The notes beneath the pieces were generated by a model, which was given only the letters and a program-made list of their open reading frames with translations, did no database searches and was not told where the DNA came from. Of a stretch of DNA of 64,000 nucleotides, positions 1 to 64,000 are shown in pieces (the stretch's first letter is position 1; each line of letters opens with the position of its first letter). Origin of the DNA: Macrostomum lignano. Its lineage: Eukaryota. A program made the translations under genes and the position numbers. The stretch covers positions 117,950 through 181,949 of the forward strand of contig NIVC01002344.1 of the NCBI GenBank assembly GCA_002269645.1. Direction: 5' to 3'.

Positions 1-539
1 ATGTGCTCTTCTTGTTCGTCATCCTCATCGACTGCAGTGGATTTAATAGCAGAAACAATTATTCTATTCTGCTCTTGCTTGTTAGCTACGGCTGCTTTGA
101 CTGGCGGGCTCGGCTGCGCCGTCTCCTCGTTAGAGCCTCCGATTCGCTTAGCGGCTTCTGCCTTGTCGTTACCTCCAGCACCGCGTCCGCCATCCCGCCT
201 GGTTGTGGCAGGTGCCGCCTGACCATTATTATTAGCCTCAGCTTGACACCGACCTCTGCATATTTTCTCTTTTGCTACCTGCAGAAATGTTGGATTAGAG
301 AACAGGTAGATAAACATATTTAGAGAAGAGTCCAAAGTGATCATCGTGTTGGCTGTTCTCGACAGTAAGACGTCTACGTCTGTTGGCAGGGCTTTGAATG
401 AGAACAATAGTTTTGAGAAGAAAGCGGGCATCTCCAGTACAAAGAACGTCAGCGCCAGCATTATGATAAGCTTGTCAGTACCGGACTGTCGCTGGCGCAT
501 GTTTTGAGTCTCGCGGAATCGCTTCCTTGCCCACAGGAC
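1..539 (-). CDS. Rhodopsin-class peptide GPCR, exon 2 (TM6-TM7 and C-tail), open past the left window edge
   Basis: My translation from acceptor tgcAG|gtc (539): VLWARKRFRETQNMRQRQSGTDKLIIMLALTFFVLEMPAFFSK...TANTMITLDSSLNMFIYLFSNPTFLQ. No stop before base 1. In phase 0 with the exon 1 donor. Not in the ORF track. Confidence 0.85.
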
Positions 540-862
540 CTGCAATTATGTGTTAATTTGACAGTGAAGAAAAGGAACTTCAGATTTTTATTACATTTTA
601 AAACGGCTGTTTACATCGCAGTTTACATCGGAATCGCATTCGAAATGGTCGCTGAATCTTGTCTTTCTGTACTTGGTTCCCTTCTAACTGTTCTAGCCTA
701 GTTCAAAACTCTTTCCAATATATATACATAGCTATTTACAGAAAGGTAGGCATCCAGCTAGCTGCTCCTATCGTGTCGCCTCGTCTGAGCGCATGGTTCG
801 GGAGCACCTGATGCTTGGTTAACCTCGTGAGGCAGCTTTGTGCAAACACTATGCCGCTGGAG

Positions 863-1010
<148 letters not shown>

Positions 1011-1374
1011 GTTGGGATTTCACCCTGCTGCTGCTGCTTATAAAAAAGCAGAACAGTCTAGGAAGTTGTTGGACCAGCAGCAGCTCGAGGGGCTCAGCTT
1101 TTCCCAGCAATAATTGGCGATGGCTTTGGTTCTCTTTTCTTCTCCTTCCCATGCCTTTTTCGTGCTTATTCTATCAATCTGTTCTTAATACTTGTTCTCC
1201 ACCAAGCCCGTTCTGGAGAATCGCCTTGTAGCTTTCGTTTTCTTCTCTGTACTTCTCTGGTTTCCATTGTTCGGCCTGTCAAATCTGATTGTAGATGCAG
1301 GCATTGACTTTTTATTAAAATTGTTTTTGCTAATTATTATTTGTATTTGATTACGCCTGCCCTAACGTGTCAAT

Positions 1375-1630
1375 GGACAGCTGAGCCGCAGCTATTGCGC
1401 AGCGCATCTGAAGGCTGCGTACGGCTGTAGTCTAAGTACTGATGGGTCGCCACACTCACATCCTTAATTACCTCAGCTAATGCTGGCACCCATTTTACAG
1501 CTGGGTGAACTGAAGCAATGCAGAGTTTAAAAGTGAATTTGCTCAATGACACAAATTGTTCCGAGTGGGCCGAGAATCGAACCCCCGACGTTTCAGTCTA
1601 AATCTGACGCTCTGACCACTAGACTACTGC
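1375..1630 (-). mobile_element. tRNA-derived SINE, CORE-like body (copy 1)
   Basis: Minus strand has A box TAGTCTAGTGG and B box GGTTCGATTCT, then cagttcacccagctgtaaaatggg. Homologous to the copy at 48688-48952. Confidence 0.8.
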
Positions 1631-3101
1631 TATATCTATACCTGTATATTTTTTGTAATCCGATTTATAAATAATAGTCCAGTCGAATTTTTGTTTGATT
1701 ATCGGCGCAGTGTCGGTAAAAGTGATGGGGTGGGACGAGACATTTTCTAGGATCCAGTATCGGAATTGATAGATTTAATTTTCCACTAGACAGACTCTGT
1801 GTAACTCAGCGTGCATGTTTGCCTAATGTTCCAGTTATTTTAGACCAAGTTGAGAGGACGGGAAACTGGACAGTGAGTGCAGCTTCTCATTCGCTAGACT
1901 AAACCTGGCCCTCAATTCCGATTGCGCCGAGGAAGTGGGTTGGACCTGACTCCAGCGTCAATATTTGCCCGCTTGTCCTTCATTTAATGAAGTCTTCTTC
2001 ATCTTGGATGCTGCTGCTGATTATCGCTAGTTTGCCTCCTTCGCTCTACTTTATATTTATGCTCGATACTATAGCGACTCAGCTCGATCAGCCGTCAAAA
2101 TTATTGGGGATAATGACTAGTTTTGGGCCGCTGTCATAGCTGCCTGTTTTGTAACCTTTACTTTATATAAGCGCTTGATTGGTAGGGCTAATTGTATTGA
2201 AATTATCCTTTGTCTGTCTCTTCAGTAAGTAATGGAATGCCTGCACTGCACTCTCGTTATGTGTAGATTGTGGTATACTGGCTGTTATTGCATTTTAGAA
2301 TCGGTTTTCCGATGGTCCATATTGGTTCAGGCGTTAGTCAATGTCTATATTGCATTGTAACCGCTGTCATGGATAATGAAAAGTATTTAGGCTAAAAAAA
2401 TCATTTGGGGTTTTTCCTCTCTAAACTCTTATCCTGCTCGTCACGCAGGCTGTAGGGTTGCACTTTTTTCTACGTATCCAAGGTTGCAGTGTGTGGCGAT
2501 TGGTGTGTTTTTCTCCCTATCTTCTATGCCCACTGTGTGTTTTCCTATCTGCCCTATCTTTCAATAATTATCTCGTGACGCCCTTGGCCCTGTCTGTTTA
2601 GTGTCTGGCACGTTCTAAAAGAGCGGTTGTCATGTGTTAGAAATACAGGTATGCGCATTTTAGGCTAGTAAACTGGTCTAAGAATTCAAGAATATAGTAT
2701 CCTGGAATTATCTAACAGTCCCTGTTTGTCCTTTAAAAATACCAAATGCATTTCAGCTGCATGGGATGCTGTTAGGATTTTTTTCACTGACTGGAGCAAC
2801 TATGGGACGACAGGAGATTTTTTATTTGTCCGTTCTAGCAGCACTCTAAAAAGCACCATCAAAGTGCGTCGCGTTACATTCGATGCAACTGCAAAATGTA
2901 CCAAAACATTTCCTAAGAGCATAATAAACGTTTCATTTCGTCAAAGTAACAAATGGAACGTAATGGGACGTCCCGTACTTGTAGATACATCCGTGATGCT
3001 GCTAGCGGCTCAGGGACACATTTTTGTCTATTACCCCAAGTTATTTAGCTAGTTTTTTTGTTAGACAGGGATAAACGCGCACAGATTAATCAATCTACTA
3101 C

Positions 3102-3887
3102 CTTGAGTACAAATGCGCTACAAATGAGCACAGTGATGGTCGGGCCACCAGACTGTAGAATAAACAGACAGGCAGACAGGTAGAACTTCTTGTACCAATC
3201 GTTAAACATGACTGGCGGAAACGGGCTGGTGGTTTTCACTATATAAAACTGCGATTCCGCATGGTAGCACACTGCTTCGTAAGCTTCAAACAATCTCGGC
3301 AGCATAATTAGCGAACACATTGCGCCGATGAACACCACAATGCGAACGCTGGTCTCCTTGCGAAACAACTTCACCCGGGCCATCGATCGACAGACAGCCT
3401 CGCAACGGTACAGGCTTAGCGCAGCCAGAGTCCAATTGCGAGCCAGTTGAAAAGTTGCAGACATTTGCCGACTAGTGCCAGCAAACACGCTGATGGCGAT
3501 GGCCACAGCTCGGCTTCTCATGGGTGGTAGGCAGCAGCCACGGAGCAGGTTGACTCCATAGTATCCAGCCTGGCCTAGTTGGAAAGTCGCCTCAAATATC
3601 GACAGTCCTAATAGCAGAACGCTCATGATAGATTTATTGAAAGCTTTGTTCCGAAATATTGAAAAACTAAATCCATTGGCTGCCGCATTGAACAGGCTTA
3701 GTAGAATAATGACAACTTCCAGTGGATCTGGATAGTGATGCTGTTGCTGACTGTTTAGCAGCTCGTGATGATGAGGCTGGCTCCAGTCCGTAAAGTTACT
3801 ACTAAAGTTAAATTCGCAAGTACTATAGTCGTCTAGTATCTTCACTAGAGCAAAGCTGCTGTCGTTTTGTGAGTCGCTAATTTGCAT
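3102..3887 (-). CDS. Rhodopsin-class peptide GPCR, exon 1 (N-terminus to TM5), FMRFamide/myosuppressin-receptor-like
   Basis: ATG at 3887. N-glycosylation sequons NDS/NFS/NFT, five hydrophobic helices, SLYRCEAVC at the DRY position, LPRLFE at the end of TM4. Donor AAG|gtagta at 3102/3101 splices in frame to exon 2. Confidence 0.85.
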
Positions 3888-5487
3888 TGTTTTTGTCGGT
3901 CTGCTGTTGAAATGCACACTCCGGTAGCGCAACCTTTTACAGCAAGTACTCTTCCTTGCCAAATCCAATCGCTATTTATACCAATTCAACTCTCGATTTC
4001 TAAATCAGTTTCCGGCTTTATGCAGACCGTCTCCCACTAGAACCAATGGCGTTTGCTGGGGCAATTTCTGCTTCTTTCTGTCTGCTATCAGTGGCTGCCC
4101 AATCAGCGATCGGATAAACGCTCTTAGTCTTCGCGCAATTCATTGAGTCTGACTTGCCTTTACCTTAATGTGACACTTCGGAAATCAAATATTTCATGAA
4201 TCCGCGTTTATTTTCAGTTTGAACCAGACACTGGGTATGTTACCCATAGCACTGTCTCCTGATGAGAAGGTATAGGTTTATGCTCAGGCGTCAAGCAGAA
4301 TATACTCAACAACATACATTCTAGTTCCGTATTGACTTTTGAGTGACGCAAATAGCGCCACGCGACGCAGAGTTGGTTTTGGTGATGAGGGATCGGGAAA
4401 GGCGGAGGGCGAATATTGGATGAATTGAAGCTTCCGCACTGTTTTCATTGTTTTTTTCAAGGATTAATATCAAAATGGTTGGCTAGTTGATAGACGCTGG
4501 TTAAAAGACACTGCTCACTGGGGCAAAGGGGGCGAATTTTCAATGTTGCCGAGTAAAAATGCTTTCTCACTGACTACGGGTCAAGTATCTACAGCCCTCC
4601 TGTTGACAAATAGTCAAATTTTTGCGGAATTAATAATAAACATAACTATAATTGGTTAAGACTAAAAGTGCGTAACTACTGGTGGCTTTCTAGAATGAAA
4701 TGGACACCTATGTTTACTCACCATCCCTCAGTGACGCCAAAAAGTTTTTAATGTCTACATCTCTATATCATTCTATCTTTCATCTGGGTCTATCTTTGGC
4801 AATGACCAACAGCTCTTGCGCTGTTGACAGGGGAATCAGATTTCCCCCTCCCCTCTGCCTGCCGTTCGCTCTCACTGTGTCTCCTTTTTCCTCTAAAACT
4901 CTCGGCTGCTCACCTACCGTGTTTGGTGGGGGAGGGTAGCCTGTATTTGTGTGCACTTGTGAGTCGGACTTGAGAGCTGCTGGTTATAGCGTACTACGTA
5001 TATTTATATACATACATATGCCCTTCTTGCCCATACCATTTTTCTTTTTTCCCTACTATTTACCCTGGCCGAGTTCCTCTTCACTGTTCACTCTCGTTTC
5101 GGATGTGCGCCCTGCTCTCTGTCCATTTGTCCGGCCTATATCTCTGCCTATATCTGTGCCTATAGCACTGCCATACAAACGCGCATTTGGATGATGTTTT
5201 AAGTGCTTGCTCAAGCAAAGTGGAGCTGAAATATTGGAGGAGAGAGAGCGTGAGAGTGAGAGAAATTGAGACCAAAGGAGGGAGAAAGGCAGATATAAAG
5301 GATAAGCATTGGTGTGTCATTTGATTGAGAGAGTGGGTTTTTCTGCATTTACGAGTGAATTTGCAAATGGCACTAGAAATATATTATTGGCATCTAACAT
5401 AAATGCAGCGTAATGGAATACTTTTTAATTATTTGCGTGTAAACTAGACTTACTCTAGTAAGTGAATTTAAAGCTATATACCTCGAA

Positions 5488-5835
5488 GTTGCTGGGCCAG
5501 CCTCCCAGACTGTCAGTTGCTGCGCCAGCCTCCCAGATCTCAATTGCTGGGCCAGCCTCCCAAAGTGTCAGTTGCTGGGCCAGCCTCCCAGATCTCAATT
5601 GCTGGGCCAGCCTCCCAGAGTATCAGTTGCTGGTCCAGCCTCCCAGATCCTCAGTTGCTGGGCCAGCCTCCCAGAGTATCAGTTGCTGGGCCAGCCTTCC
5701 ATATCCTCAGTTGCTGGGCCAGCCTTCCATATCCTCAGTTGCTGGGCCAGCCTCCCAGATCCTAAATTGCTGGGCCAGCTTCCCAGATCCTCAGTTGCTG
5801 CACCAGCTTCCCAGATTTTCAGTTGCTGGGCCAGC
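5488..5835. repeat. ~28-bp minisatellite (cagttgctgggccagcctcccagatcct)
   Basis: About 12 degenerate tandem units. Confidence 0.9.
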
Positions 5836-6879
5836 CACCCTCTCAGTTTGCAGAAATTTATATGCTACCTGGAGTGTACCATTTGTCAAAAATTTCCTGT
5901 TTTTGTAAAAGCCGCATAAAAAGCCAAATCAGAAACTTCCTGCTTTCAGTCTGATTGGCTGTTTAGTGGTGGGAGCCATTTCATTTTCTATAGTCTTCCT
6001 GTCTATTTCTCATTTTTGTGATGTGTTTCTATTTATGAGTCTGCACTCTTCATTGCAATCTTTTCTGCTTTGATGGACCCGTTCTCGTATTGTCTAGAAT
6101 GCCATTGACACTGTACGAGTGCCTTCCAGAAATAGGATTACTCAGTGTTACTACTCATTTTTTGGCATCCACTGGCAGGTTTTCTATGCAGGTGTAATTA
6201 ATTTAGCTGGCTGCTCCAGTTCACGCCGGTAATAAGCAATTTCTGATAATGGAAGCATATTCCGCTGGGTTGGGAATAAAAATGGCTGTACTCATGTTTT
6301 TTTGTTTTTGTGAAACCAGCGGCATCAATGCATTGCTTATCGAGTTTGTCTAGCCGGTTTGTCTGGCTTGATTAATTACTTTATCCACTCTCCCGGTATC
6401 AGTTCTTGCTGTCGCAGAGGTCTCTGATTAGTAAGAATGCTAACAGTCTTTTTCGGTTTGCTATTATAGATTTTTTGAACGCCTAATTGAAATCTTGTGT
6501 CTTCGCTTCGATAGAACGGCTACAATAAACTGTAGTTTGAGGCTGTCTTTATCGAATTTCAAAGCAATATTGATTTAATCTGCACCTCGGGCTCTGTCAG
6601 ATTTCTAAGTTATCTGGCCTCTTCGTTTTATTCCAAATCTGTTTGGTTGGAGAAAAAAGTGGTAGGATTAAATATTGTGAAACTGGAGCTTGTCTGAGAG
6701 CGTGATGCTGCATCAGCATCAATTTAATGCGATTTTCTAAGCTAAAAATATGCCTGCATTCTATTAACATAGTGCTACTCGTATTTTATTCAATATTTTT
6801 ATTTTCATGCTGCAAATTTCAAAGTGGAATATATCTTGACAAAGTCTAGAGCTGCGGCTCCTGGAGGGATGTAAAAATT

Positions 6880-7670
6880 CTGGAGCTGCGGCTCATAAAG
6901 TGACACAAACGGTCTACAGCAGCGGCTCATAGAGTGACACAACAATCCTAAAGCAGGAGGTGGCTCATAGAGTGACACAACAAGCCTAAAGCAGTGAGTG
7001 GCTCATAGAGTGACACAACAAGCCTAAAGCAGGAGGTGGCTCATAGAGTGACACAACAAGCCTAAAGCAGTGAGTGGCTCATAGAGTGACACAACAAGCC
7101 TAAAGCAGTGGGTGACTCATAGAGTGACACAACAAGCCTAAAGCAGTGAGTGGCTCATAGAGTGACACAACAAGCCTAAAGCAGTGGGTGACTCATAGAG
7201 TGACACAACAAGCCTAAAGCAGTGAGTGGCTCATAGAGTGACACAACAAGCCTAAAGCAGTGGGTGACTCATAGAGTGACACAACAAGCCTAAAGCAGTG
7301 AGTGGCTCATAGAGTGACACAACAAGCCTAAAGCAGTGGGTGACTCATAGAGTGACACAACAAGCCTAAAGCAGTGAGTGGCTCATAGAGTGACACAACA
7401 AGCCTAAAGCAGTGGGTGACTCATAGAGTGACACAACAAGCCTAAAGCAGTGAGTGGCTCATAGAGTGTCACAAAGTGTCTAGAGCTGCGGCTAATAGAG
7501 AGACATAAAAATCAAGTAACTGCGGCTCATTAAGTGACACAAAAAGCCTAGAGCAGCGGCTCATAGAGTGACACAAATAGTCTAGAGTAGTGGGTCATAG
7601 AGTGACACAAAAGGTCTAGAGCTGCGACTCATAGTGATACAAACGGTCTAGTCTCAAGCTGCGGCTCATA
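6880..7670. repeat. ~39-bp minisatellite (ggctcatagagtgacacaacaagcctaaagcagtgagt)
   Basis: About 20 units: homogeneous centre, degenerate edges. Confidence 0.92.
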
Positions 7671-8589
7671 GGACTGTAATTTCTGAGATGGCTATTTATC
7701 CAAATTATACCGGTGTGTCCACAAGCGTATCTCATAAAGAGTGCATGAGCCAAGAAGGATAGACAGCTGTAATCTTCCCATCAAGCTGACTGTTATACCG
7801 ATCTCTCTCTCTCCTCTCTCTCGTTACATAGCCCTCCCGTTTAAGCTCATTGCCCCAAGTAAGAAATCTTTAATCTGATTGCAACTAATAGTTTTAATCC
7901 CATTGATGTTACGCTTTGATGGCCTCTGGGCAATCAGAAGAATCTTGTGTTAACTGCAGCCACAAAACTCGTGCCAACATAGCAAAGCATGAAAATATAT
8001 TAGCTAAAATACTTTTAGAAGATATTGTAAATGATGAGGAATGTCAGCATGGGCCCACTGAGAGAAGTAAACAAGAGAGATATCAAATAAGGAAAAAATA
8101 GAAGTGCCTTACCCGCACACTCAGATGAAGATCGTAATCATGCATCTTATGCATTATGCATAATGCAGTCTTCTTGAAATTGGACTTGCTGAAAAAATTA
8201 ACAGAAAAGGAAAATATCTCGCGACCAGCTTAGTTGTCATTTTTTCTTGTAACTGTTCGTTAATATCATATGCAATTTATTCGAACATTGGATGAATAGA
8301 TAGATATGTCGCATCTCAGGCAGGAAAGTGAGAGAGGTAAAAAGACGGGAGTTGGGACTGCGAGGTTGTCAATAAGCTAACGGTGACGATCGGCTAAGTA
8401 AATTAGCGATGAGTCATGCCCTGAGGAAGCTGACTGATGGCAAACAATGATTGATTGACAGATTTTGAAGGCCTATGTACAGCTTTCACAATGCAAAAGG
8501 CTGTTTTGATCGCGAATTCCACCCTGTACTTCTTTCGCAGCCCAATCACAGCAAGGCAATTAACACTTCTGCCCCTCAAGCCTCTACAC

Positions 8590-9205
8590 TCACTCTGAGG
8601 AAACCCGCTAGCTGCAGAGCAGCCATAGACATCTGCGTCTGCCCACCAGCAGCAACAGCACTCACTCTGAGAAAACCCGCTAGCTGCAGAGCAGCCATAG
8701 ACATCTGCGTCTGCCCACCAGCAGCTACAGCACTCAATTTGAGAAAACCCGCTAGCTGCAGAGCAGCCATAGACATCTGCGTCTGCCCACCAGCAGCAAC
8801 AGCACTCACTCTGAGAAAACCCGCTAGCTGCAGAGCAGCCATAGACATCTGCGTCTGCCCACCAGCAGCTACAGCACTCAATTTGAGAAAACCCGCTAGC
8901 TGCAGAGCAGCCATAGACATCTGCGTCTGCCCACCAGCAGCAACAGCACTCACTCTGAGAAAACCCGCTAGCTGCAGAGCAGCCATAGACATCTGCGTCT
9001 GCCCACCAGCAGCAACAGCACTCACTCTGAGAAAACCCGCTAGCTGCAGAGCAGCCATAGACATCTGCGTCTGCCCACCAGCAGCAACAGCACTCACTCT
9101 GAGAAAACCCGCTAGCTGCAGAGCAGCCATAGACATCTGCGTCTGCCCACCAGCAGCAACAGCACTCACTCTGAGAAAACCCGCTAGCTGCAGAGCAGCC
9201 ATAGA
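8590..9205. repeat. 72-bp minisatellite
   Basis: About 8.5 near-identical units (cactcactctgagaaaacccgctagctgcagagcagccatagacatctgcgtctgcccaccagcagcaacag...). Confidence 0.93.
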
Positions 9206-10230
9206 TTCACTAATGAGCTTATGTGTGTAAAAAAGTGCTGTTTCTTTGATTTTCTCAGAGTGAGTGGCAGGGTGCCGCTGGTGCTGGCCGCAGACAGTTG
9301 CGTCTGCGGGCATTCAGCGGATGGCGGATGGCTGTGCAGAGCAGCCAGCGGGAATTTGAGGGTGTTCAGGGCAGTGTTTCGAAAATTTATTGAAATTATC
9401 GATCCGTTTTCAACCCCCTCCCCTCATCTAATCTCTCTTGTCTGCTCAGCCAACCCCTTCATTTTAATAATTTGAACGGTCTTGCAGCGTGCATCTTTTG
9501 CTCCCTGTTAATTTGAATCTCTATTTGTCTCAAACTACCAAGCAAAAATGCCTCCCTCACACGAAACGATCAAGGCCTTTTTTTCATTTTCGCAAGCCAC
9601 ATTGCCCAGTCGTTTATTCGTGACTGCAGCTATCCCTCTCTATCTGCTTTCTTCCTTCCTTTGCGGCTGTCTCCGCAAACAGCAAGGCAGGCGAGCCAGA
9701 CTTTTAGAGCTTTTTCCACCTTAAAAATTTCTCTAGAGCTCGTTTTTTTCTAATATTCTTCCAGAAGAAAAAGGAAGAATAATCAGGCACAGGCGCTGTC
9801 TTTCTCTAGCCGGCATGCGCGCTTGCACGTGTTGCTGTCTTTTCTATTCTTCAGTCTGCCTCCAGTCCTTCATTCAGCTGGGGAAACTTTCCCAGAACCG
9901 TGGGATGTGCTAAAGACGCTGCAGAAGGCTGGCGGTAGCAGCGTCTTTCTCTCAGCAGGGGGGGGGGGGGGCTCTGTCTCTATGCGTGAACGATTCATAC
10001 TAAAAAAGCAGAACAAAATGTGACATCCGAAGAGAAACGTGACTAGGAAAAAAGTTGCAAACCCAAAGAAACTTTTGCTTTGTTAGTTCATCTTTGGCTG
10101 ATGAATAACACTTGGCCTACGGCAAAGGAAGATAGTCTGTGTTTACCCACTGTTATTGCCTAGTGCTTTTGTACTCACGGAAGGTAATACAGATTTCAAA
10201 GTGCTCACACTGTGCTCAAAATTGTCGCAG

Positions 10231-10803
10231 ACTCCGCCGATGCCATAACCGTCCGACGCCGCTACTACGAAGACCTGTTCCGCACCCGGAAAGCGCACGC
10301 CGACACGGCCCTGGAGCTGCGCCTCGCCCAGCTGGTCGAGCGCGAACGGGCAGCTCACGCGGCCAGCGTGGATCGCGCGCGGCAGGAACTGCTGAGAATC
10401 AGACTGGCTCTGCCAAAACAGCAGCAGCAGCAGCCAGGGCAAGATCAGCCACCGGTCCAGCAGCCGCCTGCGCCATCCACCGCCGGCGTCGACAAGGGAG
10501 GCGGTGGCAGCGGCGCCAACTCGCTTGCCTCAGCTGATGAAGCCTTCGAAATGGAGCCCGATGACAATGACGATGGAGATGCGGCCGACCGCCGGTCAGC
10601 TGCCAGCAACGGCGAGGACGACGGCGAGGTGGAGCCCGAGATGGAGGAGATTCACAGCCAGCTGGCCAGCCGGAGGCCCGCGTCAGCCGCCCCCGCTGCG
10701 TTGGCGCAGTCCCTGCCGATCGCCATCAACCGCTCCGCCGCCGTTGTTGCCGCCGCTGCTCAGGCCGCTGAGGACTTGCCCGTCACCAAGCCGCCTGCTG
10801 ATG
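10231..10803 (+). CDS. Internal exon of an uncharacterised coiled-coil/acidic protein (possible PRAS40-like motifs)
   Basis: GC-rich open frame with acceptor cgcAG at 10230 and donor G|gtgaga at 10803/10804. Contains a coiled-coil ([15 protein letters not shown]...), FEMEP and SLPIAI. The start exon was not located. Confidence 0.6.
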
Positions 10804-10809
10804 GTGAGA

Positions 10810-10856
10810 CTGTCTGTCTGTCTGTCTGTCTGTCTTTCTGTCTGTCTGTCTGTCTG

Positions 10857-10899
<43 letters not shown>

Positions 10900-10922
10900 G
10901 TCTGTCTGTCTGTCTGTCTGTA

Positions 10923-10975
<53 letters not shown>

Positions 10976-11012
10976 GTGTGTGTCTGTCTGTCTGTCTGTC
11001 TGTCTTACTGTA

Positions 11013-11081
<69 letters not shown>
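10810..11081. repeat. (TCTG)n microsatellite filling a 313-nt intron
   Basis: Directly visible. Confidence 0.97.
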
Positions 11082-11116
11082 GAGTCAGTCTCCGCCCACC
11101 CCGCCAGCTGCCTCAG

Positions 11117-11499
11117 GTGCCGATCCGCCCCTGCCAGACTCAGGCGAGTTCAAGGGCATGACAGACGCTGAGCGGCTGTACGTCATGCAGGCGGTGTCCT
11201 ACAGGTACACGGCCAGCGTGCGCGAGCACGACCAGTTCGGCAGCCGAGGGCCGCCCTACCTGCGCCAGCTCGCCGAGAAGGCGCGCGACTCCCGCCGAGA
11301 GCAGCGCCGCGGCCGCGGGCTCAGCGTTGCCGACGAACTGCTGGAGGTAGAAGAATCTGGGCAGGAGGCGGACGTGTCGGCGGCGGGTGCTCCATCGGCT
11401 GTGGTGGTGCCGGAGGACAGCTTCCCCGGTCCGCAGCCGCGTGTGCTGAGAGCCAACACTGTCAGCGTGGACATGTCCAGGGCTTTTAAGAAACTTTGA
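11117..11499 (+). CDS. Terminal exon of the same protein
   Basis: Acceptor cctcAG at 11116. Phase-1 join gives ...PADG|[21 protein letters not shown]...RAFKKL*, with TGA at 11497-11499. Confidence 0.6.
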
Positions 11500-11731
11500 C
11501 TTTGATATAAATATATGTGTATATTTAGTGTTTTTGATTGATGGGATTTGACCTGTTCTGATGTGCTTTTTAGTCTAAATATTAAACAGTAATTTATGGT
11601 GATGCTTATCTTAGGCTGGCTGGGGATTTTGACCATAAATTCATGTAATAAGCTACTCATTAAAGCTGACTTTTAAGCTACTTGAGGTATGTGTTGAATA
11701 AGCTGTGCAAAAAATATGCAATAGACTACTC

Positions 11732-13870
11732 ATAGTATGTTTAAGCTACTCGTAGTAGGTTTAAGCTACTTATAGTTGGTTTAAGCTACTTATAGTTGGT
11801 TTAAGCTACTTATAGTAGGTTTAAGCTACTTATTGTTGGTTTAAGCTACTTATAGTTGGTTAAAGCTACTTATAGTTGGTTTAAGCTACTTATAGTTGGT
11901 TTAAGCTACTCGTAGTAGGTTTAAGCTACTCGTAGTAGATTTAAGCTACTTATTGTTGGTTTAAGCTACTTATAGTTGGTTTAAGCTACTTATAGTTGGT
12001 TTAAGCTACTTATTGTTGGTTTAAGCTACTTATAGTTGGTTTAAGCTACTTATTGTTGGTTTAAGCTACTTATAGTTGGTTTAAGCTACTTATTGCTGGT
12101 TTAAGCTACTCGTAGTAGATTTAAGCTACTTATAGTTGGTTTAAGCTACTTATAGTTGGTTTAAGCTACTTATAGTTGGTTTAAGCTACTTATAGTTGGT
12201 TTAAGCTACTTATTGTTGGTTTAAGCTACTTATAGTTGGTTTAAGCTACTTATTGTTGGTTTAAGCTACTTATAGTTGGTTTAAGCTACTTATTGCTGGT
12301 TTAAGCTACTCGTAGTAGGTTTAAGCTACTCGTAGTAGATTTAAGCTACTTATTGTTGGTTTAAGCTACTTATAGTTGGTTTAAGCTACTTATAGTTGGT
12401 TTAAGCTACTTATAGTTGGTTTAAGCTACTTATTGTTGGTTTAAGCTACTTATTGTTGGTTTAAGCTACTTATAGTTGGTTTAAGCTACTTATTGCTGGT
12501 TTAAGCTACTCGTAGTAGGTTTAAGCTACTCGTAGTAGATTTAAGCTACTTATTGTTGGTTTAAGCTACTTATAGTTGGTTTAAGCTACTTATAGTTGGT
12601 TTAAGCTACTTATAGTTGGTTTAAGCTACTTATTGTTGGTTTAAGCTACTTATTGTTGGTTTAAGCTACTTATAGTTGGTTTAAGCTACTTATAGTTGGT
12701 TTAAGCTACTTATTGTTGGTTTAAGCTACTCGTAGTAGGTTTAAGCTACTTATAGTTGGTTTAAGCTACTTATAGTTGGTTTAAGCTACTTATAGTTGGT
12801 TTAAGCTACTTATAGTTGGTTTAAGCTACTTATTGTTGGTTTAAGCTACTTATAGTTGGTTTAAGCTACTTATAGTTGGTTTAAGCTACTTATAGTTGGT
12901 TTAAGCTACTTATAGTTGGTTTAAGCTACTTATAGTTGGTTTAAGCTACTTATAGTAGGTTTAAACTACTTATAGTTGGTTTAAGCTACTTATAGTTGGT
13001 TTAAGCTACTTATAGTTGGTTTAAGCTACTTATTGTTGGTTTAAGCTACTTATAGTTGGTTAAAGCTACTTATAGTTGGTTTAAGCTACTTATAGTTGGT
13101 TTAAGCTACTTATAGTTGGTTTAAGCTACTTATAGTTGGTTTAAGCTACTTATTGTTGGTTTAAGCTACTTATAGTTGGTTTAAGCTACTTATAGTTGGT
13201 TTAAGCTACTTATAGTTGGTTTAAGCTACTTATTGTTGGTTTAAGCTACTTATAGTTGGTTAAAGCTACTTATAGTTGGTTTAAGCTACTTATAGTTGGT
13301 TTAAGCTACTTATAGTTGGTTTAAGCTACTTATTGTTGGTTTAAGCTACTTATAGTTGGTTAAAGCTACTTATAGTTGGTTTAAGCTACTTATAGTTGGT
13401 TTAAGCTACTTATAGTTGGTTTAAGCTACTTATAGTTGGTTTAAGCTACTTATAGTTGGTTTAAGCTACTTATTGTTGGTTTAAGCTACTTATAGTTGGT
13501 TAAAGCTACTTATAGTTGGTTTAAGCTACTTATAGTTGGTTTAAGCTACTTATAGTTGGTTTAAGCTACTTATTGTTGGTTTAAGCTACTTATAGTTGGT
13601 TAAAGCTACTTATAGTTGGTTTAAGCTACTTATAGTTGGTTTAAGCTACTTATAGTTGGTTTAAGCTACTTATTGTTGGTTTAAGCTACTTATAGTTGGT
13701 TAAAGCTACTTATAGTTGGTTTAAGCTACTTATAGTTGGTTTAAGCTACTTATAGTTGGTTTAAGCTACTTATAGTTGGTTTAAGCTACTTATAGTTGGT
13801 TTAAGCTACTTATAGTTGGTTTAAGCTACTTATAGTTGGTTTAAGCTACTCGTAGTAGGTTTAAGCTGCT
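11732..13870. repeat. 20-bp satellite (ggtttaagctacttatagtt), about 105 units
   Basis: Line-by-line periodicity with a few recurring variants (tattgtt, cgtagtag). Confidence 0.97.
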
Positions 13871-14439
13871 CATAATGGGCTTAAGCTACTCAAAGTAGGT
13901 TTAGGCTACTCGCAACAGATTTAAGCAACTTAAACTACTAATAATTAAATCTAATGATAATATTTTGCTTAACAAGTGGTGCGATTTCCTAGCATTTTAG
14001 ATTGTAGTAGTTTTTAAATATATATAGGGCGAAATATTTTCCAAATGCTAGTCTTGTGGCATAGATAATTTCAGTTTTATTGCCGTGTCCAAAAGTTATT
14101 ATTCATTAATTTTAATGACTTGCAGATTCAAATTAGGGTGTTGGAATTCTGAAAAGAATATTTTAATTCGGAATTTTTAAACAGAGAACGTATGTGTTAT
14201 TATGATACTGATTATTTATTAGCAAATTAATTTCTAATTTATTAAAGTTGACTGACTTTCCATTGTTGCATTGTTGAACTGGTATTGACATCAATTTTAA
14301 CATGCCTGCCCATTTTCACTCGCTTTTTATGCTGTCAACTCGTGCACTTTGCTAGATATAATTCAGGCTAACTGGTCATAACACTGGTTTACTTTTATCT
14401 AACAGGCAAATTTTGATTAAAAAATTGTAGACTCATGTC

Positions 14440-16420
14440 ATAGAGGTTCATGTGTGTCTCTTATAGAGTTTCAGGTGTGTCTCTTATAGAGGTTCAGGTG
14501 TGTCTCTTATAGAGGTTCAGGTGTGTCTCTTATAGAGGTTCAGGTGTGTCTCTTATAGAGTTTCAGGTGTGTCTCTTATAGAGGTTCAGGTGTGTCTCTT
14601 ATAGAGGTTCAGGTGTGTCTCTTATAGAGGTTCAGGTGTGTCTCTTTTAGAGGTTCAGGTGTGTCTCTTATAGAGGTTCAGGTGTGTCTCTTATAGAGGC
14701 TCATGTGTGTCTCTTATAGAGGTTCAGGTGTGTCTGTTATAGAGTTTCAGGTGTGTCTCTTATAGAGGTTCAGGTGTATCTCTTATAGAGTTTCAGGTGT
14801 GTCTCTTATAGAGGTTCAGGTGTGTCTCTTATAGAGTTTCAGGTGTGTCTCTTATAGAGGTTCAGGTGTATCTCTTATAGAGGCTCAGGTGTGTCTCTTA
14901 TAGAGGTTCAGGTGTGTCTCTTATAGAGGTTCAGGTGTGTCTCTTATAGAGGCTCAGGTGTGTCTCTTATAGAGGTTCAGGTGTATCTCTTATAGAGGCT
15001 CAGGTGTGTCTCTTATAGAGGTTCAGGTGTGTCTCTTATAGAGGTTCAGGTGTGTCTCTTATAGAGGCTCAGGTGTGTCTCTTATAGAGTTTCAGGTGTG
15101 TCTCTTATAGAGGTTCAGGTGTGTCTCTTATAGAGTTTCAGGTGTGTCTCTTATAGAGGTTCAGGTGTATCTCTTATAGAGGCTCAGGTGTGTCTCTTAT
15201 AGAGTTTCAGGTGTGTCTCTTATAGAGGCTCATGTGTGTCTCTTATAGAGGTTCAGGTGTATCTCTTATAGAGTTTCAGGTGTGTCTCTTATAGAGGTTC
15301 AGGTGTGTCTCTTATAGAGTTTCAGGTGTGTCTCTTATAGAGGTTCAGGTGTATCTCTTATAGAGGCTCAGGTGTGTCTCTTATAGAGGTTCAGGTGTGT
15401 CTCTTATAGAGGTTCAGGTGTGTCTCTTATAGAGGCTCAGGTGTGTCTCTTATAGAGGTTCAGGTGTATCTCTTATAGAGGCTCAGGTTTGTCTCTTATA
15501 GAGGTTCAGGTGTGTCTCTTATAGAGGTTCAGGTGTGTCTCTTATAGAGGTTCAGGTGTGTCTCTTATAGAGGTTCAGGTGTGTCTCTTATAGAGGCTCA
15601 GGTTTGTCTCTTATAGAGGTTCAGGTGTGTCTCTTATAGAGGTTCAGGTGTGTCTCTTATAGAGGCTCAGGTGTGTCTCTTATAGAGGTTCAGGTGTATC
15701 TCTTATAGAGGCTCAGGTTTGTCTCTTATAGAGTTTCAGGTGTGTCTCTTATAGAGGTTCAGGTGTGTCTCTTATAGAGGTTCAGGTGTGTCTCTTATAG
15801 AGGTTCAGGTGTGTCTCTTATAGAGGTTCAGGTGTGTCTCTTATAGAGGTTCAGGTGTGTCTCTTATAGAGGTTCAGGTGTGTCTCTTATAGAGGTTCAG
15901 GTGTGTCTCTTATAGAGGCTCAGGTGTATCTCTTATAGAGGCTCAGAGGCTCAGGTGTGTCTCTTATAGAGGCTCAGGTGTGTCTCTTATAGAGGTTCAG
16001 GTGTGTCTCTTATAGAGGTTCAGGTGTGTCTCTTATAGAGGTTCAGGTGTGTCTCTTATAGAGGTTCAGTTGTGTCTTTTATAGAGGTTCAGGTGTGTCT
16101 CTTATAGAGGTTCAGGTGTGTCTCTTATAGAGGCTCAGGTGTGTCTCTTATAGAGGTTCAGGTGTGTCTCTTATAGAGGTTCAGTTGTGTCTCTTATAGA
16201 GGTTCAGGTGTGTCTCTTATAGAGGTTCAGGTGTGTCTCTTATAGAGGTTCAGTTGTGTCTTTTATAGAGGTTCAGGTGTGTCTCTTATAGAGGTTCAGG
16301 TGTGTCTCTTATAGAGGCTCAGGTGTGTCTCTTATAGAGGCTCAGAGGCTCAGGTGTGTCTCTTATAGAGGCTCAGGTGTGTCTCTTATAGAGGCTCAGG
16401 TGTGTCTCTCATAGACCCGG
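14440..16420. repeat. 23-bp satellite (tcttatagaggttcaggtgtgtc), about 85 units
   Basis: Directly visible. Confidence 0.97.
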
Positions 16421-16794
16421 GTGTCTCTTATTGAGGTTCGGGTGTCAGGTCAAGATCCTTTACTATCGCAGATTTTGTCGGCTTGAAAATTTCCTGACTA
16501 GTTTTATTACCAGCAATGTGCGAGTTGGAATTTTTGCTTTAAACAAAAATTATTTTAATCTTCATTCTTCGTTTTCCATCATTACGACCGTCAGACCGCT
16601 AATGCTTCTTAGTCCAGGCCGCTTGACTTACTCACATGCGCAAATATATTTATGTGTAAAATACCTATTTACCTGATCAGGTTTTCAGGATAAAATTCCT
16701 GACTATCCCATGTACTTGGAATAAATTAAAATTTGACATTTGTTTGAGAAATGCATTACTTTATGTTTCTTCTAAAAAATTACTCAGTTATCTC

Positions 16795-17190
16795 TCTCAT
16801 CTTATCCCACCCGGTTTCTCGCGTGTTCTCATCTCATCTCACCCGGTTTCTCGCGTGTTCTCATCTCATCTCACCCGGTTTCTTGTGTGTCCTCATCTCA
16901 TCTCACCCGGTTTCTCGTGTGTTCTCATCTCATCTCACCGGTTTCTCGTTTGTTCTCATCTCATCTCACCTGGTTTCTCGCGCGTTCTCATCTCATCTCA
17001 CGTGGTTTCTCGTTTGTTCTCATCTCATCTCACCCGGTTTCTTGTGTGTCCTCATCTCATCTCACCCGGTTTCTCGTGTGTTCTCATCTCATCTCACCGG
17101 TTTCTCGTTTGTTCTCATCTCATCTCACCTGGTTTCTCGCGCGTTCTCATCTCATCTCACGTGGTTTCTCGTGTGTTCTCATCTCATCTC
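16795..17190. repeat. ~31-32-bp minisatellite (ctcatctcatctcacccggtttctcgtgtgtt)
   Basis: About 12 units, with a repeated 4-unit higher-order block. Confidence 0.9.
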
Positions 17191-17749
17191 AATTTTTTTC
17201 TCAGGTGTTCACATCGCTCATGTCCCATCTCATTACCCTTATTGGCATGTTGCCAATCACCGATCATCAACGTTTGCTTTCGGCTCGCAGTTTTGTATTC
17301 TTAGAAAACAACTCGCAAAGTAATGAAGTGTAGTCTAGTTGTTAATATTTCCATAACATTACTTGAGAACTTAGGCTCGTGTATTTCATATGGTTTCAGA
17401 TTTAAAAAAATAACAGTCTAAAAGTTTATTACTGTACCCTTGTCACGGAAAGCAGTAACCAGGCAGCTTAATTTCTGGGTGATTGTAAGGTCCTTGTCTG
17501 CACTTATTCCTGCAGCACTGAGAGTCAGTGAAGCATTCCATGTACGATGGACGGCAGTTTAGAGTTGTGGTGGTGGCAGTTAGTATGCCTGCGGTTCAAG
17601 GTAATACAGGTGATTTGCAGAATCAACTTGGGACTGGGGTGTTTGAGTCGTGATTTAGGCTCGTGATTACATTGGGTAAAATAGTTCCGAATTTAGTGAG
17701 CCTTTCGCCGCGTTCGTGTGCCTGCAAGTACTACTAAATGTGTCTAAGA

Positions 17750-19370
17750 GACAGGGGTAGGGGTGTCGGTCTAGGAGGCAGGGGTAGAGGCGTCGGTCTA
17801 GGAGGCAGGGGTAGGGGCGTCGGTCTAGGAGACCGGGGTAGGGGCGTCGGTCTAGGAGACAGGGGTAGGGGTGTCGGTCTAGGAGGAAGGGGTAGCCGGT
17901 AGGGGCGTCGATCTAGGAGACAGGGGTAGGGGCGTCGGTCTAGGAGAGGGTAGGGGCGTCGGTCTAGGAGACGAGTAGGGGCGTCGGTCTAGAAGACAGG
18001 GGTAGGGGCGTCGGTCTAGGAGACAGGGGTAGGGGTGTCGGTCTAGGAGACCGGGGTAGGGCGTCGGTCTAGGAGAGGGTAGGGGCGTCGGTCTAGGAGG
18101 CAGGGGTAGGGGCGTCGGTCTAGGAGGCAGGGGTAGGGGCGTCGGTCTAGGAGACCGGGGTAGGGGCGTCGGTCTAGGAGATAGGGGTAGGGCTGTCGGT
18201 CTAGGAGACAGGGGTAGGGGCGTCGGTCTAGGAGACCGGGGTACGGGCGTCGGTCTAGGAGAGGGTAGGGGCGTCGGTCTAGGAGACGAGTAGGGGCGTC
18301 GGTCTAGAAGACAGGGGTAGGGGCGTCGGTCTAGAAGACAGGGGTAGGGGTGTCGGTCTAGGAGACCGGGGTAGGGCGTCGGTCTAGGAGAGGGTAGGGG
18401 CGTCGGTCTAGGAGGCAGGGGTAGGGGCGTCGGTCTAGGAGGCAGGGGTAGGGGCGTCGGTCTAGGAGACCGGGGTAGGGGCGTCGGTCTAGGAGACAGG
18501 GGTAGGGCTGTCGGTCTAGGAGACAGGGGTAGGGGCGTCGGTCTAGGAGACCGGGGTAGGGGCGTCGGTCTAGGAGAGGGTAGGGGCGTCGGTCTAGGAG
18601 ACGAGTAGGGGCGTCGGTCTAGAAGACAGGGGTAGGGGCGTCGGTCTAGGAGACAGGGGTAGGGGTGTCGGTCTAGGAGACCGGGGTAGGGCGTCGGTCT
18701 AGGAGAGGGTAGGGGCGTCGGTCTAGGAGGCAGGGGTAGGGGCGTCGGTCTAGGAGGCAGGGGTAGGGGCGTCGGTCTAGGAGACCGGGGTAGGGGCGTC
18801 GGTCTAGGAGACAGGGGTAGGGCTGTCGGTCTAGGAGACAGGGGTAGGGGCGTCGGTCTAGGAGACCAGGGTAGGGGCGTCGGTCTAGGAGAGGGTAGGG
18901 GCGTCGGTCTAGGAGACCGGGGTAGGGGCGTCGGTCTAGGAGACAGGGGTAGGGGCGTCGTTCTAAGAGACAGGGGTAGGGGCGTCGGTCTAGGAGACGA
19001 GTAGGGGCGTCGGTCTAGAAGACAGGGGTAGGGGCGTCGGTCTAGGAGACAGGGGTAGGGGTGTCGGTCTAGGAGACCGGGGTAGGGCGTCGGTTTAGGA
19101 GAGGGTAGGGGCGTCGGTCTAGGAGGCAGGGGTAGGGGCGTCGGTCTAGGAGGCAGGGGTAGGGGCGTCGGTCTAGGAGACCGGGGTAGGGGCGTCGGTC
19201 TAGGAGACAGGGGTAGGGCTGTCGGTCTAGGAGACAGGGGTAGGGGCGTCGGTCTAGGAGACCGGGGTAGGGGCGTCGGTCTAGGAGAGGGTAGGGGCGT
19301 CGGTCTAGGAGACCGGGGTAGGGGCGTCGGTCTAGGAGACAGGGGTAGGGGCGTCGTTCTAAGAGACAGG
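17750..19370. repeat. ~26-27-bp G-rich satellite (gtcggtctaggagacaggggtaggggc)
   Basis: About 60 units with paired G4 tracts. Variant units recur at roughly 315-bp intervals. Confidence 0.95.
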
Positions 19371-19855
19371 GCGCAACCCACCAACAAAAGACAGGGACGT
19401 CTAGAGCAGAACGTTCAGAGATATTTAAGAACGGAGCTTTTCTTTCTGTCCCGTAATTACTTAGCCATGAGTAGGCGAGAGCGTTAAATATAGCTGAATG
19501 TTTGAATATGACTTACATGTACTAACAATAAGCAGGAGTACGGTCCATGAGCGTGCAATCGGTTTTGGCTGGCTGGTCATGTTTATAACTTGTTTATAAC
19601 TAGGTATATTATTATTAATGCATTTAATTAAATGTCTTTTATTTCGTGGTAACAGTCTTGAAAAAGCTGCTTGTCGTCTTATTCGAAAGCGCTGAATTAA
19701 AAGCATTTGTCTATGGAAAAGTTTTGCTAATTTTATTTACCATAGAAAAGAAAGGACTGGAAACTCGGCTTTAGTGAGTAAGAATAAGTCTGGGGCTGGC
19801 TGATTTCAATTTAAGACGGACACGTATATTTATCAGTGTTTCTTACTAAACAGTA

Positions 19856-20455
19856 CGAGGGGTGTCCGAAAAATAGTGTTTACTTTTACTTGTTGCGCAC
19901 TTTTGGTCAGCTGCATATTGACATAAATTTGGTGTCGTTTGAAAGTGGCAAGTCTCTTCTTTAAAATGACTTAGACCGCGATTGATTTGGATTAGTATTC
20001 AAAGAGATATGTGCACTTGAGTAGAGGGAGATCGTTCATAGACTTTCAGAAGATCAAACACGAGCGTACCTGCTAAAATTAGCATTCTGCTCAATGGCAA
20101 TCCATATTTTTGCATGCATGAGTTGTTTTATGGTCAAATGTCTCTCAGTGAAAAGAGAGACAGTCTCAGTCCACAGTCCACAGTCTGTAGAAGATGAGTC
20201 ATGTCAAGCTGAGTTCCCATTGCGTTCCCTGATGGCTCATTGAGGACATGAAGCTGGATCGTCTGTACATAAGACTTGTGTCTGAGGTTCTTTAAGTCTA
20301 TGACCGATCTTCTACTTAAGTGTACATATCTCTTAAAATATAAATCCAAATGGATCGCAGTTTAAGTCATTTTAAAAAACAGACTTGCCGCTTTCAAACG
20401 ACACCAAACATGTGTTTGCTACAAGTAAAAGTAACACTACTTTCCGGACATCCGG
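19856..20455. mobile_element. Degenerate Tc1/mariner-like MITE
   Basis: Begins TA|cgaggggtgtccgaaaaatagtgtttacttttacttgt. An imperfect inverted copy of the first ~200 bp lies at ~20270-20455 (acaagtaaaagtaacactactttccggaca). Confidence 0.6.
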
Positions 20456-21255
20456 AAAATCCAAGAATTTGTCAATAAATCTAACGACGGACGCATTAAC
20501 GAACAAGGAAACAAAAGAACGAGATTGAACCCAAAAAACCAGAGAACAAGAGTTACATATAAGAACGTTTCTGCAACTTATATGGTGCATCCGGCACTGC
20601 ATTCAGAAGCCGATTGAGGTCTTCTATCTTGAGTTGCAGTCTCACTTTTGATAACCAATCTGCATCTAGAATTACTTCAGTTTCGATCCGCGCTACCAAT
20701 GTAGTAGACATGTACAGGAACTTTTTATCATCATTCTAATCACCCTGTACATCTTCCCATCCCCAAGCAGTGCAGTGATGGAGTATTTTTCTCAGTCTGT
20801 TACTATGAAGAAAGTTCTTGGGATGACGTTTTTTATACGTTCTCAGGCTTTATTTGCTCATTAAAAAAGACTTGAGATTCTTTTCTATATACCTGCTAGA
20901 TTCAGAAGTAACGAAGCGAGGCAATGAAGTCTGCTGTTTTACTTCTCCTTTCTTTTCCGGCACCAAACATGCCAGTTTAATTGTAGTTAAGCTCCTTTTC
21001 TTGCCTCTCAAAATCAAGTCGCGGCGACGAAGTCTGCCTTCTCCAGAGCCTAGCTTGGTTCGCTGGAACCAGTATTTCTAAGAAACAGCTTAATTGCGTT
21101 ATTTTCAACTCAAAGTAAAAAACACATATTTTTACCAAAAAACTTTGAAAACTTCCTTTCACAAAACTGTTTTTTTTTCCAGTGTAAGCCGGCTTCAAGT
21201 AAAAGTCGAGGTTCAAGTTTAAAGTTATAAAGTTCTCCAGAATCCGCTGGGAACA

Positions 21256-21921
21256 TTAGCGCACATAGTAGTCTCCAGCGATGTCCTTCAGGCTGGAAGG
21301 CAGGTAGGCGACCTTCAGCAGGTGGCACAGCAGCTGCTGACGAGCGAACAGCACAGCGTGGCAGTCAGCGCTGGCCTGGCACAGCGTGGCGCACTCGATG
21401 TCCGACCTGGCAGCGATGGTCCAGAAGGCCTCGGTAGGCACACCAGCAGTGATAATCGAATGCGGTCTCTCTAGCCGATGGAACCCGTCAGCTGAAAGGA
21501 TTAAGGCTTAACTGACAATTAACCTCGCTAAAGTGACTCCAGCTACTTATTCAGCGAGCTCACAGGTGTACACCTGGGCGAAAACCGAATTTCGGCTGCT
21601 GCCGCCGCAAATCTGACGCGAGTTTCCAGTGCAGGTCATGTTGCAGTCGGCCTCATTAGCGACTCCATGCAGTCCGTAGGAGTTCCCGCAGAAACATTGC
21701 GAGCGGAATTGCACACCGAAGTAGCGATACTTGTCCTGCGAGCAGGTGTCGCTGCAGAACTTCCGTGACATGCTCACATCATCAAAAATCGTGCGTCCGT
21801 TTAAGTCTCTGGACAACGCACGGTCTGCAAAGCAGCCGACATAGGAGAACCTGATGACCTTTTCGGCCGAAATGGCTATCAGAAAAATTGAAACAGAGTA
21901 GGCTATCGAATATAAACTCAT
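21256..21921 (-). CDS. Secreted WSC + PAN/apple-domain protein, copy 1 (2 exons: 21921-21564 and 21491-21256; 197 aa)
   Basis: Signal peptide. WSC motifs YVGCF, C-x3-C, YFGVQFRSQCFCGN, CNMTCTGN...CGG. A 72-nt GT-AG intron (phase 1) joins exon 2, which carries ECATLCQASADCHAVLF...LCHL. Confidence 0.88.
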
Positions 21922-22084
21922 ATTTTGCGTGCTTTTTGGGCTGAATTGATTCGGAGACAGCCAGTTCAGTATCTATCCATTCTTCGGCTCTTATAAAGAT
22001 TTTGTTCATTCAGTTCTTGCTGATTGGTCGATAATTTTAGTATTTAGCTACAGGCTACAGCCTACACCTTTTCCCAGTGCATTT

Positions 22085-22170
22085 CAACAAACCTTCGCTT
22101 CCAGGTCCGACATTGAGTGCGCCATGCTGTGCTGTGCCACCTGCTGAAAGTCGCCTATTCTGCCTGCCAG
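22085..22170 (+). pseudogene. Internally deleted relic of WSC-PAN exon 2
   Basis: ccaggtccgacattgagtgcgccatgctgtgctgtgccacctgctgaaagtcgcctattctgcctgccagcc matches exon 2 of both copies, with a central deletion. Confidence 0.7.
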
Positions 22171-23097
22171 CCTTTTGCGGCAAAATAATGTGCATAATCC
22201 TAGCTGACAATTTACAGGCAGGGCATCGAAATTACCAGTCCATTGGCCGGTACACAAGCGCATTTCTGAAAACCGCAAGCTGGAGCTGTTTCGTTTTACC
22301 CTTTCGTTGAAGTTAAAGTCTTCAGCATTTTGCTGGATGAATTATACATCCTTGTACATCGACTGTTCGTACTGAAGTTGTACCATAGGTGCAATAGCGC
22401 AGTGCACAAACGCGCAAATTCTGACCACGGTGTGGCCCGCAAAATCGAAGGACAATATGGATGGGCTGCATCGAAAGAAACCAGCTAACCTGCCTCGACG
22501 TTTTCGCTCGTTTCTGCCCTATGCAGCTCATCAATTTTGGCTTTTACTCCAAAAGACGTGAGGTGCTACAATTCATGTTATCCAAAAAATGAGACCTTAA
22601 ACAGACTGAACTGCTACTGTAGCGACGTGGGTTCGAATTATGACAGTGCAAATCCTTTTATTTAAAGCTTTTTTAATGTAAAGAAAACTTCATGTAAAAA
22701 ATGAAAGAAGCATCAAGTCAGACAAAAGAAACATCATGTAACAAACCGTCGTGTAAAAAAACTTCATGTCAAGCATAAAAGAAGCGTCTTGGGGAGAATT
22801 GCTGAGATGTCAAGGCTTACGTTCGGTGGAAATTTCTGAGATGTAAATCCTGAGGTCAGAAGCTACGAATAGCTACTTTATTCAAAAATTTTATTCCATT
22901 CTTTGTTGGTTTCCTAACGGAGTGGGATGATTGCCAGTAAATACTAAAATTGTGAACCAATCAGACAAATTCTTGCCTTTCAGCCAGAACTTTGGATTCA
23001 TCTTCCGCGAGTTGAAAAATATTTATAAGAGCGGAAGAATGGATAGATACTGCACTCACTGTCTCCGATTCAATTCAGCCCAAAAAGCACACAAAAT

Positions 23098-23759
23098 ATG
23101 AGTTTATATTCGATAGCCTACTGTGTTTCAGTTTTTCTGTTAGCCGTTTCAGCCGAAAAGGTCACGAAGTTCTCCTATGTCGGCTGCTTTGTAGACCGTG
23201 CGTCCAGAGACCTAAACGGACGCACGATTGATGATGTGAGCATGTCACGGAAATTCTGCAGCGCCGTCTGCTCGCAGGACAAGTACCGCTACTTCGGCTT
23301 GCAATTCCGATCCCACTGTTTCTGCGGTAACTCCTACGGACTGCATGGAGTCGCTAATGAGGCCGACTGCAACATGAACTGCACCGGAAACTCGCGCCAG
23401 ATTTGCGGTGGCCACAGTCGAAATTCGGTTTTCGCCCAGATCTATACCTGTGAGTTCGCTGAATAAGTAGCTGGAGTCACTTTAGCGAGGTTAATTGTCA
23501 GTTAAGTCGCTTCATCCTTCCAGCTGACGGGTTCTATCGAGCGGAGAGATCACATTCGATTATCACTGCTGGTGCCCCTACGGAGGCCTTCTGGACCGTC
23601 GCTGACAGGTCTGACATCGAGTGCGCCACGCTGTGCCAGGCCAGCGCTGACTGCCACGCTGTGCTGTTCGCTCGACAGCAGCTGCTGTGCCACCTGCTGA
23701 AGGTCGCCTACCTGCCTGCTAGCCTGGAGGACATCGCTGGAGACTACTATGTACACTGA
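23098..23759 (+). CDS. Secreted WSC + PAN/apple-domain protein, copy 2 (2 exons: 23098-23449 and 23524-23759; 195 aa)
   Basis: Same architecture as copy 1, with a 74-nt GT-AG intron. Ends ...DIAGDYYVH*. Confidence 0.88.
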
Positions 23760-24989
23760 TGTACCGAGCAGAGTTTTGAATGCTGAACTGGAGTTTTAAT
23801 TCCATTGATCAAATTTTTGAAAAGTTTAACTTATCGAGCAATTATAAATTCGACTCCGAATGAGAGATGCAGACTTACTGACTAATCGGTTTCAACCTGC
23901 CAAAATCTTTGAGACCTCATTTTTGTCTGATAATGGCTCTCAACTAGCCTCATTTTTCTGCTTAAAACTGCAGAGCATTGTTGTAAAACCAAGGCAGGTA
24001 AAGTATAGAAGTTATAGTCATTTTAATGAGCAAATACACTGATAGAAGAACTGACACACAGCGCCGTTCTGTTGTCATCAGCTCTGAATCACATGACAAC
24101 TGTCTTTCTGGGAACAATGCCCCCAGAGGCAGAGTAGGAGTAGGCAACGTTACGAAGAGAAGATATTTTTAGACACACCAAAAAGTGGCAGAATGGTGGT
24201 TTCTTATCTGAGATATCTGCCATATTCGTTTCGACCAAGGCTTTTGCTACTTTGTTGTTAAAATGACAGATATAAAAAAGATGGAAAATTTGTCTTTCAA
24301 AAATTCAAATTCCTGATTAGTGTTAGTTGTAGTTATGGTTCAGTATACATACATCTGTTTTTTATATTGATGTGCCGCTCTATACTTGACGAAAAGGCCA
24401 ACGGGAATTTAGTATTCTTCAACACAACACATTGGCTTCGCAAGCTAGGCCACCCCCCCGCAACCAACTCAGCCCACAGATGCGAGAATAACTAGATAAC
24501 TCAGCACATTTGCGTGTAAGCTACTTTCAGTTCAGTAGTAGGTTAAACGAAAGCATTTGAATGTATTTTTAAAGCCAAGACTTATTTGTTAGCTCTTTAC
24601 CCCCCCCCCCAGCTTAAACCTTCCGACCGCGCCTTTTCACACTACCCCCCGCGCGCCACCAATTTTAATTGCCTTTCTCGGAATTCCAGCCTAAAGCTGC
24701 CATGTACGTTTCAGTGGACTGGCTAATGTACATTAATATTGCTAAACTAATTAGCAAGTTGTTTACGCCTGCAAGCTTGGGCCCGCTTAACTTATCAAAG
24801 TCATTTTAGCTGCCTTTTTTATAAAATAGATTATGTATTCTTCTTTGCTACTGAACTGAAAGTAGAAAGCCTGAGTGGCCCATGTACTCATTTTTAGTAG
24901 CTACTCGTATCTGTGACCCCGCCTAGAACGCCGTCACTGCAAAGTAAACAAGCGCCAAACAGCAAAAGTACACAGTGCTCAGAATTTCT

Positions 24990-25790
24990 CAGTCAACGAC
25001 AGCTTCTGGAACATCGGAGGTGCCAAGGATCAACATCTTGCCACCAGAGCAATTCCTGCCTCAACAGGGCCGTGGAATGAGTTGTGGAAGAACCTTTTTG
25101 ACAACCATCTGTTGGCGGCAGGCTTCGACACTCAACCAGATGGAATCTTTGCAGCGATGCAGCCACCGCGCACCATCTCAAAATTCGAATCGTAAACAGA
25201 CATCGCTGGACGAGATTCGACGAGACCGTGAAGCTGCTGAAGGAGCAGTTTGGTGGCAAGACTGGCGGGCTCGTGCGAGTTCGGCGGCATGATGGATGAG
25301 ATGATTCGCGACCAGAGATCGTGGAGAAGGTCATGCAGCGACAGGCGGACCAGAGGGCGACTGCTCATCGAAGAGGGCCTGACGTTTAAGACGGCGGTGA
25401 CGCTGAGTCAGCAGTGAGAGACCGGCATCGAGGATGGCAAGTCGAGGCGGGGCGAGCGGATGTCCGGCGGAGGCGGCCACAACAGGCGAGAGCCAAAGTG
25501 TCCATAATTCTATCGGAGAGGACCTACCGGAAGCTCCGGGACCAAGGTGCCGCTGCAGCCATCCACCAGGAAGCTCATCGCGTACAACGGCAAAGCTATC
25601 GACACGCTGGAACAGGCGGTGCTGTCAGTCAACTACCGCGGGCAGAGGGTGCCGTTCTTCTGCTTCACAGGAGTATATTAGGGATCCGACATAATGAGCA
25701 CGGATCTGATGCAGCAGCTCAGCTTCCAAGTGGTGAACTGGGATGGTGACCTGGTGCGCACTGTGGACGAGACCAGCAAGTCAAATGTGT
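24990..25790 (+). mobile_element. Degenerate Gypsy/Ty3 (K02A2.6-like) gag-protease relic
   Basis: Frameshifted pieces: PPEQFLP..WNELWKNLFDNHLLAAG, FDETVKLLKEQFG, LAGSCEFGGMMDEMIRDQ, RLLIEEGLTFKTAV, then the retropepsin C-half LQPSTRKLIAYNGKAIDTL...LGSD. Confidence 0.68.
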
Positions 25791-26204
25791 GAAAGGTCGG
25801 CGACTGCATGTACATCAAAGAGCACCAACGGCGATTCGAGTGAATCCGAGCAGTCGGACCTCGCTCGGTCGCAGAGGTAGCTTTGGGAATGTGGTGACGA
25901 CTCATTGGTTGCAATTTCTGCAAAGAAAATTCGAACTTCAAACTTTTTATTTTTGAATATTCCCGTTCGACCGTTTTTGCGATTGTGACTCAAAATCAAA
26001 ACGTAGATGGTTTTCAGGTAGATACATTTATTAAGTATAGCTTGTAAATATACTTATCAAAAGGCCAGCGTAATTAGTTAAATTGTGGCTCAAACCACTC
26101 AAGTCTATCTCAATATAACAACTTGCTGCAGAGCTAAATAGGGAGAAGGAGAAGGATGGAGAGGAAGAAGGAGGGAGGGAGAAGGAGAAGGAGAAGGAAG
26201 GGTG

Positions 26205-26840
26205 ACAGGTGTGACAGGGGCGACAGGGGTGGCAGGGATGACAGGGGCGACAGGGGTTACAGGAGTGACAGGGGTTACAGGAGTGACAGGGGTGACAGGA
26301 GTGACAGGGGTGACAGGGGTGACAGGGGTGACAGGGGTGATAGGTGTGACAGGGGTGATAGATGTGACAGGGGTGACAGGGGTGACAGGGGTTACAGGAG
26401 TGACAGGGGTGACAGGGGTGACAGGAGTGACAGGGGTGACAAGAGTGACAGGGGTTACAGGAGTGACAGGGGTGACAGGAGTGACAGGGGTGACAGGGGT
26501 GACAGGAGTGACAGGGGTTACAGGAGTGACAGGGGTGACAGGAGTGACAGGGGTGACAGGGGTGACAGGGGTGACAGGGGTGATAGGTGTGACAGGGGTG
26601 ATAGATGTGACAGGGGTGACAGGGGTGATAGGTGTGACAGGGGTGATAGATGTGACAGGGGTGACAGGGGTGACAGGGGTGACAGGGGTGACAGGAGTGA
26701 CAGGGGTTACAGGAGTGACAGGGGTGACAGGAGTGACAGGGGTGACAGGGGTGACAGGAGTGACAGGGGTGACAGGGGTGATAGGTGTGACAGGGGTGAC
26801 AGGGGTGACAGGAGTGACAAAAGTGACAGGGGTGACAGGG
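26205..26840. repeat. 9-bp minisatellite (gtgacaggg)
   Basis: About 70 units. Confidence 0.95.
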
Positions 26841-27294
26841 GTCTTCTGAAGTTCTTCTCTTTCCAACATTGCCGACCTCCTGACATGAAATATCATCAAC
26901 AAAGACCAGAAAATTTGCGTATTTAGTTATTGCATTCTTGAAATACAATTAGAGACATGCTTTGCCTCGCGAAAAGCTTCGTCATAAGGAATCAGTTTTC
27001 TGATGAACTTGAGAAGACAAATCACGTTGATTCTTCTTTTGATTAAAATGGAACAGATTTGCTTTAATCCTGATCAGCCAGCAAACCTTTCTTTTGCTGC
27101 AATAAATTCATTGTCATAATTTTTAGGGCATCATTGTGGCCAGGTCACTCCAAGGCCACTTTTTGATGGATCTGGCCGTTTGTGTACCATCTGACTCCTA
27201 TCCGCTTCTGGCCACTTTGTGTGATCGGTGGGAGTTCTTTGTTGTTGTTTTGTTAAGGTCAGTCGGCCACTTTTGATACGAGTATTTGATCGAC

Positions 27295-27552
27295 TATGAT
27301 TTATGATCGCCTATGATTTATGATCGCCTATGATTTATGATCGCCTATGATTTATGATCGCCTATGATTTATGATCGCCTATGATTTATGATCGCCTATG
27401 ATTTATGATCGCCTATGATTTATGATCGCCTATGATTTATGATCGCCTATGATTTATGATCGCCTATGATTTATGATCGCCTATGATTTATGATCGCCTA
27501 TGATTTATGATCGCCTATGATTTATGATCGCCTATGATTTATAATCGCCTAT
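27295..27552. repeat. 17-bp perfect minisatellite (cgcctatgatttatgat)
   Basis: About 15 identical units. Confidence 0.95.
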
Positions 27553-27616
27553 GGAGCTCTTGAATCGGACGGAAAAATGAATGGTGACTGGGGCCGCGAC
27601 CTGCCTGTCAGGTAAG

Positions 27617-27988
27617 TGAGGGAGCTGTCAGGCTGTCAGTCACTGAATGTTCATGAGGGAGCTGTCAGGCTGTCAGTCACTGAATGTTCATGAGGGAGCT
27701 GTCAGGCTGTCAGTCACTGAATGCTCATGAGGGAGCTGTCAGGCTGTCAGTCACTGAATGCTCATGAGGGAGCTGTCAGGCTGTCAGTCACTGAATGTTC
27801 ATGAGGGAGCTGGCAGGCTATCAGTCACTGAATGTTCATGAGGGAGCTGTCAGGCTGTCAGTCACTGAATGTTCGTGAGGGAGCTGTCAGGCTGTCAGTC
27901 ACTGAATGTTTATGAGGGAGCTGTCAGGCTGTCAGTCACTGAATGTTCATGAGGGAGCTGTCAGGCTGTCAGTCACTGAATGTTCATA
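27617..27988. repeat. 37-bp minisatellite (gagggagctgtcaggctgtcagtcactgaatgttcat), 3' flank of cGLR copy 1
   Basis: About 10 units. The same family is at 45912-46060. Confidence 0.95.
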
Positions 27989-28594
27989 ACTACATGATTA
28001 AAGTACATGAAATCAATTTGCAGACTGATAGAGCTTATTCTAAGAGCAGGGGCTTGAATAATCACGGAGCATGTACACACAACATTTAAAACAATAAAAG
28101 GACATCTAAAGTATTTATCAGTATTATATGCAGTAAAATTCCTCGAACATAGATTACTGTTTCATGCAAATAACTGCTACCTGTGCATTTGGCTTGAATA
28201 TGTCATTAAACAGCATTGGCAATTGGGTATTGAAGTCCGCAGAACAAAATCGCTGAGAAAAGCCCGCGTCAAAGCAGAAACGCAGTTTGAAGGGAAAAAG
28301 CAATTCAGCATGCAGTGTGAATTGAATTGCAGCACAAATGTACAAAACTGCAGTTCATAGCAGGAGGGCTGCTCTCACTAAACTAGCTCATTTTCTAAAA
28401 GCTAAAAGACAGACAGATTTAGGACACGCAGATCCCTCATCAAGCCAGCATGCAGACGACTGAAATAGACCGTTTCTGGCCATGCATGCCAAGTCAAAAT
28501 GTAAAGACGATTCAATGTGTTTCAAGCAGAACACGCAGAACCAAAATCAGAAGGAAGAGTTTAATTAAACAAACGCAAGTTGCATGAAGTTCAA

Positions 28595-31500
28595 TTAAAA
28601 GCAAAAATAATAAAACAAAAGTCTTCTTCTCTGACCTCGACTTTGCGACTCGACTTTAAGGGCTCCAGCCACTGCATCAAGACTCTCCAGCTTCTGCCTG
28701 ACCCAGCCGATCTTCTCCTCGTCCTGCGTCTCCATGGCGACGCGTCTCTCTTTCTCGATCATCTTTATCTGCCGCAGGCTGAGCTCCACGTGCTCGCGGC
28801 AGTCGCTGTAGTGAGCCAGAGTGAGCAGCTCCTCCAAGTCCGGGTCTCCAAGCAGCTCTCGCTTCCAATCCTTTAGTTTAATTGCAGGTGCGCGATTGCG
28901 GAGCAGCTCAGCTTGGAGACTCCAGCTCAGGCAGCGGAAGTTCACGTACAGGTGGGAGGAGAGAGGCTGCGACAGTCTGGCTGTGAACAGAGTCTGCGTG
29001 AACTCGGGAAGGAATGGGAAGCGAGGCGGAGAGTCGCAGGGGAGGCAGAACCTCCACGCCCAGTCTGAGTCTTCTGGCAGTTTTCTAATGTAGCTCTCTT
29101 CTCGAATATGCTGTGGCTTCAACCCTGACTCAACCTGATATCTCTGCAGCTCCATCGCGAGTCTCTCAGCCTCCTCAGATTCTCCGAACTTCAAATGCGC
29201 CATGGCGGTCATGCACAGGGCGGCGCACTTGCACCACTGCAGCTCATGAAGGAGACTGAGCTGACTCATCAGAGTGTCTCTGTTGCTCGATTCCGACTGC
29301 AGCTCGCTCACACACTGGTGCACCACACTGTACACGTCTGCGAACTTGTAGTAAAAGTCATCGCTATTACTTCCTTCTCTGATGTCCGAGACAGAAGACG
29401 GCGCTGTCAGGGGTAGCAGGGTGAACGGGTGAAAGTAGAATTTCTCTGACCGCAGAGGTCTCACGAGTCTCCTCAGCTGCTCGACCACTCCGCCGATGTC
29501 GCTTCTCAGCTCACAAAGTCGGTCTCGAACCCTCGCCTTCGTGTTGTCGAAGTCGCCGCCGATTCCAGCGTTCTTGAAGTAGAGCGGAGCGTCGGGCATG
29601 AAGAAGTGCGGCATGCACTCATCGGGCGAGCTGCTCGAGTCGATGAAGCTCAGCATCATGTCGAGAGACTCCTTGAGCAGAGTGATCAGATTGTCGGGCT
29701 GCCAAGCGTCAGTTTCAGGATCTGTGCCATGCTTCTCCAGCATGAAGAATAGCAGAGTCTTTGCATGGTAGGTCTTGAGTCCAGGTGTGTCCAGAGTGAG
29801 CGGCAAGTGTCTCTTGAAGATGAACTTGATGAGTGTGAACAGCTGGCCCTGCACTGTGCTCAGGTCTCTCATGATGTATTTCTCTTGGAAGCTGAAGCTC
29901 ACTCTGAGCTCGTTGGTCGAGCTCGGTCTGGTCGCCCGAACGAGGTGAACACTCACATATTTATCAGGAAGCAGTTTTCTAATTCTGTTATGACAGAATC
30001 TGCTGCAGCAGTCGATCGCATGGCACGTGTCCTGTGCAGGCCGCACACCGCACGGCGTGGCTGTGACAGCAGGTTGGCTGCCTGCAGAGCGCAGTGAGCG
30101 GAGAGTCGCTTTGTGGCGAGTGAAAAAGATGGATTGGTTTGAAACTGCTTGAATGTGTTAGTTGATTTCGTTCTGCTTGTGTGTCAGTGCTAATACTGTA
30201 ATCAATGAATGAAACAATGTATTTGTTTCAATGTTGGCAGGGGCACCGCTATGGAGTTGATGATGGGCAGAAATAGAAAATTAATTTTAATATGTGTGCA
30301 TGGCATTGCATAATAATTGTTTCATAACCTATGAGAAAGGTGCGATCAAACTTAGGCTAAATTTGTGAACTCTGAAGTTCAGCCACTCGGTATCTAATAA
30401 ATAATTGAGCTTGGATTGGCATGTGGGTTCTAATGGTGAGCCCAGCTTCACTGACCTGCTCCGACTGGCACCTGTGCGTGGCCCTCCTTGACACGCAGTT
30501 GAGTGGGGTCTCTGCAGATACCCCCGAGTATTGTTTTTTTATAGCAGCCACCTTTCAGATGGAACTGCTGTCCATCAACCAGCACAGTCCAGTCAATGTC
30601 CGAGTCTGCAGCCGTCCTGCCGTTCACTTGCACCAGACTGTTGGCCCAGCCCTCTGCGTAGCTGCCCGTCATCTGCCTGCGATCGCCATCCTGTGTAAGG
30701 ACTGAAGCGACTACTTGCAGCCAGTCAGCCAGTCTCTGCTGACACTTTGCTCTCTGCTCGGTGAATCCCGCATCGCTGAGCAGTCGATGCAGCTCCCTGC
30801 TTAGACGGCGGTCCTGCTCGGAGTGGTCCCAGCGTCTGGGGAGAGGTAAGAGTGGAGTGAGTGGAAGCGGATTTGCAAAGTGGCCCAAGCTCAACCCAAA
30901 GAAGGAAAGGTGGAATGAAAGCGGTCACACTCACGGATGGAGGCGTTGAGCGGCTGCCTGCAGGTGCTGTGGGTTTCTGGAATGTGTGAAGGAAAGGGAG
31001 GTAAGTTGGTGAAGTGATTGCAAGTACTCGTAGAATGGAAACTAACTGCAACTGACTCGGTGGCATTTAGCAGCCTCAGCACCTGCCGCTGCTCAAATCT
31101 CTGTGCGAGCTGCGCACACGTGAGGCCCTGATTGTCTCGATGGCTGGCATCGGCTCCATTGTCGATGAGAGTCTTGGCTGCTCGCACGTGACCGGCTTGG
31201 CAGGCTCGTGACAGAGCAGTGCGACCGTGAGTGTCTTGAGCGCGAAGTGAGGCGCCGAGATGGATGAGTTTGAGAATGAGTTCGTGATGACCTGCATCAG
31301 CTGCGAGCATGAGAGCGGTGTCTCCGGTGTTGTCGTCTGGGAGATCGACATGCTGTGTGCTGAATCGGTGATGATTGAGCAGTGAGGTGGCAAGAGCGAC
31401 GAGTCTTTGAGACATGGAGATGCGGAGGAGCTGTGTTATTTGAGCTGGCGCCATTCGAGAAAGGGTATCAGTGAGAACAGAGTTCCTGCCTTCGATGGCC

Positions 31501-32738
31501 ATAGCAGCAGTGAAGCTGAGGATGGTGCTGTATTGGAGGAGCCATTGGGGCTCGAGGCCGACGGAGGCAACGGCATTTTCGTGAAGACGAGTGCAAGCCG
31601 CGACCGCGCACTGGAAACGGAGATTCGCTTCTAGACCGGGACTTGAAAGACGAGAGATGAGGAACTTGACGATTTCAGAGTGACCACAGATTGCAGCCTT
31701 TTCGGCAGCTTTGATGCAGGTGTCCCTGTTTGATTGCTCATTGATTTGTGGGACGAGAAACTTGACGATTTTAAAGTGACCATTGATTGCAGCAGATATG
31801 GCAGCTTTGATGCAGCAGGTGTCCCTGTTTGATTGGTCATTGATTTGTGGGACGAGAAACTTGACGATTTTAAAGTGACCATTGATTGCAGCAGATATGG
31901 CAGCTTTGATGCAGCAGGTGTCCCTGTTTGATTGGTCATTGATTTGTGGGACGAGAAACTTGACGATTTTAAAGTGACCATTGATTGCAGCAGATATGGC
32001 AGCTTTGATGCAGCAGGTGTCCCTGTTTGATTGGTCATTGATTTGTGGGACGAGAAACTTGACGATTTCAAAGTGACCATTGTCTGCAGCATTTTCGGCA
32101 GCTTTGATGCAGCAGATGTCCCTGTTTGATTGGTCATTGATTTGTGGGACGAGAAACTTGACGACTTCAAAGTGACCACGGATTGCAGCAGATTCGGCAG
32201 CTTTGATGCAGCAGGTGTCCCTGTTGGATTGGTCATTGATTTGTGGGACGAGAAACTTGACGACTTCAAAGTGACCACTGATTGCAGCATTTTCGGCAGC
32301 TCTGATGCAGCAGGTGTCCCTGTTTGATTGGTCAATTATGTGTGGGACCAGAAACTTGACGATTTCAAAGTGACCATATTCTGCAGAATTTTCGGCAGCT
32401 TTGATGCAGCAGATGTCCCTGTTTGATTGGTCAATTATGTGTGGGACCAGAAACATGACGATTTCAAAGTCACCAATTAATGCAGCAGTTTCGGCAGCTT
32501 TGATGCAGCAGGTGTCCCTGTTTGATTGGTCATTGATTTGTGAGAGGAGAAAATTAGCGATTTCAAAGTGACCATTGATTGCAGCCTTTTCGGCAGCTTT
32601 GATGCAGCAGATGTCCCTGTTTGATTGGTCATTGATCTGTGGGACGAGAAACTGGACGATTTCAAAGTGACCACGAATTGCAGCAGCAAAAATGTGTTCC
32701 GTGGTCGGTCGCTGATGTCGGCTTTGACTTTGACCCAT
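28595..32738 (-). CDS. Ankyrin-repeat cGAS-like receptor (cGLR / Mab-21 nucleotidyltransferase). 4 exons: 32738-31057, 30976-30935, 30835-30456, 30081-28595; 3591 nt = 1196 aa
   Basis: All three introns are GT-AG (80, 99, 374 nt) and phase-compatible. Begins MGQSQS, then 11 x 33-aa ankyrin units and about 4 canonical ankyrins. NTase motif TGSYAEG...DSDID, third acid in AQDTCHAIDC. Mab-21 motifs ELRVSFSFQEK, LKTYHAKTLLF, PHFFMP. Helical C-terminal domain. Confidence 0.88.
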
Positions 32739-32887
32739 TGTTCTAAAAAGCCGTATTGGATAAAAAAGGTTAAGTGGGAGAAAAAAGGAGAATGGCAGGA
32801 AGAGGAGAGGGAGCGGAAATACAGCATTGTAGCTGTAAATTTTTTAATGAATTTAGAAGAGACTATGAACCTTGCCTGCAATCTTTG

Positions 32888-33362
32888 GCTGCTGTCAGAG
32901 CGGCAGATGTCAGTCACGGTTTGTCAGAGTGGCAGATGTCAGTCACGGCTGCTGTCAGAGTGGCAGATGTCAGTCACGGCTGCTGTCAGAGTGGCAGATG
33001 TCAGTCACGGCTGCTGTCAGAGTGGCAGATGTCAGTCACGGCTGCTGTCAGAGTGGCAGATGTCAGTCACGGCTGCTGTCAGAGTGGCAGATGTCAGTCA
33101 CGGCTGCTGTCAGAGTGGCAGATGTCAGTCACGGCTGCTGTCAGAGTGGCAGATGTCAGTCACGGCTGCTGTCAGAGTGGCAGATGTCAGTCACGGCTGC
33201 TGTCAGAGTGGCAGATGTCAGTCACGGCTGCTGTCAGAGTGGCAGATGTCAGTCACGGCTGCTGTCAGAGTGGCAGATGTCAGTCACGGCTGCTGTCAGA
33301 GCGGCAGATGTGAGTCACGGCTGCTGTCAGAGTGGCAGATGTCAGTCACGGCTGCTGTCAGA
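32888..33362. repeat. 31-bp minisatellite (ggctgctgtcagagtggcagatgtcagtcac), 5' flank of the cGLR
   Basis: About 15 units. Confidence 0.95.
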
Positions 33363-34059
33363 ACGGCAGGTGTTTCAAAGGTTTGTGCAGCCGGTTGCCA
33401 GAAAGATTTCACCGCCTCATCTCTCAGCTGCCCCCCTTTTGCAGCCTCTGGCGAGGCCACCCCTTGACCACCCCGGCCTTAGCAACCGAAACTTTTCTCT
33501 CAAGCGTGAGCGCTTTTGCCTCTGTGCACCCAGCATGGCAACGGAGAGACTGCGGCTGCAGCGGCCACCCCAGCTGTACTTGATGAGGCTGAGCTGACCC
33601 ATTGTGCCTCAGTGCAGTGTGAGATCTTTAAATGCATTTAATGGCCCACTGAGCGGTGTAAAATGCTGCTCAGTACCGCAGTGCATCGGTTTGAGTAGGC
33701 GGTCAAATGTACAGAAATGCATTGTTAAATTTGGCCAGTTTTCTCTCTCACTCTGCTCACTGGCATTCTTAACTGCAGCTGCTGCAGAGCATTGGCTGGC
33801 TGGCAACAGGGCTCTGGCTCTCTCCCGACTCTCCTATGCTTTCACTGTCCCTCTAGTGCGCAGCTCAGGCAGTTGAGAGTCTGCTGGGCTGAGTTTGGCG
33901 AGTGCATTTAGCAGCAATAATTGACATTCTTTTGCTTTTCTACAGAAGCCTCTCATCACTGCCGCTCCTTCTGTTTCCTGTTTTGAACAGGTGGCAACCG
34001 GCCCCTGTGGCAGGACTTGGCTTGCAAGCGCAGGCAGAAACTTGCAGTGACGATTGCTC

Positions 34060-34669
34060 GGCAAGAGACAGGGGTGCCCGGCAAGAGACAGGGGTGCCTG
34101 GCAAGAGACAGGGGTGCCCGGCAAGAGACAGGGGTGCATGGCAAGAGACAGGGGTGCCCGGCAAGAGACAGGGGTGCCCGGCAAGAGACAGGGGTGCCCG
34201 GCAAGAGACAGGGGCGCCCGGCAAGAGACAGGGGTGCATGGCAAGAGACAGGGGTGCCCGGCAAGAGACAGGGGTGCCCGGCAAGAGACAGGGGTGCCCG
34301 GCAAGAGACAGGAGTGCCCGGCAAGAGACAGGGGTGCATGGCAAGAGACAGGGGTGCCCGGCAAGAGACAGGGGTGCCTGGCAAGAGACTGGGGTGCCCG
34401 GCAAGAGACAGGGGCGCCCGGCAAGAGACAGGGGTGCCCGGCAAGAGACAGGGGTGCCCGGCAAGAGACAGGAGTGCCCGGCAAGAGACAGGGGTGCCCG
34501 GCAATAGACAGGGGTGCCCGGCAAGAGACAGGGGCGCCCGGCAAGAGACAGGGGTGCCCGGCAAGAGACAGGGGTGCCCGGCAAGAGACAGGGGTGCCCG
34601 GCAAGAGACAGGGGTGCCCGGCAAGAGACAGGGGTGCCCGGCAAGAGACAGGAGTGCCCGGCAAGAGAC
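34060..34669. repeat. 20-bp minisatellite (ggcaagagacaggggtgccc)
   Basis: About 30 units. Confidence 0.96.
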
Positions 34670-34939
34670 TGTGCAAAATCTATATAGAGTACTTTTTTAA
34701 CGCCAGCCGTAGTCAATATCTCTTTTTCCCAAGAGCTTTATGAGAATATATTTTTGATTTGCTTGACTGTGGCTCTCGTGTTTGCCCCACAATGCGTGCT
34801 GCTTGCGTCACCTTGCAGCTGAGCTCTGCAGCCGCTCCATGTGGCTTTTGGTTTCGCAAATATAAGCCCGACATTTACTCGGATCTGACGTAACTTGTCC
34901 GTTGACTGTCTCCGTGTTGGCTTTGCTTTCTATACTGAG

Positions 34940-35445
34940 GTCCTCAGCTCCATCACCCAGCTGCCCAGATCCTCAGCTCCATCACCCAGCTGCCCAGTTG
35001 CCCAGACCCTCAGCTCCATCACCCATCTGCCCAGTTGCCCAGACCCTCAGCTCCATCACCCATCTGCCCAGATCCTCAGCTCCATCACCCACCTGCCCAG
35101 ATCCTCAGCTCCATCACTCAGCTGCCCAGCTCCTCAGCTCCATCACCCACCTGCCCAGCTCCTCAGCTCCATCACCTAGCTGCCCAGATCCTCAGCTCCA
35201 TCACCCACCTGCCCAGATCCTCAGCTCCATCACCCATCTGCCCAGATCCTCAGCTCCATCACCCAGCTGCCCAGATCCTCAGCTCCATCACCTACCTGCC
35301 GAGAACCTCAGCTCCATCACCCAGCTGCCCAGATTCTCAGCTCCATCACCCAGCTGCCCAGATCCTCAGCTCCATCACTTACCTGCTGAGAACCTCAGCT
35401 CCATCACCCTGCTGCCCAGATCCTCAGCTCCATCACCATCCTTGC
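34940..35445. repeat. 29-bp minisatellite (cctcagctccatcacccagctgcccagat)
   Basis: About 17 units. Confidence 0.93.
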
Positions 35446-35817
35446 AGATCCTCTCACCTATTTTTAAGCACACAAGTTTCCCATATGCTTGTGGAGTTTA
35501 TTGACACCAGTTCCTACGAAACTGACTGCTATAGTTTATCTGCGAAAAATCTGCAACAGGTTTCAATATTCCTTACTTTCTACTTCCTACTTCATCAGTA
35601 GTGTACATGAACTGTGAGCACAGAAATGTTCTGAAATTAGCGCGTATATTTTCGTGAAAGGAGCCAGACTTCCCCTATTATGGGATTAGACACTAGAGCA
35701 TACATTCTACTAACTGATCTATACTTAGTACTGTAGAGCTTTAGGGGTAGGATGCTGAAGGCTGCTTGTTAGTGTTAGAGGCGAGTTGCTAGAGTGTCAG
35801 AGACTGTCAGGATGCTT

Positions 35818-36400
35818 GAGCTGGCTCAGAATCTGCTGCTCAACTGCCTGCTGAGCAGAGCTGGTTAACTGGCTCAGAATCTGCTGCTCAACTGCCTGCT
35901 GAGCACAGCTGGTTAACTGGCTCAGAATCTGCTGCTCAACTGCCTGCTGAGCAGAGCTGGTTAACTGGCTCAGAATCTGCTGCTCAACTGCCTGCTGAGC
36001 ACAGCTGGTTAACTAGCTCAGAATCTGCTGCTCAACTGCCTGCTGAGCACAGCTGGTTAACTGGCTCAGAATCTGCTGCTCAACTGCCTGCTGAGCACAG
36101 CTGGTTAACTGGCTCAGAATCTGCTGCTCAACTGCCTGCTGAGCACAGCTGGTTAACTGGCTCAGAATCTGCTGCTCAACTGCCTGCTGAGCACAGCTGG
36201 TTAACTGGCTCAGAATCTGCTGCTCAACTGCCTGCTGAGCACAGCTGGTTAACTGGCTCAGAATCTGCTGCTCAACTGCCTGCTGAGCACAGCTGGTTAA
36301 CTGGCTCAGAATCTGCTGCTCAACTGCCTGCTGAGCACAGCTGGTTAACTGGCTCAGAATCTGCTGCTCAACTGCCTGCTGAGCAGAGCTGGTTAACTGA
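35818..36400. repeat. 48-bp minisatellite (ctggctcagaatctgctgctcaactgcctgctgagcacagctggttaa)
   Basis: About 12 units. Confidence 0.95.
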
Positions 36401-36487
36401 ATCGCCTGAACTTTCACTGGAAAACGCTCACAAAAATCGCCCCAAATCGCCCCAAAATCGCCCCAAATCGCCCCAAAATCACCCCAG

Positions 36488-37170
36488 GTCGAGACGAAGC
36501 GCGCGATGCCCCGCGAAGAAGCCAACAACGCGGAGGCGCACATCACCACCAAGAAGCTGTTTGTCGGCGCCCTTCGAAGGACGTCACCGACCAGCTACTG
36601 CAGGACTATTTCTCAGCCTACGGCACCATTGTTGACGCGTACATCGTCAAAGACAACGCCACGGGAGATAGTCGCGGCTTCGGCTTCGTCTTGTTCGATG
36701 ACTATGACCCCGTGGACAAAGCGATGCTGTACAAGCCTCACCTGCTGCGCGCTGGAGGCTCAGTCAGCATCACGGACGTGAAGAAAGGCCTCACCAAGGA
36801 GGAGCTGGCCAGCGCGCACCTTCTCGAGCAGCAGCAGTCGCACGGCATGCAGGCCAACATGGGCGGCCCTCCCGGCGCTATGATGATGTCAGGCGGTGGC
36901 ATGGGGCCCTGGGGTCCCATGATGGGAGCCATGATGGGCGGTGGCAGCGGACCGAAGCTGCAGCAGCAGCAGCAGCAGCAGCAGTACGAAAGCAGCCGCA
37001 GGCCGCGTCTTCAAAGCCCTCCAAGAGTCCCGCTGGGGCTGGCGGCGGCGGCGGCCCAGGACCCAACGGCATGGGCGGCCCTGGCGGCTCGATGGGACCC
37101 TACGGACCCATGGGCATGATGGGACCCGGTCCTATGGGTCCTATGGGCATGATGGGACCCTGTCCCATGG
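36488..37170 (+). pseudogene. hnRNP A1/A2-like exon (end of RRM1, RRM2, Gly/Met-rich tail) with 1-nt frameshifts
   Basis: After acceptor cccAG: VETKRAMPREE...TTKKLFVGAL (RNP2). A 1-nt slip near 36577 leads to DVTDQLLQDYFSAYGTIVDAYIVKDNATGDSRGFGFVLFDDYDPVDKA (RNP1). Could be an assembly indel rather than a true pseudogene. Confidence 0.8.
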
Positions 37171-38704
37171 GTCCTATGGTTGAATTCTCTGACGCTTGGC
37201 TGCAATATCGGCTGGAACTGGAGCTGGCGGTCGCTTTCTGGCTAGGCGACGTCCTGAACCTGTGTGGACAGCTACATCAGCGGAAGCGTCGCCAGCAGCG
37301 GCATCGGCAGCGGAGGCGGAGACAACGGCGATCAATGTCGCTATCGCTGTTGCCGTACAGCTGGTTTACTCTGCCGTTGAGATCCTCCGAGTTAAACGAT
37401 AGAGCAAGCAGCGGATTACTTGTAGGGTCGGCAACGGCAAGTAGGACGGCGCCAGACACAGCGGCGCTAGGCACAGCGGCGCCAGACACAGCGGCGCCAG
37501 ACCCAGTGGCGCCAGACACGGCAGCGCCAGCGGCAAGCAGGACGGCATGTCGATGTCGCTGCTTTTTTGCCATCGGCACCGCGGAGGAGCCCTGGACGCA
37601 GTCGCTGATGGGCCCGCAACCGACATGTCAGCAGACGGCGGATTTCCCGTCCTATGCAGAATGCTGTCCAGGTCGTAATCTGATGGAGGAACGATAGAAA
37701 GTAGCAAGTTTTTTAAGCGAATTCATTTAACAGGCTGCCTTGAATTGGAGCTCTGGCGCTCAGGATGTCCTCTTGCAGCGCTGCCGCACTCGACACCAAC
37801 TTCTTCGTTAGGTCACGGCTCTTCTTCCGCATCTCCTTGGTCTGGCCCTGTTTGCATTCTCAGAGGGGATTGCAGCCTTGATTGGGTCAGATCAGTAAAA
37901 GAATGAAATATAATACGATATGATAACTCGTATTGGTATAAACTACATTCGTACATTGGTGCAAGGGCTCAAATGCACAGCTTTAATGACTGAACCTTTG
38001 TTATATGCAGCTATTCAGTGTATTGAATTTAGTTTTTATTCAGAACTTTTTATTAACTCACAAAAGGTACAAATGCTTTCTAAATAATAAAATAAGTTTA
38101 GATTAGTTGCTAAGGCATACCATTTTACGCTTAAAATGTGATTTTGTCGTTTCAGGCATCTTCTGTGACAATAATTTAGCAAATTTAGCGATTTTACCGG
38201 GTAAAATTGGCGCTGCACACCTTCGGTGTGATTCTGGTGATCAGCCATGAGCCGCTGCTCCTCCGCAGAGCAGTTCGACAGGCCCATGACTTCCAACCAT
38301 TGCCGAAACTTTGAAACGGTGACGTTCTTGAGCAGCGCAGAATACCTTTCTCGATACTGATAGAACAGTCTGTCAAAGGACGCGTAGGGAAACACGAGTT
38401 CCAGGTCATCGTCCTTTGGACGCTCAGCGAAGCGCTGGGCCAGCAGCTGCATGAGCAGGTCGGCGCAAGGCGCGACGCTGACCCAGGCCGACCCATGCTT
38501 TGCGTTCGACTTGTGACTTTGCACTTTTAGCGGCTCGTTAGGTGCTTTGAGCCAGCGCCGGGGGTCAGAGATCGGCAAGTCGAGGCCACGCCTTGCCGGT
38601 TGGCATTTCCATCGCCAAAACAGATAACCATGCCAACGGCAAGGTATGCCACCGTTCTGTGCGGATGGAATTAGAGGTATTTATTTATTTAGAGGTAATT
38701 TTGA

Positions 38705-40160
38705 ATCCCAGTGCCATATTTATCCCAGTGCCATATTTATCCCAGTGCCATATTTATCCCAGTGCCATATTTTGAATGCCAGTGCCATATTTATCCCAGT
38801 GCCATATTTATCCCAGTGCCATATTTATCCCAGTGCCATATTTATCCCAGTGCCATATTTATCCCAGTGCCATATTTATCCCAGTGCCATATTTATCCCA
38901 GGGCCATATTTATCCCAGTGCCATATTTATCCCAGTGCCATATTTATCCCAGTGCCATATTTATCCCAGTGCCATATTTATCCCAGGGCCATATTTATCC
39001 CAGTGCCATATTTATCCCAGGGCCATATTTATCCCAGTGCCACCCGCATAGCAAAATTACGTATCCAATAGAAAGTGGGACGTCTCCGATACGTAAATTT
39101 TTTGGTTGCAGGAACGTCCTTGATACGTATCCAATTTTTATGATTCTCTAAAGAAGCTCGTTTCTACAAAAATGGTGAACAGATAATGCTTGTAATTTTA
39201 TTGATTATTTATTCCACCATTTTTGTAGAAACGAGCTTCTTTAGAGAATCATAAAAATTGGATACGTATCAAGGACGTTCCTGCAACCAAAAAAGTTACG
39301 TATCGGAGACGTCCCACTTTCTATTGGATACGTAATTTTGCTATGCGGGCCATATTTTGAATGCCAGTGCCATATTTATCCCAGTGCCATATTTATCCCA
39401 GGGCCATATTTATCCCAGTGCCATATTTATCCCAGTGCCATATTTATCCCAGTGCCATATTTATCCCAGGGCCATATTTATCCCAGTGCCATATTTATCC
39501 CAGGGCCATATTTATCCCAGTGCCATATTTATCCCAGGGCCATATTTATCCCAGGGCCATATTTATCCCAGGGCCATATTTATCCCAGGGCCATATTTAT
39601 CCCAGTGCCATATTTTGAATGCCAGTGCCATATTTATCCCAGTGCCATATTTATCCCAGTGCCATATTTTGAATGCCAGTGCCATATTTATCCCAGTGCC
39701 ATATTTATCCCAGGGCCATATTTATCCCAGTGCCATATTTATCCCAGTGCCATATTTATCCCAGGGCCATATTTATCCCAGTGCCATATTTATCCCAGTG
39801 CCATATTTATCCCAGGGCCATATTTATCCCAGTTCCATATTTATCCCAGTGCCATATTTACCCCAGTGCCATTTTGAATGCCAGTGCCATTTTGAATGCC
39901 AGTGCCATATTGAATGCCAGTGCCATTTTGAATGCCAGTGCCATTTTGAATCCCAGTGCCATTTTGAATCCCAGTGCCATATTTATCCCAGTGCCATTTT
40001 GAATCCCAGTGCCATTTTGAATCCCATTGCCATATTGAATGCCAGTGCCATTTTGAATGCCAGTGCCATTTTGAATGCCAGTGCCATATTGAATGCCAGT
40101 GCCATTTTGAATGCCAGTGCCATTTTGAATGCCAGTGCCATTTTGAATGCCAGTGCCATA
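38705..40160. repeat. 17-bp minisatellite (cccagtgccatatttat / ttgaatgccagtgccat) inside the recombinase intron
   Basis: Two related unit variants, directly visible. Confidence 0.95.
39043..39349. mobile_element. 307-bp foldback MITE with ~135-bp TIRs and CCA target-site duplication
   Basis: Arms cccgcatagcaaaattacgtatcc... and ...ggatacgtaattttgctatgcggg, nearly perfect, with a ~38-nt spacer. Flanked by cca at 39040-42 and 39350-52. Confidence 0.88.
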
Positions 40161-40924
40161 TTAAGCCCCATCAAACTTTTATACCTCAACATAAAAAAGC
40201 ATTGGGAAACAATTTTACTCACCTGTCCTTGGTTGACCGCGCTTCTGCCAGCACAGCGTCTTTATCTGAAAGGCGGCTTTAATCTGCTCGCCTGTGAGCA
40301 GTTCTTCTTCTCGGCGGTCAACAAGCTTCGCGTAATATTCGGCCTTCGGCCCCATTGAACTTGCAGTCCAATTTTTGTGGACTGCCTGTACGAGGTCAGC
40401 TGTTGGTGCATCCCACCGTGTGCTGGAAACGGCGGGTAATTAAAAAATTACCGACTTTCTCAAGCGCGGACACCGTTTGTTTTAGAATCGAGTAGGACAA
40501 GTTGTCCAGGTACTCGCTGATTTTCTTCCCTGGTCTTCCCTGATCGGCTGATTGAAGCTCGTGATGTCTAGACGCTGCATCAGCCGTTTTAAGTACCAGC
40601 GGATCTCGCGGACCGTAGCCGGCTTTTTCCGTCCGCCTAGAGAGCTGGCAAGGAAAACGCAAAGTGCTTCCACGTCAACTGTCGATGGGTGCTCAGCCAC
40701 TGCTGCTCTGGCTGGCACTTTGGCCCTGGCTTCGATCAGTTTCTGCTCCTTTTCGGCTCGGACTGCGCTACGGTGGCTGTTTCGCTTGTGGCTGCTGAGC
40801 TGATTCTCGTTGTTCTTCCATCCCCTGCAGACGTAACATCTAGCTCGTATTAAACAGACAACTGACATTAGCAGATAAAATTTGATCTGTCTGTCTGTCT
40901 GCCTGTCTGTCTCTCCTGTTGAGG

Positions 40925-42355
40925 AAATAGGAGAAAGGAGTGAGGAGAGGAGAAGGAAACGAGTAGAAAGGAGAGAGGAGTGATAGAAAAGTGGAGATGG
41001 ATGAGAAGAGAGAGGAGAGGAGAAGGAAACGAGTAGAAAGGAGAGAGGAGTGATAGAAAAGTGGAGATGGATGAGAAGAGAGAGGAGAGGAGAGGGAAAC
41101 GAGTAGAAAGGAGAGAGGAGTGATAGAAAAGTGGAGATGGATGAGAAGAGAGAGGAGAGGAGAAGGAAACGAGTAGAAAGGAGAGAGGAGTGATAGAAAA
41201 GTGGAGATGGATGAGAAGAGAGAGGAGAGGAGAGGGAAACGAGTAGAAAGGAGAGAGGAGTGATAGAAAAGTGGAGATGGATGAGAAGAGAGAGGAGAGG
41301 AGAAGGAAACGAGTAGAAAGGAGAGAGGAGTGATAGAAAAGTGGAGATGGATGAGAAGAGAGAGGAGAGGAGAGGGAAACGAGTAGAAAGGAGAGAGGAG
41401 TGATAGAAAAGTGGAGATGGATGAGAAGAGAGAGGAGAGGAGAGGGAAACGAGTAGAAAGGAGAGAGGAGTGATAGAAAAGTGGAGATGGATGAGAAGAG
41501 TGAGGAGAGGAGAAAGAAACGAGTAGAAAGGAGAGAGGAGTGATAGAAAAGTGGAGATGGATGAGAAGAGTGAGGAGAGGAGAAGGAAACGAGTAGAAAG
41601 GAGAGAGGAGTGATAGAAAAGTGGAGATGGATGAGAAGAGAGAGGAGAGGAGAAGGAAGCGAGTAGAAAGGAGAGAGGAGTGATAGAAAAGTGGAGATGG
41701 ATGAGAAGAGAGAGGAGAGGAGAAGGAAACGAGTAGAAAGGAGAGAGGAGTGATAGAAAAGTGGAGATGGATGAGAAGAGAGAGGAGAGGAGAAGGAAAC
41801 GAGTAGAAAGGAGAGAGGAGTGATAGAAAAGTGGAGATGGATGAGAAGAGAGAGGAGAGGAGAGGGAAACGAGTAGAAAGGAGAGAGGAGTGATAGAAAA
41901 GTGGAGATGGATGAGAAGAGTGAGGAGAGGAGAAGGAAACGAGTAGAAAGGAGAGAGGAGTGATAGAAAAGTGGAGATGGATGAGAAGAGAGAGGAGAGG
42001 AGAGGGAAACGAGTAGAAAGGAGAGAGGAGTGATAGAAAAGTGGAGATGGATGAGAAGAGAGAGGAGAGGAGAAGGAAACGAGTAGAAAGGAGAGAGGAG
42101 TGATAGAAAAGTGGAGATGGATGAGAAGAGAGAGGAGAGGAGAAAGAAACGAGTAGAAAGGAGAGAGGAGTGATAGAAAAGTGGAGATGGATGAGAAGAG
42201 TGAGGAGAGGAGAAGGAAACGAGTAGAAAGGAGAGAGGAGTGATAGAAAAGTGGAGATGGATGAGAAGAGAGAGGAGAGGAGAAGGAAGCGAGTAGAAAG
42301 GAGAGAGGAGTGATAGAAAAGTGGAGATGGATGAGAAGAGTGAGGAGAGGAGAGA
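40925..42355. repeat. 70-bp purine-rich satellite
   Basis: About 20 units of tgatagaaaagtggagatggatgagaagagagaggagaggagaaggaaacgagtagaaaggagagaggag. Confidence 0.96.
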
Positions 42356-42845
42356 AATTTTAAAAGCCTCAAATCTTAATTTAATACACATTTACTCCAA
42401 TGTTTGTTTACATCTATCTCCACTACTAACAAGAGTTCTTTTGAGTATGACTTTAGATTTAAGAATGCATGCAAAACAGTTCCGGGGATCGGAATTCAGC
42501 GGGTTCAAAATCTGCTGGTTTCAACAGCTCGTTTTTCAATCCATTGAAATTGAATTAAATTGAATTGAATTGAATGAATGATGCGAAATAGAAATTTGAG
42601 AAATAGATTAAATATGCAAGAAAAAGATGTATATGCTCAAAAATGGCGATGATTTCAGTCATCAACAAATCAAAATTTTGACTCCACTTTGGTGACTAAT
42701 TAAAGTTCACAATTTTACATATTTGGAACTGCTTAGATAGGTGTCTTCCACCATGAACCACCTATCACTTTCACTGAGCATAGTGCAATCTTGAGCATAC
42801 TCAGAGCACGTATTTGCTTTTAAACATGTATTCATGTATTCATGT

Positions 42846-43230
42846 ATTGGGGTATGTGCAGGTGTATTTGGGGTATGTGCAGTTGTATTGGGGTATGTGC
42901 AGGTGTATTGGGGTATGTGCAGGTGTATTGGGGTATGTGCAGGTGTATTGGGGTATGTGCAGGTGTATTGGGGTATGTGCAGGTGTATTGGGGTATGTGC
43001 AGGTGTATTGGGGTATGTGCAGGTGTATTGGGGTATGTGCAGGTGTATTGGCATGTGCAGGTGTATTGGGGTATGTGCAGGTGTATTGGGGTATGTGCAG
43101 GTGTATTGGGGTATGTGCAGGTGTATTGGGGTATGTGCAGGTGTATTGGGGTATGTGCAGGTGTATTGGGGTATGTGCAGGTGTATTGGGGTATGTGCAG
43201 GTGTATTGGGGTATGTGCAGGTGTATTGGG
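42846..43230. repeat. 20-bp minisatellite (ggggtatgtgcaggtgtatt)
   Basis: About 19 units. Confidence 0.96.
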
Positions 43231-43964
43231 CTAAATGTGGTCACGAGAGACTCATCGGAGCTCGTAGGCGGGGCTTCACGCGGCAGCAGTGCAGGCGGTC
43301 CGTCAGACTTGGCACCGCAGAATCCGCAACATTCGCGGGCTCCACAGCAGATGGCAGCCCTGGCATTTAAGCAGTCGTTGCCAGAGGTGCGGAGGCTGGG
43401 GTAAGCGTTCATCTGTAACTGCTAGCTTGCCGCCTTTGGCTATGCGGGGACCGAAAATGCTACATCAGGGGTCGGCAAACTTCGGCCCATGAGGCCTCTT
43501 TATCCGGCCCTCGGCTCCACTGAAACTTCACAATAGCAATCCGGCACGCTCCAGTTTTGTGTATCTTCTCTCCTCTCTCCTATCCTCTCTCCTCCCTCTT
43601 CTCTCTTCTCTCCCTTCTCTTGTCTCTCCTCTCTTTTCTAATCTTGTTTTTTTTCTTATCTCATCAATCCCCTCTCCTTTCCACTCTCATCTGGCCCGCA
43701 GCCATGAGCTCAAAGGTCAAAGGTTTGCCAACCCTTGTGCCACATGGACATCAACAGCATTTCCAAACTGAGCTGCCAACTGATGAGAATCGCAGCTGTT
43801 TATCCAGCACATTTCAGCCGTCACTGGCCATTGTGAAGATTGCTATCGCCATGGCAGCGGTGCACAGGACCGATCTGGTATGCAGCCCTCTCGAGTCCAT
43901 CTGCATCAACACGCACAGCTGCCGCTTGCCAAGTTTGATGGTTGAGTTGCAGTGAGAGGCTGTG

Positions 43965-44095
43965 CAGGGAGCAGTGTGAGGCTGTGAAGGGAGCAGTGTG
44001 AGGCTGTGCAGGGAGCAGTGTGAGGCTGTGCAGGGAGCAGTGTGAGGCTGTGCAGGGAGCTGTGTGAGGCTGTGCAGGGAGCGGTGTGAGACTGT
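43965..44095. repeat. 22-bp minisatellite (tgtgaggctgtgcagggagcag)
   Basis: About 6 units. Confidence 0.88.
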
Positions 44096-44484
44096 GGACA
44101 GATGGGGTCCAGCTTCCTAAGCTCATTCTTCAGAGTCTGTATTATACTTTCGACTGCTTCGCACTCTGACAAAAAGTACACATCGGATCCATGCAAAGCC
44201 TCTGCAGAGGCACAGCCGCTCTCCAAGCTGAATGTCCGGCCATCTGCTGCTACATCCGATGACGAATATCTTGAGACGAATTCGAGGAGATTCCAGCAGC
44301 AGTCGGGACGAAGCGCTCAGATCACCGCAGACGCAGTCGAATGCAGTGCCGCGCAGCACATCGACTGTGCAAAATCCAGAGTACTTTTTTAACGCCAGCC
44401 GTAGTCAATATCGGAACATTCTGGCAGAGTCGCCCCGAACAATCAGGGCGGAGTAGCTGATGAGGCGTTTCCACAGCTTCCGCT

Positions 44485-44868
44485 GCAGCCACCTTCAGAA
44501 CTGCAGCCGCTGCCGCCACCTTCAGAACTACAGCCGCTGCCGCCACCTTCAGAACTACAGCTGCTGCCGCCACCTTCAGAACTACAGCCGCTGCCGCCAC
44601 CTTCAGAACTACAGCCGCTGCCGCCACCTTCAGAACTACAGCCGCTGCCGCCACCTTCAGAACTACAGCCGCTGCCGCCACCTTCAGAACTACAGCTGCT
44701 GCCGCCACCTTCAGAACTACAGCTGCTGCCGCCACCTTCAGAACTACAGCCGCTGCCGCCACCTTCAGAACTACAGCCGCTGCCGCCACCTTCAGAACTA
44801 CAGCCGCTGCCGCCACCTTCAGAACTACAGCCGCTGCCGCCACCTTCAGAACTACAGCTGCTGCCGCC
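44485..44868. repeat. 27-bp minisatellite (ccaccttcagaactacagccgctgccg)
   Basis: About 14 units. Confidence 0.95.
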
Positions 44869-45911
44869 TGAGACGCATCCTCTACAGTCGCAGGCGTCTC
44901 GAAGCACCTCGGTGGGAAGTCGCTCTCTGAGAAAGATTCAAATTTGAGCTGTGTTTAACCGCTTGCTGCTGGAATTCATCCAACGCTGGTTTCTGTCAGA
45001 ATGACTCGCATTATGGTTTGTCAGCATTGATTGCAGTGCAGCGAAGGTTCTGCTCAGACTTTGCTGTTTAACTCCTCGATAACTCCTAGTCCCGGTTGTT
45101 AGGAGAATCCCTGATGAGGTTGCTAGGGGAATGCCAGATCAGGTTTCTAGGGTAATCCCAGATCAGCTTGCTGGGGGATCCCCAAATATTTAGGGCAGCA
45201 AATGCCCACTTGCAGCAGTTGAGCATCAGTGAGGCAGTCAGCAGCTTGAGGTACTCAATTCCGTCAAGAAGGTGCAAAGCTGCCTCCGTGTGCATCCGGA
45301 ATGCACTGCTGAGGCGATCGCTGTGGCGCTCAGTGGCTGAGCAGCTCGGCTTTGAGCTCCGAGTGAAACATGGGTGGAGATATGAATTTACCGAGCCGAG
45401 TGGCCACCCACAGCCGGAAGTTCAGGAGGTGCCGCTGCTGGCGCTGCAGGCAGCCACCGGCGATTCTGCGACTGCCTGCTGGCTGAGGAGGTGCCGGCTG
45501 ACCTTTGATGTTTTTGTGGCCTTGCAGCCTTTTATGTACTTTTATTTTTGGCTTCAGGGATTTCGCTAATGATAAATTTTAGGGTCTTGCACGGGATTCC
45601 CGGTAGGATTCTCGTTTTTCAGGAATTTTGATTTTTAACTCAAAAGTCATTCTTCATCAGGCGACACTTTCAAGGCAGCATTGTGGGGCAGAGAACACAA
45701 AGGGTGAGCTGGAGAATTCATTTTCAAATTTATTTGCAGACTGGAAAAAGCAAGCAAGCATGGTTAAATAAGTGCAGTACAAGCGTATTTTACCAAAGAC
45801 AGCTGAAATACTGAATTACAGACTGGGGAATTTTATCATATATCTACGAAGTATTTTGGCCAATACGAAACAGCAATAAATAAAATAATGGAATTGTACT
45901 TGATGCACACT

Positions 45912-46060
45912 GGGGAGCTGTCAGGCTGTCAGTCACTGAATGTTCATGAGGGAGCTGTCAGGCTGTCAGTCACTGAATGTTCATGAGGGAGCTGTCAGGC
46001 TGTCAGTCACTGACTGTTCATGAGGGAGATGTCAGGCTGTCAGTCACTGAATGTTCATGA
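45912..46060. repeat. 37-bp minisatellite, paralog of 27617-27988, 3' flank of cGLR copy 2
   Basis: Same unit and the same adjoining unique sequence actacatgattaaagtacatgaaatcaa. Confidence 0.93.
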
Positions 46061-46129
46061 CTACATGATTAAAGTACATGAAATCAACTTGCTGACTGAT
46101 TGAGCTCATTCTGAGAGCAGGTTCTTAGA

Positions 46130-46400
46130 GACAATCCCACAGCATGTACAGACAATCCAACAGCATGAAGAGACAATCCAACAGCATGAAGAGACAATCC
46201 AACAGCATGAAGAGACAATCCAACAGCATGAAGAGACAATCCAACAGCATGAAGAGACAATCCAACAGCATGAAGAGACAATCCAACAGCATGTACAGAC
46301 AATCCAACAGCATGTAGAGACAATCCAACAGCATGTACAGACAATCCAACAGCATGTAGAGACAATCCAACAGCATGTACAGACAATCCAACAGCATGTA
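46130..46400. repeat. 21-bp minisatellite (agacaatccaacagcatgaag)
   Basis: About 13 units. Confidence 0.94.
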
Positions 46401-46521
46401 TAGGTGTTTTCATGCAGAACCGGCACAACCCCATCAAGTCAGAATGCACCAGAATAAGCAGTTTCTTAAACTAACCCAAGCTACATGAAATTAGGTCAGC
46501 ATCGAACACCGCTCCAGGCAG

Positions 46522-47248
46522 TCAGTCTGACTCAGCCTTCATTTTCCGACCTCCACTTTGCGACTCGACTTTGAGGACTCCAGCTGCTGCATCAAGTCTC
46601 TCCAGCTTCTGCCTGACCCAGCCGATCTTCTCCTCGTCCTGCGTCTCCATGGCGACGCGTCTCTCTTTCTCGATCATCTCCATCTGCTGCAGGCTGAGCT
46701 CCACGTGCTCGCGGCAGTCGCTGTAGTGAGCCAGAGTGAGCAGCTCCTCCAAGTCCGGGTCTCCAAGCAGCTGTTCAATCCAATGATCGAATGCGATTGC
46801 AGGTGCGCGATTGCGGAGCAGCTCAGCTTGGAGACTCCAGCTCAGGCAGCGGAAGTTTACGTACAGGTGGGAGGAGAGAGGCTGCGACAGTCTGGCTGTG
46901 AACAGAGTCTGCGTGAACTCGGGAAGGAATGGGAAGCGAGGCGGAGAGTCGCAGGGGAGGCAGAACCTCCACGCCCAGTCTGAGTCTTCTGGCAGTTTTG
47001 TAATGTAGCTCTCTTTTCGAATATCATTTGGCTTCAACCCTGACTCAACCTGATGTCTCTGCAGCTCCATCGCGAGTCTATCAGCCTCCTCAGATTCTCC
47101 GAACTTCAAATGCGCCATGGCGGTCATGCACAGGGCGGCGCACTTGCACCACTGCAGCTCATGCAGGAGACTGAGCTGCCTCATCAGGGTGTCTCTGTCT
47201 CTCGATTCCGACTGCAGCTCGCTCACACACTGGTGCACCACACTGTAC
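46522..47248 (-). pseudogene. 3' part of a second cGLR paralog, truncated by the Polinton terminus
   Basis: YSVVHQCVSELQSES...KVESQS aligns with the C-terminal ~240 aa of the 28595 gene. Homology stops at cacactgtac (47248), where agtag begins. Confidence 0.9.
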
Positions 47249-47721
47249 AGTAGAAGGCATGAGGGGGCTTCTGGGACAAAATTTTTCACGTCCTCCATAA
47301 TCCACCTAAATCCATCCATATTATCCCTGACAGAATCAGAAAAAAAGGGGGGTCGCACTCGCTCCGAAAACGTCCTCCATAATCCCATTAAATCCATCCA
47401 TATTATCCCCGACAGAATCAGAAAAAAAGGGGGGTCGCACTCGCTCACAAAACGTCCTCCATAATCCCATTAAATCCATCCATATTATCCCTGACAGAAT
47501 CAGAGCATAACAGGTGTCCTACTGTTATGCTCTGAGGGTTTATGCTCTGAGCATAACAGCTCCAAATCCACCCATAACATTTCTAAAACAATCAGAAAAT
47601 AATCTGCATTCTTCTCCCCATGGGGCCCACATTCGATTCGCAACGTGCTACCACATCCCTAAGACTTTAAATCATCAGCGCAGGGTCCTCACCCTTTAAA
47701 AAAATTAAATTCTCAATAAAA

Positions 47722-47961
47722 ATGTTTCCAGTTGTCTCTCCAGGTTCCTATTATACTCAGCCTCATCCATTGTACAAATCCAAGTACCGATGCAAACTTG
47801 AATGCAGCGAGTACATGAGAAAATATTGGCCCGATGTTGATATCAATGTCCCTAATATTAATCTAGCTCTCCAAAGACACTGGTTTCATAAGTATGGAGT
47901 AACCTATGTAAAAGATTACGACAGCTACTATAACTTTGCAGAAATCATTAGACAATTGTAA
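47722..47961 (+). CDS. Polinton terminal small ORF (79 aa), left copy
   Basis: 76/79 aa identical to 63311-63550, preceded by aataaaa-ATG. Confidence 0.7.
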   Translation: MFPVVSPGSYYTQPHPLYKSKYRCKLECSEYMRKYWPDVDINVPNINLALQRHWFHKYGVTYVKDYDSYYNFAEIIRQL

Positions 47962-47968
47962 TTTTTTC

Positions 47969-48503
47969 TTACATTCTTTCAATGATCAACGTCAATACAA
48001 ACTCTTCCCCATTAAAATCAACGCCCATCCCATCTTCAGTCTCAAACTGTAGCACAATCTCGTGAATCTCTTTATTACTCAATACAACTCTTTTCACTGG
48101 ATTTGGTTTCTCTACCACCATCTGTCCTCCAGCAACAGAGTTGGAGATGTTGTACAAAATATTCGTTCGCTTTCCCTTAAATACCCAATCAAGACTGAGA
48201 TTGCTTCTGATTAGAATATTCAAACCCTTTACAATGTCTGCAATATTGGGTGCTAAGAACAAACCGCTTACACTTTCCCGGACCATTCTAACAGTCCCCG
48301 ATGCTTGAGTGGCGGTCTGCGCCGCGGATTCTGCCTTATAAACTTTCTTCTCGAATCCTAGTTCCCTATACCAAGTGTCATCTTTAAACTCAACCTCCGC
48401 ATTTTTGTGAACTTGCATGACCACTCTCATTACAGTGAGATCATAGGTTAGTTTGACAGGGAACAGTTTCTTCTCTGGCTTACTCGCATCAGGTGTCTCG
48501 AAA
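47969..48503 (-). pseudogene. 5'-truncated minor capsid (penton) gene copy
   Basis: Matches the C-terminal ~175 aa of 62438-63306 and is open across the site where that copy is frameshifted. Confidence 0.85.
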
Positions 48504-48687
48504 TATAAGCCGAAACATTAAATTCTGCATTATCTAATAATAAATCAGCACATGGACAAACTCATCTAAATTAAATATCAGCAAAGCTGGTTTGAAGATT
48601 GTGTCTGTCACTTTTTATTTAGAAGAATGAGTAAATAGCATATCATAATTAATGAATTGATAATTGATTACCAATGGGCAGATGTGC

Positions 48688-48952
48688 AACCGACAGCTCA
48701 GCCGCAGCTATTGCGCAGCTCATCTGAAGGCTGCTACGGCTGTTCAGTCCAAGGACTGGGGGGGGGGTCGCCATACACACACCCTCACTTACTCCAGCTA
48801 ATGCTGGTACCCATTTTACAGCTGGGTGAACTGAAGAAATGCGGAGTAAAGTTCCTTGCTCAAGGACACAAATTGTTGCAGTGGGATCGGGAATCGAACC
48901 CCCCGACCTTCAAGTCGTGAGTCCGACGCCCTAACCACTAGGCTACAACCCC
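48688..48952 (-). mobile_element. tRNA-derived CORE-like SINE (copy 2)
   Basis: Head GGGGTTGTAGCCTAGTGGTTAGGGCG...GGTTCGATTCCC, then gtccttgagcaagg...cagttcacccagctgtaaaatgggtacc. Confidence 0.82.
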
Positions 48953-49177
48953 TACAGCAGGTGGGGTTGTAGTATATCATAAATAACATGTTACACACAG
49001 CTGGTACCAGAATAGGAAAAATTTCAACGCGTTAGCCTTTTCTGGCCAATCGAACGCAAGCTAGAGCGTGCGTAAAATACAAAAATATTTATATATAAAA
49101 TATACAAAATAAACAAAATATACAAAAATATACAAAATATACAGAATATACAAAAATATTTAACAAAAAAAATAATT

Positions 49178-49420
49178 GCTCTTGCAATAGGAAAAAATGC
49201 CAACGCGTTGGCTTTTTCTGACCAATCCGAAGCAGGCTAGCGCTTTCTATAAAAAATTCTTTCTTTTGCTCTTGCAATAGGAAAAAATGCCAACGCGTTG
49301 GTTTTTTCTGACCAATCCGAAGCAGGCTAGCGCTTTCTATAAAAAATTCTTTCTTTTGCTCTTGCAATAGGAAAAAATGCCAACGCGTTGGTTTTTTCTG
49401 ACCAATCCGAAGCAGGCTAG
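49178..49420. repeat. 90-bp tandem repeat (about 2.7 units, plus a diverged unit at ~49010-49070) with palindrome and CCAAT
   Basis: Each unit has gccaacgcgttgg(c/t) followed by gaccaat. Confidence 0.88.
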
Positions 49421-49430
49421 AGTGTCTTTT

Positions 49431-50114
49431 TCAAACAAGTTGCTTCCATGACTGATCATCCTCAAGGATTTCAACTAATATTGACATATTAGCATTCAGA
49501 TCACGAAGCGGCAGGGAGACTTGCTTAAGACCAGGGTATTCACTTTCCAGCTTGAATAACTTCATATAAAGATTGGCCGACGAAACCTTGAGGTTTACTT
49601 TATCGAGAAGATAGTCAAAATTCTGTTTTCGGGCCTTTCTATCGTAGTTTTTGTTACCGGTTTTAAATGTCAACAAAATTTTTCCACATTAGATCGCATG
49701 AAGCAGACCACTCTTCTGCGACCTTTTCAGACGAAGCAGAGCGCACTGCAGACGCTTTACCACATCACCGCCTTCATCATCGGAAGGTATCCCAACATCC
49801 GCTTGGGGAATTCGTGAGGCGGTGAGCTTCTGTTTGAAGTCTTCTTTGCGCTTAGCTCGCCGCTCTGCATTAAGCGCCGCCATGCGATCACTCGCCTCCT
49901 TCTTCTGCTGCCGCGTTAGAGTTAGCACTTCCATTTGCAGCGAATCTTCCTTGAGCCCGAAAAAGCTGGCGATCTTTTGTCTTTTCTCCGCAGCTCTAAC
50001 TGGATCCTTGATTTCTGCTAAAGTCTCAGATAAGACCTCGCATAGTCTCCGTTTCGCTGTTTCGCCAGACAGGTTTAAACACCAATCGACATCCATAGAT
50101 GAACTAGAAGCCAT
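49431..50114 (-). pseudogene. Polinton ORF of unknown function (~227 codons) with one in-frame TAA
   Basis: ORFs 49689-50114 and 49431-49676 share a frame: ...LLHAI*CGKILLTFKTGNK... Confidence 0.55.
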
Positions 50115-50502
50115 TACGGTTTCGGTCGAGCAGCAGAAGCGTAAAGTAGTTGCACATAAAAAACTATAATCTGTCGCTTCTGTTTCTCAGTGCACAATGC
50201 GTGTGAAGATATAGAGAGCTAAAAATCGTTTTCAAATGTACATGCGCTCGTATCTACGCGAAATTTCTGTTACTAGCTGTTGCGTTCGATCGATTAAGCC
50301 ACCCACCCGCTGCTCTACACAAGCACCTAACACCAGCAAAGCGAGCTAAGACTCCCAAGCTCACTCTTTCCTTTCCTAAGATTGTATGGACAAAATTCCT
50401 AGCAATACATTCGCAAAAATCGATTTCTCAATTTTTAAAAATGCAGCTGCTGCGTTTGGCCAGGGCTGAGAATAATACGCTCGTAGTTAAACCCTTCCCG
50501 AC

Positions 50503-51003
50503 TCAAACGTCTCTCTCTACCCCCAGCTCTTTCAGCAGTCTTCCTAGTACCTTGTGAGGTGCGCACAAAATAAACCCGGCTCCCGTGCGTTCGCCCTCTC
50601 TCCCCGTGCACTCGCCCTCTCTCCCCAAACACCCGCCCTCGGCGCCCATTCCTAATCCCAGTTTTGCCTTACTAAAAATAACAGCTTTAACTAGCTTCCG
50701 AGCGATCGACTCACGAAATCCGCTTGAAGCCCCTATATTGTCGAGTCTCCTGAGCATTTCTTTGTCCCAGCGATTCTTCTCCTCAGGAAAATCCCTATAT
50801 TTAACATCGTGCCACATGCAGACAGAGTCTAGCTCGTTCACAGGCTCGTGCCCAGGATTTGGATTATTGTTTTTATCCAACTGAATTTCAAGTGGATTCA
50901 AAGGTCCGCAATATTTGTACCCGGGAACTGTCCAGCCTTTGTTTGGATGAGGAAGCTTTTCTATCAGTCCATGTGAATCTATTTTACCACCAGAGCGCTG
51001 CAT
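50503..51003 (-). CDS. Parvovirus-VP1u-type phospholipase A2 protein (166 aa)
   Basis: ATG at 51003. Ca-binding loop region PGYKYCGPLN and catalytic VNELDSVCMWHDVKY (HDxxY). Confidence 0.85.
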   Translation of the reverse strand: MQRSGGKIDSHGLIEKLPHPNKGWTVPGYKYCGPLNPLEIQLDKNNNPNPGHEPVNELDSVCMWHDVKYRDFPEEKNRWDKEMLRRLDNIGASSGFRESIARKLVKAVIFSKAKLGLGMGAEGGCLGREGECTGREGERTGAGFILCAPHKVLGRLLKELGVERDV

Positions 51004-51033
51004 TATTTTATTTAAAATTTTCTTTTTAAATAA

Positions 51034-52071
51034 ATGACAGATCAGAAACTTAAAAAACTCTACTACAGCGACAAAGGATTCTTTGTAGGCAAAAATGCCG
51101 TTAGTAAACTCATGGAGCTGAGTAAGGAACCAAAAGCTACAGTAGAAAAATGGCTCTCTAAGCAGGCTGTCTTTCAAGTCTATTTCCCACCAGTAAAATT
51201 TGAAAGACCTCACTTTAACATCTATAAACCTAACGAGGCGCACCAAGCAGATCTTTTGTTTCTCCCCAACGACTCAGGCTACAAGTATGCTCTTACAATT
51301 ACAGACGTTGCCTCCAGATATAAGGAAGCGAGACCGCTTAAGACGAAAAAGTCAGAGGTTGTTGCCAGCGCACTTCAAGAGATCTATGAAACCTCTCCTC
51401 TAACCTATCCAGAAATCTTTATGACCGACCCGGGTAAGGAATTCATGGGTGCAGTGAAATCCCTTATGGAAAAGCACAATACAGAGATTCGCTACGGAAG
51501 AACAAACTTGCACAGGGATCAAGCGTACGTTGAGAGATTCAATCTAACTCTAGCCAAGAGGCTATTCACTAAGCAGACAGCTGAAGAGCTGAAACTAAAA
51601 AGTGGTCAGTACTATACCAAGTGGACAGAAAGACTCCCCACTGTTATAGAGCAACTGAACAATGAAGTCACACGCATGACTGGATTGAAACCATCCCATG
51701 CAATTAAACAAGACACTGTCGAACTTAAGGCATCTCATAGAACAGACAACAACACGACAACCCCACACAACACGCACAACACAAAACACACCTCGAACTA
51801 CCCTAAGCTTCCAGGAGTTGAATCACCATACATACTGACAAACTCTGAGTTTCTACGCTTTTTATATCTACCTGGAGAGCTAGAGAAAGACACCAAAAGA
51901 AGAGCTACAGATCCATACTTCAGCCTTGATGTGCATAAAATAGACAGACATTTTACCTCCGACTCCGGTGACTATTACTTTTTATCTCAAGCCTTTAACC
52001 CTAAATCCCCCACGCGGTCATTCACTAGAGCTGAACTCCTAGTGATACCAGCTGACACAGAAATTAATTAA
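51034..52071 (+). CDS. INT: Retroviral-like DDE integrase (345 aa)
   Basis: HQADLLF, ITDVASRY, FMTDPGKEF, ERFNLTL. Intact frame. Confidence 0.95.
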   Translation: MTDQKLKKLYYSDKGFFVGKNAVSKLMELSKEPKATVEKWLSKQAVFQVYFPPVKFERPHFNIYKPNEAHQADLLFLPNDSGYKYALTITDVASRYKEARPLKTKKSEVVASALQEIYETSPLTYPEIFMTDPGKEFMGAVKSLMEKHNTEIRYGRTNLHRDQAYVERFNLTLAKRLFTKQTAEELKLKSGQYYTKWTERLPTVIEQLNNEVTRMTGLKPSHAIKQDTVELKASHRTDNNTTTPHNTHNTKHTSNYPKLPGVESPYILTNSEFLRFLYLPGELEKDTKRRATDPYFSLDVHKIDRHFTSDSGDYYFLSQAFNPKSPTRSFTRAELLVIPADTEIN

Positions 52072-52087
52072 AATATTAAAATAAAAA

Positions 52088-52534
52088 ATGACAAAGATTG
52101 AAACCAGAACCATCAATAAACTCAATAAAATCATTGAATCAAAGAAACCAGGTCTTATATCAATTAAAGGTGTCAAAGTAAAAATCGATCCCACGCAGCA
52201 AATACTTCAGTGTAATGAGCAAAGACACAGCATCACAGATGAAAAGTCAGGAGGAATCCTACCATTAGCAGCTCTTATTCCGATCATTGCAGGCGCTGTA
52301 AGTGCCGCAGGTGGTGTAGCTGGAGGTGTAGCAACTGCTGTTAAAGCTGGTAATGATAGAGCCCACCAGCTTGAATTGCAAAAGATTGCAAGAGACAAAG
52401 GTATAACAATTAAGGCAGGAGAGGGCTGCCCCGATCGTGATGATTGTGAGCATGAAAATTCTGTAAGCAAGTCTGACATTGTCAAAGCTATCATGACACT
52501 GCACAATGCTGGGTTTACAATAATGCGTATGTGA
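52088..52534 (+). CDS. Adenovirus pX/mu-precursor-like hydrophobic virion protein (148 aa)
   Basis: KSGG-ILPLAALIPIIAGAVSAAGGVA resembles the mastadenovirus pX C-terminal segment GG-ILPLLIPLIAAAIGAVPGIA. Confidence 0.65.
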   Translation: MTKIETRTINKLNKIIESKKPGLISIKGVKVKIDPTQQILQCNEQRHSITDEKSGGILPLAALIPIIAGAVSAAGGVAGGVATAVKAGNDRAHQLELQKIARDKGITIKAGEGCPDRDDCEHENSVSKSDIVKAIMTLHNAGFTIMRM

Positions 52535-52659
52535 TGAGGTTTAAAACCCCACTTTATCCAGCTTCATAAACCTAGCGCTACTTATAGGATGTAGAAACAG
52601 TTCAACTTTTCTATCAGGGTGGTAACCCTCAAATTTTTTTTTATATTTTAGAGAAAAAA

Positions 52660-55600
52660 ATGCCAAAAGCCAATCCAGCAAGAGATTTAGTCAACAAATA
52701 TTTTTCAAAAGGCGTCTCATTTCAAGACAAAAGTAATTCACTAAGAGAAGCATGTAAACAAAAGTTTAACACCGACCCTGGTCACCTGGGAAGCTATGAA
52801 AAACAGTTGGAAATCATCAATCAATTAGAATCAACCAGTATGCGCCTATAAAAAATTCTGCAAAGGAACACCAAGAGAGGAGTCGCAACTTAGTTAACAA
52901 ATACGAAACTCTCACTGGTGAAAAAGCAAAGTACCCACAAAATAAGCAGGAACAAGAGAAATTAGAGCAATTAATCCATTTAAAAGAGTCGGAGCTTGCC
53001 ACTGAAGAGATTAATTTTGCACAGAAAGTTTACAGAACATTACATAGAGTACACAATCCCAATTAACGGCACCAACGGTACCACCGCAAACATCTACGAC
53101 TATAAAGACAGCATCCAATCAGTTGTTGATCACACACTCAAAACACGCAAGACTTTAAACTACAGATATCATTCAAGATTGCGTTTTATATGCCTGCGAA
53201 ACCCACTGAGCATCTCGAGTATTACATGACAACAAAGGCAAAGCCATTCACCCCTACAGACACACTGGATCCTTTCCTTCAAGATGTCACTAAGAAAATT
53301 GAAGCGTTTACATCCAGAGGTTCCGGATGGGTCGTGGGAGGGATTCAAAGAGCGACTGTCATGGTCATGAAATATGACCCACTTAAAGCCTCCTCTTATA
53401 TAGAGCTCCCACATAAGCTAGCCGGCAAAAAAGCTTGCATAAATGTTAAAAATAAAGACAATTGCTGTGCTCTATGGGCAGTTCTTTCTGCACTTTTTGT
53501 GTCCCTCACCACCCCGAAAGAACCTCAAATTATCAAAATTATTTCAACTACTATCTCATCGAATGCGAAAAGAAGGGAATCAGGTTTGACAAAGGAGGCT
53601 TGGCGATCTCTCAGATCCCAAAGCTAGAAGAAGTGTTTAATAACAAAATTAGAATCACAGTCTTTGAGTGGAGTGAAAAACTGAGAAAGTTCAACCGGTC
53701 AGATGTAGCAAAGACGTTTTAGATCCTGAGGGGAAAAGGCGGACTGAAGTGGATCTTCTAGTGATTGGTAATTTACTAGAGGAGGCTCACTATGTTTGGA
53801 TTAAAGATCTTTCAAGACTCATTCACAAGCAGTTGAATAATCATCACGAGGCTGTTGCCATCTGCCGCTTGTGCCTTAAGCATTACAGTGGACCTGAACG
53901 CTTTGAAAAACTAGCAGAGCATGAATTATCATGCGAGGATCACCCAACAAACTGCTCTCTTCCTTCAGCTGAAGAGAAGTATCTCCGTTTAAGAACTATC
54001 ACAAGATGGAGAAGCTCCCATTTGTTGTATATGCTGATTTCGAATGCTCAATCGTGCCGGAAACTCAAAAACAAACTCAAACTCAAAAACATGTCCCCAA
54101 TTCAGTAGCATATGCCTTTATTAATACAAAAGGACTTGTTGAGTATAATTATTTCTTTGGAGAGCAGTGTGTGGAGCAGTTTATTGCCAGAATGTTAGAG
54201 TTGCAAAAAGTGATTAGCACCCTTCAACCTGTTCCAATAATGATGTCTGAGGAGGATGAAAGCAATTTCCTATCAGCAACTCATTGCCACATCTGCAGGA
54301 AACATTTAACTTGCACTAATATTAAAAACCCCACCGTTAGGGACCACTGCCACTTTACTGGGAAATTTAGAGGTGCAGCGCATAACACCTGTAATCTAAA
54401 GCTAAAATCGAACATTCATGATCTAACGATATTTTGTCACAACGCAAAGAACTATGACATGCATTTAATAGTTGAAAAAATCGGCATGATTCCAGACATA
54501 CACCTTGATTGCATCGCAGAGAACAAGGAGAAGTTTAAGTGTGTTGATATTAAACAGGATAATTTAGGTAAAGGTAAAATAAGACTGAAGGATTCATATC
54601 AATTTCTAGCTGCCAGTCTAGACGAACTAAGCAAGAATCTAAAAGATGAACAATGTACATATACAAAGATGTTTGCAAGTAAAATTAACAACAGTGATGA
54701 ATCATTTAAACTTTTAAGAAAGAAAGGCTTCTACCCCTATGAAAATATTACTGGGTATCACGTATTTGAAGAAGGTTTACCACCACAGGAGAAGTTCTTT
54801 TCAAAGCTAACAGACTCTGGAATCTCTGACAAAGACTATGAGCACGCGAAGCATGTCTATAATTACTTTAATTGTCAAAACTTCTTCCAGTATCACCTGC
54901 TTTACCTCTTCACAGATGTGTTTCTGCTGGCCGATGTGTTTGAAACCTTCAGATACACCTGGTACACAGCATATGGCCTCGATCCAGCACATTATGTGTC
55001 TCTGCCTGCCACTAGCTGGGAATCTTTGCTTAAAATGAAATGGGATCAAGATCCAGATTGGTACATTGAACTTCTTACAGACATTGACATGTACAATTTT
55101 GTCGAATCGTCAAAGCGAGGGGGGATCTCAATTTGTGTTAACAGGTATGCAAAAGCAAACAATCCCTACATTGAATCTTACAATAAGGAGCAGCCCTCAA
55201 ACTACATTACTTACTTGGACGCTAATAATCTCTACGGGTGGGCGATGAGTCAAGATCTTCCAGTTAGAGATTTTCGATGGCTACCCTCATCAGAATTCAA
55301 AGGACTTTTCATTGGCTGCCATTTATGAGGTTGATGTTTACATTCCACCAGAGCTTCACGACTATTTCTCTGACTTTCCACCCTTCCCAGAGAACATCAA
55401 GTGCCCGAAAATAATCGAAACTCCCAATGATAATAATGGAACTTGGCACCTGTCAGGAACAGAAAAAGAACATACAGAGAAACTAACACAGAATCTAAAC
55501 AACAAGACACGTTACAAAATCCATTACAAACTGCTTCAGTATTTTATCTCACTTGGTTGCAGGGTCACCAAAGTTCACCGGGCTCTTACATTTACAGAGG

Positions 55601-56489
55601 AAGCGTGGATGAAACCCTACATTGATAAGAACACCCAGTTTAGGACCAAAGCAACCAACGACTTTGACAAGAACCTCTTTAAGTTGGCCAACAACTCTGT
55701 CTATGGCAAGACTCTTGAGAATGAGCGGAAAAGAACAAACCTGAAACTTGTTACCTCATCAGAGCCTGCTGTTATTCAGGCAAATATGTCAAAGCCAACG
55801 TTCAAAGAACTCCATATCTTTAATAGCTACTTAGGTGTGATCATATTTTACAAAACCAAGGTGACGCTGCGCAAGCCGATCTATACAGGTGTCACTGTTC
55901 TCGACGAATCAAAACGTTTGATGTACCAGTTCTTCTATGGCATGAAGCAGCAGTACAAGGATAAAATGAAACTCTTGTACACTGACACAGACAGTTTTAT
56001 TATGGACATTCAAACAGAGGACATTTATCAGGACATGCTGCAGCAAAAAGATTTGTTTGACTTGTCTGAGTATGATGAATTTTGTAGGACACAGAATGGC
56101 GATCAAATGTTTGACGCCACTAACAAGAAAGTGATTGGGAAAATGAAGGACGAGATTGTGGTGACATAATCACTGAATTCATTGGGTTGAGAGCAAAGTC
56201 CTATTTTATAAAATGTGAGTCGTCAGACCCAATTAAAAAATCAAAGGGAATTCCGAAACGTGTGGTTAGGAAGGAAATTAATGAAGCTGAATACAGAGAC
56301 GCCTTGAATTGCAACAAAAAGACATCACATGAGTTCTCAAAGCTACAATCTAAAAACCATATTATTCACACAATTCAGCAAAAGAAGATTGGACTGTCAG
56401 GTGCAGATAACAAGAGATTCATTTTTGATGACAATATCAACAGTCTACCGTTCGGGCATTGGAGATTAGGTTTAGGAGGTTGGGTTTAG
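52660..56489 (+). pseudogene. POLB: Protein-primed family B DNA polymerase with N-terminal TP/vOTU-like region; at least 6 frameshifts
   Basis: GSGW, INVKNKDNCC, HYVWIKDLSRL, ExoI YADFE, EndoVII-like CHIC..VRDHCHFTGKFRGAAHNTCN, ExoII HNAKNYD, ExoIII DVFLLADVF, RGG, YLDANNLYGWAM, KLANNSVYGK, YTDTDS. The 52660-52995 N-terminal assignment is tentative. Confidence 0.93.
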
Positions 56490-56542
56490 GAGGTGGAGGT
56501 TGGGTTTAGGTTTAAGAGAAAGTTTAATAAACCTCATAAAAA

Positions 56543-56944
56543 ATGACAACAAATAACTTTCTTGAAGATTTGGCTAACGAACTGGAAATCCCAAACTTTA
56601 GAGGAATATTTATGAGGGACACTCTGCCTGATTTTCCTCTAAGAAAAGAATGCGGCATCATGAACTTTGACAGCACCGATAAGCCAGGATCTCATTGGGT
56701 TTGCTGGGTGATTGATCCCGATCGCAAGCACAAGTGTTATTACTTCGATAGCTATGGGACGGCAGTACCAGAAGAGCTAAGAAATTATATGAAGGGAAAA
56801 AATAATAAAAAAATTTATCGCTCAGACTTTATTCTCCAAGGTCTTAGCAGTGATATTTGCGGTGAGCTGTGCATGACTGTTTTGTATGCAATGACCAAAA
56901 CACGAAAGACCTACAAGGAAATTATTCGTACCTGTGTTTCATAA
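56543..56944 (+). CDS. PRO: Adenain/Ulp1-like cysteine maturation protease (133 aa)
   Basis: GSHWVC (His), YYFDSYG (Asp), LQGLSSDICGELC (Gln, Cys). Confidence 0.93.
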   Translation: MTTNNFLEDLANELEIPNFRGIFMRDTLPDFPLRKECGIMNFDSTDKPGSHWVCWVIDPDRKHKCYYFDSYGTAVPEELRNYMKGKNNKKIYRSDFILQGLSSDICGELCMTVLYAMTKTRKTYKEIIRTCVS

Positions 56945-56948
56945 GGGT

Positions 56949-57661
56949 TCATTGTGCATTCCTCGTTGTACTTCTCGTTGTCCTTCTTTCCACATAGTGT
57001 TGAAGAACTTTCTCGAGTTCATTTCTCTGCTGACTCATGTCATCAGTACCGACCATGTTCAAGTTCATTCGAATTGATTGTTCATAAAGATCCTGAATGG
57101 TTTTGAACTCATCCTCTGAAATGAACTTATCCTCGATTGCCCTTGAAATGTACCCTATGATTGAAGTGTGCACCCCTTTCTCTTTTACTTGCTTCTCCTG
57201 TAGCTGCTTTAGTTTTTTTCGCCTGTTTCGCGCTAATGCTCCAGTAATTGCTGAAATAAGTCCACATGCAGCACCCACAGAGCCGAGCGGGATTGCGATT
57301 GGGGCTGTGATGACTGGCAACACTGAGACAGCTGCAGCAGATCCAGATAGAACAGACACAGATCCTAGAATCATATTGCTGTAGTCGAAAAATTTACAGT
57401 GGTTGTCATAGCGCTTAATTTTCTTTGTGTTGTGGAAAATATTTTTTTCAAGATCATCGCGCATTTTTTGAATCTCCACTAGTCGAAACTGTTGAGAGTT
57501 ACAAGTAATGACGGGGTAGAGTTTTTGTTGCTCATATTGGGTGCATTCAGATTCGGTGCCAGGTTTTGTGTGTTCGAATTCGGTGCCATTGAGTTTGGTG
57601 CTGTCGGTATTTTAGGTTCAACGTATTGAGACTGATCGTATAGAGAATTTTGTTGGGCCAT
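56949..57661 (-). CDS. Hairpin-membrane protein with PTAP and LYPVI motifs (one 1-nt frameshift near 57524)
   Basis: ATG at 57661 (MAQQNSLYDQ...KIPTAPNS). Adding one A to the A5 run joins ...SNKKLYPVITCNSQQFRLVEIQKMRDDLEK, a ~48-aa hydrophobic stretch and basic RNRRKKLK. Confidence 0.7.
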
Positions 57662-57698
57662 TTTTTTCCCTAGAAAAAAAAATAAAAAAATTAAAAAA

Positions 57699-58358
57699 CT
57701 ACCCAGTTGAAAGATCTGTTTTCTTTTTGATAATTTCATCTGCAGAAATGACCGGACGAGCAGCAGATTCTGCTTCATCAATAGCAATATCACGAAGATT
57801 GAGTGTTCTCTCCAGACGATTAAGCCTCCTTAGTATTTTACCCCAAGAGCTATACATTCCGTTTAGATAGCTACTGTGTGATACATCCTTTCTCTTTAAT
57901 GCTTCAAGTCTTTCTTTGATTCGATCATGCAACGATGTTGACTGAGTCATGAACTCTTCTAAATTATTTACTTTAGCTGTGTTTGTGAAAACTCCTCCTT
58001 CGAGAATACGCATCCGTCTATCAGTGGAATTTCCCAGAAGATTAACTGATGATCTCAAGCCGTTGATTAGCGAGACTATCGAAGTTATTTCTGACCTTAG
58101 TTCATTAGTTGCGTTTAACAACGGCACATAAAGCTTATCACTTTCAAACTTCTGCCTAGCTACTTTAAGCCTGAGATCTTCCATGTTTATTTGCAACTGG
58201 TGCATGGAGCGCTCTAGGGCTTTCAGTCTGTTTTTATTCAGTTTGATCTCTGGGATCTTTTCGTCGCTGTTGATATATCGCCTGTCAAGGATGGATATCT
58301 GAGCTGATGTAAGAGCGCTGTTGCCAGAAATGGATTCACCTGCAAAGTTTATCGACAT
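57699..58358 (-). CDS. Polinton coiled-coil protein of unknown function (219 aa)
   Basis: Intact ORF with heptad-rich helices and an A-rich context before the ATG. Confidence 0.7.
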   Translation of the reverse strand: MSINFAGESISGNSALTSAQISILDRRYINSDEKIPEIKLNKNRLKALERSMHQLQINMEDLRLKVARQKFESDKLYVPLLNATNELRSEITSIVSLINGLRSSVNLLGNSTDRRMRILEGGVFTNTAKVNNLEEFMTQSTSLHDRIKERLEALKRKDVSHSSYLNGMYSSWGKILRRLNRLERTLNLRDIAIDEAESAARPVISADEIIKKKTDLSTG

Positions 58359-58374
58359 CTTTTAATAGCAAATT

Positions 58375-59175
58375 TTAAATTACAGTTCTTTTTTCTTTGC
58401 TGATAATCACAAACTGGTAAGGCTGATTCCACTTGTCATAGCAAAGATTAACGAATTCCTCTTGTGAAATCTTTCTGCTTGAGTTTTTTGTTGGATTTAT
58501 GAAATAGGCAGGCGCAATGACCTCATTGTAAAATCTTTTTAACCTGTCCTGTGGAATGGTTGGAAACAGGAGAATCAGATTGCAGTTCCCACGAATTGTT
58601 TTTTTCGGGAGCTCGAACCAATTCTGTGCAATGTAAATTACATTACAATTGTTATGTCGCCCTCTTGTAAAATAGTTTTCTATCTGCTTCTGTGGGCCTG
58701 TCATACAATCATCAAAGACGATCAAATGCTTTCTCCCCTTTTCTAGCTCATCTGGTTGGGGTAGAAGTTTGGTCTTTGGATCAGCCTGTGGATCTCCATA
58801 GGTGAACACTTTAATGTTCTGCCATTTTTCATTGTCTTTGAGGTGCTTTGCATATTCAGCAGCTACAATTTCTGGGTTACTGGGAAGGCTCATTTGGTTA
58901 TTAAAACATTGAATAATGTCCTCTTTGTTCAGTTTGTTTTGCAATCCAGAAATCAGCATTTTATACTCATCTTGATACAATGTGGGAGAGTAGATGTGCA
59001 GAGTGTCATAGTCGATAAAGCCAGGTCTAAGAAGCATGTTAAAGACTCTGAATGTTTTACCTGAACCTGATGAACCAACAACAATGCATCTGAAGTGACT
59101 CGGGATTGACTCATGATGAGAAAACTTAATCTGATTACGCGTCCAGTGAGGATTGAAGTCGCTTGAAAAGTCCAT
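58375..59175 (-). CDS. A32/FtsK-HerA-family genome packaging ATPase (266 aa)
   Basis: Walker A GSSGSGKT, Walker B LIVFDD, RGRHNN, IAQNWF, IRGNC. Confidence 0.95.
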   Translation of the reverse strand: MDFSSDFNPHWTRNQIKFSHHESIPSHFRCIVVGSSGSGKTFRVFNMLLRPGFIDYDTLHIYSPTLYQDEYKMLISGLQNKLNKEDIIQCFNNQMSLPSNPEIVAAEYAKHLKDNEKWQNIKVFTYGDPQADPKTKLLPQPDELEKGRKHLIVFDDCMTGPQKQIENYFTRGRHNNCNVIYIAQNWFELPKKTIRGNCNLILLFPTIPQDRLKRFYNEVIAPAYFINPTKNSSRKISQEEFVNLCYDKWNQPYQFVIISKEKRTVI

Positions 59176-59219
59176 TTTTTTCTATGATAAAATTTTTTTT
59201 AATAATAAATAATTTAGAA

Positions 59220-59427
59220 GATGTGTCATTTTGGGACTTAGATGTGTCATTTTGGGACTTAGATGTGTCATTTTGGGACTTAGATGTGTCATTTTGGGAC
59301 TTAGATGTGTCATTTTGGGACTTAGATGTGTCATTTTGGGACTTAGATGTGTCATTTTGGGACTTAGATGTGTCATTTTGGGACTTAGATGTGTCATTTT
59401 GGGACTTAGATGTGTCATTTTGGGACT
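59220..59427. repeat. 21-bp perfect VNTR inside the Polinton (gatgtgtcattttgggactta x ~10)
   Basis: Directly visible, upstream of the ATPase ATG. Confidence 0.95.
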
Positions 59428-59470
59428 AGTCTTGTACCTTTACATTTCTTGTACCCTCGGAAAGTACCCT

Positions 59471-59869
59471 TTAGTCAAATTTGAAACCACTTCCTTTTTT
59501 AATGCTAGCTCTCATCTTCTCATAGACTGCAGGGTCCACACTGTCTGGATTTGGGGCCAGCGAAGCCAGCGGAGCCAGCGGGGCCAGTGGAGGTTGAATC
59601 TCTTGTTTAGGTGTTACAGTATCCTTTATCTTTTTGGCTGCTGTGGCTACACTGCCACCCGCTTCGGCAACGTTCTTGATGTTCTCTTTGTTCTCTCCAA
59701 TGACCTTAAAAATCTTGGCCCCCTGAGCGATCAAATCGGCAAGGCCATTCCCAGAGCGTTCTTTTCTTGGATAGTGGCCTGCAGGGAATAGTCCAGATCC
59801 GCGTTTAATGAGATTAAGTTCCTCTTTGTCATAGTATTTGTCCACGTCTTTCTCAAAAATAAGTGGCAT
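59471..59869 (-). CDS. Small virion-type protein with GxG motifs and an amphipathic helix (132 aa)
   Basis: ATG at 59869. RGSG, SGNG-LADLIAQGAKIFKVIG, C-terminal KGSGFKFD. Confidence 0.7.
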   Translation of the reverse strand: MPLIFEKDVDKYYDKEELNLIKRGSGLFPAGHYPRKERSGNGLADLIAQGAKIFKVIGENKENIKNVAEAGGSVATAAKKIKDTVTPKQEIQPPLAPLAPLASLAPNPDSVDPAVYEKMRASIKKGSGFKFD

Positions 59870-59885
59870 TTTTACTTGAAATAAA

Positions 59886-61100
59886 TTATTTTTTGTTGAA
59901 CCGCGAAAGCAGAAGCTCTCTCGCCCGTTTGTCAATATACTTCTTTTCCATCATTTTGTCCAGGATGTTGACAAATTCTTTTCTATTTTCATCTTTCATT
60001 CCGGTCTTTGCCGCTCCTAGAAGAACCGCTACTCGCTTGTAGAATTCAGGCATGCCTTTTCCGGAAGAGCTTGGAGGTGATTCGAATGATTGGTCAGAGG
60101 AGGAACTGTCATGTGGCGCTTGTCTTTGTTGAGGTGTGAATACTCTGTCATTGATTCGCTTCATTCGTTCTGGGGAGAGCCGCTCTAATTGTCGCCAAGT
60201 ATCAGGGTTTGTATCTTTGTACTGGGAAATCTCATTTGGCCCTGCTTTTTCAAGCGCTTCTAGTACTTGTTCGGGTGTGATTTGTTGCTGTGGCGGTGGA
60301 GGTTGTTGTGGTTGTGGTTGTGTTTGTGGTTGCTGCTGTTGTGGTTGTTGTAGTTGTTGTTTTGGTTGCTGCTGTTGTGGTTGCTGCTGTTGTGGCTGTG
60401 GTTGTTGTGGTTGTTGTCTTATGACCTCTTCTTGATCCGGCAAACCAAACCATTGTTTAAAGTATTTGTATTTTCTAAACCTGTTCAAGTCAATCCTGTT
60501 TTCATGTAAAACTTTCAAAACACCGTTGTTCTTGAGAATGTCGATGTCCCTCTCTAAAGCGAAGGTAACCAGATCTCTATAATTCTTTAATTGCTTCTCG
60601 GATATTTTTTCCTGATTTTTAGTCATGTAGTCGAGTAAACTTTGAGTGAAGGGGATTCGTTTAGTTTCTGCGCCTTTATTGATTGAAATAGTTTCCTTCG
60701 TCACTTCAATGTTGTAATCCGCCGGTTCCCCGGTGATATTTTTTCGCCAGGCGCTAATTCCAAATATATATTTTCCATCATCCGTTACGGGGCCAAAAAA
60801 GTTATCTGTCACTTTCATCTGCACTGGTTGTCCTGGTTGCTGAGCCTGTGGTTGTCCCGGTGAAGATGGAATTTTACCCAATGTGTTTTGCAACTGGCTC
60901 TCTTGAATATCATCAATTGTTTCCTTCACAGTGTCGATGTTTTTCTTCGCTTCTGTGTATCCAGGTTTGTGAAATTCGGTGGCTGCTTGGACGAATTCAT
61001 TGTAAGATTGTTGTTCTTTGTTGATTAGTCCGGTAACTCGTTTCTCTGCTTGCGCCAGCTTTTCTAGTTCAGAGATATGATATGAACTTTTCCGCTTCAT
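59886..61100 (-). CDS. Polinton protein (404 aa) with a Q/P-rich tract and a C-terminal helical motif (possibly PZ-like)
   Basis: Intact ORF ending SGKG-MPEFYKRVAVLLGAAKTG...EFVNILDKMMEKKYID. The PZ assignment is inference. Confidence 0.7.
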   Translation of the reverse strand: MKRKSSYHISELEKLAQAEKRVTGLINKEQQSYNEFVQAATEFHKPGYTEAKKNIDTVKETIDDIQESQLQNTLGKIPSSPGQPQAQQPGQPVQMKVTDNFFGPVTDDGKYIFGISAWRKNITGEPADYNIEVTKETISINKGAETKRIPFTQSLLDYMTKNQEKISEKQLKNYRDLVTFALERDIDILKNNGVLKVLHENRIDLNRFRKYKYFKQWFGLPDQEEVIRQQPQQPQPQQQQPQQQQPKQQLQQPQQQQPQTQPQPQQPPPPQQQITPEQVLEALEKAGPNEISQYKDTNPDTWRQLERLSPERMKRINDRVFTPQQRQAPHDSSSSDQSFESPPSSSGKGMPEFYKRVAVLLGAAKTGMKDENRKEFVNILDKMMEKKYIDKRARELLLSRFNKK

Positions 61101-61130
61101 TTCTTATTTTATTTTATTTTTAGTTAAAAA

Positions 61131-62417
61131 ATGAACGACCCACTGACACCAGTTTTCTACAAAATTAACAAGCCTATTTTGAGTGATGATAGCACAATCA
61201 AAGCGACACAAGTTAGAGTTCCGAGTCACGAGAACCAGAATGAAACTAATTTGGGTCCAGGTCAAACACTGACATTTACATACAATGGATGTTCGTCTCT
61301 GGTTAGTGTGCACAGTCTTAAGAGCGGCTTCCATATGACATTTCAATTCAAGACAAAAGGTGGTGCGGATGCGGCTCGTGCTAACGTTGACAAGCATGAT
61401 GCGGATGTGGCTCTGATCAGTAACTTTTGGGCGTACATGTTCAAGGAGTTTAGTGTATCGAATGGGAGCACCGAGTTGGAGCGAATCGCCAACTTTGGAA
61501 TTGTCTATGACGCTCATTGTTTGATCGAGAATCCTGATTTTATTCAGTTGGGAAGTGGTGCGGGTTTTATTGCAGATGAAAAAGAAGGAGACATCAATGA
61601 CAGTGGCTATAAAAAGAGGAAGAAGAGATACAACTATGCATTGCAAGGTGCTGATGATGCTGCTAAGAACCCACAGTATCGGTCTGTTGATGTATTTGTA
61701 CCATTGAGATTCATGAGTGGATTCTGTAATACATTTAATCGACTGACTAGTAACTTTAGCTACACCTTTAAGATGACTAGAGATGATCGCAGTAGAGTGT
61801 TGTGGACTGGGGCGGACCACACAAGGATGGAGGTGAAGCTAACCGGAATCGAGCTGTATTTGGAAGTCATTGAGCCAAAGACTGCACTAAAAGCAGACTA
61901 TCTCAAGGCAATAGAGAAGGACATTGATGTTGCATACACAGCCTACATGTGTCGAGATGAGCGAAACGAAACTAGAACAAACATCTGCATTAAAGAGGGA
62001 TCATGCAGCAATCCAAGGTATATCATTATTAATATGAGAAACCCAAATAGCATCATACGCTACATGCATGGAGACGTGCGGTCCATTCAGCATGAAATCA
62101 GTGATAATCTTTACCCTGCACTGCCACAAAATGGAGATTTCAGTCAGAACAAGATTAGCAAATTTTACAGCGAGTTGGTCGACTTGGCTGTGAAAGAGAA
62201 CAATGGAATTGCTATCACTGCTCTTCAATATGGAACTCTATATCCGATGTTTGGCGCTGATGTGTCTGCCAGACAAATGCCTACTGATAACAGCCCTGTG
62301 AATATCGTGAATAACATTGAAAGGACTACCGCAACACCCGTGGACCTGTACATTATCTATGCATTTGAGAGGAAGGTGAAGCTTAACATGATCAACAATT
62401 CATCCAGTAAAGTTTAA
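61131..62417 (+). CDS. MCP: Double jelly-roll major capsid protein (428 aa)
   Basis: Intact, beta-rich, of typical size and position. N-terminal DDSTIK...P, VFVPLRFMSGFC, YPALPQNGDF, FGADVS. Confidence 0.85.
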   Translation: MNDPLTPVFYKINKPILSDDSTIKATQVRVPSHENQNETNLGPGQTLTFTYNGCSSLVSVHSLKSGFHMTFQFKTKGGADAARANVDKHDADVALISNFWAYMFKEFSVSNGSTELERIANFGIVYDAHCLIENPDFIQLGSGAGFIADEKEGDINDSGYKKRKKRYNYALQGADDAAKNPQYRSVDVFVPLRFMSGFCNTFNRLTSNFSYTFKMTRDDRSRVLWTGADHTRMEVKLTGIELYLEVIEPKTALKADYLKAIEKDIDVAYTAYMCRDERNETRTNICIKEGSCSNPRYIIINMRNPNSIIRYMHGDVRSIQHEISDNLYPALPQNGDFSQNKISKFYSELVDLAVKENNGIAITALQYGTLYPMFGADVSARQMPTDNSPVNIVNNIERTTATPVDLYIIYAFERKVKLNMINNSSSKV

Positions 62418-62437
62418 ATATTTTTTTTGTGAAAAAA

Positions 62438-63306
62438 ATGGAAGCGATTGCTGAAAGACTAAATAATATTGTTTCTCACTCTAAGGAGAGCATTCCTATT
62501 ACAATAACTGGGCGAATTAATGACTCAAACGGGATATTTGTTGAAAAATTAGAGCAGGCGATTCGCCTGGATCCAGGTGCTAATTACCATGTCTATCTTA
62601 ACGACTTCACCGGTTGGTCAAACGTTCCTAATGTGATGGCAGCAAATAATAAGTTTTATTACAAATGGAAAGGTGCAGCAGCAGACCCTGTGGTATTCCA
62701 TGTGAGCACGCAAAGTGTGGATACCTACAATAACTTTCTAGAAAATGTCTTCACTAAGAGAGGCCATTTTGACTTTGAGACACCTGATTCGAGTAAGCCA
62801 GAGAAGAAACTGTTCCCTGTCAAACTAACCTATGATCTCACTGTAATGAGAGTGGTCATGCAAGTTCACAAAGATGCGGAGGTTGAGTTTAAAGATGACA
62901 CTTGGTATAGGGAACTGGGATTCGAGAAGAAAGTTTATAAGGCAGAATCCGCGGCGCGGACCGCCACTCAAGCATCGGGGACCGTTAAAATGGCCGGGAA
63001 AATGTAAGCGGTTTGTTCTTAGCACCCAATATTGCAGACATTGTAAAGGGTTTGAATATTCTAATCAGAAGCAATCTCAGTCTTGATTGGGTATTTAAGG
63101 GAAAGCGAACGAATATTTTGTACAACATCTCCAACTCTGTTGCTGGAGGACAGATGGTGGTAGAGAAACCAAATCCAGTGAAAAGAGTTGTATTGAGTAA
63201 TAAGGAGATTCACGAGATTGTGCTACAGTTTGAGACTGAAGATGGGATGGGCGTTGATTTTAATGGGGAAGAGTTTGTATTGACGTTGATCATTGAAAGA
63301 ATGTAA
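62438..63306 (+). CDS. mCP: Minor capsid (penton, single jelly-roll) protein, 1-nt deletion at ~62993
   Basis: Follows the MCP. NVMAANNKFYY, SNLSLDWVF, NGEEFVLTL. Reads atggccgg here against atggtccgg in the in-frame left copy. Confidence 0.82.
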
Positions 63307-63310
63307 GAAA

Positions 63311-63550
63311 TCACAATTGCCTAATGATTTCTGCAAAGTTATAGTAGCTATCGTAATCTTTTACATAGGTTACTCCATACTTATGAAACCAGTGTCTTTG
63401 GAGAGCTAGATTAATATTAGGGACATTGATATCAACGTTGGGCCAATATTTTCTCATGTATTCGCTGCATTCAAGTTTGCATTGGTACTTGGATTTGTAC
63501 AATGGATTAGGCTGAGTATAATAAGAACCTGGAGAGACAACTGGAAACAT
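63311..63550 (-). CDS. Polinton terminal small ORF (79 aa), right copy
   Basis: Conserved against the 47722 copy. Confidence 0.7.
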   Translation of the reverse strand: MFPVVSPGSYYTQPNPLYKSKYQCKLECSEYMRKYWPNVDINVPNINLALQRHWFHKYGVTYVKDYDSYYNFAEIIRQL

Positions 63551-63719
63551 TTTTATTGAGAATTTAATTTTTTCAAAGGGTGAGGACCCTGCGCTGATAA
63601 TTTAAAATCTTTGGGATCTGGTTTCGCGTTGCAAATTGAATGTGGGGAGAAGAATGCAGATTATTTTCTGATTGTTTCGAACATGCTATGGGTGGATGTC
63701 AGTGGATTATGTCAGTGTC

Positions 63720-64000
63720 AGCGAGCATAACAGGTGTCCACTGTCTGATTCTGTCGGGGTAATATGGATGGATTTAATAGGATTATGTTCGAAGTTTTCA
63801 GAACAAGTGCGACCCTCCACTTTTTCATGATTCTGTCAGGGATAATATGGATGGATTTAGGTGGATGGATTTAGCGACGCCCCTTTTTTCTGATTCTGTC
63901 AGGGATAATATGGATGGATTTAATGGGATTATGGAGGATGTTTTCGAGCAAGGGCGACCCCCCTTTTTTTCTGATTCTGTCGGGGATAATATGGATGGAT
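63720..64000. repeat. Right subterminal tandem repeats (ctgattctgtcagggataatatggatggatt)
   Basis: Inverted relatives of the 82-bp units at 47289-47505. They continue off the window. Confidence 0.88.

What the first reader, a model, noticed from the sequence alone, without database searches (positions are those of the whole stretch)
47240..47300. Polinton terminus inserted exactly into a second cGLR gene: a virus-like element breaking a candidate antiviral sensor
Seen: the cGLR paralog matches copy 1 up to cacactgtac (47248). Copy 1 continues acgtctgcg, while here the sequence switches to AGTAGaaggc..., the outer edge of the Polinton terminal repeats. Established: Polintons begin with 5'-AG(T) and make ~6-bp TSDs. 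Inference: this is an integrase-mediated insertion with predicted TSD CTGTAC. It may be chance, or a case of an endogenous virus knocking out an immune sensor.
Basis: partly seen in the sequence, partly recalled or inferred. Interest (0 to 1): 0.72.

Follow-up and report, generated by a model that had tools for sequence, protein, structure and literature searches.

The report
Degraded Polinton inserted in cGLR paralog
A roughly 17-kb virus-like Polinton/Maverick element, itself old and degraded, starts exactly where a second copy of a flatworm (Macrostomum) ankyrin-cGAS-like receptor gene stops. This looks like an ordinary transposon insertion that split one member of a large gene family, and nothing shows that it targeted an immune sensor.

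Summary
Copy 2 of an ankyrin-cGLR gene (minus strand) matches copy 1 up to 47248/47249, then switches to AGTAGAAGG.

From 47249 to beyond 64000 lies a typical Polinton:
- rve integrase, protein-primed PolB, adenain-like protease, A32-type ATPase, double-jelly-roll capsid protein and penton;
- terminal inverted repeats (TIRs) of at least 1.25 kb.

The start AGTAG fits the published 5'-AGT end motif. Three uninterrupted homologs read straight through the site: copy 1 and two Macrostomum lignano genes. One of these, NIVC01002066.1, is 96.7% identical to copy 2, has a colinear 3' flank, and serves as an empty-site comparator.

The gene family meets the published cGLR criteria: cGAS/MAB21L1 fold, and the GS…DhDh…hDh motif in copy 1.

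Not verifiable: the right terminus lies at least 61 bp past the window. The predicted CTGTAC duplication and the 5' half of copy 2 were therefore not seen, and no public copy of this genome or element family could be reached.

The element is not recent or intact. Its TIR arms are 93% identical, PolB carries four frameshifts, the penton gene carries one, and a SINE-like repeat is nested inside.

Copy 2 is one of at least 20 paralogs. Neither of the two M. lignano loci examined has Polinton sequence nearby. The "virus breaks antiviral sensor" framing is unsupported speculation. Interest is low to moderate.

The parts
46522..47249 (-). Copy 2 remnant. It holds the last 241 codons plus the stop of an ankyrin-cGLR paralog (C-terminal helical domain only). 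The reading frame is open and the downstream flank is native.
   Evidence: 94.6% to copy 1. 96.7% to M. lignano L001. 91% amino-acid identity to the C-terminus of P0010. The downstream satellites are colinear with L001.
47243..47248 (.). CTGTAC, the predicted left copy of a 6-bp target-site duplication. This is a prediction only.
   Evidence: The hexamer sits directly before AGTAG and is present once in the intact homologs. The 6-bp rule comes from PMC8097293. The right copy was not seen.
47249..64000 (.). Polinton/Maverick element. It is at least 16.75 kb inside the window and continues at least 61 bp beyond 64000.
47249..48502 (+). Left terminal inverted repeat. It consists of a 39-bp unique terminus starting AGTAG, 2.6 copies of an 82-bp repeat (47288-47504), a 79-codon ORF, and a duplicate of the 3' part of the penton gene (47969-48430, minus strand).
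62774..64000 (-). Right terminal inverted repeat, cut by the window end. At least 3.7 copies of the 82-bp repeat are visible.
   Evidence: 93.0% identity to the left arm outside the tandem repeats.
48610..48965 (-). Nested interspersed repeat that looks like a tRNA-derived SINE, with A- and B-box-like motifs. It lies just inside the left TIR and is absent from the right arm.
   Evidence: Copies at window 1331-1627 and in M. lignano L002. ARAGORN calls no tRNA here.
50503..51246 (-). ORF with a phospholipase A2-like domain.
   Evidence: PF08398, E = 7e-13.
51034..52071 (+). rve-family integrase. The ORF is open.
   Evidence: PF00665, E = 4.6e-9.
52088..52534 (+). Small protein similar to adenovirus protein X/mu.
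   Evidence: PF05829, E = 4.5e-7.
53190..56489 (+). [quoted passage not shown] The gene is broken by 4 frameshifts. No stops fall within the homologous stretches.
   Evidence: PF03175. More than 6000 homologs, the best 44-46% identical. Five homologous segments in alternating frames.
56543..56944 (+). Adenain-like cysteine protease. The ORF is open.
   Evidence: PF00770.
58375..59175 (-). A32/FtsK-type packaging ATPase. The ORF is open.
   Evidence: PF04665.
61131..62417 (+). Double-jelly-roll major capsid protein, full length.
   Evidence: PF21738. Relatives of 422-438 aa align over 100% of it at 71-78% identity.
62429..63306 (+). Penton (minor capsid) gene, broken by 1 frameshift.
   Evidence: tblastn with the penton ORFs of L003 and L004 gives two segments in different frames.
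28595..32738 (-). Copy 1, an apparently intact ankyrin-cGLR gene. It has 33-residue repeats and ankyrin repeats, an NTase core, the Mab-21_C domain and a C-terminal helical domain, with at least one intron.

Best explanation
A Polinton/Maverick integrated, through its rve-type integrase, into the large last coding exon of a second ankyrin-cGLR paralog in a Macrostomum genome. The break falls at the codon boundary ...KFADVY|SVVHQ. This separates the ankyrin, NTase and Mab-21_C part from the last 241 codons. The first part is expected beyond the element's right end, outside the window.

The insertion is not recent. The element has since accumulated about 7% divergence between its TIR arms, five frameshifts in two genes, and a nested SINE-like repeat.

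Shown:
- the exact left junction;
- the identity of the element;
- the identity of the gene family;
- uninterrupted homologs at the same site.

Inferred:
- that 47249 is the true terminus;
- that a CTGTAC duplication and the 5' half of the gene flank the right end;
- that the gene was whole before the insertion.
For: - Junction.
- Polinton gene set: rve, DNA_pol_B_2, Peptidase_C5, Pox_A32 and DJR; PLA2-like and Adeno_PX-like ORFs.
- TIR of at least 1.25 kb.
- Size of at least 16.8 kb against a published mean of 16.9 kb, and a start of AGTAG against the published AGT end motif and 6-bp TSD (PMC8097293).
- Copy 2 sits in its native context. Its 3' flank (21-bp and 37-bp satellites, then the 45393-45707 segment) is colinear with the flank of the intact M. 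lignano gene in L001, to which it is 96.7% identical.
- No second copy of the 5' half of the gene and no other Polinton genes occur in window 1-47248.
Against: - The right terminus, the TSD and the 5' half of copy 2 were not seen.
- The outermost 39 bp have no inverted partner inside the window.
- TIR-arm divergence (JC 0.073) exceeds the copy 2-L001 divergence (3.3%, dS 0.033 from only 5 synonymous differences). This is awkward if L001 is a strict empty ortholog and the arms were identical at integration.
- The junction rests on one assembly.
Confidence: 0.7

Rival explanations
1. The Polinton integrated into, or next to, a copy that was already a truncated partial duplicate or pseudogene. 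No functional gene was broken.
For: Only the last 241 codons are visible. The region is full of satellites and segmental duplication. dN/dS of this domain is high across the family (0.6-1.1).
Against: A pre-existing truncation would have to end within one base of the element's AGTAG terminus. The remnant has no stop or frameshift in 241 codons, and only 2 codon changes are unique to it.
Confidence: 0.1
2. The element inserted elsewhere nearby. A later deletion or rearrangement, with one endpoint at the element's end, then removed the 5' part of copy 2.
For: The right flank is unknown. The two TIR arms differ in the number of 82-bp repeats (2.6 against at least 3.7), which shows that the ends have been remodelled.
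Against: It needs a breakpoint exactly at a canonical AGT terminus. No such mechanism is documented for Polintons, as far as I know.
Confidence: 0.1
3. The junction is an assembly chimera in a repeat-rich, recently duplicated genome, for example a collapse of haplotypes or homeologs.
For: M. lignano and its relatives are hidden polyploids that are hard to assemble (PMC10468722 and PMC5704211, abstracts). All five gene breaks in the element are frameshifts with no stop, a pattern also produced by long-read indel errors.
Against: A chimera would be unlikely to join the sequences at a canonical element terminus with single-base precision. The flank on the gene side is colinear with an independent assembly.
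Confidence: 0.07
4. The insertion is biologically directed. Either Polintons preferentially land in cGLR loci, or loss of this sensor was favoured because it detects such elements.
For: None beyond the co-occurrence itself.
Against: - This is one event in a family of at least 20 paralogs.
- Two M. lignano paralog loci have no Polinton genes within 10 kb.
- The element is degraded.
- The nearest relative of copy 2 has His at the presumed third catalytic position.
Confidence: 0.03

Closest known systems
Polinton/Maverick elements of animals (Kapitonov & Jurka 2006, as cited in PMC8097293; vertebrate Mavericks in PMC8097293)
   Same: - The same core genes: pPolB, rve integrase, adenain-like protease, A32-type ATPase, DJR major capsid protein and penton.
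- Long TIRs; the published range is 46-1447 bp.
- Size of about 17 kb.
- An AGT-type 5' end.
- Degraded, like 96% of the vertebrate loci.
   Different: - The host is a macrostomid flatworm. I found no paper that mentions Polintons in Macrostomum.
- The closest capsid relatives are only 71-78% identical and come from unannotated Logan, ENA and JGI contigs. PolB is at most 46% identical to anything found.
- The TIR contains 82-bp subterminal tandem repeats and a duplicated penton 3' end.
- The element carries PLA2-like and Adeno_PX-like ORFs.
Animal cGAS-like receptors as catalogued by Li et al. 2023 (PMC9980059)
   Same: - Copy 1 and its M. lignano relatives have the MTGS-X20-DIDW motif.
- Many also have a third acid 57-70 residues later.
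- The predicted fold is cGAS/MAB21L1/MB21D2-like.
- M. lignano proteins with the same type of motif were in that paper's screening set.
- Ankyrin-cGLR fusions are mentioned there.
   Different: - An additional C-terminal helical domain of about 240 residues has no family assignment. This is the only part that copy 2 retains.
- 7 of the 16 relatives that carry the GS..DhDh motif have H, Q or W at the presumed third catalytic position.
- No activity data exist for this clade.
Ordinary gene disruption by transposable-element insertion in expanded immune gene families
   Same: A single mobile-element insertion in a coding exon of one paralog, with intact sister copies nearby.
   Different: The inserted element is a large virus-like Polinton, not a small transposable element.

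Membership tests
Polinton/Maverick | [quoted passage not shown] | tested here: met
   PF03175, E = 5.9e-11. Thousands of Polinton-type PolB homologs. The gene is present but broken by 4 frameshifts.
Polinton/Maverick | Retrovirus-like (rve) integrase | tested here: met
   PF00665, E = 4.6e-9, above the gathering score.
Polinton/Maverick | Virion module: DJR major capsid protein, penton, A32-type ATPase and adenain-like protease | tested here: met
   PF21738 (below the gathering score, but relatives 71-78% identical carry the domain). PF04665 and PF00770. Penton identified by homology to the ORF following the capsid gene in L003 and L004.
Polinton/Maverick | Terminal inverted repeats | tested here: met
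   47288-48502 against 63941-62774; 93% identity outside the tandem repeats. The outermost part of the right arm lies outside the window.
Polinton/Maverick | 5'-AG / AGT terminal motif | tested here: met
   The left end reads AGTAGA, against the published (AGT)2 or (AG)3. The right end was not seen.
Polinton/Maverick | 6-bp target-site duplication | not testable with these tools
   The right junction is at least 61 bp beyond the window. The genome is not retrievable.
cGAS-like receptor (criteria of PMC9980059) | Active-site motif h[QT]GS-X8-20-[DE]h[DE]h-X50-90-h[DE]h | tested here: met
   Copy 1 reads MTGS-X20-DIDW-X66-IDC. The third acid is assigned by the pattern and a predicted strand, not by superposition. 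For copy 2 this part is not in the window. Its nearest relative, P0010, has His there.
cGAS-like receptor (criteria of PMC9980059) | Homology across both the NTase core and the C-terminal helix bundle | tested here: met
   Mab-21_C hit. A profile of the family hits only cGAS, cGLR1 and MAB21L1 in the PDB, through the helix bundle. Foldseek alignments of 360-405 columns to cGAS chains cover both lobes.
cGAS-like receptor (criteria of PMC9980059) | Predicted structural homology to cGLR/CD-NTase | tested here: met
   AF2 model of P0012: pLDDT 76, pTM 0.77. Top Foldseek hits are MAB21L1, cGAS, MB21D2 and CdnE, with probability 1.00 and target TM about 0.5.
cGAS-like receptor (criteria of PMC9980059) | Ligand-activated synthesis of a nucleotide second messenger; antiviral role | not testable with these tools
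   No biochemical or expression data are available here.

The most novel reading that the evidence does not exclude
Polinton integration is non-random with respect to the expanded ankyrin-cGLR clusters of Macrostomum, or inactivation of this particular sensor was selected because it recognises Polinton-type DNA. Either would give a natural example of an endogenous DNA virus disabling a cGLR.
Probability: 0.04. Interest if true: 0.65.

Novelty: new member of a known kind. Interest (0 to 1): 0.25.

Why it matters
As it stands, this is a cleanly delimited Polinton in a macrostomid flatworm, a host group for which I found no published Polinton description. It also documents a large ankyrin-cGLR family whose members vary at a presumed catalytic residue. 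It is useful for annotation and for dating Polinton activity in Macrostomum.

It would matter more only if a genome-wide survey showed that Polinton insertions are enriched at cGLR loci, or if filled and empty alleles segregate and correlate with expression of the family.

Tried and rejected
- **Reading past 64000.** Exact look-ups of the window's capsid, ATPase and integrase proteins found no contig.
- **Relatives with both termini.** The capsid homologs sit on contigs of 2-4 kb. PolB homologs are at most 46% identical. A 14.7-kb metagenome scaffold (L005) served only as a PolB comparator. IMG/VR and JGI metagenome scans for the capsid gene, the 20-21-nt terminus and a TIR 23-mer all found nothing.
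- **Element cargo.** The idea that the cGLR fragment is cargo inside a longer element was rejected. Its 3' flank is colinear with the chromosomal flank of an intact M. lignano gene.
- **Relaxed constraint on copy 2.** Detection by dN/dS was uninformative. There are too few differences, and the domain evolves at 0.6-1.1 in all pairs.
- **Sequence-only PDB search.** A search with a full-length family member was swamped by ankyrin repeats. It had to be repeated without them.
- **tRNA check.** ARAGORN finds no tRNA in the nested repeat.

Full report
**1. The observation**

At 47240-47300 the plus strand reads ...CACACTGTACAGTAGAAGGCATGAGGGGGCTTC.... A self-comparison shows that 46534-47249 matches 28620-29334 at 94.6% over 716 bp and that the match stops there. 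Copy 1 continues ...CTGTACACGTCTGCG. The only qualification is that A47249 is common to both sequences, so the breakpoint is ambiguous by one base.

**2. The interrupted gene**

Both copies lie on the minus strand.

- Copy 1 has a 483-codon last exon with a Mab-21_C domain.
- An upstream exon carries ...MTGSYAEGWANSLVQVNGRTAADSDIDWTV....
- Further upstream there are ankyrin repeats and a run of near-identical 33-residue repeats.
- All protein homologs are Macrostomum lignano ankyrin + Mab-21_C proteins, apart from one JGI metagenome protein. At least 20 were found, the best 85-87% identical. The window therefore comes from M. lignano or a close relative.

I tested the cGLR label against the three criteria of Li et al. 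(PMC9980059).

- *Active-site motif.* After removing one GT-AG intron from this host gene, copy 1 matches the motif as MTGS-X20-DIDW-X66-IDC.
- *Structure.* An AlphaFold2 model of the ankyrin-less relative P0012 (pLDDT 76, pTM 0.77) finds MAB21L1, cGAS, MB21D2 and bacterial CdnE as its best structural matches.
- *Sequence homology.* A profile of the Mab21 region hits only cGAS, cGLR1 and MAB21L1 in the PDB.

M. lignano proteins with the same kind of motif were in the screening set of that paper.

One caveat applies. The presumed third acid is D or E in 9 of the 16 relatives that carry the GS..DhDh motif, and H, Q or W in the other 7. P0010, the closest relative of copy 2, has H.

Copy 2 retains only the last 241 codons. 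This is a helical C-terminal domain with no family assignment.

**3. The inserted DNA**

From 47249 to the window end the ORFs encode the following:

- an rve integrase;
- a protein-primed PolB;
- an adenain-like protease;
- an A32-type ATPase;
- a double-jelly-roll capsid protein;
- a penton protein;
- a PLA2-like ORF and an Adeno_PX-like ORF.

The segment 47288-48502 is an inverted repeat of 63941-62774. The right arm runs off the window inside its 82-bp subterminal repeats. At least 3.7 copies are visible there, against 2.6 on the left. The right terminus is therefore at least 61 bp beyond 64000, and the element is at least 16.8 kb long.

Published vertebrate Mavericks average 16.9 kb, have TIRs of 46-1447 bp and 6-bp duplications, and most commonly end in AGT (PMC8097293). 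The start AGTAGA fits this.

That 47249 is the true outer edge is inferred from this motif and from the homology break. It is not shown by an inverted partner, because the outermost 39 bp have none inside the window.

**4. Evidence that this is an insertion into a resident gene**

Copy 1 and two M. lignano genes, in L001 and L002, read straight through the site as ...GCAGACGT GTACAG TG....

Copy 2 is closest to the gene in L001: 96.7% over 725 bp, against 93.1% to copy 1. Downstream of the stop codon, the 21-bp satellite, the 37-bp satellite and a further segment follow in the same order in both.

The fragment is therefore in its chromosomal context and is not cargo of the element. L001 serves as an empty-site comparator.

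No Polinton protein has a match in L001, L002 or the rest of the window.

**5. State and age of the element**

- Outside the tandem repeats, the TIR arms differ by 69 substitutions and 6 gap events in 990 aligned positions (93.0% identity, JC 0.073).
- PolB is split into five homologous segments in alternating frames. That means four frameshifts, with no stops in the aligned stretches.
- The penton gene has one frameshift relative to two comparators and relative to its own partial duplicate in the left arm.
- The capsid, integrase, protease and ATPase ORFs are open.
- A repeat of about 350 bp with tRNA-like A and B boxes lies just inside the left arm. It also occurs at 1331-1627 and in M. lignano.

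This is an old, non-autonomous copy.

Two cautions apply. First, a pattern of frameshifts without stops can also come from long-read consensus errors. Second, the TIR divergence is larger than the copy 2-L001 divergence. Either the arms were not identical at integration or L001 is not a strict ortholog.

**6. What could not be done**

The prediction that decides the matter is CTGTAC followed by the rest of the gene after the right terminus. It needs sequence past 64000.

- Exact look-ups of three element proteins found no contig.
- The nearest capsid relatives are 71-78% identical and sit on short contigs.
- Scans of IMG/VR and JGI metagenomes for the capsid gene, the terminus and a TIR segment were empty.

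**7. Verdict**

The most likely account (about 0.7) is a plain integrase-mediated Polinton insertion into the last exon of one ankyrin-cGLR paralog, some time ago.

The rivals are:

- insertion beside an already truncated copy;
- a terminus-adjacent deletion;
- a misassembly.

Each needs a coincidence with a canonical terminus, and each would be settled by the same descriptive data.

Nothing supports a directed or adaptive relation between the element and the sensor. There is one event among at least 20 paralogs, no Polinton near two other paralogs, a degraded element, and a nearest relative that lacks the third catalytic acid. The finding is real but ordinary.

Noticed in passing
window 30891-32738 (minus strand); L001 7133-9847: The N-terminal part of copy 1 is a run of about ten near-identical 33-residue (99-bp) repeats (GHFEIVKFLVPQINDQSNRDTCCIKAAE...). 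They precede the canonical ankyrin repeats. The same array lies upstream of the M. lignano gene in L001. They look like recently amplified degenerate ankyrin repeats.
   Followed up: partly
M. lignano proteins P0010-P0028 and window copy 1 (position ..HAI[x]CC..): The residue that fits the third catalytic acid of the cGLR motif is D or E in 9 relatives (and D in window copy 1) and H, Q or W in 7 others. The expanded family may therefore mix active and inactive enzymes.
   Followed up: partly
window 48610-48965, 1331-1627; L002 22950-23300: An interspersed repeat of about 300-350 bp has a tRNA-like end (A- and B-box-like motifs) and is shared with M. lignano at 75-79% identity. It is probably a SINE family. 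One copy is nested in the Polinton.
   Followed up: partly
window 8475-9313, 16744-17333, 17879-19387, 26031-26948, 32625-34743, 34902-35601, 38646-40358, 40840-42391, 42814-43412, 44000-46400: The host part of the window is dominated by long minisatellite arrays with periods of roughly 20-100 bp. They produce strong local GC skew and long spurious ORFs.
   Followed up: no
window 47249-64000 versus 1-47248: The element is about 40% G+C, while much of the flanking host DNA is 45-57%. Inside the element there are perfect or near-perfect tandem arrays: 21 bp x 10 at 59219-59427 (100% identical) and 90 bp x 2.7 at 49176-49420.
   Followed up: no
window 50503-51246 (minus strand) and 52088-52534 (plus strand): The Polinton carries a parvovirus-type phospholipase A2-like domain ORF (PF08398, E = 7e-13) and an adenovirus protein X/mu-like ORF (PF05829, E = 4.5e-7). 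In a distant metagenomic relative (L005), the PLA2-like domain is fused to the integrase.
   Followed up: no
window 53190-56489 and 62429-63306: All five breaks in the element's genes are frameshifts and none is a stop codon. The host ORFs nearby are open. This pattern is compatible with real decay, but also with uncorrected homopolymer errors in AT-rich sequence of a long-read assembly.
   Followed up: no
window 46522-47448 (minus strand): The open frame of the copy 2 remnant continues upstream for 67 codons into the Polinton's terminal repeats. A chimeric transcript or ORF starting inside the element is formally possible. No evidence of expression is available.
   Followed up: no
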